Part shown: in pieces, positions 1 through 64,000 of the stretch
Position numbering within the stretch: position 1 is the stretch's first letter
How the letters are laid out: each line of letters opens with the position of its first letter
Source of the DNA: a virus
Lineage: Duplodnaviria; Heunggongvirae; Uroviricota; Caudoviricetes
IMG/VR virus record: IMGVR_UViG_3300031963_006119
Strand: one strand, 5' to 3'
DNA length: 64,000 bases
The notes under the pieces: model-generated
Databases searched by the model: none
What the model was told of the DNA's origin: nothing
Seen by the model: only the letters and a program-made list of their open reading frames with translations
Translations under genes and position numbers: made by a program

Positions 1-133
1 TAGTTTCCTTATAAATGATTTTATTTGGAAACTACTTAGATCAACTTACTCCCAATATAATATTGGCATATAAGGCTTAACAGCGAAAGAATTGCTTTAA
101 GAAGTCTCAAATATATTTATGCCTTTTTTGTGC

Positions 134-162
134 TTGACTTCTAAGTAAAGATACTATATAAT
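134..162 (+). promoter_or_regulatory. sigma70-like promoter (TTGACT-17nt-TATAAT) upstream of OMP gene
   Basis: TTGACT at 134-139, 17-nt spacer, TATAAT at 157-162. Confidence 0.45.
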
Positions 163-203
163 TGCACATGACTAGATTAGTCATACATTTAAAGGAATTA
201 AAA

Positions 204-653
204 ATGAAGAAAATTGCAATAGCAACAATCTTAGCAGTAACCGCAATGTCGGTATCTGCTTTAGAAGTAGGTGTAACAGGTACTCGTGATTATGCAGGTA
301 CTGACCGTGATGGTTATGGTTTGACTGTTGGTCAATCTTTTGGCAAGGTTGGTGTCACAGCCGGGTTTGATCGTTTCACTTCTGGTACTAACGATCAAAA
401 TCGTTACAGCATTGTTACTGGCTACGATGTTGCTAACCTAGGTGTTGTAACTGTAACTCCTAAAGTTGGTGTCGCATATTTGGACAACCAGACTGGGTCT
501 GACGGTTATGCAATGACTGTTGGTATTGGCGCAAGTTTGCCAGTTACTAAACAAGTTAGTGTTGGTCTCGATCTTGCACGTCAATATGGTCAAGACCGTG
601 TTAATACATTCGACGGTAATCGTGTTACTGCCGGTGTTCGTTACAAGTTCTAA
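204..653 (+). CDS. outer-membrane beta-barrel protein (OmpA/OmpW-like), signal peptide
   Basis: RBS AAAGGAAT then ATG at 204. N-terminal signal MKKIAIATILAVTAMSVSA. Alternating amphipathic Gly/Thr/Val-rich strands. C-terminal ...GVRYKF aromatic terminus typical of OM beta-barrels. Confidence 0.6.
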   Translation: MKKIAIATILAVTAMSVSALEVGVTGTRDYAGTDRDGYGLTVGQSFGKVGVTAGFDRFTSGTNDQNRYSIVTGYDVANLGVVTVTPKVGVAYLDNQTGSDGYAMTVGIGASLPVTKQVSVGLDLARQYGQDRVNTFDGNRVTAGVRYKF

Positions 654-674
654 ACTTAGACAATCACAGATAGA

Positions 675-700
675 AAGCACCTTTGGGTGCTTTTTATTTG
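675..700 (+). terminator. rho-independent terminator
   Basis: AGCACC-TTTG-GGTGCT stem followed by TTTTT. Confidence 0.6.
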
Positions 701-776
701 AGTGTTACCATTTTATTTGATTTATTTTTTGATATCTGTTATAGTTATATTTGTATTCAACTTTGCAAGGGTTATT

Positions 777-1166
777 ATGTCTATGCATTTGGAAGGCCCG
801 TGGCTCAGTACCACCGGTAAGAAAAAAGGTAAGAAGAAATTCGCTTCGGCAGAACATGCTAGAAAAGCACGTGAGCAAGAAGAAAGTTGGAAGGCTTTTC
901 AAAAGAAATGGGAAATCCAATCTCCCAGCAAGCCTTTACCAAAGGCGTCTAGCCTAAGCTCGACATACAGTTTAAAAATTCCAGAAGGTCGCAATACAAC
1001 TGCACATATCAAAAGTTTGAACAGCGGATTGGGCACTGCTACTCTTAAGCCAGCCAAAGTGTATACTGGCACTATGGTAAAAGGTATTGCCACTATGCAC
1101 AAGAGTAATGCGGTTCCTGTCTTCAGTGATCAAGAAGCAGTGGACATCTCTAGTATGCGTAGGTAA
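777..1166 (+). CDS. hypothetical lysine-rich protein
   Basis: ORF with internal Met start after noncoding AT-rich stretch; no recognisable domain. Confidence 0.35.
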   Translation: MSMHLEGPWLSTTGKKKGKKKFASAEHARKAREQEESWKAFQKKWEIQSPSKPLPKASSLSSTYSLKIPEGRNTTAHIKSLNSGLGTATLKPAKVYTGTMVKGIATMHKSNAVPVFSDQEAVDISSMRR

Positions 1167-1175
1167 ATACTCTCT

Positions 1176-3113
1176 ATGAATGAAAAACATAAAGTTAGTT
1201 TTGTACAAGTAAATTTCCAAGTAGGTCCAGAAGAACTCAATTCGTTTCATTTACCATACACAGTTGGATGTCTTTGGGCACACGCTCAATCTCAACCAGA
1301 CATTGATTCGCAGTTTGAATTAAATCAATTAATCTGGCGACGTGACCCAATAGAGCAAGTAGTTGAACAATTAAAAAACGATTCAGTAGTTGGCTTTAGT
1401 ACCTACGTTTGGAATCTACAATATAATTTACACTTAGCTGAGGCTCTTAAATTACGCAATCCTAATTGTTTAATTATTTTTGGAGGACCAGAGCCGGCTG
1501 TGTCAGACCCTGCAATATTTTCTAAGTATCCTTGGATTGATGCTATTATTAAAAACGAAGGTGAAATTACTTTTACTGAAATCCTGCGTAACATTGAGAA
1601 CTTTGATCATGTGCCAGGTGTGCTAATAAATCAAAATGGTAGCGTACTAGATACTGGTCAGGCAGCACGAGTTGATGATTTATCAATTTTATCCAGTCCT
1701 TATCTAACAGGCACCTTTGATCAACTGTTAATAGATAATCCCAAGGTTAACTGGTCAGCTACACTGGAAACCAATCGTGGTTGTCCGTATCAGTGTACAT
1801 TTTGTGACTGGGGTAGTTTAACACTAAGCAAAATTAAAAAGTTTACTATAGAGCGTGTATATGCTGAACTTGAATGGATGAGTCGTAACCGCATAGATTT
1901 TGTACACGTTGCTGATGCTAATTTTGGTATTTTTCCTGAGCGAGATCGATCAATTGTAGAGCGATTTATTGAACTACAGCGTCAGTATGGTGCTCCAACT
2001 GGTATCTCTCAATCGTTTGCTAAAAATCAAAATCAAGAAGTAATTGACATTGTAGAACTGCTGGTCAAAAAAACTCTACGACCTACAACAGGTCTTAAGA
2101 TTAGCTTACAAACTTTTGACGATAATACTCTTGATGCTATCAAACGCAAAAATCTTAAAAGCAACAACATTGCTGAAATACTAGAAATTGGACGAGCAAA
2201 AGGTGTACCCATTGGTACCGAATTGATCATGGGGTTGCCGCGAGAAACACTTGAGTCTTGGCAAAACAATCTTTGGAAACTGTTAGACCTAGGTATGCAC
2301 AACGATATCGATATCTACTACTGCCAAGTACTAGAAAATGCAGAATTAAATCGAGTCCAAAAAGAAGTCTACGACATCAAGACTACAAAAATTTATGATT
2401 ATTTTAGTCCGTCGGCTCATGAAAATACTGGGGTTACAGCTGAGAGCATAGATGTTGTAATTAGTACTGCCCATATGTCTTTTGATGACATCATTGAAGC
2501 TAGTATATTCAACTGGAATTTGTTTACTTGGCACGTGGGCGGTTACAGCAACTTAGTTACTAGATTCTTAAATCGTTACAAAAATGTTTCCTATGAGGAA
2601 ATGTATACCAAATTATTTAAACAGGCACAACAGCATGAATGGTATCGTATACTGAAACAACAACAGATTGATGTACTATGTGATTGGTTCAAACACGGGC
2701 GTTGCACACTTGACAGCGGAATACCTGGAATCAAACTTTATGGCAACAGTATTATATTTCATACTCGCATGATACTAACACTTCAACCTGAGGTTGTTGC
2801 CAAATGGTATGACTTGTTAGATGAATTTGTAAAAGAATTTGAACTTGGGCAAGAGTTGCATCAGGACCTTATGGATCTACAACGACATCTTACCGTGCCA
2901 CTCAAAGAACGCAATTCTTATCCACGAACTCAACAATACCAACACAATGTTTGGCAATATTTAAACGATCACTCCAGTGAGTTACACAAAGTACCTACTA
3001 CGCTAAAGTTTGACTTTAACGAATCTACTATGAGCGATGCTCAATTTGTTGAGAGAGTATTTTGGAGACGCCGCCTCCGATTTGGACAGGCTAACATAAC
3101 CCAAATTGTTTGA
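1176..3113 (+). CDS. B12-binding domain radical SAM protein (class B-like)
   Basis: N-terminal cobalamin-binding-like region (VVGFSTYVWN...IIFGGPEP). Radical SAM Cys triad CPYQCTFCDWG. 645 aa. Confidence 0.7.
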   Translation: MNEKHKVSFVQVNFQVGPEELNSFHLPYTVGCLWAHAQSQPDIDSQFELNQLIWRRDPIEQVVEQLKNDSVVGFSTYVWNLQYNLHLAEALKLRNPNCLIIFGGPEPAVSDPAIFSKYPWIDAIIKNEGEITFTEILRNIENFDHVPGVLINQNGSVLDTGQAARVDDLSILSSPYLTGTFDQLLIDNPKVNWSATLETNRGCPYQCTFCDWGSLTLSKIKKFTIERVYAELEWMSRNRIDFVHVADANFGIFPERDRSIVERFIELQRQYGAPTGISQSFAKNQNQEVIDIVELLVKKTLRPTTGLKISLQTFDDNTLDAIKRKNLKSNNIAEILEIGRAKGVPIGTELIMGLPRETLESWQNNLWKLLDLGMHNDIDIYYCQVLENAELNRVQKEVYDIKTTKIYDYFSPSAHENTGVTAESIDVVISTAHMSFDDIIEASIFNWNLFTWHVGGYSNLVTRFLNRYKNVSYEEMYTKLFKQAQQHEWYRILKQQQIDVLCDWFKHGRCTLDSGIPGIKLYGNSIIFHTRMILTLQPEVVAKWYDLLDEFVKEFELGQELHQDLMDLQRHLTVPLKERNSYPRTQQYQHNVWQYLNDHSSELHKVPTTLKFDFNESTMSDAQFVERVFWRRRLRFGQANITQIV

Positions 3114-3148
3114 TTAACAAGTAATTTTGTCAAAAGATGTCAAAAACC

Positions 3149-3177
3149 TTGCATTTCTTTATGGAATGTCGTACAAT
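3149..3177 (+). promoter_or_regulatory. sigma70-like promoter (TTGCAT-17-TACAAT) driving long leader of SleB-like gene
   Basis: TTGCAT 3149-3154, 17-nt spacer, TACAAT 3172-3177. Confidence 0.4.
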
Positions 3178-3441
3178 AGGATATATATTAAACGTTTCGC
3201 ACAGAAACTGAGATAGTAGAACCAAAGTATGTCACAAGCTGAAATGGTTCCGCGGGTCTTGGCCAATGAGAAACCCGTATTTTCGGGACGCCAAGGGTCG
3301 CCAAAGGCACACAAGTTATGAGATTGTGCGTCCAATGGAGACAACTACACGAAAGTAGGGTTCTTTCAGAGCCTCGTGAAGTTAACTCCCTTTATGTAAT
3401 GTGATATGAATTTTGTATCACACCAAGTCAAAGGAGGACTT

Positions 3442-4014
3442 ATGGAAAAGACAATCAGGGCATTAGCCCTTGCAGTAGGTTTGTTGTTTGCAGTAGTTAT
3501 TCTGCAACACATCACAAGCAATAAGTTTCAAGCTCTCAAAATGTCAGCGGGAGTAAGTTTCCCAGATGTTGTAACAATTAAGACTAGAGAAAAAGAACTC
3601 GAATGTTTAGCACTTAACATTTATCGAGAAGCAGGTTATGAGCCTTTTGAAGGAAAGGTAGCCGTAGCACAAGTTACCCTAAACCGTGTTGCGCACCCAG
3701 CGTTTCCAAAAGACGTTTGCGGTGTAGTTTATCAAAAGACTACAACAATAAGAACCATATGCCAGTTCTCATGGTATTGTGATTCAACACATCGTAACAG
3801 ACCAATAAACTCAGAAGCTTACAAAGAAAGCTATGCTGTAGCCAAAAAAGTATTATTGGAAAATTTTAAACTTGACGTATTAAAAACAGCCCTGTATTAT
3901 CATGCAGATTATGTTAACCCACAATGGAAGTTAGAAAAAATTGGAAAAATTGGAACTCACATCTTTTATAACGAAAAACCTAGAACGATTGAAAGAATAT
4001 ATGCAAAATTTTAA
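3442..4014 (+). CDS. cell wall hydrolase, SleB/Hydrolase_2 family
   Basis: RBS AAAGGAGGA then ATG 3442. TM/signal anchor. Motifs ALNIYREAGYEPFEGKVAVAQVTLNRV and FSWYCD typical of SleB-type lytic enzymes. Confidence 0.65.
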   Translation: MEKTIRALALAVGLLFAVVILQHITSNKFQALKMSAGVSFPDVVTIKTREKELECLALNIYREAGYEPFEGKVAVAQVTLNRVAHPAFPKDVCGVVYQKTTTIRTICQFSWYCDSTHRNRPINSEAYKESYAVAKKVLLENFKLDVLKTALYYHADYVNPQWKLEKIGKIGTHIFYNEKPRTIERIYAKF

Positions 4015-4306
4015 TATTGAACAATTTAAAGAAACAATCTCTGCTTCAATCTCTAAAGTATCAGCAGAAACTTTTGGGTGGCTAGGTATTGTAATATTAC
4101 ATGCTTCAACTATTCCTAGTTTACTGGCTGTGATGAGTGGATTAACAGACAGTTTACCACCTGTGGATCTAGTACTGTTAGTTTGGACTGGATTGGTACT
4201 GATGTTTATTAAAGCCGCAGTACAGAAAGACATGTTAAATTTAGTCACTATTGGTATTGGATTTATTGTCCAAGCTATGATGATGGCTTTAATATTCTTT
4301 AAGTAA
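3941..4306 (+). CDS. small membrane protein (start uncertain)
   Basis: Two predicted TM helices; overlaps 3' end of SleB-like gene so true start is probably an internal Met. Confidence 0.35.
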   Translation: MEKLELTSFITKNLERLKEYMQNFNIEQFKETISASISKVSAETFGWLGIVILHASTIPSLLAVMSGLTDSLPPVDLVLLVWTGLVLMFIKAAVQKDMLNLVTIGIGFIVQAMMMALIFFK

Positions 4307-4384
4307 TTTGGTAAAATTCAATCTTGACAGGACCTACGGGTCCTGTTATACTATAGACTGTATTAACAACCCACAGAGGCACAC

Positions 4385-4861
4385 ATGAAAAAGGCATTTT
4401 TAGTTTTACCAATTATTGCAGTTCTTTCTGCTTGTTCTTCAATGAAGGACGTTCCAGAACGCAAGACTTACGCACAACCAACCTGGTATCAGGAATGTGT
4501 GCAAGAAGGTGTTAAGGGTTGGTTCTGGTGGAAAGAGGATTATGTTTATGCTTGCGGTGCAGGCGAGTCAAAATACTCTCAAGCATCTGAAGAACAAATG
4601 GATGCAATCGCTATGAATAACTTTGCCAAACGTATCAATGGTTCTGTTAATTCAGAAACTGTGATTGATATCAAAGACGATGTAAAGACTACTCGTACTA
4701 TGATTTCTTACAAGGTTACTGACACAGCAATTCGCAGGCATGTAAAAAGCGAAAAAGGTCATTTTACAATGAACGGTCGTCACTATACATTTGTTCGACT
4801 TGAAATGAAAAAGAACGTATTCGATCAACTCATAGCTGAAGCTAGTGCTAGGAAGCAGTAA
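4385..4861 (+). CDS. lipoprotein
   Basis: Lipobox LSACSS after signal peptide; RBS AGAGGCACAC upstream. Confidence 0.55.
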   Translation: MKKAFLVLPIIAVLSACSSMKDVPERKTYAQPTWYQECVQEGVKGWFWWKEDYVYACGAGESKYSQASEEQMDAIAMNNFAKRINGSVNSETVIDIKDDVKTTRTMISYKVTDTAIRRHVKSEKGHFTMNGRHYTFVRLEMKKNVFDQLIAEASARKQ

Positions 4862-5169
4862 TGAAAACTCTAGTCCTACTAGGAGCAATTGTAATACTAT
4901 CTGGCTGCTCCTCAGCAACCAAAGTTGCTGATCAAGGACCTCAGTACTGTTATACTACTCAGAACATTCAAACAAAGAATGGTGAGCGAGTAGAAAGCCA
5001 GACACAGGTCGAATGTTCTGACAAGCCAGGGCATTGGCGTAAACAAGCAGGTGTTGCAAAACAATGCCGCCCTTACCAAACTGTAGTTAACATTAAAGGA
5101 CGAGATAAAAATGTTCAAGGCATCCTTTGCCAACATCCGGATGGTTCTTGGCATCCTGAGTTTAATTAG
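4861..5169 (+). CDS. lipoprotein
   Basis: Signal peptide with lipobox LSGCSS; Cys-rich mature part. Confidence 0.5.
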   Translation: MKTLVLLGAIVILSGCSSATKVADQGPQYCYTTQNIQTKNGERVESQTQVECSDKPGHWRKQAGVAKQCRPYQTVVNIKGRDKNVQGILCQHPDGSWHPEFN

Positions 5170-5533
5170 TTTAACAGCCTGTTCATCAACTCCGTATTAC
5201 GGAGATGTTAGTACAGCTCGGACTTATTCAAATCCAGGAAGCTCTATTAACATTCTTTATAACTGGGGCAAGTACACAGCTTATTCTGTCCCAACAGAAG
5301 ATCGAGCAGAACATGAACGTTGCGTATATTTCGCACTTGATGAAATTTCTGTGGGCGAATCTTGCAAATGGTTTAGCAAGACTAGTTCGGCAAGAGGTGA
5401 AGTTCGAGTATCCATTATAAAACCAAACACATGTACAGTATTACATTCTACTATCTGGTACAAAGGCAATCCAAAAAGTTTTAGAGAAGAGGCCTGCCTA
5501 CAAGGTAAGACTTGGAAATTCGTGCATGGATAA
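5141..5533 (+). CDS. lipoprotein
   Basis: Internal Met start MVLGILSLISLTACSS with lipobox; third lipoprotein in a row. Confidence 0.5.
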   Translation: MVLGILSLISLTACSSTPYYGDVSTARTYSNPGSSINILYNWGKYTAYSVPTEDRAEHERCVYFALDEISVGESCKWFSKTSSARGEVRVSIIKPNTCTVLHSTIWYKGNPKSFREEACLQGKTWKFVHG

Positions 5534-5549
5534 GCGATAAATACTACTT

Positions 5550-6968
5550 ATGATATTTGCTATCTTACTTGCACTATCCGGCCTAACTCTATCAGCAGTG
5601 GCCATATACTACAGCGTTATAGGTCTTACCGCAGTATTTGCCGCGGCATTTTGGCCCATTGTTGTTATGGGCACTACATTAGAAATATCTAAGTTAGTTG
5701 CCGCAAGTTGGCTCAAAGCATATTGGACTAAGATACCTTTAGGAATGAAAGTGTACATGAGTGCCGCAGTAATAGTACTCATGGTCATTACTAGCATGGG
5801 AATATTTGGTTTCTTAAGCAAAGCACATTTGGATCAAAATATTGTAAGTGGCGATGTCCAAAGCAAGATAGCTATTTACGATGAAAAAATCAAAACGGCA
5901 AAGGACAATATAGATGCGAACCGGAAGGCGCTTAGACAGATGGATGAAGCTGTGGACCAAGTTATGGGTCGAAGCAATGATGAAAAAGGTGCCGACAAAG
6001 CTGTTGCAATCCGAAGAGCACAACAAAAAGAACGTGTCCGCCTTCAATCTGAGATTGCGGCCGAACAGAAAACTATTGCCGCCCTTAGCGAAGAAAGAGC
6101 GCCTATTGCTGCCGAGGTACGCAAAGTTGAAGCAGAAGTAGGCCCAATCAAATACATAGCGGCCCTACTGTACGGAGATAATCCTGATGCTAATTTGCTA
6201 GAACGTGCAGTAACATGGGTTATTATAATAATTGTATTTGTGTTTGACCCACTGGCAATATTAATGTTATTAGGCGCACAGATGACTTGGCAGTGGTATA
6301 GAGAAAATAAAGATAAGTTAAGAGATGAATATGATTTCTCAGACGGTATCAGAGGGCCGATACTAAAAGAAGATGAAGAGCTTCCTACTGTTACAGAACC
6401 TATAGTTTCTCAGCCTGACATAGAAGAAGGCAATCGATTAATAGCAGAGATTGAAAAAGAAGAACTAGAATTTATTGATTTTGACAAGCAAGAATCTGAA
6501 CCAAAAGTAGAAACAATAACTAAGATAGAACAAGAAGAAACTAAAGAAGATCCTCAACCTAAGGTTGAAGCTACCAATGTAGATCAGCCTGAAGATCTGT
6601 CTAAAAAAAAACTTATAGAATCATCGGAAGAATTTCGCCTAACTAAAGAGCAGTTAGATGCTTTAGATAATTTAGAAGAATGGAATCAAGCCAAGCATGA
6701 TTGGAAAGAAGATAATCCAAATCTAAGTCTTAAATTTTTTAAACAACTTTATCTCGATGGCAAGATAAACAAACTTCCCTGGGAAGATTATGTAGGTAGA
6801 GCACAAGCTAAAAAAACCTATATGATGAAGGATAAAGATCAGCAAGTGACTTTGGAAACAGTTGAATCAAACGATGTTGAGCAAAATCCTACTGTGGGAT
6901 ACATACAGAATGAAGAACAAAAAAAACAAACAGCAATCTGGAAAAGCATAAGATCCAAAGATGAGTGA
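5550..6968 (+). CDS. membrane protein with coiled-coil and acidic C-terminal region
   Basis: Multiple N-terminal TM helices, coiled-coil segment, later TM pair, Glu/Lys-rich tail. Confidence 0.5.
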   Translation: MIFAILLALSGLTLSAVAIYYSVIGLTAVFAAAFWPIVVMGTTLEISKLVAASWLKAYWTKIPLGMKVYMSAAVIVLMVITSMGIFGFLSKAHLDQNIVSGDVQSKIAIYDEKIKTAKDNIDANRKALRQMDEAVDQVMGRSNDEKGADKAVAIRRAQQKERVRLQSEIAAEQKTIAALSEERAPIAAEVRKVEAEVGPIKYIAALLYGDNPDANLLERAVTWVIIIIVFVFDPLAILMLLGAQMTWQWYRENKDKLRDEYDFSDGIRGPILKEDEELPTVTEPIVSQPDIEEGNRLIAEIEKEELEFIDFDKQESEPKVETITKIEQEETKEDPQPKVEATNVDQPEDLSKKKLIESSEEFRLTKEQLDALDNLEEWNQAKHDWKEDNPNLSLKFFKQLYLDGKINKLPWEDYVGRAQAKKTYMMKDKDQQVTLETVESNDVEQNPTVGYIQNEEQKKQTAIWKSIRSKDE

Positions 6969-7338
6969 TATTACTTTAGTTACACCACCAGACAAATACT
7001 ACAGCCAGGAATATAGTTTTTTGCTAGTATACCCTAGTGCAGTAATCAAATCTCAGTTCCAAGACCTAATAGAAAGTTTTGATAAACCCGTTATAGTTTA
7101 CCTTTACGAAAAAGAAGACGATCACGAACCTGAATGGTTATTTGATTGTTTTTACAAAGCAGACTGTGTCATATTAGACATTGACAATTGCGATACAAAG
7201 ATTAGAGATCTAGTAGCTTACTTTATAGCCAAAGATAAAACCTATTGGTTGACAAATGGTAGCGATAACTTATATAATATAATCAGTAAGAATAGAATTT
7301 TTAATCTAGACTTTTTATCTGGTAAATTAGGAGATTAG
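6961..7338 (+). CDS. hypothetical protein
   Basis: ORF overlapping previous stop (ATGA); no recognised domain. Confidence 0.45.
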   Translation: MSDITLVTPPDKYYSQEYSFLLVYPSAVIKSQFQDLIESFDKPVIVYLYEKEDDHEPEWLFDCFYKADCVILDIDNCDTKIRDLVAYFIAKDKTYWLTNGSDNLYNIISKNRIFNLDFLSGKLGD

Positions 7339-7339
7339 T

Positions 7340-7579
7340 TTGAGGTATCAAAAATCAGAACTTAAAGGACTTCGAGTTGAAGTTCGTAATGATGATGTTA
7401 ACGGAGCTCTACGAAGGTTCAAAAGGAAAGTAGAAGACAGCGGTCTCTTGCAAGATCTTAGAGATAAAGAGTTCTACGAAAAACCAACTACAGCTAGAAA
7501 AAAAGCAAAAGCGGCGGCAAGATCGCGCTGGCTTAAAAAACTATCACAAGATCCTTTTAATATAAAGCCAAGAAAGTAA
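7340..7579 (+). CDS. rpsU: ribosomal protein bS21 homolog (TTG start)
   Basis: VNGALRRFKRKVEDSGLLQDLRDKEFYEKPTTARKKAKAAARSR matches the bS21 signature (LRRFKR...REFYEKPT..RK.AK). Confidence 0.8.
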   Translation: MRYQKSELKGLRVEVRNDDVNGALRRFKRKVEDSGLLQDLRDKEFYEKPTTARKKAKAAARSRWLKKLSQDPFNIKPRK

Positions 7580-7582
7580 CAT

Positions 7583-8161
7583 ATGGCAATGCACACAGAA
7601 TTGTGGTTTCCTAGTGTCATATGGTCGTCTATGACACACTTTGGTAACAACGCTGAATTAAAACGGTTTGCGTATGAAAGACAAAAAACTGATCCAGGTA
7701 GAGTTATTAGCAACTTTGGGGGTTATCAAAGTAGCGATATTAAATCAGGTGATAACGCTGATGTTGATGCGCTAGTAGAAGCTATTGGATTAGAAATTTC
7801 AGGATGTGCAAGACAAGTTGGTCTGCCGCAATTAGAATTATATAATATATGGATTAATATTAATCCACCAAATGCCTACAATCATCTCCACAATCATACT
7901 AATAGCGTATTAAGTGGAGTTTACTATGTTGATGCTCAAGAGGGACAAGGTAATATTCAGTTTGAACGATCAGACAACGGCGAATACCATATTCCTACTC
8001 AAGTAGAAAAAGGAACCTATTACACAAGTACTAGGGCTACCTATGCCTCTAAATCAGGTGCTCTGTATATATTTCCAGGTTGGCTCAAACACAGCGTACA
8101 GAGTAATAAATCAAACTCAGATAGAATCAGTATATCATTTAACTACGGCGAAAAACAATGA
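7583..8161 (+). CDS. 2OG-Fe(II) oxygenase superfamily protein (phage TIGR02466-like family)
   Basis: HxH...SGVYY...H motif pattern. Paralog of ORF 23627-24169, which shares the SGVYY motif. Confidence 0.5.
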
Positions 8162-9324
8162 GAATTGAACAAGATATAAAGTTAGACTACAAAGATGTGT
8201 TAATTCGTCCTAAGCGTAGTACATTAGGCTCTCGGCAGGAAGTAGACTTATTCCGTAAGTTTAAATTTAGAAATTACAGTCCTGCTTTTGAGCACGAAAA
8301 TTGGGAAGAATATCAATACACTGGTGTTCCAATCATGGCTGCTAATATGGACGGAGTTGGTACGTTTGCTATGGCAGACATTCTTGCACATGAAGGCATG
8401 TTTACATGTCTAGTTAAGACATATAGTGCAGAAGAATTAATTGACTTCTTTAATGCAGATGAATATTATAGAACTCATCGAGTAGCATACTCAATGGGAA
8501 TTACACAAGCTGACTACGATAAGTTTGCTAATGTGTACAGCGAAACACTAACAAACATTAAATACGTTTGTGTGGATGTTGCTAACGGCTATTCCGAGCG
8601 GTTTGCAACTTTTATTAGAAAGCTTCGTGAAGCATATCCAGAAATCGTAATCATTGCTGGCAATGTAGTGACAGGCGAAATGACTGAGGAGTTAATTTTA
8701 AGTGGAGCAGATATTATTAAAGTGGGCATTGGTCCTGGGAGCGTTTGCACAACTCGTATTCAAACTGGCGTTGGCTATCCTCAGCTTAGTGCTGTTATGG
8801 AGTGTGCTGATGCTGCTCATGGTTTGGGGGGACATATTATTGCAGACGGGGGTTGTACCTGTCCAGGAGATGTCGCCAAGGCATTTGCCGCAGGAGCGGA
8901 TTTTGTTATGCTCGGAGGGATGCTGGCTGGACACGATGAAGGCGGCGGAGAAGTCATTACAAGACTCTACGAAACTAACGAGTTACAGGCCCGACAGCGT
9001 ATCCTAGAAGACGGGCAGTCAGAGTGGACATGGACTGGCTGCAAAATAGAAGAAAAGAAATTTGTAGAATTTTATGGTATGAGTTCTGAAGCAGCCAACC
9101 TAAAACATTTTGGTGGTTTAAAAGAATACCGTAGCGCCGAAGGGCGAGAAGTTTTAGTACCTTATAAAGGTAAGGTACTAAATACTGTACAGGACATACT
9201 AGGCGGTTTGCGTAGTACCTGTACGTATGCAGGCGCTAAGACGCTAAAGCAACTTAGCAAATGCACAACCTTTGTTCGTGTAACTCAGCAATTTAATGCT
9301 GTTTATGCAAGCAATGGTAAATAA
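8158..9324 (+). CDS. guaC: GMP reductase (IMPDH/GMPR family) with internal insertion
   Basis: [23 protein letters not shown]..., [56 protein letters not shown] closely follow bacterial GuaC. Confidence 0.8.
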
Positions 9325-9382
9325 ACTTGAGCGCCGATAATCGGGCTCAATATTAAATCTTGCTTATTATAAGGAGAAAATT

Positions 9383-9847
9383 ATGACAAGACTTACAACT
9401 CTAGACTTACCCTCATTTCACAGAGCTACTATCGGATTCGATAGAATGTTCAATGAGTTAGAAAGACAATTTGCTAACTCAGCATCGCAGGGATATCCTC
9501 CATACAACATTGCACAACTAAGCGAAGACGACTATACAATTAGTATCGCAGTCGCTGGGTTCAGTATGGATGACTTGGAAATTACCAAGGACAAAAATAT
9601 CCTACGCATTGAGGGGACCTCTCCGAAGGGAGATGACACAGTAAATTATCTACACAAAGGAATTGGTGCTCGCAATTTCCGTAGAGAATTTACTCTTGCT
9701 GACCATGTTGAAGTAGAAGGTGCTACACTAGAACTAGGCATGCTCAACATTAGTTTGAAGCGTGAAGTTCCAGAAGCACTACAACCTAAGAAGATTGCTA
9801 TTCAAGCACCTTCTAAAGTTGAAGCACTAACTATAGACAGCGAGTAA
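9383..9847 (+). CDS. ibpA: small heat shock protein, IbpA/Hsp20 family
   Basis: IGFDRMFNELERQF...GYPPYNI...YTISIAVAGF...L.IEG matches the IbpA alpha-crystallin domain. Confidence 0.8.
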   Translation: MTRLTTLDLPSFHRATIGFDRMFNELERQFANSASQGYPPYNIAQLSEDDYTISIAVAGFSMDDLEITKDKNILRIEGTSPKGDDTVNYLHKGIGARNFRREFTLADHVEVEGATLELGMLNISLKREVPEALQPKKIAIQAPSKVEALTIDSE

Positions 9848-9851
9848 CAGT

Positions 9852-9885
9852 CTAGGGGGAGTTAACCCTCCCCCTATTTTAACCT
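9852..9885 (+). terminator. rho-independent terminator
   Basis: GGGGGAG-TTAACC-CTCCCCC hairpin then TATTTT. Confidence 0.55.
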
Positions 9886-9896
9886 AGGAGACATAA

Positions 9897-10202
9897 ATGA
9901 GTACTTTAGCAGATATCCAAATTGACGAAAAAATTAAACAGATCACTCAAGAGCCGGCCAAATACAAAGTTATTTTTATTAACGATGATGTTACCCCAAT
10001 TGAATGGGTAATAGAAGTTTTAGTGAAAACTTTTAAACATAGCCAAACTAGTGCAGAAGCACTTACACTTCAAATTCACAGCGAAGGTAGTGCAGTAGTT
10101 GGTATATACTCATACGAAATTGCAGAACAAAAAAGTGTAGAAACTACTGTAGCTTCAAGAGACAAGGGATTTCCCTTGCAGATTAGGTTAGAAAAAGAAT
10201 GA
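9897..10202 (+). CDS. clpS: ATP-dependent Clp protease adaptor ClpS
   Basis: YKVIFINDDVTPIEWVIEVL...A..L.L.IH.EG.AVVG matches ClpS core. Confidence 0.75.
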   Translation: MSTLADIQIDEKIKQITQEPAKYKVIFINDDVTPIEWVIEVLVKTFKHSQTSAEALTLQIHSEGSAVVGIYSYEIAEQKSVETTVASRDKGFPLQIRLEKE

Positions 10203-10771
10203 GCAATTTAAAAGAACTTACAAAAGAACAACATACAAATGCTGAACGCCAAGCATTTGTAAAAGTTATCGTAAGCGGTAAAATTAATCCCGAACTATAT
10301 GCCACATACTTGTGGAATCAACATAAAAAATATGATCTATTAGAAGCACTTGCAGGCGCACAAGGCCTACTCAGTGATTTACCAGATATCAGACGTAAAC
10401 TGAAAATTGAAGAAGATTTTGCAGAACTTTGGACAAAAGATGTTCAGCCAGTTATAGTACCTAGTACTATAGAATACATCAATCACATGCGAAACATAAT
10501 GATTGATGCTGACGCACTTATGGCACATATCTATGTACTACACATGGGAGATTTAAGCGGCGGCCAAATGATTGCAAAGATGGTTCCTGGTCAAGGTCGA
10601 ATGTATCAGTTCAATACAGACAAAGATAAGCTCAAAGAACTAATTAGAGCTAAGACAAAAGACAGCATGGCCGAAGAAGCAAAGTATGTATTTGAGTCAA
10701 GCACTAAATTATTTCAAGAACTAATGGAGTTAGACATTGAGCATTATTTGGAATCATCTGATCAAGTGTAA
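10199..10771 (+). CDS. heme oxygenase
   Basis: Heme oxygenase signature HMGDLSGGQMI and overall helical HO fold-length (190 aa). Confidence 0.65.
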   Translation: MSNLKELTKEQHTNAERQAFVKVIVSGKINPELYATYLWNQHKKYDLLEALAGAQGLLSDLPDIRRKLKIEEDFAELWTKDVQPVIVPSTIEYINHMRNIMIDADALMAHIYVLHMGDLSGGQMIAKMVPGQGRMYQFNTDKDKLKELIRAKTKDSMAEEAKYVFESSTKLFQELMELDIEHYLESSDQV

Positions 10772-11432
10772 AGACGACATCATAGCAGTTTTTGACCAAC
10801 AGGCTAATGAAGTACACGAAGATGGAATGGAACACTTTAATCAACCCGATTCAGGATGGATTAATAGGGTATGGTCTAATCAGTATGTACGCAGAGCTCA
10901 CATAGATGTAGTTGATGCTAGAGTCACTAAAGGTCTATGGATGATGCATGTATGCGTGTTTCCAGAACTAACCAACGGTGGACCTATATACGGCTTTGAT
11001 GTTATTGCCGGCAAAAATAAGATGACTGGAGCATTCCACGATTTTAGTCCGTCAAGCGGTGGTGCAGATCATCCTATGATATTAGGCTACAAAGATAGTG
11101 TAGAAAATTTTATTCCAAAAAAACAAAGAGAGTTGCCTCAGTGGGCTAAGAATATCTTTACAGACAAAATGTTAGCTGCCGGCAACGTAAACACCGAAGA
11201 AGAAGCAGTTGCAATTATAAACATAGCACTTAACAATCTTCATGCATATTTTGATGAAATCAGCGGATTCCAAAATACATGCGGTGTTGATGAAACCATC
11301 AAAGCACAGAATTGGTACTGTCACAATCAGCGACAGAATCCCCATACTCCTAACGTAATGAAAAGTTTAGGTTTAAATGAAGCAGACGTTGATAAGTTTT
11401 GCACAGACATGCTGTTCCCTAACATCGTATAA
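10737..11432 (+). CDS. ferredoxin-dependent bilin reductase (PebS/PcyA/PcyX-like); start uncertain
   Basis: Sits directly after heme oxygenase as in phage ho1-pebS/pcyX pairs. About 230 aa, right size. Overlaps HO 3' end so the real start may be Met at about 10827. Confidence 0.5.
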   Translation: MSIIWNHLIKCKDDIIAVFDQQANEVHEDGMEHFNQPDSGWINRVWSNQYVRRAHIDVVDARVTKGLWMMHVCVFPELTNGGPIYGFDVIAGKNKMTGAFHDFSPSSGGADHPMILGYKDSVENFIPKKQRELPQWAKNIFTDKMLAAGNVNTEEEAVAIINIALNNLHAYFDEISGFQNTCGVDETIKAQNWYCHNQRQNPHTPNVMKSLGLNEADVDKFCTDMLFPNIV

Positions 11433-11452
11433 ATATACAATAAGGATTTATT

Positions 11453-13099
11453 ATGCGATTTTACGACTTTGGAAAAACTATTGTACATGAAGCAGTTGAA
11501 TCTGATCTTGAAGCACAAAAAGCTATACACGATCTAGATACAATTGGCGTTTTTCTTGGAAATCTTCCTCCAGAAAAAGAAAATGTAAAAGCATCTGTTG
11601 CGACAAAATTAAAAAATTTGTCATCATCAATAAGTGCATTTTTAGCCAAAGCTAAGATACAAACTGCACAACCTGCACAACCTGCACCTGCACAACCTGC
11701 ACCTGCACAACCTGCACCTGCACAACCTGCACCTGCACCTGCTAGAATGTCTACAGAGAGTATTTTAGAAGCAGAAGGTGCTAGCAGCGCAATTATTTCT
11801 ACTATCGATACACTAAAGCAACAAATAAAGGCGGTTGAAGCTTCAGATATTGATGAGAAAATAAAGAAAAATTTTATTAAACCGTTTAGACAACAATTAG
11901 ACGCTTTAACTAAACAAGTGGAAGAACTCCAGTTAGCAAAAGACGATGCTGTACAAAAACAACAAGAAGCTGAAAGTTTTGTTAAAGAAGTAAGTGTTTA
12001 CCTTGTAGCTTTAGGAAACAAAGTACAAGGTTATCAAGAAGAAAATTTAGAAAAAATGTCTTCTAAAGAAAAAACACAGGCAAAGAAAAAAGCAGTAAAC
12101 GCAGCTGAATTTACAAAAACATTAAAACAAGCCTTGTTTGGAAAAATTGTAGATATTCAAGAAGAGGCCAACGCATCACCAATTGAGATTAAACAGTTCT
12201 TAGCAGCCTGCGTAAAAGGCGATGTAATTAACATGTTATCAGTTATCGGTACCGATCGCGGAAATATTAAAAACTATGTAAATCCTAAATATAAAAAATT
12301 GTTTGATATATTTGTAGAACAGAATATTTTTAGTTATTCGCCAGGTAAAACATCTGGGGCAATTGGCCCAGGAGAAATGGCCTTATCAATGATGGGAAAC
12401 CCAGCTGAGAAAGCTAAAAAAGGTGACTTAAAAGTAGGCGATGTTGAAGTAGAAATTAAGGCCAGTGCATCTACAGGCGGTAGATTAAACAGTAAGAGTA
12501 TTGCAAAAGCAACTGCGGGATGGGATCTTTGGAGGAAAGGTATTGCTAATATTGTAGCAACTGCTCCTAAGAACGCATCTATTTTTACTACTGACAAAAA
12601 AGGCGCTAGGGTAAAAGTTGCAGTTAACAAATTTAATGGCGATCAATACAACATTACAAACGGCAAAGCAAAATTAGGCAATAAGTACAATTGGAATCCA
12701 AAAGGGTTTCAGGCACTGAACGAAGAAGTACTCGAGCCATACAGTAATTTTGATAAAACATTTGAACTATTTCATACTACTATCAAATCACTAGTGTTAA
12801 ACTTTGATTCTATTAAAAATGCTGATAAATTAATTGCTTCAGCTGTTGAGCAAGACGGCACTGTAGATTGGATGAAAATGAATAGAGCCTATACTAAAAT
12901 AGCATACGAAAGCTATCACCTAGCAGACGGCATAACAACAATTATGTTTTTAAGAACAGATACTTTAGATTATAGTATTATTAAAGACGGTAATGACCTA
13001 GTTAAGAAATTAGGAAAGACTGTAACAATGGGTGCAGGATTTAACTGGAATGACGATCAACAAACTCCAACTCCAGGTTATATGGCAGCTAAGTCGTAA
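11453..13099 (+). CDS. hypothetical protein with PAQPA tandem repeats
   Basis: 15-bp nucleotide repeat CAACCTGCACCTGCA x5 (11671-11750) encoding (PAQPA)n linker; rest coiled-coil/Lys-rich. Confidence 0.5.
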   Translation: MRFYDFGKTIVHEAVESDLEAQKAIHDLDTIGVFLGNLPPEKENVKASVATKLKNLSSSISAFLAKAKIQTAQPAQPAPAQPAPAQPAPAQPAPAPARMSTESILEAEGASSAIISTIDTLKQQIKAVEASDIDEKIKKNFIKPFRQQLDALTKQVEELQLAKDDAVQKQQEAESFVKEVSVYLVALGNKVQGYQEENLEKMSSKEKTQAKKKAVNAAEFTKTLKQALFGKIVDIQEEANASPIEIKQFLAACVKGDVINMLSVIGTDRGNIKNYVNPKYKKLFDIFVEQNIFSYSPGKTSGAIGPGEMALSMMGNPAEKAKKGDLKVGDVEVEIKASASTGGRLNSKSIAKATAGWDLWRKGIANIVATAPKNASIFTTDKKGARVKVAVNKFNGDQYNITNGKAKLGNKYNWNPKGFQALNEEVLEPYSNFDKTFELFHTTIKSLVLNFDSIKNADKLIASAVEQDGTVDWMKMNRAYTKIAYESYHLADGITTIMFLRTDTLDYSIIKDGNDLVKKLGKTVTMGAGFNWNDDQQTPTPGYMAAKS

Positions 13100-13214
13100 A
13101 AATAAATTTCTTTCAGCCTATTATTGACCTAAGTTAATTAATTATTATTAACTAAGCATAGAATATTTCCTCACCTCTCGTTAAATAGTATAAGGGGTAA
13201 CCGAGGAGAGGGTC

Positions 13215-13661
13215 ATGAAATACATCACAGCATTGGGGGCAATGCTAGTGTTTGCAGGTAGTGCATTCGCTACAGAGCTAATACATAATTTTCAAAGTCC
13301 AGCCTTTATACCAGGCAATGGATTCAGTCAGCACGTCTTGTCAATCCATCAATTAGAAGAATCTAAAAAGAAAGAAATTAAGAGCGAAGAACTGGCTGCT
13401 ATAGCTAAGGCAGAAGCTGCTGCAAAACAAACAAATCTAAGTAAATTCCTTGTTAACGTAGAAGCACGTATCTACGCACAATTGTCTAAACAATTAGCAG
13501 ATCAAATGTTTGCTGAAGGTACAGGAACAAGCGGAACTATGGACTTTCAAGGAACTAATATCAGTTGGGTTAAATCGGCCACAGAAGTAACTCTAACTAT
13601 TATTGAGGCCAACGGTAGCCGAACAGAAATTACTGTACCTATAGCGAGCTTTGCATTTTAA
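13215..13661 (+). CDS. CsgF-like curli assembly protein
   Basis: Signal peptide then NFQSPAFIPGNGFSQ, matching the conserved CsgF N-terminal FQFxNPxF...G motif. About 130-aa mature size as for CsgF. Confidence 0.55.
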   Translation: MKYITALGAMLVFAGSAFATELIHNFQSPAFIPGNGFSQHVLSIHQLEESKKKEIKSEELAAIAKAEAAAKQTNLSKFLVNVEARIYAQLSKQLADQMFAEGTGTSGTMDFQGTNISWVKSATEVTLTIIEANGSRTEITVPIASFAF

Positions 13662-14908
13662 TGAAATTAATATTATCATTGTTACTTGTCACTGTTCTTT
13701 CAGGATGCGCCACCATACACATGGATGCGGCTAGGGAAGATGCTGTGGCTCTAACACCAAGAGAGAGTCTTACTAATAAAATACCACAGTTAGACGGTCC
13801 TCCAATGACCATTGCAGTTTACGGATTCACAGACAAGACAGGACAAATGAAACCTAATGATAGGTTAGCTGTGTTTTCAAAGGCAGTGACACAAGGATCT
13901 GAAGTATTTTTAATCAAAGCACTTCAAGACTCAAAAAATTGGTTTAAAGTTGTAGAGCGTGTGGGATTAGATAACCTTATTAAAGAGCGACAGTTGATAC
14001 GTAATCAACGCGAGGTTTATGAAGGTAAAGATGCTAGACCATTAAAGCCAATGACTGTGGCAGGAATTATGATCGAAGGTGGTATCATTGGCTACGACAG
14101 CAACATACGCAGTGGCGGCAACGGCGCACGATTCTTAGGTATTGGCGGAAGTCAACAATATCGTGTAGATGAAATTGTAATTAGTCTTAGACTAGTAAGT
14201 GTAAACAGTGGGGAAGTATTAATTTCTAATGCTGTGAGCAAAACTATCTATAGCACACAACATAACGTTGGCGTATTAAGATTTGTTGATGCTGGAACCA
14301 AAGCACTAGAATTAGAAAACGGGCAGGCTCTAAATGAACCTACAACATATGCTGTTCGTGTTGCTATAGAACAAGCAGTATATGACATGATCATTGAAGG
14401 CGAAAAGAAAGGAATGTGGAGATTTAAAAAATCTGTAACACAAGAAGTGCCTGTAGTAAAGGAGGAAAAGAAAGATGAGCTGGTTCAACCACAAACCTCA
14501 CAAGCACCCCAAGGAGCCCCAGAGCCCTTACCACCCGCACCGATCGAGCCCGTCAAGCAAGAAAGCAATGGAGCAAGCCAAACAGTCGAGCCCAAAGCAG
14601 AAAAAATAACAAGGATAGTTCCTATACAACCAGAACATTTAGTAGTTGTAGAAAAAGTAGAAACAAATACAAATACTGCTCCAGTAGTTAAGCCACCCGC
14701 TCAATTGTGGAGTTCTAGATATCTTAAAGAAGATTCGTTTGTATACAAAGAACCAAATGAAAAAAGTCAACGAACATGGCAATTGAAAAAGGGAACAGAA
14801 TTTAATATCATTTCTCCAGGTCCGGAGGGGTGGCATTATGTAGTAGACGCAGAGAAGCGTAAGGGGTATGTGCGAGCTGACGTGCTTTCAGAACACAGAC
14901 CAAAATGA
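13661..14908 (+). CDS. csgG: CsgG-family curli secretion channel lipoprotein with C-terminal Pro-rich linker and SH3b-like domain
   Basis: Lipobox LSGCAT. IMIEGGIIGYDSNIRSGGNGARFLGIGGSQQYRVDEIVISLRLVSVNSGEVL is near-identical in pattern to the E. coli CsgG core. Extra about 140 aa with PxP linker and W...GYV SH3b-like end. Confidence 0.8.
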   Translation: MKLILSLLLVTVLSGCATIHMDAAREDAVALTPRESLTNKIPQLDGPPMTIAVYGFTDKTGQMKPNDRLAVFSKAVTQGSEVFLIKALQDSKNWFKVVERVGLDNLIKERQLIRNQREVYEGKDARPLKPMTVAGIMIEGGIIGYDSNIRSGGNGARFLGIGGSQQYRVDEIVISLRLVSVNSGEVLISNAVSKTIYSTQHNVGVLRFVDAGTKALELENGQALNEPTTYAVRVAIEQAVYDMIIEGEKKGMWRFKKSVTQEVPVVKEEKKDELVQPQTSQAPQGAPEPLPPAPIEPVKQESNGASQTVEPKAEKITRIVPIQPEHLVVVEKVETNTNTAPVVKPPAQLWSSRYLKEDSFVYKEPNEKSQRTWQLKKGTEFNIISPGPEGWHYVVDAEKRKGYVRADVLSEHRPK

Positions 14909-14987
14909 GAGTTAAGCATAGGAGAAAGTCTTTATTAAACTTAAAATTAGATGCATTAACAAACATAACTTGCATCTGGAGCGAAAA

Positions 14988-15659
14988 ATGAAAAAAAGAA
15001 TCACAGGCGGTGGTAAGTTGTCGAGAAAAGTACTTACAATTCTAATGATGGCTGGAATGCTGTCATCGGGGGCGTGGGCCAACGATGTTTATGTTGATCA
15101 GATCGGTGATAATACATCTGTATCTATTACACAAACAGGAGCAGGCAACACAGTAAACGGTAATGTTGGTGGCAACGGCAACGTTGATGATGCTGCTATA
15201 ATTCGTGGCGATCTCAATAATGTAACTATAAGTCAAATTGGTGCTAGCAATACACTTAGTATGATTGTTAACAATGAATCTAATGGAACAGGATCTACCA
15301 TAGTAGTTTCAGCAGATGGTAGCAACAACAATCAAACTATCGGTTGTGGTACTGCATTAAGTTCAAGTTGTAATGCTAGTATTATTAGATCTGAAATTAC
15401 AGGTAATAGCAACAATACTATACAGACGTTAAGTGGTGGCGTTGTGCAGAGTAAAATTAATATTAATGGCGATTACAACAATGTAACACATACAGCATCA
15501 GGTGTAGGTTTACATAATGGAGAAATAACAGTTTCAGGCAGTGGCACTAATCAACTTGCCAATGCAGTGACACTAACACAGAGTGGAGTATTCGCTAAAA
15601 ATGCAGTTATTACCAGCAACGGTTCTAATAATAACGTTATTGTTACTCAGTCCGATTAA
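14988..15659 (+). CDS. secreted curlin-repeat (CsgA/CsgB-like) protein
   Basis: Signal peptide. Repeated Q-x-G-x-x-N-x-(x)5-x-Q units (DQIGDNTSVSITQTGAGNTVNG, ISQIGASNTLSM, TLTQSGVFAKNAVITSNGSNNNVIVTQ) resembling curlin repeats. Asn/Ser/Thr/Gly-rich. Confidence 0.55.
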   Translation: MKKRITGGGKLSRKVLTILMMAGMLSSGAWANDVYVDQIGDNTSVSITQTGAGNTVNGNVGGNGNVDDAAIIRGDLNNVTISQIGASNTLSMIVNNESNGTGSTIVVSADGSNNNQTIGCGTALSSSCNASIIRSEITGNSNNTIQTLSGGVVQSKININGDYNNVTHTASGVGLHNGEITVSGSGTNQLANAVTLTQSGVFAKNAVITSNGSNNNVIVTQSD

Positions 15660-16704
15660 TAGCTTTGCCGGTGTTGGTAAAGTTACTGAACAGACTGGGC
15701 CTACAGAAATTGTAAGGAATAAGAAAAGTATTCCTTCTAGTCTAAACACGGGTGTGGAGATGAATGACACCATCTCCACAGCTAAAGCCAAAGCTGAATT
15801 AACCTTTGAAGATAAAACTACAGTTAAACTTACAGAACACAGTAAAATGATCATAGATGATTTTGTCTATGATCCAAAAAAAGGTTCTGGTAAATTAGCC
15901 ATCAATATGGCCTTAGGCACAGCTCGTTATGCAAGCGGACAAATAGCAAAAAATAATCCGCAACAGGTTGCTATCAAAACACCTACCGCTACTATTGCTG
16001 TGCGAGGCACTGATTTTTCTATGACAGTAGATGAATTAGGACGCAGTCTTGTAGTACTACTTCCTAGTTGTTCTCCAAACGGAGGCTGTGTTACTGGTGC
16101 TATCGAAGTTAGAAATCTAGCAGGTGTTGTGATATTAGATGTACCATATCAAGCTACATTAGTTAACAGTGCTTACACAGTACCTACAGAACCTACAATT
16201 GTAAAATTAGACCAAGCAAACATTAACAACATGTTGATCATTAGCAAACCTAAAGAAGTTGCAGATACAGAACAGGCTGGCCTAGCTAAGAAAGAAAAAT
16301 CTATTTTAGATTTTAACGAACTAGATATCGATTTGTTAAAGTTTAGTGCATTAGATGAAAATTCTTTAGATAAAAAAAATGAGTTAGATAGAAATGATTT
16401 AAATGCAGACCTATTAGCATTTAATGAATTAAATGAACTTGATAGACAAAATGCTAGTTTGTTGAGCAATGAATTAGACAATCCAATATTACCAGGATAC
16501 TCAGCAAACAAACCATTAGGCTTGTTGTATTATTTTAATGATGATCAAACTAAGGTTACATTATACAAGGCAGGTACACACAATACCACAGCAACATTTG
16601 ATACAACAAAGAACATTACATTTACCTTAATTCAAGATGGGCAGACTATTATTCAAAACGTGAATAAAGGTAGTACCAGCACTCTTATTGTAACACAAAA
16701 TTAA
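15583..16704 (+). CDS. secreted FecR-domain protein (start uncertain, overlaps upstream gene by about 55-77 nt in another frame)
   Basis: Signal peptide LLPATVLIITLLLLSPINSFA. FecR-like beta region (..TTVKLTEHSKMIIDDFVY...GTARY...VAIKTPTATIAVRGTDFSM). C-terminal Asp/Leu/Asn repeat region. Confidence 0.5.
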   Translation: MEYSLKMQLLPATVLIITLLLLSPINSFAGVGKVTEQTGPTEIVRNKKSIPSSLNTGVEMNDTISTAKAKAELTFEDKTTVKLTEHSKMIIDDFVYDPKKGSGKLAINMALGTARYASGQIAKNNPQQVAIKTPTATIAVRGTDFSMTVDELGRSLVVLLPSCSPNGGCVTGAIEVRNLAGVVILDVPYQATLVNSAYTVPTEPTIVKLDQANINNMLIISKPKEVADTEQAGLAKKEKSILDFNELDIDLLKFSALDENSLDKKNELDRNDLNADLLAFNELNELDRQNASLLSNELDNPILPGYSANKPLGLLYYFNDDQTKVTLYKAGTHNTTATFDTTKNITFTLIQDGQTIIQNVNKGSTSTLIVTQN

Positions 16705-16719
16705 CTAGTAGGTTTAGAA

Positions 16720-16750
16720 ATAAAAAACCCGCCAGGCGGGTTTTTTATGG
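16720..16750 (+). terminator. rho-independent terminator
   Basis: AAAAACCCGCC-AGG-CGGGTTTTTT. Confidence 0.7.
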
Positions 16751-16762
16751 TAAATACTTCAT

Positions 16763-17317
16763 ATGAAAATACTTGAAATAATCCAAGAAGCAGAAGCTAG
16801 CGACGATGAATTGCGTCAGCGGTACGGTGACTTTGATCCAGAAGATAAGCCAATGTTGCCTACTACTAAAGTTGGTGGAGCGCCGGCACCGACGCTATGG
16901 ACTGCATACGAAGCTATTCAAGATATATTAGGTAGAAGTCGAGTAACAGACGACGATGATGACTTAGAGCCCGGCATGTATTATGTCTACCCCAGTAACG
17001 AAACACCAATGTTTAAAGATACCGAAGAATCTGGCCCTGGCGGCAGTATTAATATTCCAAATTTAGAAAGCAAGGCTGCTCGTGATGTTGCGATTGCAGC
17101 TCACGAAGCATGTCATGCTTATGTACACGATCGTACAAAAGGTAGCGGGCGTGTTTATGCTAATGAAAAGATTATTAATAATCTAGCAGAGAAGTGGTTA
17201 CGTAAACATCTAAGCGGCACAGCATTACACGTTGCACTAGAAACTATCACAGGCAGTCGTATTAGTTATGGTAAGGATTACATGCCTAAAGGTCCAACAT
17301 CGGACAAAAGAAAATGA
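16763..17317 (+). CDS. hypothetical protein
   Basis: ORF after terminator; HEACHAY motif could be a metalloprotease-like HExxH, unverified. Confidence 0.45.
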   Translation: MKILEIIQEAEASDDELRQRYGDFDPEDKPMLPTTKVGGAPAPTLWTAYEAIQDILGRSRVTDDDDDLEPGMYYVYPSNETPMFKDTEESGPGGSINIPNLESKAARDVAIAAHEACHAYVHDRTKGSGRVYANEKIINNLAEKWLRKHLSGTALHVALETITGSRISYGKDYMPKGPTSDKRK

Positions 17318-17778
17318 AAATAAATGAACTAATGGCGGCAACTTCAGTGCCGTGGAAATGGACTTATCGCAGTGAGCGTCAGGCCACTGCTGAATTTACT
17401 GTGGGCAATGTGCTGTATGAATTCAAAGCAAAGAATTCAGAATACGATCATGTAGATGCAGACCGTGATGTAGTAGGCTACGATGATGAAGAAGAAAATG
17501 AAGAAGTTGACTACCGTGGTTACTGGGAAATTAGTTTTAACGGTGACGGCAAAACTAGCATGACCGGAACTGGTAACTCCGCACAAGTTATATCAGCTAT
17601 CACTGCTATAATAAAAGATTTCTTAATAACATACGACGATAAGATTCAAGTGATAGAATATGATGTACAAGGGTCTAGCGGTAGGGCAGGAGTATATGGT
17701 CGTATTTTTAATAAGCTGTTGCCAAATTGGACACAAGAAGATGGCTCACTACACGATGTGGAGGTAAAAAGACCATGA
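17314..17778 (+). CDS. hypothetical acidic protein
   Basis: ATGA overlap with previous gene. Confidence 0.45.
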   Translation: MKINELMAATSVPWKWTYRSERQATAEFTVGNVLYEFKAKNSEYDHVDADRDVVGYDDEEENEEVDYRGYWEISFNGDGKTSMTGTGNSAQVISAITAIIKDFLITYDDKIQVIEYDVQGSSGRAGVYGRIFNKLLPNWTQEDGSLHDVEVKRP

Positions 17779-18068
17779 GAAAAATATTATTAATTTTATT
17801 AGTTTGTTTGTCTAGCACAGTCAATGCACAATTTAGATATGATTATCCCTTGTTGTGTGACAGTACTGAAAAGATCATAAAAAGCCTTGGGGAAAATTAT
17901 AAAGAAATATTAACCTGGGGCGGAAAGCATTCTAGTGATAATAGTGCCTACAGTTTATGGATCAATGAAAAAGAAGGATCTTGGACATTACTTAAAATGA
18001 CTCCTGAAACTAGTTGCATACTAGGAGTAGGCACAGAATCTAAAATTAAACTAGGTACGTCAATATAA
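17775..18068 (+). CDS. small secreted protein
   Basis: Signal peptide MRKILLILLVCLSSTVNA; internal Met start overlapping upstream stop. Confidence 0.45.
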   Translation: MRKILLILLVCLSSTVNAQFRYDYPLLCDSTEKIIKSLGENYKEILTWGGKHSSDNSAYSLWINEKEGSWTLLKMTPETSCILGVGTESKIKLGTSI

Positions 18069-20113
18069 TGATTAAAAAAATACTTTTAAGTCCATGGACT
18101 GCTCTATTAACTCTAGCGTTAGTAGTAGGCATACGAATAGCAGATCCTACATTCGTTGAAAGTGTAAGACTACGCTACTTTGATACATTAATTACTTCTA
18201 AAGCACCTACAGAAAATAACATCTATACAGTTAACATAGACGAAGCTGCTTTAGACAAATACGGCCAATGGCCATTACCCAGGGCAGAATATGCTAAAAT
18301 TATTAAAGATTTGTATGATCGTGGTGCTGGCCTTGTCGTTCTCAATGTGCTTATGGCTGAGCCTGATCGCACTGGTGGCGACTCAACTCTTGCCTCAGCT
18401 CTTAAACAATATCCTGTAGTACTAGGATCAGTGCCTGCTGATAAAACTAAAAATATACCACGCAACCCAGGCAGTGCTGTACTAGGGCCAGAGTGGTTAG
18501 ATCAAATTGTACAATACCCGGGCCTTATTGCTAACGTACCGCAGTTAGAAAATTCAGCAGCAGGAATTGGTATTGTATCAACTATGCCTGAAGTTGACGG
18601 AGTGAATCGTCGATTACCTCTTATCGTTGCAGTTGGCGATAAACTTTATCCTAGCATAGCTATGGAAACACTGCGAGTAGCAGCTGGCGATTCAACCTTT
18701 CAAATCAAACTTTTTGAAGGCGGTGTTGAAAAAATGCGTATACCTAAGTTTGGTCCTGTTACTACAGATAACTTAGGTCGGGTATGGATTGATTGGAGTC
18801 AACAAAGTAAAAATGTTAGTTTACTTGAGTTGCCTAAAAACCTAGATGGTGCTATTGTTATTGTTGGTCCAACCGCAGCTGGTATCAGTAATCCTGTACC
18901 AACCAGTATGGGTGCTGTATTCCCACATGCTGTGCAGGCTAGTGTTATTGCTACAATGATTAACGGTATAGTTATACAGAGACCAGATTATGCCAACGGT
19001 GTAGAAATCTTAACACTAGTATTAGCAGGTATACTATTATTATTCTTAACAAGGTGGACTTATGTTGGTATTATTTCAGGTGTTGTTATTATTGGGACTA
19101 GTGTATTCGCTGGCTCCTATGCTTATGCACAGTTTAGTTGGCTCTTCGATTCAACTGGTATTGTGGTCGGGCTTGTTCTGGTTATGCTTCATGCTTATGG
19201 CATTAAGTTTATAAGCGAGTTCTTACAGAAACAAGCAATCAAGAAACAATTTGCAGGCTATGCTAGCCCTACAGTAGTTAGACTGTTACAAGAAAATCCA
19301 GACTTAATTAAGAAGGGTGTTAAGAAAGAAGTCAGTATACTGTTCTCAGACTTACGCGGCTTTACACCCTTAGGTGAAAGTTTTGGAGATGACGTTGCAG
19401 GTCTTACAAAAATAATGAACGGCTACATGGATGCCATTACACAACCTGTACTAGATGCAGACGGTATGATTATTAAGTACATTGGTGATGCTAGTATGCA
19501 TATACATAATGCACCTATTGAAGATTTGAACCATCCTGCTACAGCAGTACGCACAGGATTGAAGATGCTTAAAGCAGTGGAGAAATTTAATGAAGAAATC
19601 ATTATACCTCAAGGAAGACCTGCCGTTGGCATGGGTGCTGGTATTAATACAGGGTTGGGATATATTGGAGAGATGGGATCAACTGCAAGACACAGCTACG
19701 ATGTACTAGGTGATGCTGTTAGTACTGCTGCCCGTATTGAAAGTAAATGTAAAGAGTATGGATGCTTGTTGCTAGTTGGCGGCGCAACAGTTGATCGCTG
19801 TGGAGATGACTTCTTCTTCCTTAAGATTGATGATCTTGCTGTAAAAGGTAAGAGTGTAGGAATTGCTATCTATACAGTATTAGATGATATCACTGATACG
19901 TATCATGTTGCTAAAAAAATACACGAATCAATGCACGGTGCATACAGAGGACAAAAGTTTAGTACGGCTATTAGCATGTGTAAACAACTAAAAGGTCAGT
20001 TTGACGGCAAAATGGACAAGTATTACGACATGTGGATAGAGCGTTGTGAGTTCCAGCAGACTCAAACTCTACCTAAAGATTGGAACGGCGTTTTTATAGC
20101 GACAAGTAAATAA
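18068..20113 (+). CDS. membrane CHASE2-sensor class III adenylate/guanylate cyclase
   Basis: N-terminal TM, periplasmic CHASE2-like region, 3-4 TM helices. Cyclase catalytic core ILFSDLRGFTPLGE...YIGDASM...GINTGLGYIGEMGS. Confidence 0.7.
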   Translation: MIKKILLSPWTALLTLALVVGIRIADPTFVESVRLRYFDTLITSKAPTENNIYTVNIDEAALDKYGQWPLPRAEYAKIIKDLYDRGAGLVVLNVLMAEPDRTGGDSTLASALKQYPVVLGSVPADKTKNIPRNPGSAVLGPEWLDQIVQYPGLIANVPQLENSAAGIGIVSTMPEVDGVNRRLPLIVAVGDKLYPSIAMETLRVAAGDSTFQIKLFEGGVEKMRIPKFGPVTTDNLGRVWIDWSQQSKNVSLLELPKNLDGAIVIVGPTAAGISNPVPTSMGAVFPHAVQASVIATMINGIVIQRPDYANGVEILTLVLAGILLLFLTRWTYVGIISGVVIIGTSVFAGSYAYAQFSWLFDSTGIVVGLVLVMLHAYGIKFISEFLQKQAIKKQFAGYASPTVVRLLQENPDLIKKGVKKEVSILFSDLRGFTPLGESFGDDVAGLTKIMNGYMDAITQPVLDADGMIIKYIGDASMHIHNAPIEDLNHPATAVRTGLKMLKAVEKFNEEIIIPQGRPAVGMGAGINTGLGYIGEMGSTARHSYDVLGDAVSTAARIESKCKEYGCLLLVGGATVDRCGDDFFFLKIDDLAVKGKSVGIAIYTVLDDITDTYHVAKKIHESMHGAYRGQKFSTAISMCKQLKGQFDGKMDKYYDMWIERCEFQQTQTLPKDWNGVFIATSK

Positions 20114-20114
20114 T

Positions 20115-20447
20115 TTACTTACCTGTACTGTCAAATTTCTGACTTTGGCTTTGATATTTGTTAATAATAAAATCTAATTCTGCTCGATCATCGTTATTAA
20201 GTTGTTGATCAAGCATTGTTTTGTGTTCTAGCACCATTGCTAGTTTTGTGTTCATGCGAATCATGTCGTTGTCTAACATTCGTACACGATCTACTAACTT
20301 AATCAGCGTACCCATTGTTTCACCTATGATAGGATCTATTTCCTCAGTTACCCACTTCCATATAAAGTAGATAAAATATCCCATGCCCATTGCGGCAATA
20401 ATAGGAAATCCATACTCATTAATTGCTTTTGCAATATCATCTAACAT
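20115..20447 (-). CDS. small membrane protein (opposite strand)
   Basis: 110 aa, one TM (FPIIAAMGMGYFIYFIW) plus coiled coil. Converges on the cyclase stop. Confidence 0.45.
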   Translation of the reverse strand: MLDDIAKAINEYGFPIIAAMGMGYFIYFIWKWVTEEIDPIIGETMGTLIKLVDRVRMLDNDMIRMNTKLAMVLEHKTMLDQQLNNDDRAELDFIINKYQSQSQKFDSTGK

Positions 20448-20725
20448 TAGTCTCTCCTTGCATCGTTCTTACCTTCGTTAGCCGCAATTCGGTCTACGTT
20501 AGGTTTTACTTTTAGTGCATAGCTCATGAGAGCATCGATCTTTACTAGATCGTTGTTCATAGTTTGTACACGATTATCAAGCTGTGCAATAATGTTTTTT
20601 AGTGTTTTTACTGATCCAGTAACGCCCGCTAGAATAAACTTCAGCGAGATAAACACAAAGATTCCGGCCGCTAGTGCCCCTGCGATCGGAAATCCAACAT
20701 CTCCTACTAATGTTAGAAAATCCAT
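20447..20725 (-). CDS. small membrane protein (opposite strand)
   Basis: 92 aa, N-terminal TM (FPIAGALAAGIFVFISL) then coiled-coil. Stop/start overlap with 20115-20447. Confidence 0.45.
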   Translation of the reverse strand: MDFLTLVGDVGFPIAGALAAGIFVFISLKFILAGVTGSVKTLKNIIAQLDNRVQTMNNDLVKIDALMSYALKVKPNVDRIAANEGKNDARRD

Positions 20726-20825
20726 AAAAAAAGCCCCCTACGCTCTGCTATTGTATTTAGCTGTAGCCACTCCAAAAATTAGAATTTGGTAAATACAATG
20801 ACACTTTTAGTTCAAAGGAGAGGGA

Positions 20826-21110
20826 ATGAACAGTGACTTAAAACTATTTAAATGGATAATACTACTTCTAGCGTTACCGTTAGGATTAGCATATTTCAGC
20901 GATGGTGATAGATTCCGTTACCCATGCCAAAACCCAGACAATTGGGAGAAAGCAGAATGTCAGCTACCGAGATGTGATGTAACACGAACATGCCCGGAGC
21001 ATATATTCAAAGGCGGTAGAGATCCTAGACTAGGACCACCAAAGGACGGGGATACTCCAGCAATGAGTAAACCAGCTACTTCAAAAATTGATATTAAGGA
21101 ATGCAAATAA
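20826..21110 (+). CDS. small secreted Cys-containing protein
   Basis: RBS GGAGAGGGA, signal peptide, 4 Cys. Confidence 0.4.
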   Translation: MNSDLKLFKWIILLLALPLGLAYFSDGDRFRYPCQNPDNWEKAECQLPRCDVTRTCPEHIFKGGRDPRLGPPKDGDTPAMSKPATSKIDIKECK

Positions 21111-21667
21111 TGGAACTACTAAAAAAATTCACTAAAAAAGATGAAGATACAGGAGAACACTTTATCTATACTGAAGAGCAATTAATGGCTCGCTTAAAAT
21201 TCTTTATCGGTATTTGTCTATCACTGACACTATTCGGTATTGTATTTGTTGTGCTGTATTCATTAATATTTGTAACACAGCCTTTAAACGCAATTAGTCC
21301 AATTGATCAAAAATTCTTTGAATTAATTATTCCAATTGCTACATTCTTAACAGGTACACTAAGTGGTATTATGTTAGCAGGTGGTGATAAAGATCTAAGA
21401 GCCAAAGCATTAGATGCAGCTAATAAAGCACCTACAGTAAGCCCAGCACCAACAACACCTGCACCTAGCGGATTTAGTGCTAGTGCAAGTTTTGGCGGAG
21501 CAACTGCTAGTTTCAATAAGCCAGCAGCCCCAAGTTTTGGCGCACAGCCATTAGGTGGTACTCCAATGAGTGCTGTACCAAGTTGGGGGACTATTCCAAC
21601 TTCAACACCTATGATGAGTGCTACAGGCAAACCGATGCCAGTACAAGATCCAGAACCAGAACTGTAA
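21101..21667 (+). CDS. membrane protein with Ala/Pro/Ser-rich C-terminal low-complexity tail
   Basis: Two TM helices then APTVSPAPTTPAPSGFSASASFGG... tail. Confidence 0.4.
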   Translation: MQIMELLKKFTKKDEDTGEHFIYTEEQLMARLKFFIGICLSLTLFGIVFVVLYSLIFVTQPLNAISPIDQKFFELIIPIATFLTGTLSGIMLAGGDKDLRAKALDAANKAPTVSPAPTTPAPSGFSASASFGGATASFNKPAAPSFGAQPLGGTPMSAVPSWGTIPTSTPMMSATGKPMPVQDPEPEL

Positions 21668-21679
21668 ACTTATTAGTTC

Positions 21680-21712
21680 AAAAAAAAGGCCCGAAGGGGC
21701 CTTTTTTAATGA
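21680..21712 (+). terminator. rho-independent terminator
   Basis: AAAAAAAAGGCCC-GAAG-GGGCCTTTTTT. Confidence 0.7.
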
Positions 21713-21903
21713 CTGCTATTTTTCTTTATTGATTCCTTCAATGATCGTTATTAAAAAATACAATGAAAAACTGCTGGATAGTAGTTGATTTCTATTGTAA
21801 ATACATGTATAATAAACTTGTTCAGGTAGAAAACTCAGTATTTACACTGAGGTAATTTTAAACTGATAATTATTATTTCATGACACACACTAAGGAGAAG
21901 TAT

Positions 21904-22443
21904 ATGAAAACAGTTGGTGATAAACTAGAAAAATTTGCAGTCACAGGTGTTAAGCCAGGACAACCAGAAGATGCGTTCTTTGAAATTACAGACGAGAGTT
22001 TTGCAGGAAAATGGAAAGTAATCGTTTACTATCCAAAAGATTTTACATTTGTTTGCCCTACAGAAATTGTAGCCTACGACAAATTGGCACAAGACTTTGC
22101 TGATCGCGATGCAGTATTGCTCACAGGTAGCACAGACAATGAGTTCTGCAAAGTTAGCTGGCAAAATGCTCACGCAGATCTAAAGAAAATTACTCATACA
22201 CAATTTGCTGATACACAGCGTGGCGAGTTGAGCTTGATTGAACAGTTGGGCGTGTTCTACGCACCAGCAGGTGCCGCACTTCGTGCAACATTCATCGTTG
22301 ATCCAAACAATGAAATCCAACACGTTACTGTTAACAACTTAAACGTTGGTCGTAGCCCAGAAGAAACACTTCGTGTATTGGATGCGCTACAAACTGGCGA
22401 ACTTTGCGCTTGTAATCGCACAGTCGGGGGAGAGACTCTATAA
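21904..22443 (+). CDS. peroxiredoxin (AhpC/TSA family)
   Basis: RBS AAGGAGAAG. Peroxidatic motif DFTFVCPTEI. Resolving Cys near C-terminus (GELCAC). Confidence 0.75.
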   Translation: MKTVGDKLEKFAVTGVKPGQPEDAFFEITDESFAGKWKVIVYYPKDFTFVCPTEIVAYDKLAQDFADRDAVLLTGSTDNEFCKVSWQNAHADLKKITHTQFADTQRGELSLIEQLGVFYAPAGAALRATFIVDPNNEIQHVTVNNLNVGRSPEETLRVLDALQTGELCACNRTVGGETL

Positions 22444-22856
22444 TGTTAGACTGCCTAATAGTAGGTGATAGCATTGCAGTTGGTACAGCAATGGCTAGAC
22501 CAGAGTGCGTAAGTTATTCAAAAGGTGGATGGAACAGTTGGCAATGGAACAAAGATTATTTGTCTAAAGCCTCCTCACAACCTGCTAAAACTATTATTAT
22601 TAGTCTAGGAGCCAATGATCACAAAGGCGTCAAGACAGAAGCAGAACTTCGTAAAATGCGAGAAGCTGTTAAGGGCGATCGAGTATTTTGGATTGACCCT
22701 GGACAAGATCGTAAACCTATTCCGCACGATGCTATTGTACGCATTGCCAAAGAATACGGTGATGTGATATTGCCTAGACCAAAAAGCCATATGAGTGCAG
22801 ACGGAATCCATCCTACTGGACGTGGATATAAAATCTTAGGAGATCAAACACGATGA
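22443..22856 (+). CDS. SGNH/GDSL-like hydrolase
   Basis: N-terminal block IVGDSIAVG (GDS(L)-type), about 137 aa. Confidence 0.45.
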   Translation: MLDCLIVGDSIAVGTAMARPECVSYSKGGWNSWQWNKDYLSKASSQPAKTIIISLGANDHKGVKTEAELRKMREAVKGDRVFWIDPGQDRKPIPHDAIVRIAKEYGDVILPRPKSHMSADGIHPTGRGYKILGDQTR

Positions 22857-23359
22857 GTTTTATTGAAACAATAAAAGGCGCACTACCAGACTATGCAAAG
22901 GATACCAAGTTAAATCTTGATGCTGTTTTAGTACGCAGTACACTAGACGCAGATGTAGCCTTGGGTTGTGCTGTGGCTGCACTAGCCGCAACAGGTAACG
23001 GCAAGGTACTAAGCATCCTGTTAGCAGATGCTCCTGTACATGCAGAGTCAGCAATGACAGCCGCAAGCATTATGGCACAGAACAACGTGTGGTACCCATT
23101 CGTTGAGATGGCTGATGATCCTGCACTCAAAGGATTGCCTGCTCAGTTACGTATGAACGCTATTGCAAGTCACGGCGGAACAACTAAAGCAAACTTTGAA
23201 GCATTTAGTTTGGCTGCTAGTATTGTGGGCAAGTGTCACTTCTGTGTTAAGGCACATTACGAGACATTGAAGACAGAAGGATACACTGTTGAACAGCTTC
23301 GTGACATTGGTCGTATTGCTAGTGTGATGAACTCAGTTGCTAAGGTTTTGAATAGCTAA
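22853..23359 (+). CDS. AhpD-family alkylhydroperoxidase / carboxymuconolactone decarboxylase-like protein
   Basis: CxxC-type core KCHFCVKAH as in AhpD. Follows the peroxiredoxin gene. Confidence 0.55.
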   Translation: MSFIETIKGALPDYAKDTKLNLDAVLVRSTLDADVALGCAVAALAATGNGKVLSILLADAPVHAESAMTAASIMAQNNVWYPFVEMADDPALKGLPAQLRMNAIASHGGTTKANFEAFSLAASIVGKCHFCVKAHYETLKTEGYTVEQLRDIGRIASVMNSVAKVLNS

Positions 23360-23473
23360 TTTCACGATAGTGAATTAATGATTTTCACTATGTACTTTAG
23401 GTAGTTTTGTCAGTATAATGTTTATAAGTACTAATGCAAGACAGTACTTATTTCATTAACAAGGAGAACTATT

Positions 23474-23545
23474 ATGTGGACAACACCAACAGCAACTGAT
23501 ATGCGTTTTGGTTTCGAAATCACAATGTACGTGATGAATCGTTAA
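23474..23545 (+). CDS. pqqA: PqqA-like 23-aa precursor peptide
   Basis: RBS AAGGAGAA 7 nt upstream. MWTTPTATDMRFGFEITMYVMNR versus the canonical PqqA [23 protein letters not shown]: W2, P5, D9, R11, G13, E15, T17, Y19 and NR end conserved. Followed by terminator. Confidence 0.6.
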   Translation: MWTTPTATDMRFGFEITMYVMNR

Positions 23546-23562
23546 TAGTAAAAATGTTCTAG

Positions 23563-23597
23563 AAAGCTGCCCCACTTCGGTGGGGTTCTTTTTGACT
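23563..23597 (+). terminator. rho-independent terminator
   Basis: AAAGCTGCCCCAC-TTCG-GTGGGGTTCTTTTT. Confidence 0.65.
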
Positions 23598-23626
23598 TAA
23601 TGTTTAAATAATGTTATAGTTATCTT

Positions 23627-24169
23627 ATGATTGAATACGAATATTACGACTGGAATAATCTCATTGGTCCAAACCAACGAGAAAAATATGTCACCAACAT
23701 CCGACGGTTGGTAGCTGACGGACAATATTGGACAAATAGTCCTCGATATCAAACAAATGTAAATATTTTTGGATTACCTGGAGAAGAATGGACTAATCTA
23801 AAAATGAGTTTTATTTGGAGTTGTTTTGCTTATCTAAAAAGAGACGTTCCAATTAAAACAATTAAAAGCTGGGGGTATATGACATCACTGTCCTACACCG
23901 TAGAAGATAGAAATACTTATTGGCATCAGCATCTTAGACAAGATTCTAAAGTTATAAGCGGAGTATACTATCTTCAATTACCATCAGGTGTTGATATGTC
24001 AACTGCTGGAACCGAGTTCGCTCCGCAAGGGCCAGAAAACCCTGGACATCACTTCGCTGAAGCTCGAATAGGGCATTGGATCATTTGGCCCGGAAAAACT
24101 TGGCATCGTCCAGGAATTCTGCAGAGTCAAGAAGATCGCTTTATTGTTGCGGCTGATTTAGAGTTTTAA
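23627..24169 (+). CDS. 2OG-Fe(II) oxygenase superfamily protein (paralog of 7583-8161)
   Basis: Shares WHQHL...SGVYYLQLP...IWPGKTWHRP pattern with the 7583 ORF. Confidence 0.45.
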   Translation: MIEYEYYDWNNLIGPNQREKYVTNIRRLVADGQYWTNSPRYQTNVNIFGLPGEEWTNLKMSFIWSCFAYLKRDVPIKTIKSWGYMTSLSYTVEDRNTYWHQHLRQDSKVISGVYYLQLPSGVDMSTAGTEFAPQGPENPGHHFAEARIGHWIIWPGKTWHRPGILQSQEDRFIVAADLEF

Positions 24170-24184
24170 TATAAGTACTTAATC

Positions 24185-24406
24185 ATGGAGAAAAAAATGG
24201 AAGAAAAAGAAGCTAAACGCTGGGTATTTAAAGCAGAGGATATTTTTGAGGACATTCCCACAGATCCTGAGAACTGTCTAATGAAAATTCCTGAAGAAGT
24301 ATCTAATGCTATAGGGCTAGCACCTGGCGATCGAGTAAAAGTTTTATGGGGTGATCAGGGCACTATTATTATAGAAAAGGCAAAAGAAACAGATGCCAAA
24401 GAATGA
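24185..24406 (+). CDS. hypothetical small acidic protein
   Basis: RBS GGAGAAAAAAATG; 73 aa. Confidence 0.4.
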   Translation: MEKKMEEKEAKRWVFKAEDIFEDIPTDPENCLMKIPEEVSNAIGLAPGDRVKVLWGDQGTIIIEKAKETDAKE

Positions 24407-24614
24407 CGATCTACTAGAAGTTGAGGGCGAAATAGTAGAGGTTTTACCAAATCAAACATTTAACGTACTATTAGATGTGAACAAAAGCATGATTGTCTGC
24501 TACACCAGCGGACGTATGCGTCAAAACAAAATCCGATTAGTAGCAGGAGATCGTGTAAAAGTAGAAATGAGCTCATACGATCTATCCAAAGGACGTATTT
24601 CATTCCGTATATAA
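24393..24614 (+). CDS. infA: translation initiation factor IF-1 homolog
   Basis: LEVEGEIVEVLPNQTFNVLLDVNKSMIVCYTSGRMRQNKIRLVAGDRVKVEMSSYDLSKGRISFR aligns along its length with bacterial IF-1 (S1-like OB fold; ..G.V.E.LPN..F.V.L.NG......SGKMR.N.IR...GD.V.VE...YDLSKGRI.FR). Confidence 0.8.
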   Translation: MPKNDDLLEVEGEIVEVLPNQTFNVLLDVNKSMIVCYTSGRMRQNKIRLVAGDRVKVEMSSYDLSKGRISFRI

Positions 24615-24709
24615 TATTGGGTTTTAACTCCGATAAACTTGACTGTTAATTTTTTTCGTGTAAAGTGTAAATACAGTAGTGAATAGTTCTACTGTTTTGG
24701 AGAAGTACC

Positions 24710-25228
24710 ATGCAGATCTACACCAAAGGAAGTACACGAAAAACCCAAAAAATCGTTAAGGATTTGACTCGCTTCTGCGCAGAAATGCTCATGAGCAAGC
24801 GCCTTGCAGACGGTTTGTTGATCCGTATAGAATTTATTAAAGATCTTGACAATCAGTATGATGGCGATTGCGAGTATGTTGATGAAGAATCCCGCCCAAA
24901 AGAGTTCCTTATTAGAGTTAACAACTCATTAAAATTAAGCAAAAAACTTAGAACCATATGCCATGAAATGGTACATGTAAAACAGTATGCAACAGGTGAA
25001 ATGAAATACATGAGCCGTCCTGCCCGTTTTACCAAATTCCAAGGCACACTTTACCCAGACGAATTTGACTATTGGGATAGTCCGTGGGAAATTGAAGCAT
25101 TTGGACGTGAACCCGGATTGTATACCAGATGGATCGATTCTAGAGGTCATACCAAAAACATCATTTTTGACACACGTCACGTAGACGACGATATAACTTC
25201 TGAAGAGATAGAATATATTAAAGGTTGA
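24710..25228 (+). CDS. HExxH zinc metallopeptidase-like protein (paralog of 30933-31337)
   Basis: ICHEMVHVKQYATGE motif; same HEMVHV block in 30933 ORF. Confidence 0.45.
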   Translation: MQIYTKGSTRKTQKIVKDLTRFCAEMLMSKRLADGLLIRIEFIKDLDNQYDGDCEYVDEESRPKEFLIRVNNSLKLSKKLRTICHEMVHVKQYATGEMKYMSRPARFTKFQGTLYPDEFDYWDSPWEIEAFGREPGLYTRWIDSRGHTKNIIFDTRHVDDDITSEEIEYIKG

Positions 25229-25287
25229 CTGCCGTTTAGATTGATACTATAATATGTACTGTTATAGGCAACTACTAAAGGCAACAC

Positions 25288-26487
25288 ATGGCTTACCCAA
25301 AAAAAGTAACTGATCTTTTTGGACAAGATCTTTTCAAACTACTTGGTCCCAAAAAAGATCGCGTTCAATGGAACTCGCTCTCTTTCAAAGAAAAAGAAGA
25401 GCGTATCAAACACATCCCCGTTTATATTAGTACTCGTAGACTAGGTAAAACTCCTAGCTTTGAAGACATGTTAGTGGAGTGCTTCCGTGTGCTATCAAAT
25501 CTTGGATCAAACAATCCGTTGCGTGGAATTGACTTGCCCGAATTAAACAGTCTACTGAATGCAAGCAGTATTCATAATACTCCACCATTAAATTACTTTG
25601 GCGGGCTAACTAAAGTTGAAGAACTATACAAGAACGCAGAAAAACAAAGAGATATTTTTCTGAAACACATTCTTGTTGATCTAGTGTTTCAATTTGAACC
25701 CGGACTAGTATTTCCAGGTGTGGGGCGAAAAGATTCGCAAGGACGCATCTTTGTTAATGATGCCCAACACCGTACACTAGCATGTATGTTTTTTGGAATT
25801 GAAGAAGTTCCTCTTAACTACATCCTAAGTGACGACGAATACTGGGACGTTCAACAATATGCGGCTATCAATATTAATAGTCTGCAATGTTCTGACTTTG
25901 ACAAGTTTCGTATTCGTGTGCAACGAGGCGAAGCAAGCGTACAGGCTAAGTTCTCTGTTGATCCTGAAGACCAACTATGCATGGACATGAATGATGTGTT
26001 TCAACGCAACGATATTATTGTAGTTGAAAAGGGTGACAAAGAAGTAAGCATTAACAGCAAGGTGCTAACAGGTATTGGTAACATGGTCAAGTACTGGAAA
26101 GACTACGGCCCTAGCATTTCTACTCGTGCTATTGAGCTAAATGCTGTGATGTTCCCTACCAGCACATTTCAAACTGCTAATAGCTGGGGGCTGATGGAGT
26201 TTCTTAAAGCGCAGGATAACACTATTAATCCTATGCTAATGGACTATGCTATTCAGCAGGCAATTAAAACTTGGTTGCCCAAAGACAATCATGGTAACAA
26301 ACTGCACGATCAAATTAAAAAGAAGTGCAAAGAAGATAACGAAATCAATTCTATCCGTTTTGAGCCTATGGTGATTGCTGAAGGTATTCGACAGCTCTGC
26401 GAAGCCTACGGTGGCCCTGTAACCTGGAACTGGAATGAGCCACAGTGGACTGAAGAAAAGTTTGAGTTTGAATTGGACCTTGTTTAA
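25288..26487 (+). CDS. hypothetical protein
   Basis: 399-aa ORF, no recognised motif. Confidence 0.45.
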   Translation: MAYPKKVTDLFGQDLFKLLGPKKDRVQWNSLSFKEKEERIKHIPVYISTRRLGKTPSFEDMLVECFRVLSNLGSNNPLRGIDLPELNSLLNASSIHNTPPLNYFGGLTKVEELYKNAEKQRDIFLKHILVDLVFQFEPGLVFPGVGRKDSQGRIFVNDAQHRTLACMFFGIEEVPLNYILSDDEYWDVQQYAAININSLQCSDFDKFRIRVQRGEASVQAKFSVDPEDQLCMDMNDVFQRNDIIVVEKGDKEVSINSKVLTGIGNMVKYWKDYGPSISTRAIELNAVMFPTSTFQTANSWGLMEFLKAQDNTINPMLMDYAIQQAIKTWLPKDNHGNKLHDQIKKKCKEDNEINSIRFEPMVIAEGIRQLCEAYGGPVTWNWNEPQWTEEKFEFELDLV

Positions 26488-26981
26488 TGTGCAATGACTA
26501 TACAAAAGTCAATGCTCTGATTGAGGAACGCAAGCAGAATCCCTTCAAAGGGTTGTGTGAAGCTACATACATCAGCGACAGAATTTATTCTGAATTTGCA
26601 AAACGCAAAGATCTTAAATGGGTCAAAGTTCAAGATCTTAGACTCAAGTATCGTTGGTCAGATGCAGAGGCTCAGCTGATGTATGCTAAAACTCTAGACG
26701 GTTGGACGGACGGAGTTGGTGTTTACAGATTGTTTGACTTTGGTAAAGGTGAAAACAAAGTAGTTAAAGAAGATGGCATTGATAAACTGTTTCACGAACC
26801 TCAGCATGATCATATTGTTAGTCGAGACGAAGCTAAACAATTGGGCTGGACTGATGAACAAATTAATCATCCAAATAATTTGCAGTACATTAGTGCTATC
26901 CAAAATTTTATGAAAAGAAACTTTACCAAAAACATGTGGGAAGCAGTAAGTCCAACAGTGGGCAATCTTTTCAAAAAATAA
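26487..26981 (+). CDS. hypothetical protein (possible HNH-like)
   Basis: ATG overlapping previous stop; HEPQHDHIVSRDEAK resembles an HNH core weakly. Confidence 0.4.
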   Translation: MCNDYTKVNALIEERKQNPFKGLCEATYISDRIYSEFAKRKDLKWVKVQDLRLKYRWSDAEAQLMYAKTLDGWTDGVGVYRLFDFGKGENKVVKEDGIDKLFHEPQHDHIVSRDEAKQLGWTDEQINHPNNLQYISAIQNFMKRNFTKNMWEAVSPTVGNLFKK

Positions 26982-26982
26982 C

Positions 26983-27011
26983 TTGACAGCTAACATATTT
27001 GAGTATATAAT
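26983..27011 (+). promoter_or_regulatory. sigma70-like promoter TTGACA-17-TATAAT
   Basis: TTGACA 26983-26988, TATAAT 27006-27011. Confidence 0.5.
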
Positions 27012-27043
27012 ATACACATTACTTAGGCATTGAGAGGCATACT

Positions 27044-27868
27044 ATGAGCAAACTTCCTGACCCAAACGATCTTGATTGGGGCGCAATGAGCAAAAAACAA
27101 TTCAAGTATATGGAAATGGCTTACGAGCTTGCTGACGAAGAAGACGAAGCTCTTACTAGGCCTAAGACTCGAGTACAGCCCCTAAAGAAAAAAATGTTCA
27201 AAACTCAGGAAGTACTAGCTGTGGCATTTGCGGCTCAGGCTAGAAACAGTGGCTATGTTAAAGTTACTGAACGTTTTAACGAACCTGAGAACAAGACTCG
27301 TTTTGCAAATAAAGAACTGGTAAAATTTCATTACGCTGAACCTTCGCAGTGGATTCCACCAGACCATATTCCGTTAACAGTAACAGAAGATGACTATGAA
27401 AATGTAGACATTGCTCTTAAACATTTTAGACGCTATACTCTAGGTGTTATTGGCAATCAACTCACTGGCTTCCAGAAAGATGTATTTGATGCAGTTAATT
27501 TGGACGAAGTGGACGGCGGAAAACTAGGTGTCTTATCCTATGTTCCAGAATTGGTAAAGCGCGAAGTTGAAGAAAATAAATTTAAGAAGCTGTTGCGTAC
27601 AGAATATCATGCTAGTCAAGACATAGGCAAAGAAGGCGATTCCATTGAAGGTGTAATGAAGATTCTTAGCCGATTCTATTCAGAGCAATGGCAGAGCTAT
27701 AACTATGTTGCTGACTATATGGGTAACCTAGTTAGCTTTATGAACAAGTACGAACACGCAGTTGACGAAAGAAAGAAGTTTAAAGCCAAAGTTAAAGGAC
27801 ACGGAAAAAATAGAACTTTTGAAGTTCCTGAGACTAGGCTTAATCACGTTAAATTATATAAAGTATAA
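27044..27868 (+). CDS. hypothetical protein
   Basis: RBS GAGAGG; 274 aa. Confidence 0.45.
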   Translation: MSKLPDPNDLDWGAMSKKQFKYMEMAYELADEEDEALTRPKTRVQPLKKKMFKTQEVLAVAFAAQARNSGYVKVTERFNEPENKTRFANKELVKFHYAEPSQWIPPDHIPLTVTEDDYENVDIALKHFRRYTLGVIGNQLTGFQKDVFDAVNLDEVDGGKLGVLSYVPELVKREVEENKFKKLLRTEYHASQDIGKEGDSIEGVMKILSRFYSEQWQSYNYVADYMGNLVSFMNKYEHAVDERKKFKAKVKGHGKNRTFEVPETRLNHVKLYKV

Positions 27869-27870
27869 CA

Positions 27871-28728
27871 ATGAAAATTACAGTTGTATCAGATCTGCAT
27901 TTAGAGTTTTCTGATTGCTACGATATTAAGAACGCAGACAATGCTGATGTTCTGATTCTCTCAGGCGACATTATGGTTGCTGAGGATCTGCACGACCATC
28001 CAAACTTTGATTTCAATCCTTATAGTCATGGTGCGTTTGCTGACCTTGGTCGCAAGCAACAACGAGTAGCCACCTTCCGTGATTTCTTAAAGCGGATGAG
28101 CAACTTGTTTCCACATGTAATCTATATTGCAGGTAATCATGAGTTCTATCATGGCAAGTGGGTTAAAGGTATTCAGTACCTCAGAGATGAGTGTGCTAAG
28201 TTTCCTAATGTCTACTTCTTAGAGCGTGATGTTAAAGTTATTGACGATGTTGTGTTTGTCGGCGGAACTTTGTGGACTGACATGAACAAGCATGATCCGT
28301 TGACTCTGCATGCTGTGCGTGATATGATGAACGATTTCCGCATCATTAAAAACGATGAAAGAGGATTCACTCCGTTAAAACCTGCTGACACAGTTATTCG
28401 TCACCGTGAAACGCTTCAGTATGTTAAGCATATTCTTAGCGAACACAAAGACAAACGCTGTGTAGTAGTTGGACATCATAGTCCTAGTTTGCAAAGCATA
28501 CACCCTACATATGCAAGTGAGTTTTTGATGAACGGTGCATATCACAGTGATTTGAGTGAGTTCATTTTGGATCATCCACAAGTCAAACTGTGGACACACG
28601 GACATACTCATCATCCGTTTGATTATATGATTGGCGAAACACGAATTGTGTGTAACCCACGTGGTTATGAAAACGATGGTTACAGCGAAGACACAGGTTG
28701 GAATCCAAACATCATAATTGAAGTCTAA
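27871..28728 (+). CDS. calcineurin-like metallophosphoesterase
   Basis: DLHLEF, GDIMVA, GNHEFYHG, GHHSPS, HGHTH motifs. Confidence 0.65.
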   Translation: MKITVVSDLHLEFSDCYDIKNADNADVLILSGDIMVAEDLHDHPNFDFNPYSHGAFADLGRKQQRVATFRDFLKRMSNLFPHVIYIAGNHEFYHGKWVKGIQYLRDECAKFPNVYFLERDVKVIDDVVFVGGTLWTDMNKHDPLTLHAVRDMMNDFRIIKNDERGFTPLKPADTVIRHRETLQYVKHILSEHKDKRCVVVGHHSPSLQSIHPTYASEFLMNGAYHSDLSEFILDHPQVKLWTHGHTHHPFDYMIGETRIVCNPRGYENDGYSEDTGWNPNIIIEV

Positions 28729-28963
28729 CGTGAGCGAAGATATCTTTGCTGACTGGAAGAAGAATCGGTTCATAGTGGCCGATTCTTCTCTTACCGGTAC
28801 AGAAAAACACATAATAGTTTTAACTGATTTAGCATACTGGATAGAACATGCTGATGCTCTTGTAGAATGGTGCAGACATAATCCAAAAGCACAAACGCAG
28901 GGTATGACAGTTGAAATATCAGATGACAAAACTCTAACGCATTTTATATTAAAGTGGACATGA
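28718..28963 (+). CDS. small protein, member of LRW/LKW-tail paralog family
   Basis: Ends ...THFILKWT; compare 28954, 32808, 33116 ORFs. Confidence 0.4.
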   Translation: MKSNVSEDIFADWKKNRFIVADSSLTGTEKHIIVLTDLAYWIEHADALVEWCRHNPKAQTQGMTVEISDDKTLTHFILKWT

Positions 28964-29217
28964 ACATAGAACAAGATATCATTAATCGGGCTGGTAAGCG
29001 AATGTCCGACGAGATAGACTTTCATATCTTATCCGAAATGTTGATTGAATTAGGTTGGACTAAAATTGTGCTCAAACCAATGACACAAGAAACAGGGCAA
29101 GTTCTTGACACTTGGGTTGAGAAAAATGTCAAAGGACCTTTTGAGACAATGGGCTTAGTGTGGTTGTTTCAAGATTCTAAAGATGCTACAATGTTTATTT
29201 TACGGTGGGTCTCTTAA
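28954..29217 (+). CDS. small protein, LRW-tail paralog family
   Basis: Ends ...TMFILRWVS. Confidence 0.4.
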   Translation: MDMNIEQDIINRAGKRMSDEIDFHILSEMLIELGWTKIVLKPMTQETGQVLDTWVEKNVKGPFETMGLVWLFQDSKDATMFILRWVS

Positions 29218-29676
29218 ATGAAAGTTATTTTCTATAAAAAAATTGGACGCAAGTACGAAGCTGTATCAGAATACGACAACGAACTATTAGATGCGTTTCC
29301 CAAAGGTGATCATTTAGTGTCCGTTTACCCAGGCGGTGGCAGTAGACGTTTTAACATTGATCCAAACTATGCGGCTATGATTGCCGCTGGGCGTGTTGCT
29401 GAAGATGCTATCTGTCGTAAGATACAGGAAGCTACAGAACTACGCCCAATGAGCAGAGAGATAGACGAACACACTCAACGCAAATGGAAAGAATTTATTT
29501 CTGACGTGCCGGAAGAATTTCGTTTCATGTTTTCACATGGTTCTGCTCGAGATGCTGCCGAAGCTGGGGTCAAAGCCATGCAGGAAGAGGCAGACAAATT
29601 AATGACAAATCATGCTGTGCGCAAGGCATTTGAAAAATTTTTATTGGTTGCAAATTTAACAAAGGAAAATCACTAA
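29218..29676 (+). CDS. hypothetical protein
   Basis: 152-aa ORF. Confidence 0.45.
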   Translation: MKVIFYKKIGRKYEAVSEYDNELLDAFPKGDHLVSVYPGGGSRRFNIDPNYAAMIAAGRVAEDAICRKIQEATELRPMSREIDEHTQRKWKEFISDVPEEFRFMFSHGSARDAAEAGVKAMQEEADKLMTNHAVRKAFEKFLLVANLTKENH

Positions 29677-29852
29677 TGGCAAAAATTGTTCTATCATTTA
29701 TCATCTTATCTTTTATTTTCTATTTTGGCATTACTGCTGTAAGATCAATGTCAGGAAAAGAGAAATGGGCCTTGACAAAAACTGTAGCATACAGTACAAT
29801 TGTCGCATTACTAGCTGTTCTAGTGATGATGGTAATCGTAATTTTATTCTAA
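29676..29852 (+). CDS. small two-TM membrane protein (58 aa, below ORF-track cutoff)
   Basis: TAATG overlap with upstream stop; MAKIVLSFIILSFIFYFGITAV...VAYSTIVALLAVLVMMVIVILF. Confidence 0.4.
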   Translation: MAKIVLSFIILSFIFYFGITAVRSMSGKEKWALTKTVAYSTIVALLAVLVMMVIVILF

Positions 29853-29861
29853 GGAAACACA

Positions 29862-30656
29862 ATGAAACGTATTTTTACTCTTGCAGTTCTTGCCGCCGCA
29901 GTTCTTGCTACTGGATGTACTCGTATCGAAACTGGTGAAGTTGGTGTACGAGTTGGATTTGACAAACAGGTACAGCCAGGTGAGCTGTTGCCCGGCTCGT
30001 TCAATCAAGTGTTGATTGGTGATGTGCTAACATTTCCAATCAAGGATGTTAATGTTACACTAGAGAATATGACTCCAGTGGCCAAAGACAACTCAACAAT
30101 GAAAGACTTGGATGCTGTGGTTGTTTACAACATCAATCCACAACAAGTGTCTGAACTGTACGCTACAAAGAATAGAGCATTTCACGCAGAGTTCAAAGGC
30201 GACACCTATGTGATGTACAACTACATTGTTCAGAATGCTCGTAATGCTATCTACAAGGCCGCACGTAAGTACGAAGCACTGGATATGGCAGACAACCGCG
30301 GTGAAATGGAAAAGTTCATCCAGGAAGAAATTGTTCGAAACCTAGCAGACGAAAAGTTGGACGGCAGTATTATGATTAGCCAAGTGCTGATTCGTAACGT
30401 TGTGCCAGCAGACAGTGTTGTTGAAAGTGCTAACGCATTGGTTCGAAGCAAGAACGAATTGAAGCAGAAGGAAGTTGAAGTTAAGACTGCTGAAGCCGAA
30501 AGCCGTAGAATGGCAGCACTAGCCAACAACTCAGGTGCAAGTATTCAGTTCATGCAGGCACAGGCCATGTTGAACATCAGTGAAGGTATTAAGAACGGAC
30601 AGGTACAGACCATTGTTGTGCCCAGTAACTTTAATGCATTAATGATGAACAAATAA
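29862..30656 (+). CDS. SPFH/band-7 domain lipoprotein
   Basis: Lipobox LATGCT. RIETGEVGVRVGFDKQVQPGELLPG...P matches the start of SPFH domains. C-terminal coiled coil. Confidence 0.5.
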   Translation: MKRIFTLAVLAAAVLATGCTRIETGEVGVRVGFDKQVQPGELLPGSFNQVLIGDVLTFPIKDVNVTLENMTPVAKDNSTMKDLDAVVVYNINPQQVSELYATKNRAFHAEFKGDTYVMYNYIVQNARNAIYKAARKYEALDMADNRGEMEKFIQEEIVRNLADEKLDGSIMISQVLIRNVVPADSVVESANALVRSKNELKQKEVEVKTAEAESRRMAALANNSGASIQFMQAQAMLNISEGIKNGQVQTIVVPSNFNALMMNK

Positions 30657-30658
30657 TT

Positions 30659-30853
30659 ATGGATATGAATCAAGCGGCTGTATTTTTAGCAGGAAGTATT
30701 TTAATAATGTTAGGATTTGTTATTGTTGTAGCAGGAACCATCGCTATAAACAATATGATCCATAAATATTGGAAACCAGTAAAGATATGGACATTTGAAT
30801 CATATCCCCCCAGCGTTATGATACAGCAGAAAGACGAAAATAAAACTACGTAA
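30659..30853 (+). CDS. small membrane protein
   Basis: One TM (AAVFLAGSILIMLGFVIVVAGTIAI). Confidence 0.4.
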   Translation: MDMNQAAVFLAGSILIMLGFVIVVAGTIAINNMIHKYWKPVKIWTFESYPPSVMIQQKDENKTT

Positions 30854-30865
30854 TGTCTGTATAAA

Positions 30866-30904
30866 GAAAAGGGTCTTGACGACCCTTTTCTTTTGTGCTA
30901 TAAT
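30866..30904 (+). promoter_or_regulatory. overlapping terminator hairpin and TTGACG-17-TATAAT promoter
   Basis: AAAGGGTC-TTGAC-GACCCTTT hairpin + T-run; TTGACG 30876-30881 and TATAAT 30899-30904. Confidence 0.5.
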
Positions 30905-30932
30905 ACACAAATAGCAACACAGAAAGAATCCT

Positions 30933-31337
30933 ATGGAATTCAAAGTCAGCGGTAGTAAACGAAATAAAAAGTTTGTAGAAGCTATTCTTCCTAGTTTGAT
31001 TACACAACTTGGTTTGGATTCAAGTCGTAAGGCTGTTATAATCCAAATTGAAGATGACGGAACAGCTAATATGGGATCAACTATTCCTGTTGACGTGTTA
31101 GACTCTTATATTGTTGTAGTTAAGCCACATCGTAATCTTAAAGAAATTGGGTTTACACTAGCACATGAAATGGTGCATGTCCGTCAAATGGCCAAGGGCA
31201 TACTAAAAAGTGTCAAAAATGGTTATACGTGGGCCGGCAAGCGTTATAGCAACAAAACAAAATATTTAGATATGCCCTGGGAACAGGATGCATTTGCTCG
31301 GCAAGAAATTATTTTTCGTAGGGCGATTGAAGAATGA
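30933..31337 (+). CDS. HExxH zinc metallopeptidase-like protein (paralog of 24710-25228)
   Basis: LAHEMVHVRQMAKG. Confidence 0.45.
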   Translation: MEFKVSGSKRNKKFVEAILPSLITQLGLDSSRKAVIIQIEDDGTANMGSTIPVDVLDSYIVVVKPHRNLKEIGFTLAHEMVHVRQMAKGILKSVKNGYTWAGKRYSNKTKYLDMPWEQDAFARQEIIFRRAIEE

Positions 31338-31516
31338 ACGAACGAATTCAAGAACTTGAAATCCAATGTTGGGAGCCTCGTCAGTATGGACCTGCTTGGT
31401 TTAACTCAACAAAGTTCGCCGAGTTGATTGTTCGGGAATGTATGTCTAATTTATATCTACATGGGTATGACGATGCTAGGGCACAGATTAAACAGCATTT
31501 TGGAGTTGAAGAATGA
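31334..31516 (+). CDS. small protein, FAELIVREC paralog A
   Basis: Begins MNERIQELE...KFAELIVRECMSN; tandem paralog follows. Confidence 0.45.
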   Translation: MNERIQELEIQCWEPRQYGPAWFNSTKFAELIVRECMSNLYLHGYDDARAQIKQHFGVEE

Positions 31517-31806
31517 ATGAACGAATTAAGACCCTAGCCAAAGTCGCTGGCTACGATGAAATTAACAAAGCCGCAATGAAGTTGATAGGGTTTGACCCAG
31601 AAAAGTTCGCCGAATTGATTGTGCGAGAATGTTGTCTAGCATTGAATCCCATGTTGCGTGATATGATCAGTCGCGGGCAGGGAGTAGACATGATTAAACT
31701 ACATTTTGGAATGAATCCCAAAGAAATCACAACTGCTATGCTTGACGCCTCCATTGCACAATGCGAACAAGAATTAGTAAAAAAGAATGAACGAACAGAT
31801 GTTTGA
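31513..31806 (+). CDS. small protein, FAELIVREC paralog B
   Basis: Begins MNERIKTLA...KFAELIVRECCLA. Confidence 0.45.
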   Translation: MNERIKTLAKVAGYDEINKAAMKLIGFDPEKFAELIVRECCLALNPMLRDMISRGQGVDMIKLHFGMNPKEITTAMLDASIAQCEQELVKKNERTDV

Positions 31807-31860
31807 CAAAAGAGATAACATCATTTATAATGAAACATCAGTAAACAATAAGGAACAAAA

Positions 31861-32574
31861 ATGCTTACAGTAAAAGAATGGATGGAATTAGTTGATTATC
31901 GTATCACCGAAGGCGGGGATTACGGTTGGATGTGTTTTGGCCCAGACGCTTATAGTTTAAGTTCTTGGAATGGTGATCATGACGGCTACAGTTTTAATAT
32001 TGTTTTTGACACTAGAACTCAAACAGTATATACTGTAGAAGTATGCGATTATAAAAACGAACGTGCATATCGTATTATCAACCCTTTGTTTAAAACCATC
32101 CACGACAGTGAATCTGAGGATCGTGGTGTACTAGGCAATCAAGCCTGGGATGATGTTAATTGGATTGATTTGGAAGCTGACGACGACTTTATCCAAAAAG
32201 GACTTGCTATTCGTGATGGCGAAGATTACGACACTCGTGTAAGCGTTCCGTTGGACTTGCCCGATGATATGCTGTTTGATCTTATGAAGCAGGCACATGA
32301 GCGTGACATTACACTTAATGAACTGATGGAAGATGTTATTCGCAATGCTGTTGATAATGCAAAAAAAGATCCAGATGCATTTAAGGAAAGTTTTAGCGAG
32401 TTTCATAATGCTAAACCTGCAATGATGAAATCAAAAAAAAAAGAAAAAGTAAAGCGTAAACACCTAGCATATGAACTGCTAGGCGTTATCACTGATGTTG
32501 AGGAAGGCGCAGGCTTTGACGATATATGTTTAGAAACTATTAAAAGAGTTTGCGGCGAACTACAAAATGATTGA
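31861..32574 (+). CDS. hypothetical acidic protein
   Basis: 237 aa. Confidence 0.45.
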   Translation: MLTVKEWMELVDYRITEGGDYGWMCFGPDAYSLSSWNGDHDGYSFNIVFDTRTQTVYTVEVCDYKNERAYRIINPLFKTIHDSESEDRGVLGNQAWDDVNWIDLEADDDFIQKGLAIRDGEDYDTRVSVPLDLPDDMLFDLMKQAHERDITLNELMEDVIRNAVDNAKKDPDAFKESFSEFHNAKPAMMKSKKKEKVKRKHLAYELLGVITDVEEGAGFDDICLETIKRVCGELQND

Positions 32575-32807
32575 CTTACACTTTAGCATTAGGAATCCGT
32601 GGAGCAAAAAATGGCGCAACATTCGCTGTTGGCATGGTAATACTCCTTGGGATCGCAAGCACTGGGAAGTTGAAGTCATACAAAGTGCAGATCTAATTGC
32701 TTTTACATTTTCATTAACACACAGACAGGACCATGCTGGTATTAGAATTAGTACCGCATTACTCGGATATGAAATACAAGCGACGATCTACGATTCAAGA
32801 CACTGGG

Positions 32808-33134
32808 ATGAAAAGACAGCGTCCTATCACAGTTGAAGACTATCTAGCCAGCGAGGATGAACTAGTGTTCTTTTGGGATCCAAGCTCAATTAAACCGCCT
32901 GAGGATTTAATGAGCAAGGCTATACGAGTTCTTATTAGCGATCCCAAAGATCATCACGGTGTTCGAGGACTTGATATTAAAAGATGGGCTCAAGCCAACT
33001 GCAAAACTTTCTTTTGGTATGATGTTACTGACGTAAGTGATGCAAGTTATATCACTGACGAAATTCACGCATACTATTTTATCGATGAAAAAGATGTAAC
33101 ATTTTTTATGCTTCGATGGGGCGGACAGATGTGA
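32808..33134 (+). CDS. small protein, LRW-tail paralog family (start chosen at internal Met)
   Basis: Ends ...VTFFMLRWGGQM; ORF 32567-32836 overlaps and may instead be real upstream. Confidence 0.35.
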   Translation: MKRQRPITVEDYLASEDELVFFWDPSSIKPPEDLMSKAIRVLISDPKDHHGVRGLDIKRWAQANCKTFFWYDVTDVSDASYITDEIHAYYFIDEKDVTFFMLRWGGQM

Positions 33135-33355
33135 TAGAATATCGTCATCTTGATCATGAAGTTCTAATTGATGCTCATAAACACGGACCTGCCAGTAAAT
33201 GGTGCATTGATCAGTTTGGAGCTCGATGGGAAGCTATAGGTAATCGATCTGGACGCTGGTGTCTCTTTTGGGCCGGCCGTGATGCTCCTAAAAAATATAG
33301 GTTCTGCTTTGCTGACGAGCAAGATATGGTTTGGTTCGTATTAAGGTGGTTGTAA
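33116..33355 (+). CDS. small protein, LRW-tail paralog family
   Basis: Ends ...MVWFVLRWL. Confidence 0.4.
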   Translation: MGRTDVIEYRHLDHEVLIDAHKHGPASKWCIDQFGARWEAIGNRSGRWCLFWAGRDAPKKYRFCFADEQDMVWFVLRWL

Positions 33356-33357
33356 AA

Positions 33358-33744
33358 ATGAATGATATAAAAGAATTCTGTCACAAGTATGATGCATATG
33401 TACAAGAAAGCAAGCGCATGCATCGTAGAAGTCGCCGTATTGATTATAAGATGTGGAGTGAAAGCGACCCTAACATATATCAAGCTATTCCTTACGATGA
33501 AGTTAAGTGCGTAGAAATTCACCTGCCTGAGGATCGATTCCGTGCTCTATTAGAACATGACGAATGGTTATCAAAAGCAGGGTTACATGACAACAATTTC
33601 TTCAATAACAACGTAAGTCGAGTATCAAATCTAGTAGTACAAGCTGAACGAGAAACTCGCATACGACATGAAAATCCAAGTGTAAGAATTGCTTGGGAAA
33701 AATATCAAACATTGTTAAGATTAGTAGATAGCCATTATGATTAA
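33358..33744 (+). CDS. hypothetical protein (paralog of 34661-35065)
   Basis: Shared C-terminal block NPSVRIAWEKYQTLLRLV versus NPSVQLAWEKYKLLAGLS. Confidence 0.45.
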   Translation: MNDIKEFCHKYDAYVQESKRMHRRSRRIDYKMWSESDPNIYQAIPYDEVKCVEIHLPEDRFRALLEHDEWLSKAGLHDNNFFNNNVSRVSNLVVQAERETRIRHENPSVRIAWEKYQTLLRLVDSHYD

Positions 33745-34066
33745 AGAGCGTAAATTTCTTGCCTATTGGGACTGTCTTGGATTTGAAGGAATCTGGGACA
33801 TCACTACCTACGAGCGCCAAAAGCTTCTAGCTGATCTTAAGAATACTACGGTAACTGCTCCGGTTAATCTTAACGCTATGATGCTGAGAGCTAGATACAA
33901 TCCACAACGTAGTCCTGAGATTTGGTTGTTTACTGCTACTGATACAATTAGGCAAGAAGAGTTAATGGATATTGCTCGAGACAATCCGCAGTATCTTGTG
34001 GACCTAATTCGCGAGCGAGGTACTAGTCTTTATCGTAACACACCGCAGAAACAAGTTATTACATGA
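33737..34066 (+). CDS. hypothetical protein
   Basis: 109 aa. Confidence 0.4.
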   Translation: MIKERKFLAYWDCLGFEGIWDITTYERQKLLADLKNTTVTAPVNLNAMMLRARYNPQRSPEIWLFTATDTIRQEELMDIARDNPQYLVDLIRERGTSLYRNTPQKQVIT

Positions 34067-34698
34067 TTAAGCTACAGGGCAAACTCCCTCGTGATATTGT
34101 ACTGGCCTGTTCAGGCGGTGTAGACTCAATGGCTGCACTAGATTTCTTGCGTAGAAATCATCGTGTAACTGTGGCCTACTTTAATCATAAAACTGAGCAT
34201 GGACAAAAAGCTGGTGCTTGGCTTAGAGAACAATGCCGTACCAAGTATACTGATGTTCGATACAGAGAACACACTATTGAAGGCGAATGTCCAAAAAATA
34301 TGAGCAAAGAAGAATGGTGGCGTAATGAACGCTATGCTTGGTTCAATGGTGAAGCTTGGAAAGGCCATACTGTAGTAACTGCACACCATTTGGATGATTG
34401 TGTAGAGACTTGGATTTGGAGTAGTATGCATGGTACAGCAAAAATTATTCCGTACACTCGGCAAAATGTAGTACGACCGTTTCGCTTAACCAGAAAGAGG
34501 GACTTCGAACTGTGGACAAATTTAAATAACATTGAGTATATAGAGGATGACAGTAATGCAAATATCTGTTATACTCGTAACTATATTAGACATGAGATGA
34601 TGCCGCATGTATTAAAAGTAAACCCAGGCATTCATAAACTTATTGCGAAGAGAGTACGAAATGAAGATTGGACTGAGTTACAGCCGATGTGTGCGTGA
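34063..34698 (+). CDS. tilS: PP-loop ATPase, TilS-like tRNA(Ile)-lysidine synthetase catalytic domain
   Basis: PP-loop LACSGGVDSMAAL. HTVVTAHHLDDCVETWIWSSMHG matches TilS block (TAHHLDDQ.ET). 211 aa, an N-terminal domain only. Confidence 0.6.
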   Translation: MIKLQGKLPRDIVLACSGGVDSMAALDFLRRNHRVTVAYFNHKTEHGQKAGAWLREQCRTKYTDVRYREHTIEGECPKNMSKEEWWRNERYAWFNGEAWKGHTVVTAHHLDDCVETWIWSSMHGTAKIIPYTRQNVVRPFRLTRKRDFELWTNLNNIEYIEDDSNANICYTRNYIRHEMMPHVLKVNPGIHKLIAKRVRNEDWTELQPMCA

Positions 34699-35065
34699 TA
34701 TTGTTGACGGAAAAGTAGACATTGACGATGTGTTGGTGTTGATCACTCGCACTGATTTTGATCCGAGAGATGCTGATCAATGGAAAGGTATCTGGGAAGG
34801 ATACGGGGGCGGCCAAACTTTTGGTAACCCACTTAGTAATCCAGAATGGATGGACTATCCTGCAGAGGATGAAGATCGATTTCGTAGCGTAAGCATTGAA
34901 CTTTGGGAAACTGGTAAACTGCACCAACCTCGCAAGTTTGGGTCTCACCCTCGACGATTGCCCTACTACTGGTTAGAAACGTTTGCTCCTGAAACAGAAG
35001 TTGCATCTAACCCCTCAGTACAACTCGCTTGGGAAAAATATAAACTTCTAGCAGGTCTAAGCTGA
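34661..35065 (+). CDS. hypothetical protein (paralog of 33358-33744)
   Basis: See 33358. Confidence 0.45.
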   Translation: MKIGLSYSRCVRDIVDGKVDIDDVLVLITRTDFDPRDADQWKGIWEGYGGGQTFGNPLSNPEWMDYPAEDEDRFRSVSIELWETGKLHQPRKFGSHPRRLPYYWLETFAPETEVASNPSVQLAWEKYKLLAGLS

Positions 35066-35502
35066 TGCTGGTTAATGTAACACATGATTCTCACTTAGCG
35101 TATTTAAAAGATGACCCTGTACGTCCGCACATACCCGTAGAGTTTAGGATTAGAAAACCCAATCAAGTTTGGTTATTAGAAGATGATTTTAGCGGTAGTG
35201 TACATGGCGTAATCTGTGTTGCATATACACACACTGTACCTACCACAGAACAAGAGTTAATGAACTTCTGCGACAACGATGGTGATATTGTTGTGTTTTA
35301 TACAGTATGGAGTTATACCAAAGGTGCAGGTCGAGACATAGTATTTGGTGTTGCGAGACATATCAAACAAACTAGAAAAGTTAGTCGGTATGTAACATTA
35401 AGCCCTAAGACAGAAATGGCTAGAAAGTTTCACTTAGCCAACGGAGCAATAGTTTTACAAGAAAACCCAGAAAGTGTTAATTACGAATATTTGGAGATAT
35501 AA
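35065..35502 (+). CDS. hypothetical protein
   Basis: ATG overlapping previous stop. Confidence 0.45.
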   Translation: MLVNVTHDSHLAYLKDDPVRPHIPVEFRIRKPNQVWLLEDDFSGSVHGVICVAYTHTVPTTEQELMNFCDNDGDIVVFYTVWSYTKGAGRDIVFGVARHIKQTRKVSRYVTLSPKTEMARKFHLANGAIVLQENPESVNYEYLEI

Positions 35503-35975
35503 TGGAAGATACCAACGAGTATGAAGAATTTGCTAAACGCATGGAAGAACGTTTTCCAAAAATGTTCGAAGGCAGATATGGTGGCTTTGCTGTAGGTGCG
35601 GGTTGGTATCCTATTATCGAAGCATTGTGTGCTAACATTCAAAGTCACGCAGATTGGCGAAACGATCAACGAAAACGGCTGTTAGAAAATAACAAGTATG
35701 TTCATCCAATACCCGAAGCAGTTCCGCAAGTAACTGTGGAACAGATTAAAGAAAAGTTTGGCGGACTACGCTTCTACTACCAAGGCGGCGACGACACTAT
35801 TGCAGGCATGGTACGTATGGCAGAAGCCTGGGCAGATGCAAGTTGCGAAGAGTGTGGTGCTCCTGGTACACAGCGTAATGGCGGATGGATTAGAACATTG
35901 TGTGATCTGCATGAGAATGAACATCAAGAACGATTACGCAGTCAAGAAATGAAAATGTCAGGATTTGAAGAATGA
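35502..35975 (+). CDS. hypothetical protein with C-terminal Cys cluster
   Basis: CEECGAPG...C..H zinc-ribbon-like. Confidence 0.45.
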   Translation: MEDTNEYEEFAKRMEERFPKMFEGRYGGFAVGAGWYPIIEALCANIQSHADWRNDQRKRLLENNKYVHPIPEAVPQVTVEQIKEKFGGLRFYYQGGDDTIAGMVRMAEAWADASCEECGAPGTQRNGGWIRTLCDLHENEHQERLRSQEMKMSGFEE

Positions 35976-36208
35976 GCGGCACGCCAGCAGACAAGAGTCC
36001 TGGTATAACAGGTTTCATTGAAATCTTTGAAGGTAGGCTAGCTAAAATGAAGCTACACCTTAAAGAAGAACTAGATAAGGCCAAAAGCGACAGAGATCGT
36101 AAAAGCATACGTAGGATTACTGCTGATGCTAGAAAGCTCAACCGGACACTAAAAGAAATGCGTAATGCTACAGCTAGGCATTGCCCACATTGCGGAGAGA
36201 AAATATGA
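35972..36208 (+). CDS. small basic protein with C-terminal CxxC
   Basis: ARHCPHCGEKI end. Confidence 0.4.
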   Translation: MSGTPADKSPGITGFIEIFEGRLAKMKLHLKEELDKAKSDRDRKSIRRITADARKLNRTLKEMRNATARHCPHCGEKI

Positions 36209-36651
36209 AGCCACAAGCACCAGCAGAAGGTATTTTAAAAACTAACGACTTTGGAAATTCAAAATGGTATCACGTAGTATGCGGATGCGGACAACCAGAT
36301 CATGCTTTAACTGTAGAAGTAGAAGCAGACGAAATGGGTGTTAGTGTGAACACATATGCTACAGTTAAAACTGACTACTGGACTGAAGCAGTTAAAAAGC
36401 GTTACGATATCAATAGTCCTTGGTTGCAAGAGTGGGATTGGTTTTGGAAAGATCTAGTAAACGGTGTTGTTACTAGGCTGCGCTTAACATGGGACGTTTG
36501 GACTAAAGGTTATGTTCGTGCAGAAACTACTGTTTTAATGAGTGAACAGCAGGCAATCAATTATGCACATACATTGACAAGTGCAGTCAAAGATGTTAAA
36601 CTGTTTAGAGATGAAAGTTTAAAGGAAGTACAAAATGGCTCAACACGGTAA
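36205..36651 (+). CDS. hypothetical protein
   Basis: RBS GGAGAGAAAATATG internal start. Confidence 0.4.
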   Translation: MKPQAPAEGILKTNDFGNSKWYHVVCGCGQPDHALTVEVEADEMGVSVNTYATVKTDYWTEAVKKRYDINSPWLQEWDWFWKDLVNGVVTRLRLTWDVWTKGYVRAETTVLMSEQQAINYAHTLTSAVKDVKLFRDESLKEVQNGSTR

Positions 36652-37474
36652 TTATTGGAGTTGCTCAAAGTTTGCAGATTGGATTCGCGGCACCAAAAAG
36701 CTCGGCGCCGGCACAGCCGAAGAATGGGATGAGTGGACTACTCAAGCACAAATGAAACACAACTTTCGCTACTGGTTAGCCGAAGAAGCACTTGGACACA
36801 TCCAAGACTTTGTCACATGGCCTGAAAGGAAATTAAATGACATTAGATATTATATTAATAATCGTTGGGTCAGTCGCAGCCATAGCCTTACTGCTCATGC
36901 TCGCGATATTAAGCCTGGGGATTGGTGCGATGTGGGCAATCGGTTTCTTCCTTGCCTTTTTAACGAGCTGGTGGATTTTGTTGAGATAGAGCAAGCCTGG
37001 CATCACTGCATATGGAGTGACGAAGCTAAAACTAAATTTGAAACTCCTTGGTGGCGCAAGGGATGGCTGCGTTGGAGAACTTGGCGTTGTCCAGAAGCTG
37101 GTATGGAATACTTAAAATGGGCATCAACTCTAACTAACGAAGAATGGTTAGACGAAGGTGAAAAGCACAAAGCAGAGCCTACATACCAAGCTACGGCTGC
37201 TAAAGAAATTATCGAACTTTACACCTGGTGGACTGTTACCTATCGCACTCGTCCAGACCCATACGAAGCAAGTGGCTGGAGTGCTCACTGTGATGCTATG
37301 CGTGTAAAGTACCCTGGTAGCATGTTCTCAAGTCTTAATTCAAAAGACCCAGAAGATCGCAAGGCCAGCGACAAAGCACACAAGTTACTTACTAAGATCG
37401 AAAAGGCTTATGAAAAGGAAGACGAAGCTATGATGATTCGTCTAATTAAAATCCGTCAATCACTTTGGACATGA
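36635..37474 (+). CDS. hypothetical Trp-rich protein
   Basis: 279 aa. Confidence 0.45.
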   Translation: MAQHGNYWSCSKFADWIRGTKKLGAGTAEEWDEWTTQAQMKHNFRYWLAEEALGHIQDFVTWPERKLNDIRYYINNRWVSRSHSLTAHARDIKPGDWCDVGNRFLPCLFNELVDFVEIEQAWHHCIWSDEAKTKFETPWWRKGWLRWRTWRCPEAGMEYLKWASTLTNEEWLDEGEKHKAEPTYQATAAKEIIELYTWWTVTYRTRPDPYEASGWSAHCDAMRVKYPGSMFSSLNSKDPEDRKASDKAHKLLTKIEKAYEKEDEAMMIRLIKIRQSLWT

Positions 37475-38229
37475 ATATGACATCAGTAACACAGCTTGGA
37501 CAGATACTAGCACAAATTAAACCAGCGCAATACACCTGGTTAGATGATTTTGAAGTTAAGACTGAAGATCAAGAAAAGACGTTTGATGCACCATTCGATG
37601 TGTTAGCCTCTATTATTTCTGCTATTGACGCAGACGCACCACTTTGGGAAATTGGAGAAGCTTGGAAATCTCTTAAGTATTCGAAAGGATTCGATGGCCT
37701 AAAGGTAACTGCTCCTAACGATTTTCAAATTCAGCGAGCAAATCAGATTCGCAAGTATTACAGGAATAAACTTACTATTCTAGCATTGAAGTCGCAGAGT
37801 ATGAGTAACTTTAGAGTAGATCTGCAAGAGCTGTTAAGCATGGATCCAACAAAATTAAAATTAAAGTTTTTGCCTATGATGATTCGCTTGCCTTCTTTTT
37901 ATAAAGAAGATACTATAATAGATAATCTAAAGAAAACTACAGTAGTGCCCATGCATAATCGTGCTCGACCCGAAAAGGAATCTAGGACATTGACATTTGT
38001 AGATAAGATTCATCGCAAAACTAAAAATCAAGATCTAAATTGGTACTGGTTTGTAAATGAACAAAATGTACTGCATCGTTTGAGCGTAGACGGCAAAAAC
38101 AAACTAAGTCATATTCTTGAAAAGTTTCTAGATAAACCTGTAACCATTGAGGCAAATTATCCTGTTCAGACTGTGCGAGGAACTGATCTTAGTTTCTTCA
38201 GTGTTGAAGGTGACTGGAAATTGTTATGA
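37465..38229 (+). CDS. hypothetical protein
   Basis: 254 aa. Confidence 0.45.
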   Translation: MDMNMTSVTQLGQILAQIKPAQYTWLDDFEVKTEDQEKTFDAPFDVLASIISAIDADAPLWEIGEAWKSLKYSKGFDGLKVTAPNDFQIQRANQIRKYYRNKLTILALKSQSMSNFRVDLQELLSMDPTKLKLKFLPMMIRLPSFYKEDTIIDNLKKTTVVPMHNRARPEKESRTLTFVDKIHRKTKNQDLNWYWFVNEQNVLHRLSVDGKNKLSHILEKFLDKPVTIEANYPVQTVRGTDLSFFSVEGDWKLL

Positions 38230-38447
38230 ATCGAGATGTAAGAACTCTAGTAGATCTTGCTATGGAAGTTGAAATGGAAGATCCTATTGACTGGGGCATG
38301 TTAGCTATTAGTGAACATGATGCTTATGAACTTATGGCTTCCCATGTACTTGAGATGAATAATGATAACTTGACAAACAAGGCTATTATTGTTAAACTAC
38401 TAGTAGAGAATTTTGTACTAAATCTCAAACTAATGGAATTAAGATAA
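38226..38447 (+). CDS. hypothetical small protein
   Basis: 73 aa. Confidence 0.35.
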   Translation: MNRDVRTLVDLAMEVEMEDPIDWGMLAISEHDAYELMASHVLEMNNDNLTNKAIIVKLLVENFVLNLKLMELR

Positions 38448-38689
38448 TGACAGTTAAAAAAACATACGCAGATACTGTTGATCTGCACTGCACGGATAAA
38501 AATGAAATAGTGCCAGCTGAAATCCTAGAATTTCGCCCAGGCATGCTTATTAGTGTAAGTATACAAAGAAAAATTAAAATGATACTTAAATTTAATCATC
38601 GAGGCAATAACTATGTTGGCTCGATGGCAGGTCTTGAGTTTACTACTGCTGGCCCAAAAGAAACTATTACTTACGAAGGAAGAAGATAA
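38447..38689 (+). CDS. hypothetical small protein
   Basis: 80 aa. Confidence 0.35.
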
Positions 38690-39306
38690 TGCCACTAATC
38701 CCAATGGTTGTTGAACAAGAGACTCGCGGCGAGCGTTCATATGATATTTACAGCCGCTTGCTCAAAGATCGAATTGTTATGCTCAACGGCCCTGTAGAAG
38801 ATAATATGGCTAATGTAATTGTAGCACAGTTATTATTTTTAGAAGCAGAGAATCCAGACAAAGACATTAACCTATATATTAATTCGCCTGGCGGTGCAGT
38901 TACCGCAGGACTAGCTATCTACGACACAATGCAGTACATCAAATGTGATATTCGTACTATTGTCATGGGTCAGGCATGTTCAATGGGCTCGTTCCTAGCA
39001 CAAGCAGGCACGGCAGGTAAGCGAGTAGTACTGCCTGAAAGCCGTACTATGATACATCGAGTTAGTTCAGGTACTCCTGGAACACGTGGTTCAGTTCATG
39101 TACAAGAACTTCAATTTGAAGATGCTATTCGTTCAATGGAAGAAAGTAAAAAACTCAACAAGCGATTAACCGAGCTGTATGTCAAACACAACACCAAAGG
39201 CAAACAATACGATGAGCTTTTTGAAACAATGAAATTTGATACTTTCTTAAATGCACAAGAAGCGGTTGATTACGGTTTAGCAGATAAAGTTGTAGAGAAA
39301 CGATAA
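38689..39306 (+). CDS. clpP: ATP-dependent Clp protease proteolytic subunit ClpP
   Basis: [54 protein letters not shown], catalytic Ser in GQACSMGS, His in MIHRV; near-collinear with bacterial ClpP. Confidence 0.85.
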
Positions 39307-39309
39307 TGA

Positions 39310-39687
39310 GTGACGGAGGAAAAGGCAGTGCAAGAAGAAAAGGCGCAGATGATGCAAAATACAGCAGTGGATGGGACCGAATCTACGGTACAAGATACAA
39401 TGGCGGCACTAAAAGGGATCCCAACAGAGGAAGCCCTGACCCAGATGCTCAAAGAACAGATCCTAAGAGTGACGTTCCTCAAACTAGACGGTGATCAAAG
39501 AATTATGACCTGTACAAAAAGTTTGAATTATATTCCAGAAAAGTCACGTCCATCCAACAGTTCAAAGCCAAGCAAGCCTGGCACAATCAATGTTTGGGAC
39601 ATAGACGCTGACAACTGGCGTAGTTTTCGATATGATCGAGTTCAAGCAGTTGAACTTAACATTTCAAACATACAAGAGGTTGGTTGA
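39310..39687 (+). CDS. hypothetical protein
   Basis: 125 aa. Confidence 0.4.
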   Translation: MTEEKAVQEEKAQMMQNTAVDGTESTVQDTMAALKGIPTEEALTQMLKEQILRVTFLKLDGDQRIMTCTKSLNYIPEKSRPSNSSKPSKPGTINVWDIDADNWRSFRYDRVQAVELNISNIQEVG

Positions 39688-39883
39688 CAAATCTCCGTTT
39701 TGAGCCTATTATAAGGTAGTTTTTTAGAACTGGGATAAATAAAATATATGAAAAAGGAAATGCTTTCAATGCTATTCGTAACACTATCCCCCGTAGCGTC
39801 AACAACACTTGGATCAGAGAATCCAGGCAGTGACGCCACCATGACTAGGGTTATGAAGTTGTAAGTAAGCACTAACAAACTTT

Positions 39884-39916
39884 AAAAACCCTGGACTAAA
39901 CACCCAGGGTTTTTTG
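39884..39916 (+). terminator. rho-independent terminator before tRNA island
   Basis: CCCTGG-ACTAAACAC-CCAGGG + TTTTTT. Confidence 0.65.
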
Positions 39917-39941
39917 TTGCGTAAAAACAACAAAAAAACAG

Positions 39942-39970
39942 TTGACAGGCAAGCAATAAGGCAATACAAT
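39942..39970 (+). promoter_or_regulatory. sigma70-like promoter TTGACA-17-TACAAT
   Basis: TTGACA 39942-39947, TACAAT 39965-39970. Confidence 0.5.
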
Positions 39971-40034
39971 AGACACTTACTTAAACAACAAAGCGGCTGC
40001 AGAGTTGTTCAAGTAAAAAGATTTTAAAAAGTAG

Positions 40035-40063
40035 TTGACACAGAACTTTTTCGGTGTTATACT
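40035..40063 (+). promoter_or_regulatory. sigma70-like promoter TTGACA-17-TATACT ahead of first tRNA
   Basis: TTGACA 40035-40040, TATACT 40058-40063. Confidence 0.5.
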
Positions 40064-40170
40064 ACGTAAACTGTAACAAGTTTACAAACGTTCTTTAAAA
40101 AGTTGAATACGGAAACAGATTAATCTGTTTTCATCTGTGTACAAAAGTGTACAGTTGAAAGCAGATTTAT

Positions 40171-40243
40171 TCCTCAGTAGCACAGCGGTAGTTGCACTTG
40201 ACTGTTAATCAAGGTGTCCGTGGTTCGATCCCACGCTGAGGAG
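40171..40243 (+). tRNA. tRNA-Asn (GTT)
   Basis: Manual cloverleaf: acceptor TCCTCAG/CTGAGGA, anticodon loop CTGTTAA, T-loop GGTTCGATCC, CCA encoded. Confidence 0.75.
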
Positions 40244-40251
40244 CCAATTTA

Positions 40252-40338
40252 GGAGCGTGGGCCGGATGGTAAGGCAGCGGTTTGCTAAACCGTAGATCAC
40301 GTAAAAAGGGTCACAGGGTTCGACTCCCTGACGCTCCG
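40252..40338 (+). tRNA. tRNA-Ser (GCT), long variable arm
   Basis: Acceptor GGAGCGT/ACGCTCC, anticodon loop TTGCTAA, 87 nt with extra arm, CCA encoded. Confidence 0.7.
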
Positions 40339-40349
40339 CCAAATTAAAT

Positions 40350-40421
40350 GCACGATTCGTCTATCGGTTAGGACGCTGCCCTTTCAAGGCGGAAAGACGA
40401 GTTCGATTCTCGTATCGTGTA
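40350..40421 (+). tRNA. tRNA-Glu (TTC)
   Basis: Acceptor GCACGAT/ATCGTGT, anticodon loop CTTTCAA, T-loop TTCGATT. Confidence 0.7.
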
Positions 40422-40680
40422 CCAAGTTTTTTAGTAAGTTGTTTAAGGTTACCTAGTCCGCTAGGGGTGAACGAAAAGGTGATTGCGTAGCAGAAATGCT
40501 CGGCCTTGATACCCATGAAGCAGGAGGGTTCTAGAGTATGACGAGACACCATCGAGTCAAAGGGCAAGAACTATTCCAAACTCCAGGAAGGCGGCGGAAC
40601 TACTAGGCCTGTAATGAGGTCTTGACGCAAGTTGGTGATGCGTGTCAAGAACTTCCTCAAACAATTTATTAAAGATTTTG

Positions 40681-40754
40681 CACCGTTAGCTCAGTTGGTT
40701 AGATCGCTTGCCTGTCACGCAAGAGGCCAGGGGTTCGAGTCCCCTACGGTGCGC
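40681..40754 (+). tRNA. tRNA-Asp (GTC)
   Basis: GCACCGTTAGCTCAGTTGGTTAGA..., anticodon loop CTGTCAC, GGTTCGAGTCC, CCA. Confidence 0.8.
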
Positions 40755-40809
40755 CATATTAGTTGACTTTGATTGTAAAGAGTGTACAATTAAAATATAG
40801 AAAGTTTTT

Positions 40810-40880
40810 GCCCTTATAGTTAAATGGTATAACGACGGTTTTGTAATCCGTAGTTTGCAGTTCGATTCTGTGTAGGGGCA
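40810..40880 (+). tRNA. tRNA-Thr (TGT)
   Basis: Acceptor GCCCTTA/TAGGGGC, anticodon loop TTTGTAA, CCA. Confidence 0.7.
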
Positions 40881-40897
40881 CCAAAGTGTTAGTTTTT

Positions 40898-40978
40898 GCC
40901 CCGGTGGTGTAATGGTAGCCACGCTGGTCTTAGAAGCCAGTGCCGCAAGGCGTGTCGGTTCGAGTCCGACCTGGGGCA
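40898..40978 (+). tRNA. tRNA-Leu (TAG), long variable arm
   Basis: Acceptor GCCCCGG/CTGGGGC, anticodon loop CTTAGAA, variable arm TGCCGCAAGGCGTGT, CCA. Confidence 0.75.
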
Positions 40979-40991
40979 CCAATGTTAGTAA

Positions 40992-41062
40992 GCGGGATTA
41001 GTTTAATGGTAAAACAGCAGATTTCCAATCTTCGGTCATCAGTTCGATTCTGATATCCCGCT
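40992..41062 (+). tRNA. tRNA-Gly (TCC)
   Basis: Acceptor GCGGGAT/ATCCCGC, anticodon loop TTTCCAA, CCA. Confidence 0.7.
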
Positions 41063-41081
41063 CCAATTTTAAAAGGTAGAT

Positions 41082-41306
41082 ATGAAAGCAAAAACTTTAA
41101 GTCGTGGTCCAACTATTGATACTAATAAATGTGTTGAAAATGTTGGTGGTAGATTTGATCTAGTATTAATTGCTTCAGTTAGAGCTAGAGAAATAGCAAG
41201 GAAACACAGGAACGACGAAATGTCTACCCAAGTTAATGCGCCAGTTTCTGCACTGCTTGAAATTCAAGAAGGCAAAATTGGTAGAGAGTATCTAAGAAAA
41301 GTATAA
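41082..41306 (+). CDS. rpoZ: DNA-directed RNA polymerase omega subunit homolog
   Basis: RBS AAAAGG. VENVGGRFDLVLIASVRAREIARK matches the RpoZ signature (GNRFDLVLVAARRARQ). 74 aa. Embedded between tRNA genes. Confidence 0.6.
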   Translation: MKAKTLSRGPTIDTNKCVENVGGRFDLVLIASVRAREIARKHRNDEMSTQVNAPVSALLEIQEGKIGREYLRKV

Positions 41307-41327
41307 TCGGAGTGTGGCGCAGTCTGG

Positions 41328-41402
41328 CTAGCGCACCTGGTTTGGGACCAGGGGGTCCAAGGTTCGAATCCTTGTACTCCGACCATTTTTTGGGCTGTTA
41401 GT
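41328..41402 (+). tRNA. tRNA-Pro (TGG)
   Basis: C1-G72 start CGGAGTG as in bacterial tRNA-Pro, anticodon loop TTTGGGA, CCA. Confidence 0.75.
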
Positions 41403-41411
41403 GATAATGGG

Positions 41412-41483
41412 AGCACGGGGCCTTTGCAAGGCTTAGGTCGGGGTTCGATCCCCCGACGGTCCACCAAATATGCGGGTATGATG
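41412..41483 (+). tRNA. tRNA-Ala (TGC)
   Basis: Acceptor with G3:U70 wobble (Ala identity), anticodon loop TTTGCAA, T-arm CGGGGTTCGATCCCCCG, CCA. Confidence 0.7.
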
Positions 41484-41491
41484 TAATGGTA

Positions 41492-41562
41492 ACCTGAAAC
41501 CTTGCCAAGGTTTATTCGCGAGTTCGATTCTCGCTACCCGCTCCAAATGTTTTAGAAATATT
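41492..41562 (+). tRNA. tRNA-Gly (GCC)
   Basis: Acceptor GCGGGTA/TACCCGC, anticodon loop TTGCCAA, CCA. Confidence 0.75.
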
Positions 41563-41594
41563 TTTAAAAAGATGTTGACAAGACAGTAAAAATT

Positions 41595-41623
41595 TGCTAA
41601 AATAGACACATGTTAAGAATTTA
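41595..41623 (+). promoter_or_regulatory. consensus sigma70 promoter TTGACA-17-TAAAAT driving ORF-free region
   Basis: TTGACA 41595-41600, TAAAAT 41618-41623. Confidence 0.5.
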
Positions 41624-41629
41624 AGGGTG

Positions 41630-42830
41630 GTTTATCATCCTGTAGGCGGCTTGCCGTTTACAAAGAATAAGTGTGGCGACACACCCAAAGCTAGAATGCC
41701 TACATACTAGCGCCAGCAATGGTTCACGTAAACAAGCCTGCTCACTACCGCGAGGTAGCGTTCACTCATAAGACCGGTGGATGTAACAGCAAAGCTGATG
41801 TATGGGAAAGAACATTGTTCGACGTGCCGCAAGGAACACGGGGCAGTGAAAAGTAACAGGTGGTGCTGACTTCCATATAAAACCAATCAGTTAGTTGGTA
41901 TGAGAAAGGGTAGTGTACTTGTTCGAGGGGTCGCACCTAAGAGCTCGTATACAATGTAAATGGTTAGTGGGCTGTAGTAATACAGTACACCGATCGTGAA
42001 ACATCACTGAGTAGCTCGCGAGGCAAAAGGTATGTGGTGAGTTGTATTTTGTATTCCAAAAGAGTATGAAGCAACTGAGGCAGCTCATCGCGGTAGGTTA
42101 ATGTAGATCAATGGTAGATCATCTTCCTGTTAAGAAGAATGCTGTCGGTTCAAATCCGATCATTTAAACAAAAATGCAAAGACTGCCTCGGTCGTATGTG
42201 AAAAGTATCTAATACTTGAGTGGTAACACAATCAAGTCTAATGAAGCTCGCAAGGTAACATTAGTTTATACTGGAAGTTTCGTAGGGTGTTAGCGCACTC
42301 GAATAGCTCGCAAGGTTAACGGAATAGATGGTGTAGAATAGCATATGGCGTCAAGTCTACTGCCTGACTTAAAACGGCGATACTGTAAGCAGACTAGGTT
42401 ACATAGTGATATGGACTTAGTGGATGTCTAGAGAACGTATACTCGCAAGGTGTACGGTAATGCTAGAGGTGCTTATGGTTAAGATGTAATCTCAGTCTTA
42501 ACACTATTCTAAAACACATTACCACAAACAGCAATTAGAGCTGGTTGTATAACAATGTCGTAGTGTGTTTCAGAATAGCAGAAATGTTATGCACATGACA
42601 ATTCGTTGTCAGCAAGAGAATGTCACGCTATAAAGGTTTCTTCGAAGGACTGATATAGTAGAAGGGGACGGGTTCAACTCCCGGCTGATCGGAAGATCGG
42701 CGCAGATTGGTTGCTAACTGGACTAGTATCCCAAGTGACGTACCGAGTCCCGCTCGAGCTTGTTAATTCGGGTGAATGGTGCTTATAACGATGGAAGTAC
42801 TAATGAGTTGTCAGCTGTATAATATTTTGA
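41630..42830 (+). ncRNA. promoter-driven ORF-free structured region (candidate large ncRNA) with repeated CTCGCAAGG motifs, degenerate tRNA-like segment and tmRNA-like T-arm
   Basis: No + strand ORF in 1.2 kb of a gene-dense genome. Motif [A/G]CTCGC[A/G]AGG at 42013, 42245, 42305, 42441. tRNA-like 42097-42167. GGGGACGGGTTCAACTCCCGGCTGATCGG at 42664-42692. Confidence 0.35.
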
Positions 42831-42906
42831 AGCGGAGTAGAGGAGTCCAGTCGTCCTCGCTAGTCTCATAAGCTAGAGATCGCAGGTGCGAATCCTGCCT
42901 CCGCAA
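42831..42906 (+). tRNA. tRNA with CAT anticodon (Met or lysidine-Ile2), A1/A72 mismatch
   Basis: Anticodon stem-loop CTAGT-CTCATAA-GCTAG, T-arm GCAGGTGCGAATCCTGC, CCA; long D-loop. Confidence 0.6.
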
Positions 42907-42923
42907 CCAGTTTTATTTTCAAA

Positions 42924-43010
42924 GGAAGCGTGGCAGAGCCCGGCTTATTGCGTTAGTCTTGAAAACTAAAGACTCGAAAGGGTCCGTGAGTTCGAATCTC
43001 ACCGCTTCCG
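42924..43010 (+). tRNA. tRNA-Ser (TGA), long variable arm
   Basis: Acceptor GGAAGCG/CGCTTCC, anticodon loop CTTGAAA, 87 nt, CCA. Confidence 0.7.
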
Positions 43011-43028
43011 CCAGACATTAAAAAATAC

Positions 43029-43057
43029 TTGACAAGTAGACACAAATCATATACAAT
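43029..43057 (+). promoter_or_regulatory. sigma70-like promoter TTGACA-17-TACAAT
   Basis: TTGACA 43029-43034, TACAAT 43052-43057, RBS AAAAGGA before ATG 43084. Confidence 0.5.
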
Positions 43058-43083
43058 TAACACATAGAGAAAAGGACACAAAC

Positions 43084-43656
43084 ATGGAACTTACACTTCG
43101 TAAAGCAAGCGCACTTCAGAACAGCATCAACGATACTGTTAAAAGTATCACGTTGACACAAACAATTCGCATCAACGAGTTCCAAGAGGCTGAAGCTGAA
43201 ATATCTAAGGCTGCTCAGGAATTTAACAGCAATGTGTTTCGTCGTGTAGCACTGACAGATGTGCTGTACGAAATTCGCAAGGCAGTGAGCCGTGCAAATG
43301 CACAAGCAGGTGTCAATGAAAAGTTGGCAGACTTGGCTCAGCTTGAGAAAGATATCCAATTCTTTTCAGGTCTAACAGCTCATGACGTTCGTGAGTCTGC
43401 TCAAGTCATTGAGGGCAAGTTGAATAAAATTCGGAACCGCAAAGAAGACACTCGTGCAAGTTTGTACGGCCACAGTGATGAAGTTAGTACTTCTGTATTG
43501 ACTCGCAAAGATGTAGATACATTCCGTGCAAAAGTAGCAGAAGCCAAAAAGGCCAAGCAGAAATTGCAGGACGAGCTCTTAGAGCTTAATGTTCGTACAA
43601 CTATTGCCCTAAGTGGTAAGGCTGTGGACATTCTTAAGCACGAAGAATTGATCTAA
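43084..43656 (+). CDS. hypothetical coiled-coil protein
   Basis: 190 aa, good RBS, Lys/Glu/Ala-rich helical. Confidence 0.5.
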   Translation: MELTLRKASALQNSINDTVKSITLTQTIRINEFQEAEAEISKAAQEFNSNVFRRVALTDVLYEIRKAVSRANAQAGVNEKLADLAQLEKDIQFFSGLTAHDVRESAQVIEGKLNKIRNRKEDTRASLYGHSDEVSTSVLTRKDVDTFRAKVAEAKKAKQKLQDELLELNVRTTIALSGKAVDILKHEELI

Positions 43657-44165
43657 GGAAAACCCGGGCTCCCTTGCCCGTTATACACAGGGGGTGGGGC
43701 AGTCACCATAAAGAGTGCTAGGCGTGTAGTGCATTGGCCTTCCGATCCCGTGTAGGGAATCCGGGGACGCATTAGGTGAGGTTTAGCACCTTTCCAAAAG
43801 AATAAATGTTATGGACAGAGTAACCGCTCAGTCTAGGGCTCATGTGGTGTGAGTAGCTAGACACTTTATAAATGCTCTTTGAAGTTTAACTACACTTGAG
43901 AACACCAGTAGGTACTAAGTCGACTAACTGCTGAACGTGCAAGGAAGATACGGAGTTAAACAGTTTGGTTCGATTCCAACAGAGAGCACCTATAAGGTTT
44001 TGGTAGTATGCTGGTAACAGTAAACTACCCGGAAGAAGGCGAGAGATGAGGATGAACACCGTTATCGCTTCATGCGATGACTCCAATACTGGCAATCAGT
44101 CTTGAAAACTGATCGTGTTTGTATGCCCCGAATCTATCGAACTTGTGATTTGCTGTTCGGAAATA
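43645..44165 (+). ncRNA. rnpB: RNase P RNA-like (rnpB-like) element
   Basis: GC-rich, ORF-free island. GGAAAACCCGGGCTCCC (43657), CCAACAGAGAGCACC (43976), GCTGGTAACAGTAAACTACCCGGAAGAAGGC (44010) and GCCCCGAATCTATCGAAC (44125), in the same order as M1 RNA motifs AGGAAAGUCCGGGCUCC / CAACAGAGAGCA / GCUGGUAACAG..GGUAAACUCCACCCGGAGCAAGG / ACAGAACCCGGCUUAUCGG. Confidence 0.5.
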
Positions 44166-44302
44166 CGCAAGCCACTGTGCTTTGCATATTGTAATTTGCT
44201 TAGGGCCTAGAGTAACCTCAGCCCGTTTGCACCTTGCACAGTTCATTACTTACTTGCTAACTTTCGTTTTTTTATAAGTAATCTTACAAAGGAGACAAAC
44301 TT

Positions 44303-44977
44303 ATGTATGCAACAGGTGTTTTTCGTTCTGCATCGCAGATTAATAGTGCAATGGGCCGTGTTTACGGACATATGGCACTGGCAGTTATCACATCAATGAT
44401 TGTAAGTTATCTTGTAGGATCAAATACAACGCTGATGGAATTTTTCTTTACAGGCGCAATGAAATGGCTTGTAATCTTTGCGCCGCTTGTAGCCATTCTT
44501 GGCGTTAGCTTTGCAATGGACAAAATGAGTAAGAGTGCGTTACAGCTATTTTTACATGGATTTGCCGCATTAATGGGTCTAAGTTTTGCTACAATCTTTG
44601 TAGTATATAACATGGGAAGCATTGTAAGCGCATTCATGGGAGCTGCCGTTCTATTTGCTACAATGAGTGGCTATGGCTACTTCACTAAACGTAATTTGGA
44701 CGGAGTTGGCCAATTTATGTTCATTGGGTTGATTGCGATTGTTATTGCAAGTATAATCAATATTTTTATTGGTAGTACAGTTTTTCAAATGGTCATTAGT
44801 GCTATCGGAATTATTGTGTTCTTAGGCTTAACAGCATACGACACACAAAAGATTCGTGAGATGGTTAGTTACGACAATGATGGTAAGGCAGAAATTGCAG
44901 GCGCTCTTAGCTTGTACTTAGACTTTATCAACTTGTTCTTAATGTTACTACAACTATTTGGTGGTCGTAAGGACTAA
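44303..44977 (+). CDS. Bax inhibitor-1/YccA family membrane protein
   Basis: RBS AAAGGAGA; 7 predicted TM helices; 224 aa; BI-1/YccA-like N-terminal cytoplasmic segment and terminal basic motif (GGRKD). Confidence 0.6.
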   Translation: MYATGVFRSASQINSAMGRVYGHMALAVITSMIVSYLVGSNTTLMEFFFTGAMKWLVIFAPLVAILGVSFAMDKMSKSALQLFLHGFAALMGLSFATIFVVYNMGSIVSAFMGAAVLFATMSGYGYFTKRNLDGVGQFMFIGLIAIVIASIINIFIGSTVFQMVISAIGIIVFLGLTAYDTQKIREMVSYDNDGKAEIAGALSLYLDFINLFLMLLQLFGGRKD

Positions 44978-44984
44978 AGAATTT

Positions 44985-45056
44985 GCCTGGTTAGCTCAGG
45001 GGTAGAGCAACGCCTTTACACGGCGAAGGTCCGCGGTTCGAAACCGTGACCAGGTA
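44985..45056 (+). tRNA. tRNA-Val (TAC)
   Basis: GCCTGGTTAGCTCAGGGGTAGAGC..., anticodon loop TTTACAC, T-arm CGCGGTTCGAAACCGTG, CCA. Confidence 0.7.
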
Positions 45057-45129
45057 CCAGAAATGTTTCCGTATTCAAGAGTGTGGCAAAAATACAACAA
45101 TATTTTTGTCACTTTTTAAAGAAAATCTC

Positions 45130-45158
45130 TTGACAGAGATAAATAAATACAGTATACT
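45130..45158 (+). promoter_or_regulatory. sigma70-like promoter TTGACA-17-TATACT of short transcription unit
   Basis: TTGACA 45130-45135, TATACT 45153-45158. Confidence 0.45.
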
Positions 45159-45321
45159 ATACACATAGTAAGAAATTAACTAACAGAAAGAAAGATGATC
45201 AAAATGTTTAAGCAAATTAGAAAACATCAGATGTTTTGCATTCGCTGGTATCGACTACCAGGCGAGGGCCTTTCTGTAGGAGCAAGTTACGCATAACCAG
45301 TAACAGCTCAAAAAACAAAAA

Positions 45322-45362
45322 GACCCTCGGAATGTAAAATACTCCGGGGGTTTTTCTTTTAG
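45322..45362 (+). terminator. rho-independent terminator
   Basis: GACCCTCGGA...TCCGGGGG hairpin + TTTTTCTTTT. Confidence 0.6.
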
Positions 45363-45598
45363 TGCTATAGGAAACGAGATCCTGCTATCACTTTAAACTA
45401 GCAAATGGGCGGCCTAGGGGATGAAGTCTGTGGCGACAACACAGATGTTAAAATCCTAGAGTAGTTAAGAACACTATAGGGACGACTGGACTCATAGCCC
45501 AGAACTTTGTAAAAGGCGTTATTAGTGTTCTTAACTACACACTCTTCATTCGCCCTGCGACGGCGTCTAAAAGCATAGCGGAGAGTGTCACTAAGTTT

Positions 45599-45682
45599 GG
45601 AGATGTAGGAAAATTGGTAACCCCAGTGGACTGTAAATCCGCCGCCCTTCGGGCACTACTGGTTCGACTCCAGTCATCTCCA
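45599..45682 (+). tRNA. tRNA-Tyr (GTA), long variable arm
   Basis: Acceptor GGAGATG/CATCTCC, anticodon arm GTGGA-CTGTAAA-TCCGC, 84 nt, CCA. Confidence 0.75.
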
Positions 45683-45690
45683 CCAAACAT

Positions 45691-45762
45691 AGCCGCGTAG
45701 CTCAGAGGAAGAGCACTCGCTTGATAAGCGATAGGTCGACATTTCGAAACTGTCCGTGGCTA
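45691..45762 (+). tRNA. tRNA-Ile (GAT)
   Basis: AGCCGCGTAGCTCAGAGG..., anticodon loop TTGATAA, CCA. Confidence 0.7.
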
Positions 45763-45772
45763 CCAAATTAAT

Positions 45773-45843
45773 GTATCTCTAATGTAATGGCAGCATCACA
45801 GTCTCCAAAACTGTTCGTCGGGGTTCGAGTCCCTGGAGGTACG
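45773..45843 (+). tRNA. tRNA-Trp (CCA)
   Basis: Acceptor GTATCTC/GAGGTAC, anticodon arm ACAGT-CTCCAAA-ACTGT, T-arm CGGGGTTCGAGTCCCTG, CCA. Confidence 0.75.
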
Positions 45844-45853
45844 CCAAGTATAA

Positions 45854-45925
45854 CTCGCTTTAGTATAATGGATAATACAGTAGGCTTCTACCCTACGAAT
45901 ATGGGTTCGATTCCTGTAGGCGAGG
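45854..45925 (+). tRNA. tRNA-Arg (TCT)
   Basis: Acceptor CTCGCTT/AGGCGAG, anticodon arm GTAGG-CTTCTAC-CCTAC, CCA. Confidence 0.7.
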
Positions 45926-45935
45926 CCAGTAATAC

Positions 45936-46010
45936 GCACAGGTGGCAGAGAGGCCCAATGCAGTGGATTGCAAATCCGCAAAACCGTGAGTTCGAATCTC
46001 ACCCTGTGCT
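45936..46010 (+). tRNA. tRNA-Cys (GCA)
   Basis: Acceptor GCACAGG/CCTGTGC, anticodon loop TTGCAAA, T-arm GTGAGTTCGAATCTCAC, CCA. Confidence 0.7.
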
Positions 46011-46135
46011 CCAGTTACTGCAACAATCCGCTCGGGCTTCGTAGCGGAATGTAGTATTGAAGCCTATAAGTCCTGTGGAAGCAGGGGTCTAGATCCGTGT
46101 CCAAAGCGGTGTGGCTAACGAAGTGCCAAATTTAT

Positions 46136-46206
46136 TGGGGTATAGTGTAATGGTAGCACCACAGACTTTGACTCTGTTAGTCTAGGTTCGAACCCTAGTA
46201 CCCCTG
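46136..46206 (+). tRNA. tRNA-Gln (TTG)
   Basis: D-arm GTGT-AATGGTA-GCAC, anticodon arm ACAGA-CTTTGAC-TCTGT, T-arm CTAGGTTCGAACCCTAG, CCA; 1:72 pair uncertain. Confidence 0.65.
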
Positions 46207-46210
46207 CCAT

Positions 46211-46283
46211 AGTGATGTAGCATAGCGGCTAATGTACCTCCTTCATACGGAGTTTATCGTCGGTTCGAGTCCGACCATCACTA
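46211..46283 (+). tRNA. second tRNA with CAT anticodon (Met or lysidine-Ile2)
   Basis: Acceptor AGTGATG/CATCACT, anticodon loop TTCATAC, T-arm GTCGGTTCGAGTCCGAC, CCA. Confidence 0.7.
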
Positions 46284-46304
46284 CCAACTTTAAAGGAGAA
46301 ATAT

Positions 46305-46496
46305 ATGCCAACGATTAGATATCTTGATACTAGTATGTACGGATCGTATTTTGTCGACTGCGAAATATTAGAAAAAATAGACGAAGACACATTTAAGATT
46401 AAATTCTATGATGACAATATAGATGAATATGAAATAAAGGTAGTTGAGCGTGATCGTCTTGAGTTTCCTAAGTTTAGTGATTACGCATCTTATTAA
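46305..46496 (+). CDS. hypothetical small protein
   Basis: RBS AAAGGAGAAA then ATG; 63 aa; sits inside tRNA island. Confidence 0.45.
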   Translation: MPTIRYLDTSMYGSYFVDCEILEKIDEDTFKIKFYDDNIDEYEIKVVERDRLEFPKFSDYASY

Positions 46497-46670
46497 GGAG
46501 AAAACAAAATGGGGCGATCGTAGTTTTACTTATGATAGTAGCTTTAATTTACTTTATTGACAAAAATTTAAAATAGGAGAATGACATGAAACGTTCAAGT
46601 AAACGTTAGTGTCAACCTTGACCCCGTATTGGTCCTGGTTGGCACATTAAATCAATTTAATTACGACCAA

Positions 46671-46743
46671 CCACTTGTAGCGTTAACGGTAGCGCACTTG
46701 ACTCTTAATCAATGAGGTGTGAGTTCGAATCTCACCGGGTGGA
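46671..46743 (+). tRNA. tRNA-Lys (CTT)
   Basis: Acceptor CCACTTG/CGGGTGG (2 G-U), anticodon loop CTCTTAA, T-arm GTGAGTTCGAATCTCAC, CCA. Confidence 0.6.
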
Positions 46744-46750
46744 CCAATAC

Positions 46751-46823
46751 GGGAGTATGGTGAAATGGTTATCACAGCAGACTTTTAATCTGCCAGTTCC
46801 GGGTTCGAGTCCCGGTGCTCCTA
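46751..46823 (+). tRNA. tRNA-Lys (TTT)
   Basis: Acceptor GGGAGTA/TGCTCCT, D-arm GTGA-AATGGTTA-TCAC, anticodon arm GCAGA-CTTTTAA-TCTGC, CCA. Confidence 0.7.
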
Positions 46824-46837
46824 CCATAGATAAACAC

Positions 46838-46935
46838 ACTTTCAATCTGAATTGACAGATACAAACAACCAAGGGGAGCCTCTGGGTTCATCCAGTTTCA
46901 TCCTGAATTGACAGGAACAAGGTTGTAAGGGGAGC
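46838..46935 (+). repeat. two imperfect about 38-bp direct repeats (CTGAATTGACAG..AAGGGGAGCC)
   Basis: CAATCTGAATTGACAGATACAAACAACCAAGGGGAGCC and CATCCTGAATTGACAGGAACAAGGTTGTAAGGGGAGCC, each carrying a TTGACA hexamer. Confidence 0.5.
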
Positions 46936-46959
46936 CGAGTGTGTTTTTCTATGGTAATA

Positions 46960-47031
46960 CGGCCCTTGGTGAAATGGATATCATTTCGGTCTTCGAAACC
47001 GACGGTGGGAGTTCGATCCTCTCAGGGCCGG
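46960..47031 (+). tRNA. tRNA-Arg (TCG)
   Basis: Acceptor CGGCCCT/AGGGCCG, anticodon arm TCGGT-CTTCGAA-ACCGA, T-arm GGGAGTTCGATCCTCTC, CCA. Confidence 0.65.
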
Positions 47032-47041
47032 CCAAATATAT

Positions 47042-47113
47042 ACCCCTGTCGTTCAATGGATAGGATACCATGCTACGAACGTGGGGACGGTGGTTCGATT
47101 CCATCCAGGGGTG
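47042..47113 (+). tRNA. tRNA-Arg (ACG)
   Basis: Acceptor ACCCCTG/CAGGGGT, anticodon arm CCATG-CTACGAA-CGTGG, T-arm GGTGGTTCGATTCCATC, CCA. Confidence 0.7.
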
Positions 47114-47122
47114 CCAATCAAT

Positions 47123-47193
47123 GGTGTTGTTAGTGTAGTGGTAACACGACTGTCTGTGAAACAGTAGACCAGGGTTCGATTCCCGACTTCACC
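47123..47193 (+). tRNA. tRNA-His (GTG) with G-1/C73 but two T-T mismatches in acceptor stem
   Basis: D-arm GTGT-AGTGGTA-ACAC, anticodon arm ACTGT-CTGTGAA-ACAGT, extra 5' G and discriminator C typical of His, CCA; acceptor and T stems imperfect. Confidence 0.5.
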
Positions 47194-47332
47194 CCAAATT
47201 TGTAGTAACCAGCTAGGTGCTGTGTAAAAGGTGTTGCGGATAGTAGAGGTCTCATAGAGATAAGCTCGCTGTCGTTAAAGATCGTGACGCAAACTAATTG
47301 AGTTTTGTCTCAACCTACTACATTTTATTTTT

Positions 47333-47405
47333 GCCGCTTTAGCTGATGTGGTCATAGCAACGGATTGAAAATCCGAGGAACCCTGTTCGATCCGGGGAGG
47401 CGGCA
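47333..47405 (+). tRNA. tRNA-Phe (GAA)
   Basis: Acceptor GCCGCTT/AGGCGGC, anticodon loop TTGAAAA, T-arm CCCTGTTCGATCCGGGG, CCA. Confidence 0.7.
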
Positions 47406-47435
47406 CCATTAACTGTGTATGATTTTATATTATGG

Positions 47436-47510
47436 AGCGACCGGGGGATTCGAACCTCCGCTTCTTGGGTTACAGTCCCAAGTGTAGTGACCACTCTACT
47501 ACGAGTCGCA
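47436..47510 (-). tRNA. atypical tRNA on minus strand (anticodon region ACTGTAA/TGT, C33 or enlarged loop)
   Basis: Reverse complement reads GCGACTCGTAGTAGAGTGGTCACTACACTTGGGACTGTAACCCAAGAAGCGGAGGTTCGAATCCCCCGGTCGCTCCA: clear T-arm/CCA and D-arm GTAG/CTAC but 6-bp anticodon stem or 9-nt loop and imperfect acceptor. Confidence 0.45.
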
Positions 47511-47517
47511 TATTGAT

Positions 47518-48360
47518 TTAAGGTATTGTGCTACTAGTTGCCAACAGTTCTTTTATTTTGTCAAAAATTATCTTATTTCCTTCTGCGTTCATTGCATTAG
47601 CAGATTGTTGATAACCAATGTTATATTGGCTGTTATCTTTATATAGCTCGCGCATAGAAAGATCTACAGGTCCAGACGTAATAGTATACCAAGAAGGGTA
47701 CCATTGATCTTTACTAAAAAAATGTACACAGGGTATTTTTTTATTATGCAAGTACGAATCAATTTGCATTAATGCCCCATAGTATCTGTTTAATTGTAAA
47801 TCTGGATGATACATATATTTTCTAGTTAGTTCAAAAGCAGTCCAAAGTTCTTGGTAAAACTTTTCATCGTCTGATGCTATTCGAACCTGATCTAATAGTG
47901 CTTGTTTAATTTCACTACTATCCCCATCTTGCCATTTTATAAATGCATCAGTATAGTTTTCAAAATGAATGTTATAATATTCTAATAATTGTAAACATGC
48001 TCCGTTAGGGACGTTTTCAAAAAAATCAATATAAAAATCATGTTCTTTAAAGTCAGTTCCCCACATTGATTCTACCCAATTTCGAGCAGTGTATTTTCTA
48101 TCAAATGTAGTTTTGTCTATGTTCGAAACATCTTTGTTCCAGCTAGGCATAAAGATATGATACGGTGCGGCATGGAATATAATTGCTGTATCTAGTTTTT
48201 TAGTTTTCTTTAAATTGAATAATATTCTTTCCTCACTGCAATGTGGGATTCCAGAATGGACAATATTAGCATCAAACTCTTTTTTTAATAAACTTACAAA
48301 ATTCCATTCTTGGTTAGGATCATATCTAGAAATACTATCTCCATACACACCTATGTTCAT
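47518..48360 (-). CDS. hypothetical protein (possible SGNH-type hydrolase), opposite strand
   Basis: 280-aa ORF on - strand starting MNIGVYGDSIS (GDS block); divergent from promoter at 48446. Confidence 0.45.
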   Translation of the reverse strand: MNIGVYGDSISRYDPNQEWNFVSLLKKEFDANIVHSGIPHCSEERILFNLKKTKKLDTAIIFHAAPYHIFMPSWNKDVSNIDKTTFDRKYTARNWVESMWGTDFKEHDFYIDFFENVPNGACLQLLEYYNIHFENYTDAFIKWQDGDSSEIKQALLDQVRIASDDEKFYQELWTAFELTRKYMYHPDLQLNRYYGALMQIDSYLHNKKIPCVHFFSKDQWYPSWYTITSGPVDLSMRELYKDNSQYNIGYQQSANAMNAEGNKIIFDKIKELLATSSTIP

Positions 48361-48445
48361 TCTGAACTCCTAAAAAAGTATTTAGTAGTAGTTTTTTTTT
48401 AAAAATTATATGTGGATCGGTAGAAGATTAATTTTACCACACCAG

Positions 48446-48474
48446 TTGACAACATTACAACTTGACTATATAAT
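48446..48474 (+). promoter_or_regulatory. consensus sigma70 promoter TTGACA-17-TATAAT
   Basis: TTGACA 48446-48451, TATAAT 48469-48474. Confidence 0.55.
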
Positions 48475-48480
48475 AGCAAT

Positions 48481-48711
48481 ATGTATAACGTAATAGGAAA
48501 AGAAGAAACACTCAAAGTTCTTACACTTGCTGAAGCAATGAATGTTGCAAAGCATATGAATGAATATGTAACTATCGTTGGAAAAGATTTTGAAATCGTT
48601 GGCATATTTGGTGCTGACACAGTGAGCAATGGTAAACTACCAAGTGGTCACGATTACACTTGGAACAAGGCTAGCCGAATTGGTCGTGTGAAAAAAGAAC
48701 GTTCATCATGA
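48481..48711 (+). CDS. hypothetical small protein
   Basis: 76 aa. Confidence 0.4.
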
Positions 48712-49109
48712 TAAAAGAACTATTCGAAGGCCTTGATGAAAAAACAAAAACCTGCGGAATGTGCTTATTGAATCTTCCTTTAGGAATGTTTGGTACAGAT
48801 GGTGGTGCAAAGTATCTTAGATATGAATGTAAACCATGTGCAAAGAAACAATCTGCTTTATTGAAGAAGATAAAATCGACTGCACCTATTAGACCTAAAG
48901 ATTATACATGCCCTATTTGTAACAGAAACGAAGAAGAAGCAAAGGGACACAATCCTAATAAAAAAGGAGTTTGGTGTGCAGACCACGATCATGCTACTGG
49001 AAAATTTAGAGGTTGGCTTTGTCATAAATGTAATTTAGGGTTAGGTAATATGAATGATGATATTAGTAGACTAGAATCTGCTATAAAATACTTAAAGGAG
49101 CGAGTATAA
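48708..49109 (+). CDS. recombination endonuclease VII-like Holliday junction resolvase
   Basis: CxxC...CxxC zinc cluster and [23 protein letters not shown] block characteristic of T4 gp49/Endo VII family. Confidence 0.6.
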
Positions 49110-49576
49110 TGCCTTGGATTGAAAATGTAGCAGCCGCTGATATTCCAACAGGATTCCATCACGACGCCGGCGCTAACAGTATGCTGATCAGTATTGTGGA
49201 TCCTGCCAGCTGGCGTCCTGAAGCTAAACACCAATTCAAAGAGCGTCATAACTTTGAATTTTTAGATGTAGAAGAAAAAGACGAAGTGTTAGAGGAAGCA
49301 ATGAAGTGTAGTCACGAGCAGGCCGCAGAGCTTGTTCGACTGCTACAACACGCATTAGAGAACCGTATGAATGTTGTTGTGCATTGTTATGCAGGCGTAT
49401 GTCGTAGTGGTGCTGTGTGCGAAGTCGGAGTCATGATGGGCTTCAATGACACAGAACGTTTCCGTAGTCCAAACTTGCTAGTCAAGCATCGTATGATGAA
49501 GGCTTTGGGTTGGACATATGATGCTGACGAAAAACCAAACATTGATGATTGGCGTACATTTAGGAGTATTGATTAA
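49109..49576 (+). CDS. dual-specificity/protein-tyrosine phosphatase-like protein
   Basis: CX5R P-loop VHCYAGVCRSGAV. Confidence 0.6.
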   Translation: MPWIENVAAADIPTGFHHDAGANSMLISIVDPASWRPEAKHQFKERHNFEFLDVEEKDEVLEEAMKCSHEQAAELVRLLQHALENRMNVVVHCYAGVCRSGAVCEVGVMMGFNDTERFRSPNLLVKHRMMKALGWTYDADEKPNIDDWRTFRSID

Positions 49577-49767
49577 TGTATCTATGTAGAGAAGAAGTTC
49601 AAAAGATTCTGGACACTATAGACAAGTTTCCGGAGGCTACTAGTTTTGAGTTAATTCAAGACAACCACAGTGGCATTGGTAGTGTTACTGCGCTTATTGT
49701 GCATACCACAATTAACGGACTCCCTGGTGAGTTTAAAACTGAAATATCTGGCGTGGAGAATTGGTAA
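49576..49767 (+). CDS. hypothetical small protein
   Basis: 63 aa. Confidence 0.35.
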   Translation: MYLCREEVQKILDTIDKFPEATSFELIQDNHSGIGSVTALIVHTTINGLPGEFKTEISGVENW

Positions 49768-49988
49768 TGTATAAAACTATGTACAAAGAAGTTGAAGTTG
49801 ATGTTGATCTCAGCGACTTCGACACAGACGACTTAATTGAAGAATTGGAAAGCCGCGGCGCAGGTGTAACCGACTACGGTGATGGCAAAGATATTCTTAA
49901 TGCTATCTACGAAAAACGTAGACTGGGCAAAGACTATCAACAAGATTTAGATCAATTGATTTGGTTGGGTTTAGGGAAGATTCTATGA
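49761..49988 (+). CDS. hypothetical small acidic protein
   Basis: 75 aa. Confidence 0.35.
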   Translation: MVMYKTMYKEVEVDVDLSDFDTDDLIEELESRGAGVTDYGDGKDILNAIYEKRRLGKDYQQDLDQLIWLGLGKIL

Positions 49989-50001
49989 GTGGAGGATTGT
50001 A

Positions 50002-50517
50002 ATGTCTGTGTGTTATCAACTAGTTGGAGTTCCTGGTGCAGGTAAATCTACTTGGCTAGACAATCAAGACTGGATCAAAGGATTTGTTTCATTTGGTCAA
50101 ACTGGAATTAATTACTGGACTCCAAAAAGTGACTACGTAATAGTTTCTACAGATTACTTTGTAGAACGATTTGCTCGTCGAATGGGTTCAACCTATTCGG
50201 AAGTTTTTGATAAGGTAATGCCTAGAGCTATTCGTTTAATGATGCGTCGAGTTCGAAAAGCGCAGTCTGAAGGTCGCCGCATTATTTGGGATCAAACATC
50301 TACAACTTTGGCAAGTCGTAAACGTAAGTTTAATGCCTTGCCAGACTATGAGCATGTTGCTGTAGTGTTTAAGACTCCGGACTGGACAGAATTAGAACGT
50401 AGACTAAGCAATCGTCCTAACAAGATCGTTCCATTAGAAGTTGTTAAAAGTATGATTGATAACTTTGAAATGCCGACTGAAGCAGAAGGATTTAAAGAAA
50501 TCTGGTACGCTGATTAA
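50002..50517 (+). CDS. P-loop kinase-like protein (polynucleotide kinase / zeta-toxin-like)
   Basis: Walker A GVPGAGKST at N-terminus, 171 aa. Confidence 0.5.
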   Translation: MSVCYQLVGVPGAGKSTWLDNQDWIKGFVSFGQTGINYWTPKSDYVIVSTDYFVERFARRMGSTYSEVFDKVMPRAIRLMMRRVRKAQSEGRRIIWDQTSTTLASRKRKFNALPDYEHVAVVFKTPDWTELERRLSNRPNKIVPLEVVKSMIDNFEMPTEAEGFKEIWYAD

Positions 50518-50558
50518 CTGTGGCTTTTTTTTACAACATGCCCTGTCAGTCTATTTGG

Positions 50559-50587
50559 TTGACAGGGCTTTGTCTTGACTATATAAT
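50559..50587 (+). promoter_or_regulatory. sigma70-like promoter TTGACA-17-TATAAT overlapping an inverted repeat
   Basis: CCCTGTCA...TGACAGGG hairpin; TTGACA 50559-50564, TATAAT 50582-50587. Confidence 0.5.
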
Positions 50588-50618
50588 ATATGCATTACTA
50601 AAGATAAGAGAGAAAAAA

Positions 50619-51176
50619 ATGACAACTTGGTTGACTAGTGACCTGCATTTTGGACACGCAAACATTATGAACTTTTGTTCACAAGCAAGAGCAAGATTTC
50701 ATAATGATGTAACGTACATGAACGAAAAAATGATAGAAGAATGGAATGAAACTATTGCTCAAGATGACACCGTTTACATTCTAGGAGATGTTGCATTTCT
50801 TCCAGCTGACAAAGCTGTAAAGATTTTGCAACGATTGAATGGCAGAAAAATTTTGATTGAAGGAAATCACGATCGTAAACTGTTAAATGATCCAGTGTTT
50901 CGTAGATGTTTTGTAGAAATACATCCGTATTTGTGCATTAACTACGAAAAGACTCGTGTAGTAATGTTTCACTATCCTATTGCAGAATGGGATCAAATGC
51001 ATAGAGGTGCTGTTCACTTTCATGGTCACTTACACGGTGGCAAGAGTGGATTAGAAGAATATCGTGCAAGAGACATGGGTATGGATGCAACAGGAATGAT
51101 TGCGGTTACTATGGAGCGAGCCATTGCTGATGCAATGACTGGCAAGGTTAAAGGACACCACACCACTGTTATGTAA
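50619..51176 (+). CDS. calcineurin-like metallophosphoesterase
   Basis: RBS AGAGAGAAAAAAATG; SDLHFGH, GDVAF, GNHD, HYP, HGHLH motifs. Confidence 0.65.
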   Translation: MTTWLTSDLHFGHANIMNFCSQARARFHNDVTYMNEKMIEEWNETIAQDDTVYILGDVAFLPADKAVKILQRLNGRKILIEGNHDRKLLNDPVFRRCFVEIHPYLCINYEKTRVVMFHYPIAEWDQMHRGAVHFHGHLHGGKSGLEEYRARDMGMDATGMIAVTMERAIADAMTGKVKGHHTTVM

Positions 51177-51179
51177 GGA

Positions 51180-51689
51180 GTGATTATGACAATCGTAGAA
51201 AGAGCTAGGGTATTTGCAACAGCGGCACATTCAGCTGTAGCTCAACTTCGTAAGTACACAGGTGAACCATACATCGTTCACCCTGCTGAAGTTGTTCGCA
51301 TTGTTAGTACAGTGACTCACACTGACGCAATGTTAGCGGCGGCTTGGTTACATGATGTTGTAGAAGACACTGGTGTTACTAACGAAGTGATCCGTGCTGA
51401 ATTCGGAGACGAAGTTGCAGAGTTAGTGGGATGGTTAACTGATGTTAGTCGTCCTGAACAAGGCAATCGAGCTGTGCGCAAGGCTATTGACAGGGCACAC
51501 TCTGCTATGGCACCGGCAGCGGCGCAAACAGTAAAGTTAGCTGACTTAATCTCTAACACTCGTAGTATTATGGCACACGATGAAAAGTTTGCTAGAACAT
51601 ACTTAGAAGAAAAGAGATTGTTGTTAGAAGTAATGACTAAGGGCGATCCTGTGTTATTAGCTGAAGCTAGAAAGAATATCAGCAAATGA
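51180..51689 (+). CDS. HD-domain phosphohydrolase
   Basis: H...HD motif (AAHSA...AAWLHDVVED), 169 aa. Confidence 0.55.
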   Translation: MIMTIVERARVFATAAHSAVAQLRKYTGEPYIVHPAEVVRIVSTVTHTDAMLAAAWLHDVVEDTGVTNEVIRAEFGDEVAELVGWLTDVSRPEQGNRAVRKAIDRAHSAMAPAAAQTVKLADLISNTRSIMAHDEKFARTYLEEKRLLLEVMTKGDPVLLAEARKNISK

Positions 51690-51777
51690 CATATCGTCAG
51701 TACTATTGGCGAGAGATGATGAGAGCTCTCAAGGCTTTCATCATCTACTCACGGGGATTCATTTTAGGTAAACGTAT

Positions 51778-51939
51778 ATGAAAATTAAATTTGATAAAGA
51801 AACTATGCCCGACGAATTGTATAATGCACTACTACAGCATTTTGTAAATGAAGCAGTTGGACTAGGAGTAGAAGTAACCAAGCATACTCGATTTGAAGAT
51901 TGGGTAGTTGAGTGCAACATCAAGGTACCATTACAATGA
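51778..51939 (+). CDS. possible small protein (53 aa, below ORF-track cutoff)
   Basis: ATGAAAATTAAATTTGAT... ORF in otherwise empty 220-bp gap; weak RBS. Confidence 0.25.
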   Translation: MKIKFDKETMPDELYNALLQHFVNEAVGLGVEVTKHTRFEDWVVECNIKVPLQ

Positions 51940-52115
51940 AGGACGAAAGTCATTTACCAGTAGCAGAACAGAGTCTAGTTTTTCGTTTGCGTAAGCGAGC
52001 AGAAATACGTAGGCAAATTAAAGATCGTAAATCAGTGCAAGAAGGTGCCAATGATCGCATTGCGGATCTCTTAGAGGAAGCCGCTAACGAAATTGAAAGA
52101 CTGCAAAATGAGTGA
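51912..52115 (+). CDS. hypothetical small protein (start uncertain)
   Basis: 67-aa ORF, coiled-coil-like. Confidence 0.3.
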   Translation: MQHQGTITMKDESHLPVAEQSLVFRLRKRAEIRRQIKDRKSVQEGANDRIADLLEEAANEIERLQNE

Positions 52116-52482
52116 ACTATATCAATATATATTTAGCGACTATGCAGGTACTGGAGAAGGGCGCACCATGTGCGTTCTAATCACACGAGCATATCCAAAA
52201 AAAGATGACTACGAAGTACAACCAGATTTTGTTACAGACGAAACAGGTAAAATGGTGTATGTTCCAGGCAAACTAAAGCATAGTCAAAAATTTATTGCGG
52301 CTAGAGAATTCAAAGAACGATTTGGAGACTTCTATATTCATTTCGCAGAGAATTTGAGCAAGGAAGACTTCTTAACCAGATCTGGTAGACTTTTACCTGA
52401 AATGGTGTTAAAATTAGTTAACAGTGAGGATCAGCCTGGCAATCTTTACTTTGCACAAGAATTCCATTTTAACTTTAGCTGA
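52093..52482 (+). CDS. hypothetical protein
   Basis: 129 aa. Confidence 0.4.
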   Translation: MKDCKMSELYQYIFSDYAGTGEGRTMCVLITRAYPKKDDYEVQPDFVTDETGKMVYVPGKLKHSQKFIAAREFKERFGDFYIHFAENLSKEDFLTRSGRLLPEMVLKLVNSEDQPGNLYFAQEFHFNFS

Positions 52483-52488
52483 GGACAT

Positions 52489-53805
52489 ATGCGTACACAA
52501 CCCGAATACATTATTGGTGCTTTAGAAGATCACCCTAGCCGTCTTAATAAAGAAGGTATCCTCGAGTCGGCTATGGAAGAAGGACTAGACGAGTTCTTTG
52601 AAGGTGTACGTATGGCCTTGGATCCTCTTGTAACATTTGGCGTTAAGCAAGTACCAGAAGCTACTGTAGACGGGCAAGGACTTACTTGGGCTAATTTTAA
52701 AACACTTGCAGATCAACTTAATCGTAGAGAACTAACCGGTCATGCGGCACGTGATGCTATTAAACTATGCATGGACACAGCTACAGCATCACAGTGGAAT
52801 CGATTCTATCGACGCATCCTTATTAAGGATTTGCGTTGCGGTGTTTCGGAAAAGACTGTAAACAAGGTTGCTAAAAAATTCCCGCAGTACACAATTCCAA
52901 TCTTTGAATGTCAGCTTGCGCATGACTCAGCTAATCACGAAAAGAAGATGACTGGCAAGAAACAGATTGAAGTTAAACTAGACGGTGTTCGAGTCATTGC
53001 TGTAGTTCGTGTTGACGGCAGAGTCGAACTGTTTAGCCGCAATGGTAAAGAGTTTCATAACTTTGGACACATCGCAGACGAAATTTCTAAAGTAGTAAAA
53101 TTTAATCCGCCAGCTTATGACCTAGTGCTAGACGGCGAAGTAATGAGCGCCAGCTTTCAGGACCTAATGAAGCAGGTTCACCGTAAGGACAATGTTGCCG
53201 CAAGCGATGCAGTACTGCATCTGTTTGACATGTGTCCATTAGAGGATTTCCAAAAAGGTGTATGGGAAAAGCCACAGAGTGTCCGCAGTCAAATGGTTCA
53301 GGCTTGGGTTTCAAAACATGTGGCTTTTCTGCCACACGTCCAATGCTTAGACTGGGAAACTGTGGACTTAGACACCCCCGACGGACAAAAACGCTTTGTA
53401 GACCTGAATAAACGTGCTGTAGACGGTGGTTATGAGGGTGTTATGATCAAGGATGTTGATGCACCCTACGAGTGCAAGCGGAGCCACAGTTGGCTCAAAG
53501 CTAAACCATTTATAGAAGTAACATTAAGTATTACAGCCGTAGAAGAAGGAACCGGAAAAAATGAAGGAAGACTTGGGGCTTTTGTATGCAGTGGCGCGGA
53601 TGATGGGCGTGATATTAGGGTCAATGTTGGCAGTGGCTTTACGGATGATCAAAGATCCAGTTTTTGGACTAGTCGTAATGATCTTCTTAGTGCTTTGGTG
53701 GAAGTCCGTGCAGACGCCGTAACACAAAATCAAGACGGTACATATAGCCTTCGCTTTCCTAGGTTCAAAACTTTTAGAGGATTTGAAAAGGATGAAAAGT
53801 TATGA
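52489..53805 (+). CDS. ATP-dependent DNA ligase
   Basis: Adenylation motif I EVKLDGVR, 438 aa, OB-fold C-terminal region. Confidence 0.7.
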   Translation: MRTQPEYIIGALEDHPSRLNKEGILESAMEEGLDEFFEGVRMALDPLVTFGVKQVPEATVDGQGLTWANFKTLADQLNRRELTGHAARDAIKLCMDTATASQWNRFYRRILIKDLRCGVSEKTVNKVAKKFPQYTIPIFECQLAHDSANHEKKMTGKKQIEVKLDGVRVIAVVRVDGRVELFSRNGKEFHNFGHIADEISKVVKFNPPAYDLVLDGEVMSASFQDLMKQVHRKDNVAASDAVLHLFDMCPLEDFQKGVWEKPQSVRSQMVQAWVSKHVAFLPHVQCLDWETVDLDTPDGQKRFVDLNKRAVDGGYEGVMIKDVDAPYECKRSHSWLKAKPFIEVTLSITAVEEGTGKNEGRLGAFVCSGADDGRDIRVNVGSGFTDDQRSSFWTSRNDLLSALVEVRADAVTQNQDGTYSLRFPRFKTFRGFEKDEKL

Positions 53806-53967
53806 TAAAAATTGGCAGCAGATGGAAGACAGTTGACAACACATTTATAGTTATTGACGTAATAGAAAAAGAAGGAGACCCATGGGTCTATTATAAAAAC
53901 ATTAAAACACTACAAGAATATAACTGTCGCCAAGAAGCATTCGTAGGACGCTTCGGCGAAATAGTAA

Positions 53968-54201
53968 ATGAAAATTAATACAACACACAGTCAATTAAAA
54001 ACAATTAAACAAGGTGAGCCGGGCTTTATGCTCACTGACGGACTTGTAGTCGCACCAAGAGCAGGTTTTGAAATAAGTCAAAATTGTCCAGCTGAATATA
54101 AAAGTATTTTTATTACAGCAATTAATGCTGGCTGGATTAAACCCATAGCTAATGTCTATGCTCGAGATTTGACTTTCCAAGCATTAAAAGAATCGACGTG
54201 A
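53968..54201 (+). CDS. hypothetical small protein
   Basis: 77 aa. Confidence 0.35.
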   Translation: MKINTTHSQLKTIKQGEPGFMLTDGLVVAPRAGFEISQNCPAEYKSIFITAINAGWIKPIANVYARDLTFQALKEST

Positions 54202-54488
54202 CTTGGTTAGGACAACCTACTTATCATATAGTTGGCAATAACATAGAAGAACGGCGTAAAGTTCTTCTATACCAGTTTAGCATGGGCGATGTAGAAGACC
54301 CACAGCTATATGCCGCGTTTCCAATAAGTGAATGGCAAAAAACTGAAATTGGTCAGTGGTGTATGAAAAATGCCACAGACATAGAGTGGCACACAAACAT
54401 AGATCACCATTCATTGGGCTATAATGTAGTAATAACAGGTGTTCTCTCGGGCAAACATTTAACCTACTTTTTACTCAAAAAAGGTTGA
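54198..54488 (+). CDS. hypothetical small protein
   Basis: 96 aa. Confidence 0.35.
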   Translation: MTWLGQPTYHIVGNNIEERRKVLLYQFSMGDVEDPQLYAAFPISEWQKTEIGQWCMKNATDIEWHTNIDHHSLGYNVVITGVLSGKHLTYFLLKKG

Positions 54489-54543
54489 CTTCTTTTGGAT
54501 AAGCATATATACTAACGACTTACACAACTGTTAGGAGTAAAGC

Positions 54544-55833
54544 ATGGCAACCAAAGTCGGAATCAAAGTACCAAAAAAGAAAGCTCGGTTGGCGCCCACT
54601 GTACGCCAAGGATCCAAAATCAAAGGTCCTAGCTTTGAAGGTTGGGAAACTTGGCCAGGTGAACAGTATCACCGTGCTGTGCGTTCTGCTCGTGACTTTT
54701 ATTACGACAATTACAAGCCTGCAGATTTGCTACCAGAAGTTCTAGCATGGATGAAAGAAAATGGTTACAAGGCTGACGAAATCAAAAGTGTAAAAGCCGC
54801 TGGTGTAAACATTACCGTTTGCATCTACTGCAAACTGCTTCGTAATGGTATGCCTGACTACAATAAAGTACACGACGAGTTTTGGCAAGGCCTTTCTGGA
54901 ACTATGGGTCCAATTAAACCTGTTACTGATTATATTAAAACTGCCCTTGAACTAGCAATAGTTGGAGGCAAATCGATTGTGGTCCAAGAAGCCAAGGCTG
55001 AAAAAGTCAAAGCAAATACCTATACTCCTACTATTCAAGAACGTATTACAGAGCAAGCTCAAAAAGCTGCCGAAGATATCGATAATTGGCTTGAAGGATT
55101 TGTTGAAGATCGCAAAAACTTTAATCCAAAAGGTTTTGATTTTAAGGCTCACTTTAGTAAAATGGGCGTGACACAAGCACACGCTCGCAAATTGGTTGGC
55201 TTTTATCAAAAGGAATTGGAAGAGTTTCGTTCGCTCCAAAACTTACCCACAGCGGCACAACTCAAAAAAATGGATGCTAGAGAAGCAGATCATGTAGAGC
55301 AACTAAAAGAAGCCTACAGTCACCTTGCTAAGAAGGATGTCTCTAACTACATTGCGGCTCTAGAAACGCTTGTAGACGCTTGTACGCTTATCGTAGACAC
55401 CAGCAAAGCTACACGCAAACCTCGTACAGCAAAGCCTAAGTCGGCTGATAAATTGGTTGCTAAACTCAAATATATGAAAGTGGATCAAAAGTACAGTTTG
55501 GCATCCATTAACCCTACAGATATTGTGGGTGCAAATGAACTTTGGGTGTTCAATGTAAAGACTCGCAAGTTGGGCAAATATATTGCGTCTAGCATTGATC
55601 CAACTGGTATGGGCAGAAATGGGAGTGGACTTACAGTCAAAGGTACTACTGTTGAAGGATTTGATCCAGTAAAGAGTATCCAAAAAACTTTGCGTAAACC
55701 AGAAGAACAAATCAAAGCATTTAAAGCTGCCGGTAAGGTTGTATTGCGTAAGTTTTTAGAAGACATCAATACTACAGATACGATCATGAACGGACGTATT
55801 AATAGTGATACTATACTACTTAAAGTAGCATAA
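54544..55833 (+). CDS. hypothetical protein
   Basis: RBS AGGAGTAAAGCATG; 429 aa. Confidence 0.5.
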   Translation: MATKVGIKVPKKKARLAPTVRQGSKIKGPSFEGWETWPGEQYHRAVRSARDFYYDNYKPADLLPEVLAWMKENGYKADEIKSVKAAGVNITVCIYCKLLRNGMPDYNKVHDEFWQGLSGTMGPIKPVTDYIKTALELAIVGGKSIVVQEAKAEKVKANTYTPTIQERITEQAQKAAEDIDNWLEGFVEDRKNFNPKGFDFKAHFSKMGVTQAHARKLVGFYQKELEEFRSLQNLPTAAQLKKMDAREADHVEQLKEAYSHLAKKDVSNYIAALETLVDACTLIVDTSKATRKPRTAKPKSADKLVAKLKYMKVDQKYSLASINPTDIVGANELWVFNVKTRKLGKYIASSIDPTGMGRNGSGLTVKGTTVEGFDPVKSIQKTLRKPEEQIKAFKAAGKVVLRKFLEDINTTDTIMNGRINSDTILLKVA

Positions 55834-55852
55834 ACCCGCTCATACATGTATC

Positions 55853-56968
55853 TTGATAAATACATGTATGAGCACAAACAATCCTAACATTCACGATATA
55901 CTAAAGAGTCTCGGCGATGCTATCGACGGGATTTCTAAACGCGAAGTCCAAAAGACTAAAATTTTCGATAGAGAATTAAGCGGCGACAAAATTAACGGTG
56001 GTATGATTACCAACTTTGCAAGTGTCGGTATTAAAGATACTGCTACAAAGGCAATTTTACGAGTAGCAGATGACGGTATTCGAGTTGATGTAGTTCATAC
56101 AAATGTTGTTGCTTGTCCGTTAACTGTTAAAGGAAACTTAACAGTTGAGGGCGAAATACATGCCCGTAAACTACACGTTGACGAAGTATCAGCGGACATA
56201 AGATATGAAAGAACAAGTCCGCTAGAATTTAAAGGCGAAGACGGTTCATTAGCATATGGTAAGGGACTTATTTGGACAGGTGGTAGTTACACTAAACAAT
56301 TTGTTCTACAGCCAAAGCCGGATCGATTTTTTAGCTCAGAATCTATTGACCTGTTCAAAGACAAATACTACTCTATATCAGGTCTACCAGTGTTAACACA
56401 AACTGAGCTAGGCACTAGTGTTGTTAAAAGTAATCTAAAACAAATAGGTACATTAGACGAGCTTCGTGTTGCAGGCAACGTGGTAGTGGACGAATTTTTA
56501 TTCTGGGATGCTGACACACAACGTTTAGGTTTAGGAACAGATGCACCTAACGGTGCTATTAGTATTATGAGTTGGGATCACGAATTTGTAATTGATCCTA
56601 CTGAAGATAAGAAATTTAAAATAGGCACATGGACTACAACTGCACTAGAAATTATCACAGACGATTCTACTAGGATTGATATTGCACACAATGGTGTTGT
56701 AACTTTTTACGAAAAAGTTGTGTTAAAGCATAAGCTAGGTGTAGGTGTTAAGAACTTTGCTGAGGATGCTGATATCACTACAGCAGGTCCTGTGCGATTC
56801 CAAGATAAAAAGTTTGAAGTAGGTACAGAGATTCCTACAGCAGGTACTTACAAAAAAGGTGATATAGTATGGGACGCAAATCCTCAAGCTGGAGGGTATA
56901 CTGGTTGGATCTGTATACGTGAAGGCACGCCAGGTGTGTGGAAACCATTTGGTCAAATTTCTGTTTAA
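55853..56968 (+). CDS. hypothetical protein (possible virion/structural)
   Basis: 371 aa, beta-rich Gly/Thr/Val composition. Confidence 0.4.
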   Translation: MINTCMSTNNPNIHDILKSLGDAIDGISKREVQKTKIFDRELSGDKINGGMITNFASVGIKDTATKAILRVADDGIRVDVVHTNVVACPLTVKGNLTVEGEIHARKLHVDEVSADIRYERTSPLEFKGEDGSLAYGKGLIWTGGSYTKQFVLQPKPDRFFSSESIDLFKDKYYSISGLPVLTQTELGTSVVKSNLKQIGTLDELRVAGNVVVDEFLFWDADTQRLGLGTDAPNGAISIMSWDHEFVIDPTEDKKFKIGTWTTTALEIITDDSTRIDIAHNGVVTFYEKVVLKHKLGVGVKNFAEDADITTAGPVRFQDKKFEVGTEIPTAGTYKKGDIVWDANPQAGGYTGWICIREGTPGVWKPFGQISV

Positions 56969-56980
56969 TCAAACAATTTT

Positions 56981-57577
56981 ATGTGGGTCTTTGGCAACGG
57001 CGAAAGTCGTAAACATATTGATCTAGATCGTCTTAAAGGTTATAAGATAGGGTGTAACGCTATAATGCGTGACCATGAAGTAGACTATCTAGTATGTGTT
57101 GACAGACGTATGGTCAACGAAGCAATTAAAGATAATATAAACGAGACTACATTAGTTTATACTAGAAAAGACTGGTATGGCGATTATCGACATTTAAAAA
57201 ATGTTAGAGAAGTTCCAGATATTCCATACGAGTCTGTGATACGAGCCGATGAGCCGTTTCAATGGGGCAGTGGCCCTTATGCTGTGTTACTTGCGGCAAA
57301 ATTATCTAAAGAACGTTCTGTTAGTCTAGTAGGCTTTGATTTATACAGTGACAATAAACTTGTAAATAATTTATACAAAGACACACAGGGCTATGATGAA
57401 GCATCAAAGTCCGCAGTCGATCCACGCTATTGGATACACCAAATAGGCAAAGTTTTTGAACATTTTTCAAAAGTAAATTTTACAGTCTATCGTCCGCTTA
57501 ATTGGGAGACTCCCAAAGCCTGGATTAAATCTAACGTTGAGGTTGACAAGATAAGTAACATATACTATAATACATAG
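56981..57577 (+). CDS. hypothetical protein
   Basis: 198 aa. Confidence 0.4.
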   Translation: MWVFGNGESRKHIDLDRLKGYKIGCNAIMRDHEVDYLVCVDRRMVNEAIKDNINETTLVYTRKDWYGDYRHLKNVREVPDIPYESVIRADEPFQWGSGPYAVLLAAKLSKERSVSLVGFDLYSDNKLVNNLYKDTQGYDEASKSAVDPRYWIHQIGKVFEHFSKVNFTVYRPLNWETPKAWIKSNVEVDKISNIYYNT

Positions 57578-57629
57578 TATACTATACAGTGGTCTTTTAA
57601 TGACGTTCACCCCACTTTAAATACTCTGC

Positions 57630-58193
57630 ATGTCATCAAACTTGCTACCTACAAAAAGGAGACTAGAGATGGCAAAATATCTTTCAACAAAAACTTATGG
57701 CAATGACAGAGGTCTGTCATGTTGCTTTAGACAATGGCGTAGTACACATTCACACTGTTCGTTACTACACGGATACTCAATTGGTATCAAATTAATCTTT
57801 GAATCAAAAACACTAGATGATCGCAACTGGGTTATGGACTTTGGTGGACTCAAAGCATTCAAAGAGTGGAGTGAATGGCAATTTGATCACACTACTGTTA
57901 TGGCTTTAGATGATCCTCATCTCCCAAAGTTTAAGGAACTTGCTAAGTTGGGTAAACAAGCTGAAGGCGGTGTATTGGATTTGCGTCTAGTAGAAGCTGT
58001 TGGATGCGAAAAATTTGCTGAACTGGCATATCGCACAATGAATGAAATACTAGAAGCATACAAAGAAGGTCGTGCTTGGACTCATCCAGACGGAAGAGTA
58101 TTTGAAGCACGGTATCCTGTTGGTGCTGGTGTTCGTCTACGTTCAGTTGAAGTGTTTGAACACGCTGGTAACTCTGCTACTTATGAGGGTTAA
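57630..58193 (+). CDS. queD: 6-pyruvoyl-tetrahydropterin synthase / QueD-like protein
   Basis: RQWRSTHSHCSLLHGYS and WVMDFGGLKAF blocks parallel QueD/PTPS (H..H..C..LHGHS, W.IDF..LK). Confidence 0.55.
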   Translation: MSSNLLPTKRRLEMAKYLSTKTYGNDRGLSCCFRQWRSTHSHCSLLHGYSIGIKLIFESKTLDDRNWVMDFGGLKAFKEWSEWQFDHTTVMALDDPHLPKFKELAKLGKQAEGGVLDLRLVEAVGCEKFAELAYRTMNEILEAYKEGRAWTHPDGRVFEARYPVGAGVRLRSVEVFEHAGNSATYEG

Positions 58194-58195
58194 AA

Positions 58196-59026
58196 TTGCC
58201 AAAGATTGACAAAGGTCAATATACTAAAGAAGAATGGCGTAAGATAAAAGAACAGAGGCATTTAGAAAAACAAAAGCCTCAAGAAATTATTACGCCTAAT
58301 TTAGTTACCCATGAAGATAGTCTAAAAAATTATCTTCTTTGTTTAAAACACGGCACAAAATACGGTCCAGAATATGTAAACAAACTCTACAACATGGTTA
58401 AGAGAAACTGTAGTTTAGACTACGAGTTTGTTTGTTTAACAGATAACGCTAATGGACTAGATCCAAGAATAAAAACAATACCTTTGCCCGCCAACTTACA
58501 AGGATGGTGGTGTAAACCTTATATGTACAGTAAAGAGTTGCCTATTAATGGCACAATACTTTACATGGATTTAGATGTAGTAATAGCAAGTAATATAGAT
58601 AAACTTTTTACCTACCAACCTAATCACTGGTGTACTATTAGAGATTTTACCAGAGCTATGCGCCCAAGTTGGAAAAAATATAATAGCAGTGTAGTTCGAT
58701 TTAAAACTGGCCAGCTAGATTATGTCTGGACAGGATTCCGAGAAAATCAACACGATATTCAAAGAAGACTACATGGCGATCAAGATTGGTTATTTGAAGC
58801 TACACAAAAAAATCAAGCAATGCTGTATCCGGACAGTTGGATACTAAGTTGGAAATGGGAAGTTAGACGTACTAAAGAATTTGATTATGGCAGCACTAAA
58901 GGAAATCGAAAATTTAAACAGATAGAAGATGTAAAACCAAGGATTGAATGTTGTGTAACAGTATTTCACGGAGACCCAAATCCTCATAATTGTGAAGACC
59001 CTTGGGTGGTTGACAACTGGCGCTAA
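58196..59026 (+). CDS. hypothetical protein
   Basis: 276 aa, Trp/Cys-rich. Confidence 0.45.
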   Translation: MPKIDKGQYTKEEWRKIKEQRHLEKQKPQEIITPNLVTHEDSLKNYLLCLKHGTKYGPEYVNKLYNMVKRNCSLDYEFVCLTDNANGLDPRIKTIPLPANLQGWWCKPYMYSKELPINGTILYMDLDVVIASNIDKLFTYQPNHWCTIRDFTRAMRPSWKKYNSSVVRFKTGQLDYVWTGFRENQHDIQRRLHGDQDWLFEATQKNQAMLYPDSWILSWKWEVRRTKEFDYGSTKGNRKFKQIEDVKPRIECCVTVFHGDPNPHNCEDPWVVDNWR

Positions 59027-59043
59027 ATCTAGTATAATAACTT

Positions 59044-60144
59044 ATGAAAAAACGTATCGGCTTTGCTTGCAAATATATGTACCCTGATCGAACTCAAAAG
59101 AAAAAACTTTTGGAAGAAATTCAGAGACCACTAAATACTCGGTCAACTACTGTACAATGGTTGAACAGACAAACTAAGGCTGTAGCAGAACAGCGGCTTT
59201 GGGAAATTATGGAGCACAATATTGCTTCGTATAGGAGACTTATAGAATATGTTGGACGTTTGCCGCAAGATCTTAGAATGGTTAGACTGGGTAGCGATTG
59301 CCTTCCTGTGTACACTGAGCCGACTTGGGGGTACTATTGGAAGTTACCAGACGTTAGAGCATATTGTGAAAGAGAGTTTGCCTTGGTGGGCGAAACGGCT
59401 CGTAGGCTTGATGTGCGTGTGTCTATGCATCCTGGCCAGTTTACTGTGTTGGCATCTGAGTCAGATGACATTGTTAATCGATCAATAGAGGAGTTTGAAT
59501 ATCATGCAGATATGGCCCGTTGGATGGGGTTCGGCAAACAATTTCAGGACTTTAAAATCAATGTCCACATCGCGGGTCGCAGAGGTCCAGCCGGTATTAT
59601 CAGCGCACTTGGGCGTCTCTCACCAGAGGCGCGAAACTGTATTACTATCGAAAACGACGAAATGTCTTGGGGAATCGACGCCTCTCTCGAACTATCAAAG
59701 CATCTCGCTTTGGTGCTAGACATACATCATCATTGGATTAATTCTGGAGAATATATTGAAGCTACTGACGACCGTTTTAAAAGGATTATTGATAGCTGGC
59801 GTGGTGTTCGGCCTGTTATACATTATAGTGTTTCACGGGAAGACTGCCTTATTGGCCATTCCAAACACCAGCGCCCCGATCTTTGGACGCTACTAGAAAA
59901 CGGATACAAGAAAGCTAAACTTAGAGCACACAGCGATTACATGTGGAATGACGCTGTAAATGATTGGGCTCTTACATTCCGTGAATATGCAGATATTATG
60001 GTTGAATCTAAATGTAAGAATTTAGCAACATTGGACTTATATAACTATGCCAATACCAATGCAAGTATTAAGAATGAGTACGGATTCTTGGATGTTCAAC
60101 AAGCGCAGGATAGGGCATCAGCAGAAACTGTGCTTATTGCCTAG
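59044..60144 (+). CDS. uvdE: UV damage endonuclease UvdE/UvsE
   Basis: RIGFACKYM start, SMHPGQFTVLAS, NVHIAG, TIENDE, LDIHHH blocks match UvdE TIM-barrel motifs. Confidence 0.7.
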   Translation: MKKRIGFACKYMYPDRTQKKKLLEEIQRPLNTRSTTVQWLNRQTKAVAEQRLWEIMEHNIASYRRLIEYVGRLPQDLRMVRLGSDCLPVYTEPTWGYYWKLPDVRAYCEREFALVGETARRLDVRVSMHPGQFTVLASESDDIVNRSIEEFEYHADMARWMGFGKQFQDFKINVHIAGRRGPAGIISALGRLSPEARNCITIENDEMSWGIDASLELSKHLALVLDIHHHWINSGEYIEATDDRFKRIIDSWRGVRPVIHYSVSREDCLIGHSKHQRPDLWTLLENGYKKAKLRAHSDYMWNDAVNDWALTFREYADIMVESKCKNLATLDLYNYANTNASIKNEYGFLDVQQAQDRASAETVLIA

Positions 60145-60293
60145 GCGCTGTTATCTAAGTAATAAGTTTTTGTGGCTTAAACGCTGTGAAGTAATTACTA
60201 GTATGATAACTGGCCCTGGTGAATCTATTTTTGAAACGTATTGGTGTGACCCTAAAGAATTTCTACTCAACGAATTGAAACGGTAAATACAAT

Positions 60294-60581
60294 ATGAACT
60301 ACTTAACCAAAATGTACGGTCGCACATCAAGCGTAGTACCTAAAACTTCAGACAAAAATCCTAACCGAGTTGCCGGCGGGCTTCGTGGTCAAGGTGTAGA
60401 CACATTTACTATGCTAGGAGAAGATGGTATAGAAAAGCGTATTCCTACTCATGCTTATGTGCAGAGTCTGGAAGAGCAGATAAGAAAACAGCGAGCAGCC
60501 ATCGATGTATTAGATCGAAAGCTAGCTCGCCAAGATAGTGCAATTCAAACTATAGAAAGTTTGTTGCGCTCGCGTAATTAA
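60294..60581 (+). CDS. hypothetical small protein
   Basis: 95 aa. Confidence 0.4.
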   Translation: MNYLTKMYGRTSSVVPKTSDKNPNRVAGGLRGQGVDTFTMLGEDGIEKRIPTHAYVQSLEEQIRKQRAAIDVLDRKLARQDSAIQTIESLLRSRN

Positions 60582-60901
60582 GCACTAGTTTTCGGCTTAC
60601 GGCCACGTGTTGAAGCAGTCTTAGTGGCTGCTTTTTTAACGGTTGCCTTTGCTTTGGTTGCAGTCTTCTTAACGGCTGCTTTTGCTTTAGTCGCTACAAC
60701 TTTTACATCAGCTACATCAACTTTACCGTCTTTGTTAGCATCTGCAACTTCTGCAACAGCTTCAACAGTCTTTTCAACTGCGGCTTTCGCATCAGCTAAA
60801 TCAACTTTTCCGTCTTGATTGACATCAATACCAGTTTTACGATTTGCGTACCAAATCGCTGTACCAGCTACTACAACTATAATTGCAATTATAATTTCCA
60901 T
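60578..60901 (-). CDS. membrane-anchored protein with two EF-hand/dockerin-like DxNxDGxVD motifs and Lys/Ala-rich tail (opposite strand)
   Basis: N-terminal TM IIIAIIVVVAGTAIW; DVNQDGKVDLAD and DANKDGKVDVAD; tail KAKAAVKKTATKAKATVKKAATK. Confidence 0.5.
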   Translation of the reverse strand: MEIIIAIIVVVAGTAIWYANRKTGIDVNQDGKVDLADAKAAVEKTVEAVAEVADANKDGKVDVADVKVVATKAKAAVKKTATKAKATVKKAATKTASTRGRKPKTSA

Positions 60902-61132
60902 GTTAAAATACCTCCTTAAGGTCTTTTATTTAACTAAATACAAATAACTGGAGATTAAATTATGGCAGGACTATACAGCGGAAGTTTAAAATTGGATCGT
61001 GTAACAGGAATTAGACACGACAAAGGTCAATACATGACTTACGTTCCTGTTAAGAAAGATACTACTAAACTTCAAGAATCACCTAAAGGTATGAAAATAA
61101 CCCCTAACGTCACTAGTGACGGACTTAAAAAA

Positions 61133-61420
61133 TCATAACTTACTAATATCTAAACTAGAGCTAGCAGGTAAATCCCATACCTGCTTTTTTTGTACTCCGC
61201 GTTTCTGAGCAAATCTTTTAGCATCACATTTTGAGCAAACATGGAAATAGTTGTTGCTCAACCTCTTTGGATCCATACTTCCTTTTTCTCTTGAAAATTC
61301 CGTATCACAACTATCGCACCGAAATAGAGCATAAGTTCGTTCCCTGTCATACAGATGCTCAACACCCAGTTTACTTTTACGAGTGTGTTGTGTTTTTTCA
61401 ATTCTAGTGCCAATGAACAT
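61133..61420 (-). CDS. hypothetical zinc-ribbon protein (opposite strand)
   Basis: CDSCDT...CSKCD; followed on - strand by hairpin/T-run. Confidence 0.4.
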   Translation of the reverse strand: MFIGTRIEKTQHTRKSKLGVEHLYDRERTYALFRCDSCDTEFSREKGSMDPKRLSNNYFHVCSKCDAKRFAQKRGVQKKQVWDLPASSSLDISKL

Positions 61421-61506
61421 ATACTATTTACATTAAGATTATAAAATTTTACGATAAATAATTGAGCAGGAAAGAAATCCTGCTACATCTAATATCGGAG
61501 TAAAGT

Positions 61507-64000
61507 ATGGCAAGAAAAGAGATTAACATTGGCGTAGAAGGCAATGACGGCACAGGTGATAGTATCCGTGAGTCGTTTAGAAAGACCAACGAAAACTTTA
61601 ATGAACTATATGCTATTTTTGGAGCAGGCGGTACTATTAGATTTACTACGCTAAGTGATACTCCTGACGGCTATGAACCTAATACTGTATTATTTGTTGA
61701 TTCAAACGCTGACGGAATTAAATTTAGAGCCTTAGCTTCTAATTCAGCTGCTGATCCTACTGCCGACGATAGTATTTTAATTAGCTATGATACTCCTAAT
61801 AAAATTGTACTGTCAACATCTTTCAGAGCATTATCACAAGATTTATCACCGCAATTAGGCGGTCCTTTAGATGGAAGAAATAAAGCTATTGCTCGTATAG
61901 CAATATCACAAGAAGCAGTTGACGAGTTTAACGCAGAACAACCTAATCCTCAAATAACCATTGACGATCTAGTTATTACCAAAGGTTACGCTGATAATAG
62001 ATATATTGCGGGTGCCTTACCAATTAGAATTCCAGACGAGCCTGCTAATGCAAGTGATTATACGTTGGTTATTGAATCTTATTCAAATGGTAATATTGTA
62101 GTTACTGGTCACGGATTTGACAATACCATTAACGGAACTCCTTACAAATTTCGAGCAGAAGATACTGATCCATCCGGAATAGTAACTGATACAACTTATT
62201 ATTTACGGTATGCTACAGCAAATCAATTAAGTGTACATGCTACCAGAGCCGATGCTACTGTTCTAAGTCAGTCCGATGCCAATACAAATAAGATATTCAT
62301 TACGGGTACTATTGGTGTAGATGATGAGCATATTTTTGTTGATGCTGCATACGACTCAAACTTACAAGGATTTTATCTAGCTAATCAAGCAATACCTAGA
62401 AAATCAGTAGTTCGCCGTCAGGGTGATAAGATGACTGGACCGTTGATACTGCATGACAGCCCAGGCGAACTTGCAGGGCTAGCCAGCAGCGATGAAGATT
62501 TACAAGCAGCAACTAAATTTTATGTTGACAATACCAGTTATGCTAGTATCAGTAACTTATATGTAACTACGCAGGGCGACGATAGAATGACAGGAGTGCC
62601 AGCTGGTAAAGCAGGAACTTCTTGGAGTTATGCGTATAGAACTATTAACGCAGCAGCTCGGCGAGCTGAAGAAATTATTCAAGCATCTGAAGCTGAACCC
62701 GGTCCGTACATGCAGACTATTACTCGAGACGGCGGCACAACACCAGCTGAAGTACTTGAAGCTGCCATTGTTACTCCTGTGTTTAATCAAGCAAGGTATT
62801 TGATCGAACAAAATAGAGCGTTTGTTGTTAGTGAAGTTACAGGTTACTTACAATTTAAATATCCTAATTTTGATTATAATATTGAAACTTGCGAACGTGA
62901 TCTAGGTTTGATTTTAGATTCTATTGCATTTGATATTAATAGAGGACCCGCAGTTGATGCTACAGCTAACTACCTAACAAGATTGGCTGCTGAAAGATAT
63001 TATGCTAATGCAAGTGCTATTGTAGCAATTACAAGACAATTAACAGAAACTGTTGATGCTATTAATACTGCAAGAGATATGATTGCAGCAGTTCTGTTAA
63101 ATCGTCCATATTTACAAAGACCAATATCAAATATTACACAAGCAGCTATAGCAAGAGTTACTACTAGCGTTTCACATAATCTAGTAAGCGGTAATCAGGT
63201 GATTATTAAAAATGTATCTGGTATGACACAGGTCAACGAGAACGTTTATTATGTAAGAGTAGTAAGCCCAAATCAATTTGAGTTATTCACTGATCGAACA
63301 CTATTAACCGCAGTAAATTCATTATCTTTTACAGCATATAGTTCGGGCGGTATAATTGGTATTAGATATCAAGACGACGAAGGTCAATTTTTTGATATTG
63401 GTAATGATGCTGACGCAACATCAAGAACTGCTATCAGTGATAAGTTTAATTTAGTTACCAACATTATCCAGAACGGTATTAATGCTGGTGCATTAGTAGT
63501 ATATGGTAGTACATACAAAGTTGTTGTTAATAACGGCGGTCTTAGTGCAATTGACCAAGGTGTAGGCAATAACGTAGACTTATTACCAGGAAAAATACTA
63601 GTTGGTAAAATATCAGGCGCACAAGGACGTATTGTTAGCTTAACAACTAATGATCCAGCCGAAGGCGGCCAAGATAAAATTCTTGTGCATTTAATAAAGC
63701 CTATTGATTTTATACCAGGTGAAGATCTAGAGTTTGATAATTTTGTTAAACGCAAACAGATTACGATTTTTATTGAATCAGGTATTTATGAAGAAGACTA
63801 CCCTATTAAAGTTGCTGCCAACGTTTCAGTTGTGGGTGATGAATTTCGTCGCGTAATTATAAGACCAAATCGTCGAGTATCTCAATCACCTTGGGCAAGT
63901 ACTTACTTCTACAGAGATTTAGAATTTGATGGTATACCGCTGGTTACAGGAGGTAATAGATTCTATAACCAAGTAGGCGAAATACAAGGTAGATTTGGAT
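61507..64000 (+). CDS. large structural protein, tail-fiber/tailspike-like (3' partial, runs off window)
   Basis: ATG 61507 with RBS CGGAGTAAAGTATG; >830 aa open frame to window end, so it is absent from the ORF track. Beta-rich, Asn/Thr/Gly-rich composition. Confidence 0.5.
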   Translation, partial: MARKEINIGVEGNDGTGDSIRESFRKTNENFNELYAIFGAGGTIRFTTLSDTPDGYEPNTVLFVDSNADGIKFRALASNSAADPTADDSILISYDTPNKIVLSTSFRALSQDLSPQLGGPLDGRNKAIARIAISQEAVDEFNAEQPNPQITIDDLVITKGYADNRYIAGALPIRIPDEPANASDYTLVIESYSNGNIVVTGHGFDNTINGTPYKFRAEDTDPSGIVTDTTYYLRYATANQLSVHATRADATVLSQSDANTNKIFITGTIGVDDEHIFVDAAYDSNLQGFYLANQAIPRKSVVRRQGDKMTGPLILHDSPGELAGLASSDEDLQAATKFYVDNTSYASISNLYVTTQGDDRMTGVPAGKAGTSWSYAYRTINAAARRAEEIIQASEAEPGPYMQTITRDGGTTPAEVLEAAIVTPVFNQARYLIEQNRAFVVSEVTGYLQFKYPNFDYNIETCERDLGLILDSIAFDINRGPAVDATANYLTRLAAERYYANASAIVAITRQLTETVDAINTARDMIAAVLLNRPYLQRPISNITQAAIARVTTSVSHNLVSGNQVIIKNVSGMTQVNENVYYVRVVSPNQFELFTDRTLLTAVNSLSFTAYSSGGIIGIRYQDDEGQFFDIGNDADATSRTAISDKFNLVTNIIQNGINAGALVVYGSTYKVVVNNGGLSAIDQGVGNNVDLLPGKILVGKISGAQGRIVSLTTNDPAEGGQDKILVHLIKPIDFIPGEDLEFDNFVKRKQITIFIESGIYEEDYPIKVAANVSVVGDEFRRVIIRPNRRVSQSPWASTYFYRDLEFDGIPLVTGGNRFYNQVGEIQGRFG

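Follow-up and report, generated by a model that had tools for sequence, protein, structure and literature searches.

The region described here lies in a phage tRNA gene array, where an ORF-free stretch of about 1.2 kb houses two distinct structured RNAs. Within the window, by which we mean the whole 64-kb stretch of viral DNA that was analyzed, ARAGORN placed 28 tRNAs across positions 40171–47509, and six promoters that each match 11 of the 12 consensus positions partition this array into transcription units. One of the six opens the unit of interest, and has a predicted transcription start at about 41610. The features of this unit are as follows:

41575–41603, plus strand: sigma-70-type promoter (−35 TTGACA at 41575–41580, 17-nt spacer, −10 TAAAAT at 41598–41603)
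41610 to about 42582, plus strand: full-length GOLLD RNA, delimited by Rfam RF02032, a covarying 5' domain and a terminal hairpin
41610–42033, plus strand: GOLLD 5' domain, 424 nt, lineage-variable and outside the Rfam model, recognized by conservation and covariation
42034–42498, plus strand: GOLLD 3' region according to Rfam RF02032, with first hairpin, variable linker and pseudoknotted 3' core
42097–42169, plus strand: tRNA-Asn(GUU) embedded in the GOLLD linker (ARAGORN; Rfam RF00005, 57.4 bits against a threshold of 29)
42501–42580, plus strand: GOLLD terminal hairpin, CUAUUCU-A-AAACACA ... UGUGUUU-C-AGAAUAG with a variable tip, past the end of the Rfam model
42593–42816, plus strand: second structured RNA of about 220 nt, here called module B (covariance model R1, 237 bits)
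42669–42714, plus strand: tRNA-like core of module B, in which T-arm, acceptor-like stem and D-like arm all covary
42753–42758, plus strand: palindromic hexamer CUCGAG in the P6 loop of module B (octamer GCUCGAGC), a candidate kissing site
42831–42909, plus strand: tRNA-Met(CAU), near the end of the transcription unit (Rfam, ARAGORN)
42924–43013, plus strand: tRNA-Ser(UGA), closing the transcription unit (Rfam, ARAGORN)
43029–43057: next consensus promoter, after tRNA-Ser(UGA)

A preliminary description of this DNA had proposed a large RNA, non-coding and highly structured, that has GNRA-type loops and is transcribed from a promoter, and this general picture was borne out, with every element that it listed recovered in place or within one base. 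The promoter is present and carries an extended TG (41595–41596) in addition to its 11/12 match, and the lack of any plus-strand ORF over 1.2 kb was likewise confirmed. The single RNA that had been envisaged, however, resolved into two independent RNAs that are separable in other phages. The longest stop-free stretches in 41604–42830 are 53 codons on the plus strand and 68 codons on the minus strand, and no overlooked protein gene was found on either strand. Substitutions among the relatives, as seen in the covariation of the GOLLD 5' domain and the second RNA, are pair-compensating and not codon-like; the region has no coding potential.

No intrinsic terminator was predicted on the plus strand between 41604 and 43029. 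The sequence of the promoter at 41575–41603 is not conserved in the relatives, and three of the related loci (L022, L029 and L189) have consensus promoters of their own upstream of GOLLD. We consider it highly probable that the region constitutes a non-coding transcription unit consisting of GOLLD, an unrelated RNA of about 220 nt with a tRNA-like core, tRNA-Met and tRNA-Ser. The near-consensus sigma-70 promoter would drive these four elements in that order, and both of the larger RNAs may be freed from the polycistronic precursor, at their predicted ends, by the maturation enzymes of the flanking tRNAs. Both GOLLD and the second RNA abut tRNA ends in the relatives.

Extent and architecture of the GOLLD RNA

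Positions 41610 to about 42582 belong to GOLLD, a known giant phage RNA for which Weinberg et al. 2009 is reportedly the source. In a cmsearch against the full Rfam library, RF02032 matched 42034–42498 with 201 bits (gathering threshold 150, E 3e-55) and was covered from position 1 to 416 of 416; the same model scored 190–238 bits in all 12 syntenic related loci that bear the GOLLD block. The assignment to the family is based on this above-threshold match over the full model, on the two-domain layout, and on the phage tRNA-island context with a tRNA in the linker.

The Rfam model corresponds to the 3' region of env-38, the GOLLD of solved structure, whose 5' region measures 420 nt (PMC12286853), so that about 420 nt remain upstream of the model there, as in the window. 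Across about 18 related loci the 5' domain shows 75–92% identity, conserved from about 41610–41620 onward, and RNAalifold applied to 10 sequences gave 125 pairs, of which 50 show compensatory changes. In a global alignment with the 5' region of env-38, the score was no better than that of shuffles, and no significant similarity was found. At the other end, the stem of the terminal hairpin (MFE −27 kcal/mol) is kept in 10/10 relatives and includes one compensatory change (AUUCU/AGAAU to AUUAU/AUAAU), while its apex is variable. This conserved stem within 42499–42592 belongs to GOLLD, and the hairpin accounts for weak miRNA-precursor-like matches in Rfam.

The motif RCTCGCRAGG, which had been pointed out as recurring, occurs exactly four times in the 64-kb window, always in this region (42014, 42246, 42306 and 42441); 0.08 occurrences are expected by chance, and none of 100 shuffles reached four. 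The first of these, a CUCGCGAGG motif, lies inside the 5' domain. Two of the four, at 42246 and 42306 (CUCGCAAGG), map to hairpin loops that are conserved in the Rfam GOLLD consensus, and the CUCGCAAGG motif at 42441 is located within an expansion hairpin (42430–42465).

The segment at 42097–42169 had been taken for a degenerate tRNA with a poor acceptor stem. The weakness of the stem is real, as it contains two mismatches (G1.A72 and U3.U70), but the segment nevertheless passes the cloverleaf criteria of both the tRNA model and ARAGORN, and its Rfam score is that of a bona fide tRNA. A tRNA occupies the same position of GOLLD in 10/10 further relatives examined, with Asn(GUU) in eight and Lys in two, giving 11/11 loci run through ARAGORN when the window is included. 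Embedding of tRNAs in GOLLD linkers is already known (PMC12286853, PMC12990946), and the segment is a known, conserved kind of linker insertion rather than a degenerate tRNA. ARAGORN also identified a second, canonical tRNA-Asn(GUU) in the window, at 40171–40246.

Compared with its nearest relatives, the GOLLD of the window shares with env-38 and RF02032 the full-length model match and the arrangement of a variable 5' domain of about 420 nt followed by a conserved 3' region, and with the family as a whole the CGCAA-type conserved loops, the location in a phage tRNA array and the tRNA in the variable linker. It differs from env-38 in the lack of detectable sequence similarity in the 5' domain, from RF02032 in adding the conserved terminal hairpin past the 3' end of the model together with the expansion hairpin, and from the family in that its embedded tRNA is an Asn(GUU) with a mismatched acceptor stem that duplicates a canonical copy in the array. 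A similar arrangement, with an embedded tRNA-Phe, is known from GOLLD of Mycolicibacterium/Mycobacterium (Morgado et al. 2020, as cited in PMC12990946). As far as that citing account describes it, the tRNA there also lies inside the single-stranded GOLLD linker within a tRNA array. The differences, on the same account, are that the tRNA is Phe, in contrast to Asn in the window and Lys in two relatives; that the host clade is another one, the relatives of the window phage having betaproteobacterial-type tmRNAs; and that the array is chromosomal, whereas the window derives from a virulent-type T4-like, Melnitz-related phage.

A second structured RNA with a tRNA-like core

Module B consists of a closing stem P1 (42596–42607 paired with 42802–42813), an invariant GUCAGCAAG, P2, a P3 hairpin, the tRNA-like core, P6 and P7. 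The core is composed of a T-arm (CGGG-UUCAACU-CCCG, 42669–42683), an acceptor-like stem of 7 bp (GCUGAUC/GAUCGGC, 42684–42701) closed by a GGAA loop of the GNRA type, and a D-like arm (GCAG-AUUGG-UUGC, 42702–42714). Every family member has a T-loop of the form UUCRANY, and almost all have GG at the end of the D-like loop. The tmRNA-like T-arm noticed in the preliminary description, GGGGACGGGTTCAACTCCCGG, is indeed present at 42664–42684, but it forms part of neither a tmRNA nor GOLLD and belongs instead to this second RNA; the same 21-mer recurs exactly in 32 viral contigs. The P6 loop carries a perfect palindrome of 6–8 nt in 76/76 family members, represented by 11 different sequences, and its self-complementarity is kept in 97% of the cells of the MAFFT alignment (helix 13). 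The apex of P3 is also self-complementary (CUUCGAAG or GUUCGAAC).

Comparative alignment with related phages revealed compensatory pairs in both RNAs. For module B, the MAFFT alignment has 94% of cells paired and 33/58 pairs compensatory; the corresponding values of 96.9% and 44/55, the best covariation figures obtained, come from an alignment fitted to our own model R1. The covariation is strong relative to both controls. The fold of the single sequence is only modestly better than that of shuffles (z = −1.9), and the support for the structure is comparative. Additional covarying column pairs were sought as a sign of pseudoknots, but only the division into two types of 3' domain emerged, and no new pairs.

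When R1 was run on the fetched phage loci, it gave 76 strong matches of 108–263 bits, one per locus, and in all loci module B is directly adjoined by tRNA genes, which are of many identities. Its position relative to GOLLD varies. It is separated from GOLLD by tRNAs in L001, L004, L062 and L074 (by 1.3 kb in L004, where module B is the upstream one of the two), it is present with no GOLLD in 10–15 kb of flank in L052, L057, L059 and L060, and L022 and L029 have GOLLD without module B. The two RNAs are independent of each other. When bacterial genomes were scanned with a pattern, only four MAG contigs were retrieved; three of them contain module B and are probably mis-binned phage fragments. 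Module B has so far been found only in uncultivated phages. The whole region had no BLASTN match among 50,697 isolated-phage genomes, megablast of 24 kb against isolated phages gave only tRNA-sized matches, and TBLASTN with a neighboring ORF of 190 aa found no match in isolated phages. The window phage has no sequenced isolate; the closest one is Melnitz, with 53% amino-acid identity in one protein. No Rfam family of any kind matched module B at E≤10 in either of two members, the window copy and that of L135, and a search of a literature library for tRNA-like RNAs in phage tRNA arrays found no description of it.

Relationship of module B to known RNAs

The preliminary description had suggested that the region might be a permuted two-piece tmRNA or the degenerate remnant of an intron. 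According to the first of these suggestions, 42600–42830 would be a circularly permuted two-piece tmRNA in which the piece with T-arm and acceptor stem comes first, as in alphaproteobacteria and phage Melnitz. The T-arm of module B does resemble that of tmRNA, T-arm, acceptor stem and D-like element follow one another as they do in a permuted pre-tmRNA, and two-piece tmRNAs occur in tRNA arrays of distant relatives, namely Melnitz (PMC9004378), L022, L029, L057, L146 and L168. However, the tmRNA models of the Rfam library (RF00023, alpha, beta, cyano and permuted) gave no match, either with the gathering threshold applied to the window or with E≤10 applied to the region, and ARAGORN, which detected the permuted tmRNAs of the relatives, found none in the window. 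A 4-nt GNRA loop caps the acceptor-like stem in most members, so that a discriminator and CCA would not fit; no CCA is present, position 3:70 is a U-A pair instead of the G-U alanine identity pair, and neither a tag reading frame nor the pseudoknots of a two-piece tmRNA were found in module B. L022 and L029, which have tmRNAs, gave no match to R1. In L057, L146 and L168 the array contains module B as well as a genuine permuted tmRNA, and module B is therefore not the tmRNA of these phages. We regard a tmRNA identity as very improbable and, given the absence of model matches, the closed acceptor and the coexisting real tmRNAs, as refuted for practical purposes. An even smaller probability is assigned to a group I/II intron remnant or to a protein gene hidden by a frameshift. 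Large ribozymes and introns characteristically fold densely and contain GNRA loops, and the intergenic gap is unusually long for so dense a genome, but no intron family matched 41540–42920 at E≤10, the longest stop-free frame and the pair-compensating substitutions speak against a gene, and GOLLD, a tRNA and the second RNA together account for the entire stretch. The region contains no tmRNA, no intron and no hidden gene.

Two further explanations concern what module B may be part of or related to. It could extend the 3' end of GOLLD in a lineage-specific manner and function within the same molecule, as the order of GOLLD, short gap, module B and tRNA-Met is kept in the window, L098 and L118, and no terminator or promoter lies between the two RNAs. 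In most phages, though, module B is located elsewhere in the array or one RNA occurs without the other, and module B has its own covarying closing stem P1 and fills the exact slot that a post-GOLLD tRNA takes in relatives; we find this explanation quite improbable. It could also be a phage YrlA-type Y RNA, a scaffold resembling tRNA to which a Ro60/Rsr protein is tethered. YrlA comprises a T stem-loop, an acceptor-like stem-loop without free CCA and a D stem-loop (Chen et al. 2014; PMC4201824), and the same order is seen at 42669–42714, where all three stems covary. Moreover, in YrlA (PMC4201824) as in module B the RNA termini lie in a helix where the anticodon arm would be, YrlA RNAs occur in phages, and the acceptor stem of M. 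smegmatis YrlA likewise has 7 bp. Against this stand the absence of a match to any Rfam family, among which any YrlA model in the library would be counted, and of a neighboring Ro60 gene: YrlA genes adjoin rsr, while a TROVE/Ro60 domain was not found in 50/51 window ORFs of at least 150 aa. The Ro60-binding motif GNCGAAN0-1G is also lacking, the nearest sequence being UUCGAAG, in which U replaces G two bases before CGAA. Module B is about twice the size of YrlA, contains the additional domains P3, P6 and P7, has a palindromic loop and is set between tRNA genes. An identity as YrlA seems unlikely to us, although slightly less so than an extension of GOLLD.

Stable RNAs that are not tRNAs are also found in the tRNA cluster of T4, where species 1 and species 2 (rnaC and rnaD; 119–139 nt) lie head-to-tail with tRNAs and provide a positional analogy. 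RnaC shares a T-arm (ACCGGGTTCGAATCCCGG) with module B, but carries it at the 3' end, whereas that of module B is internal. Homology of module B to rnaC or rnaD was rejected, as there is no sequence similarity and R1 finds nothing in the T4 cluster.

Possible roles in infection

The cryo-EM structure of env-38 GOLLD (PDB 9MEE) is a homo-oligomeric nanocage of 14 subunits (PMC12286853), and the 3' domain of a Streptococcus GOLLD shows a different stoichiometry (PMC12990946). By analogy with env-38, the GOLLD of the window may assemble as a homo-oligomeric cage with its linker directed inward; if the linker faces the interior of the cage, then so does the embedded tRNA. Cage formation is here an extrapolation from a distant member, because the 5' domain has no detectable similarity to that of env-38. 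A tRNA enclosed in this way could be stored or shielded, or could sequester a tRNA-binding partner, and the idea of "inhibited storage" put forward for the Mycolicibacterium/Mycobacterium GOLLD, as far as the citing account presents it, would apply equally well to the GOLLD of the window. Since the embedded tRNA-Asn has a weak acceptor and duplicates a canonical copy, the locus offers a natural test of whether GOLLD cages store or hide linker tRNAs, in a well-delimited member of the family with a predicted start and end.

The T-loop of module B, together with a D-like loop ending in GG, suggests that this RNA displays a tRNA-shaped elbow. It would not be aminoacylatable, because its acceptor stem is capped, and it may self-associate through the always-palindromic P6 loop. 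During infection, module B probably serves some tRNA-binding factor as a stable mimic or scaffold. Higher-order RNA-only assemblies are formed by the GOLLD, ROOL and manA RNAs. We are evenly divided on whether module B opens a new class of phage RNA as its first described member: a tRNA-array cassette of about 220–240 nt with a non-chargeable core and self-complementary P6 and P3 loops, which could dimerize or build RNA-only assemblies, and which could serve as a decoy or scaffold for a tRNA-binding factor, or even act on it catalytically. We judge module B, as a widespread, strongly covarying and uncatalogued tRNA mimic with 75 natural sequence variants available for structure work, to be a more valuable result than the GOLLD part of the locus. 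RNAs of this kind are sought both as candidates for RNA-only quaternary assembly and as tools with which phages act on the tRNA biology of their hosts.

Setting in the tRNA array

The window derives from an uncultivated phage. Over 6.5 kb it shares 100% identity with metagenome contigs 85 and 129 kb long, and no DNA-level match to any isolate genome was found. The closest isolates were the T4-like Methylophilales phage Melnitz (53% identity) and Pelagibacter phage HTVC008M (35%), both in the CHASE2-cyclase protein. The flagged region lies in an array of 28 tRNA genes called by ARAGORN (40171-47509) and holds a promoter and two folded, conserved, non-coding RNAs. The consensus promoter named in the preliminary description was recovered together with an extended TG, and the 1.2 kb following it proved free of ORFs, with the longest stop-free runs reaching 53 codons on the + strand and 68 on the - strand. 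Between 39500 and 48000, six + strand promoters split the array into short transcription units. Both RNAs are followed by tRNA-Met and then tRNA-Ser, and no terminator was predicted upstream of the next promoter (43029).

Features of the region and the surrounding array
39684, 39942, 40035, 41575, 43029 and 45130, + strand: promoters, each matching 11 of 12 consensus positions
40171-40246: canonical tRNA-Asn(GUU) (ARAGORN)
41575-41603, + strand: promoter TTGACA-17-TAAAAT with extended TG (sequence inspection, promoter scan)
41610-42033, + strand: GOLLD 5' domain, 424 nt, conserved and covarying
42097-42169, + strand: tRNA-Asn(GUU) in the GOLLD linker (ARAGORN; Rfam tRNA model, 57.4 bits)
42501-42580, + strand: further GOLLD hairpin past the Rfam 3' end
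42593-42816, + strand: second RNA (237 bits, covariance model built here)
42831-42909, + strand: tRNA-Met(CAU)
46211-46286, + strand: tRNA-Met(CAU)

Within the array, a 74-aa ORF (41082-41306, +) carries an RNA polymerase omega/Rpb6 domain (PF01192, E 1e-10); an omega subunit encoded by a phage is unusual. A TilS-like PP-loop ATPase (PF01171, E 5e-27) is encoded at 34063-34698 (+), and one of the two CAU tRNAs may be a tRNA-Ile2 converted with lysidine by the phage itself. The lone opposite-strand tRNA, at the array end, is a weakly scoring (31 bits) tRNA-Thr(UGU) at 47433-47509 (-) that duplicates the + strand tRNA-Thr(UGU) at 40810-40883. The auxiliary gene set of the window is rich (10199-11432, 13661-16704, 18068-20113, 38689-39306, 44303-44977 and 49109-53805), including heme oxygenase and bilin reductase, CsgG, a curlin-like protein, FecR, a CHASE2-adenylate/guanylate cyclase, ClpP, a Bax1-I membrane protein, a DSP phosphatase, an AAA_33 kinase, an HD_4 hydrolase and an ATP-dependent DNA ligase.

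The GOLLD RNA and its embedded tRNA

The flagged feature is real and is mostly explained by GOLLD, a known giant phage RNA. The Rfam covariance search proposed in the preliminary description, when run over the whole window, returned GOLLD (RF02032) as a complete-model match at 42034-42498, whose 201 bits (E 3e-55) exceed the gathering threshold of 150. The recurrent motif RCTCGCRAGG does occur four times in the 64-kb window, always within the region (expected 0.08); the CUCGCAAGG copies located at 42246 and 42306 align with a pair of conserved hairpin loops in the Rfam GOLLD consensus, and those at 42441 and 42014 fall in an expansion hairpin and in the 5' domain, respectively.

In env-38, the GOLLD with a cryo-EM structure, the Rfam model spans the '3end', residues about 421-833 (supplementary alignment, PMC12286853), downstream of a poorly conserved 5' domain of ~420 nt (PMC12286853). 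The window GOLLD similarly has 424 nt upstream of its Rfam match, from a predicted start near 41610 to 42033. No significant sequence similarity was found between the two 5' domains, in line with the divergence published for GOLLD 5' regions. Across about 18 related phage loci, the 5' domain of the window GOLLD is 75-92% identical, with conservation starting at ~41610-41620, and the proposed check for covariation among related phages revealed compensatory changes in 50 of the 125 pairs of its consensus fold (ten sequences). Past the Rfam 3' end, the stem of the terminal hairpin was kept in 10/10 relatives, with one compensatory change and a variable tip. Because a tRNA starts a few nt 3' of this hairpin in relatives, we place the GOLLD gene at 41610 to about 42582. 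In one related phage locus, L042 (4254-4984), the GOLLD 5' domain is missing ~177 nt that correspond to 41785-41961 of the window, the remainder of this GOLLD being 91-93% identical; this natural deletion could reveal dispensable 5' helices. As cited in PMC7567579, phage production did not require the GOLLD RNA in the sole case tested.

The tRNA-like segment noted previously is a tRNA, and is better described as the tRNA-Asn(GUU) of the GOLLD linker than as degenerate; its poor acceptor stem was confirmed, with mismatches G1.A72 and U3.U70. All of 10 further relatives carry a tRNA at this position (Asn(GUU) in eight, Lys in two), with acceptor stems that are consistently imperfect and AU-rich. 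A canonical tRNA-Asn(GUU) lies elsewhere in the window, and the embedded copy is therefore redundant for decoding. Such embedded tRNAs have already been described, and in the solved structure the linker faces the cage interior, which has led others to suggest that such a cage may expose, store or withhold its tRNA (PMC12286853, PMC12990946). Most of the region thus adds a member to a known family, GOLLD, in the already known embedded-tRNA form.

Structure and spread of the second RNA

The second RNA is independent of GOLLD. A BLAST search of 78 related loci with the region as query revealed two blocks that are conserved separately (41610-42529 and 42607-42802) and occupy different array places in other phages; in locus L004 the second-RNA block precedes GOLLD by 1.3 kb, tRNAs lying in between. 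The T-arm previously likened to tmRNA is present, as a 21-mer (42664-42684) with an identical copy in 32 viral contigs, and belongs to this separate RNA rather than to a tmRNA.

Parts of the second RNA
42596-42607 with 42802-42813, + strand: closing stem P1
Between P1 and P2: invariant single strand GUCAGCAAG
Next: P2 (GUCAC/GUGAC)
42627-42659, + strand: P3 hairpin, apex CUUCGAAG or GUUCGAAC
Between P3 and the T-arm: short GGG/CCC stem
42669-42683, + strand: T-arm CGGG-UUCAACU-CCCG
42684-42701, + strand: 7-bp acceptor-like stem, closed by GGAA
42702-42714, + strand: D-like arm GCAG-AUUGG-UUGC
3' of the D-like arm: conserved CUGGAC hairpin, then P6 and P7

A profile search of the fetched loci found about 100 copies, 75 of them distinct. 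The covariance model that we built from 45 copies recovered 76 strong copies (108-263 bits, one per locus); neither the T4 tRNA cluster nor loci lacking the element gave a match. When 45 sequences were aligned plainly with MAFFT, 94% of cells paired, compared to 81% when shuffled and ~40% with partners slid, and compensatory changes were seen in 33 of 58 pairs; in a model-fitted alignment (79 rows), which leans towards the model, the values are 96.9% and 44 of 55. The T-loop is UUCRANY in all members and the D-like loop ends in GG in nearly all, features that form the tRNA elbow. The acceptor-like stem is GNRA-capped in most members, and the RNA as transcribed therefore cannot be aminoacylated.

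The 3' domain exists in two alternative versions, both keeping P6 and P7. In 76/76 members the P6 loop contains a perfect palindrome of 6-8 nt, in eleven different sequences that include CUCGAG, CCCGGG, GCCGGC, ACCGGU, GUCGAC, UCCGGA and CGGCCG. Because a hexamer is unable to fold back upon itself, the palindrome may most simply be read as selected to let one RNA copy pair with another. Nearly all members also have an 8-nt palindrome at the P3 apex (CUUCGAAG in 51, GUUCGAAC in 21), which could be either a simple UCGA-loop hairpin or a second site of self-pairing.

In most phages the second RNA begins right after the CCA of one tRNA and stops a few bases short of the next, and the bordering tRNAs have many different identities, indicating that it behaves as a cassette filling a tRNA slot. 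In loci L053, L105 and L149, CUA-anticodon tRNAs adjoin it (amber-suppressor-like, printed by ARAGORN as tRNA-Pyl). A 94%-identical variant in locus L189 (1198-1226; 1405 onward) retains the block of GOLLD, tRNA-like RNA, tRNAs and a 190-aa ORF; its promoter, lying about 190 nt upstream, is a different one (TTGACA-17-TATAAT), and its neighbours are protein genes, not tRNAs.

Identity and proposed working

A permuted tmRNA had been suggested, and the T-arm resembles one; no tmRNA model matched, ARAGORN called no tmRNA, and the second RNA has no CCA, G3:U70 pair or tag. Three relatives, moreover, have both the element and a genuine permuted tmRNA (L057, 5451-5889; L146, 3588-3991; L168, 4118-4489), and those of L022 (8420-8774) and L029 (10109-10462) are recognised by Rfam. 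These two-piece tmRNAs, in the relatives' tRNA arrays, are of the betaproteobacterial type, with tags such as ANDEQFALAA; none was found in the 64-kb window. The intron-remnant reading was likewise rejected. The second RNA belongs to no Rfam family, its sole hit at E<=10 being a 15-nt match in the T-arm. The closest known architecture is YrlA, the tRNA-mimicking, Ro60-associated bacterial Y RNA, which shares the order T, acceptor-like, D and the absence of a free CCA (PMC4201824). The second RNA, however, is twice as large and lacks the GNCGAAN0-1G motif and a neighbouring Ro60 gene, a Pfam search that covered 50 of the 51 window ORFs of 150 aa or more having returned no TROVE domain; we therefore reject YrlA family membership. 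The literature searched contained no published description of such an element.

We propose that host RNA polymerase would make a single precursor, from which tRNA-maturing nucleases would cut out both RNAs in the manner of tRNAs. GOLLD would then form a cage enclosing its tRNA-Asn, and the second RNA could serve as a stable tRNA-shaped decoy or scaffold that may pair with itself. The unexpected part of the region is this uncatalogued tRNA-like RNA adjoining GOLLD, which merits study in its own right.
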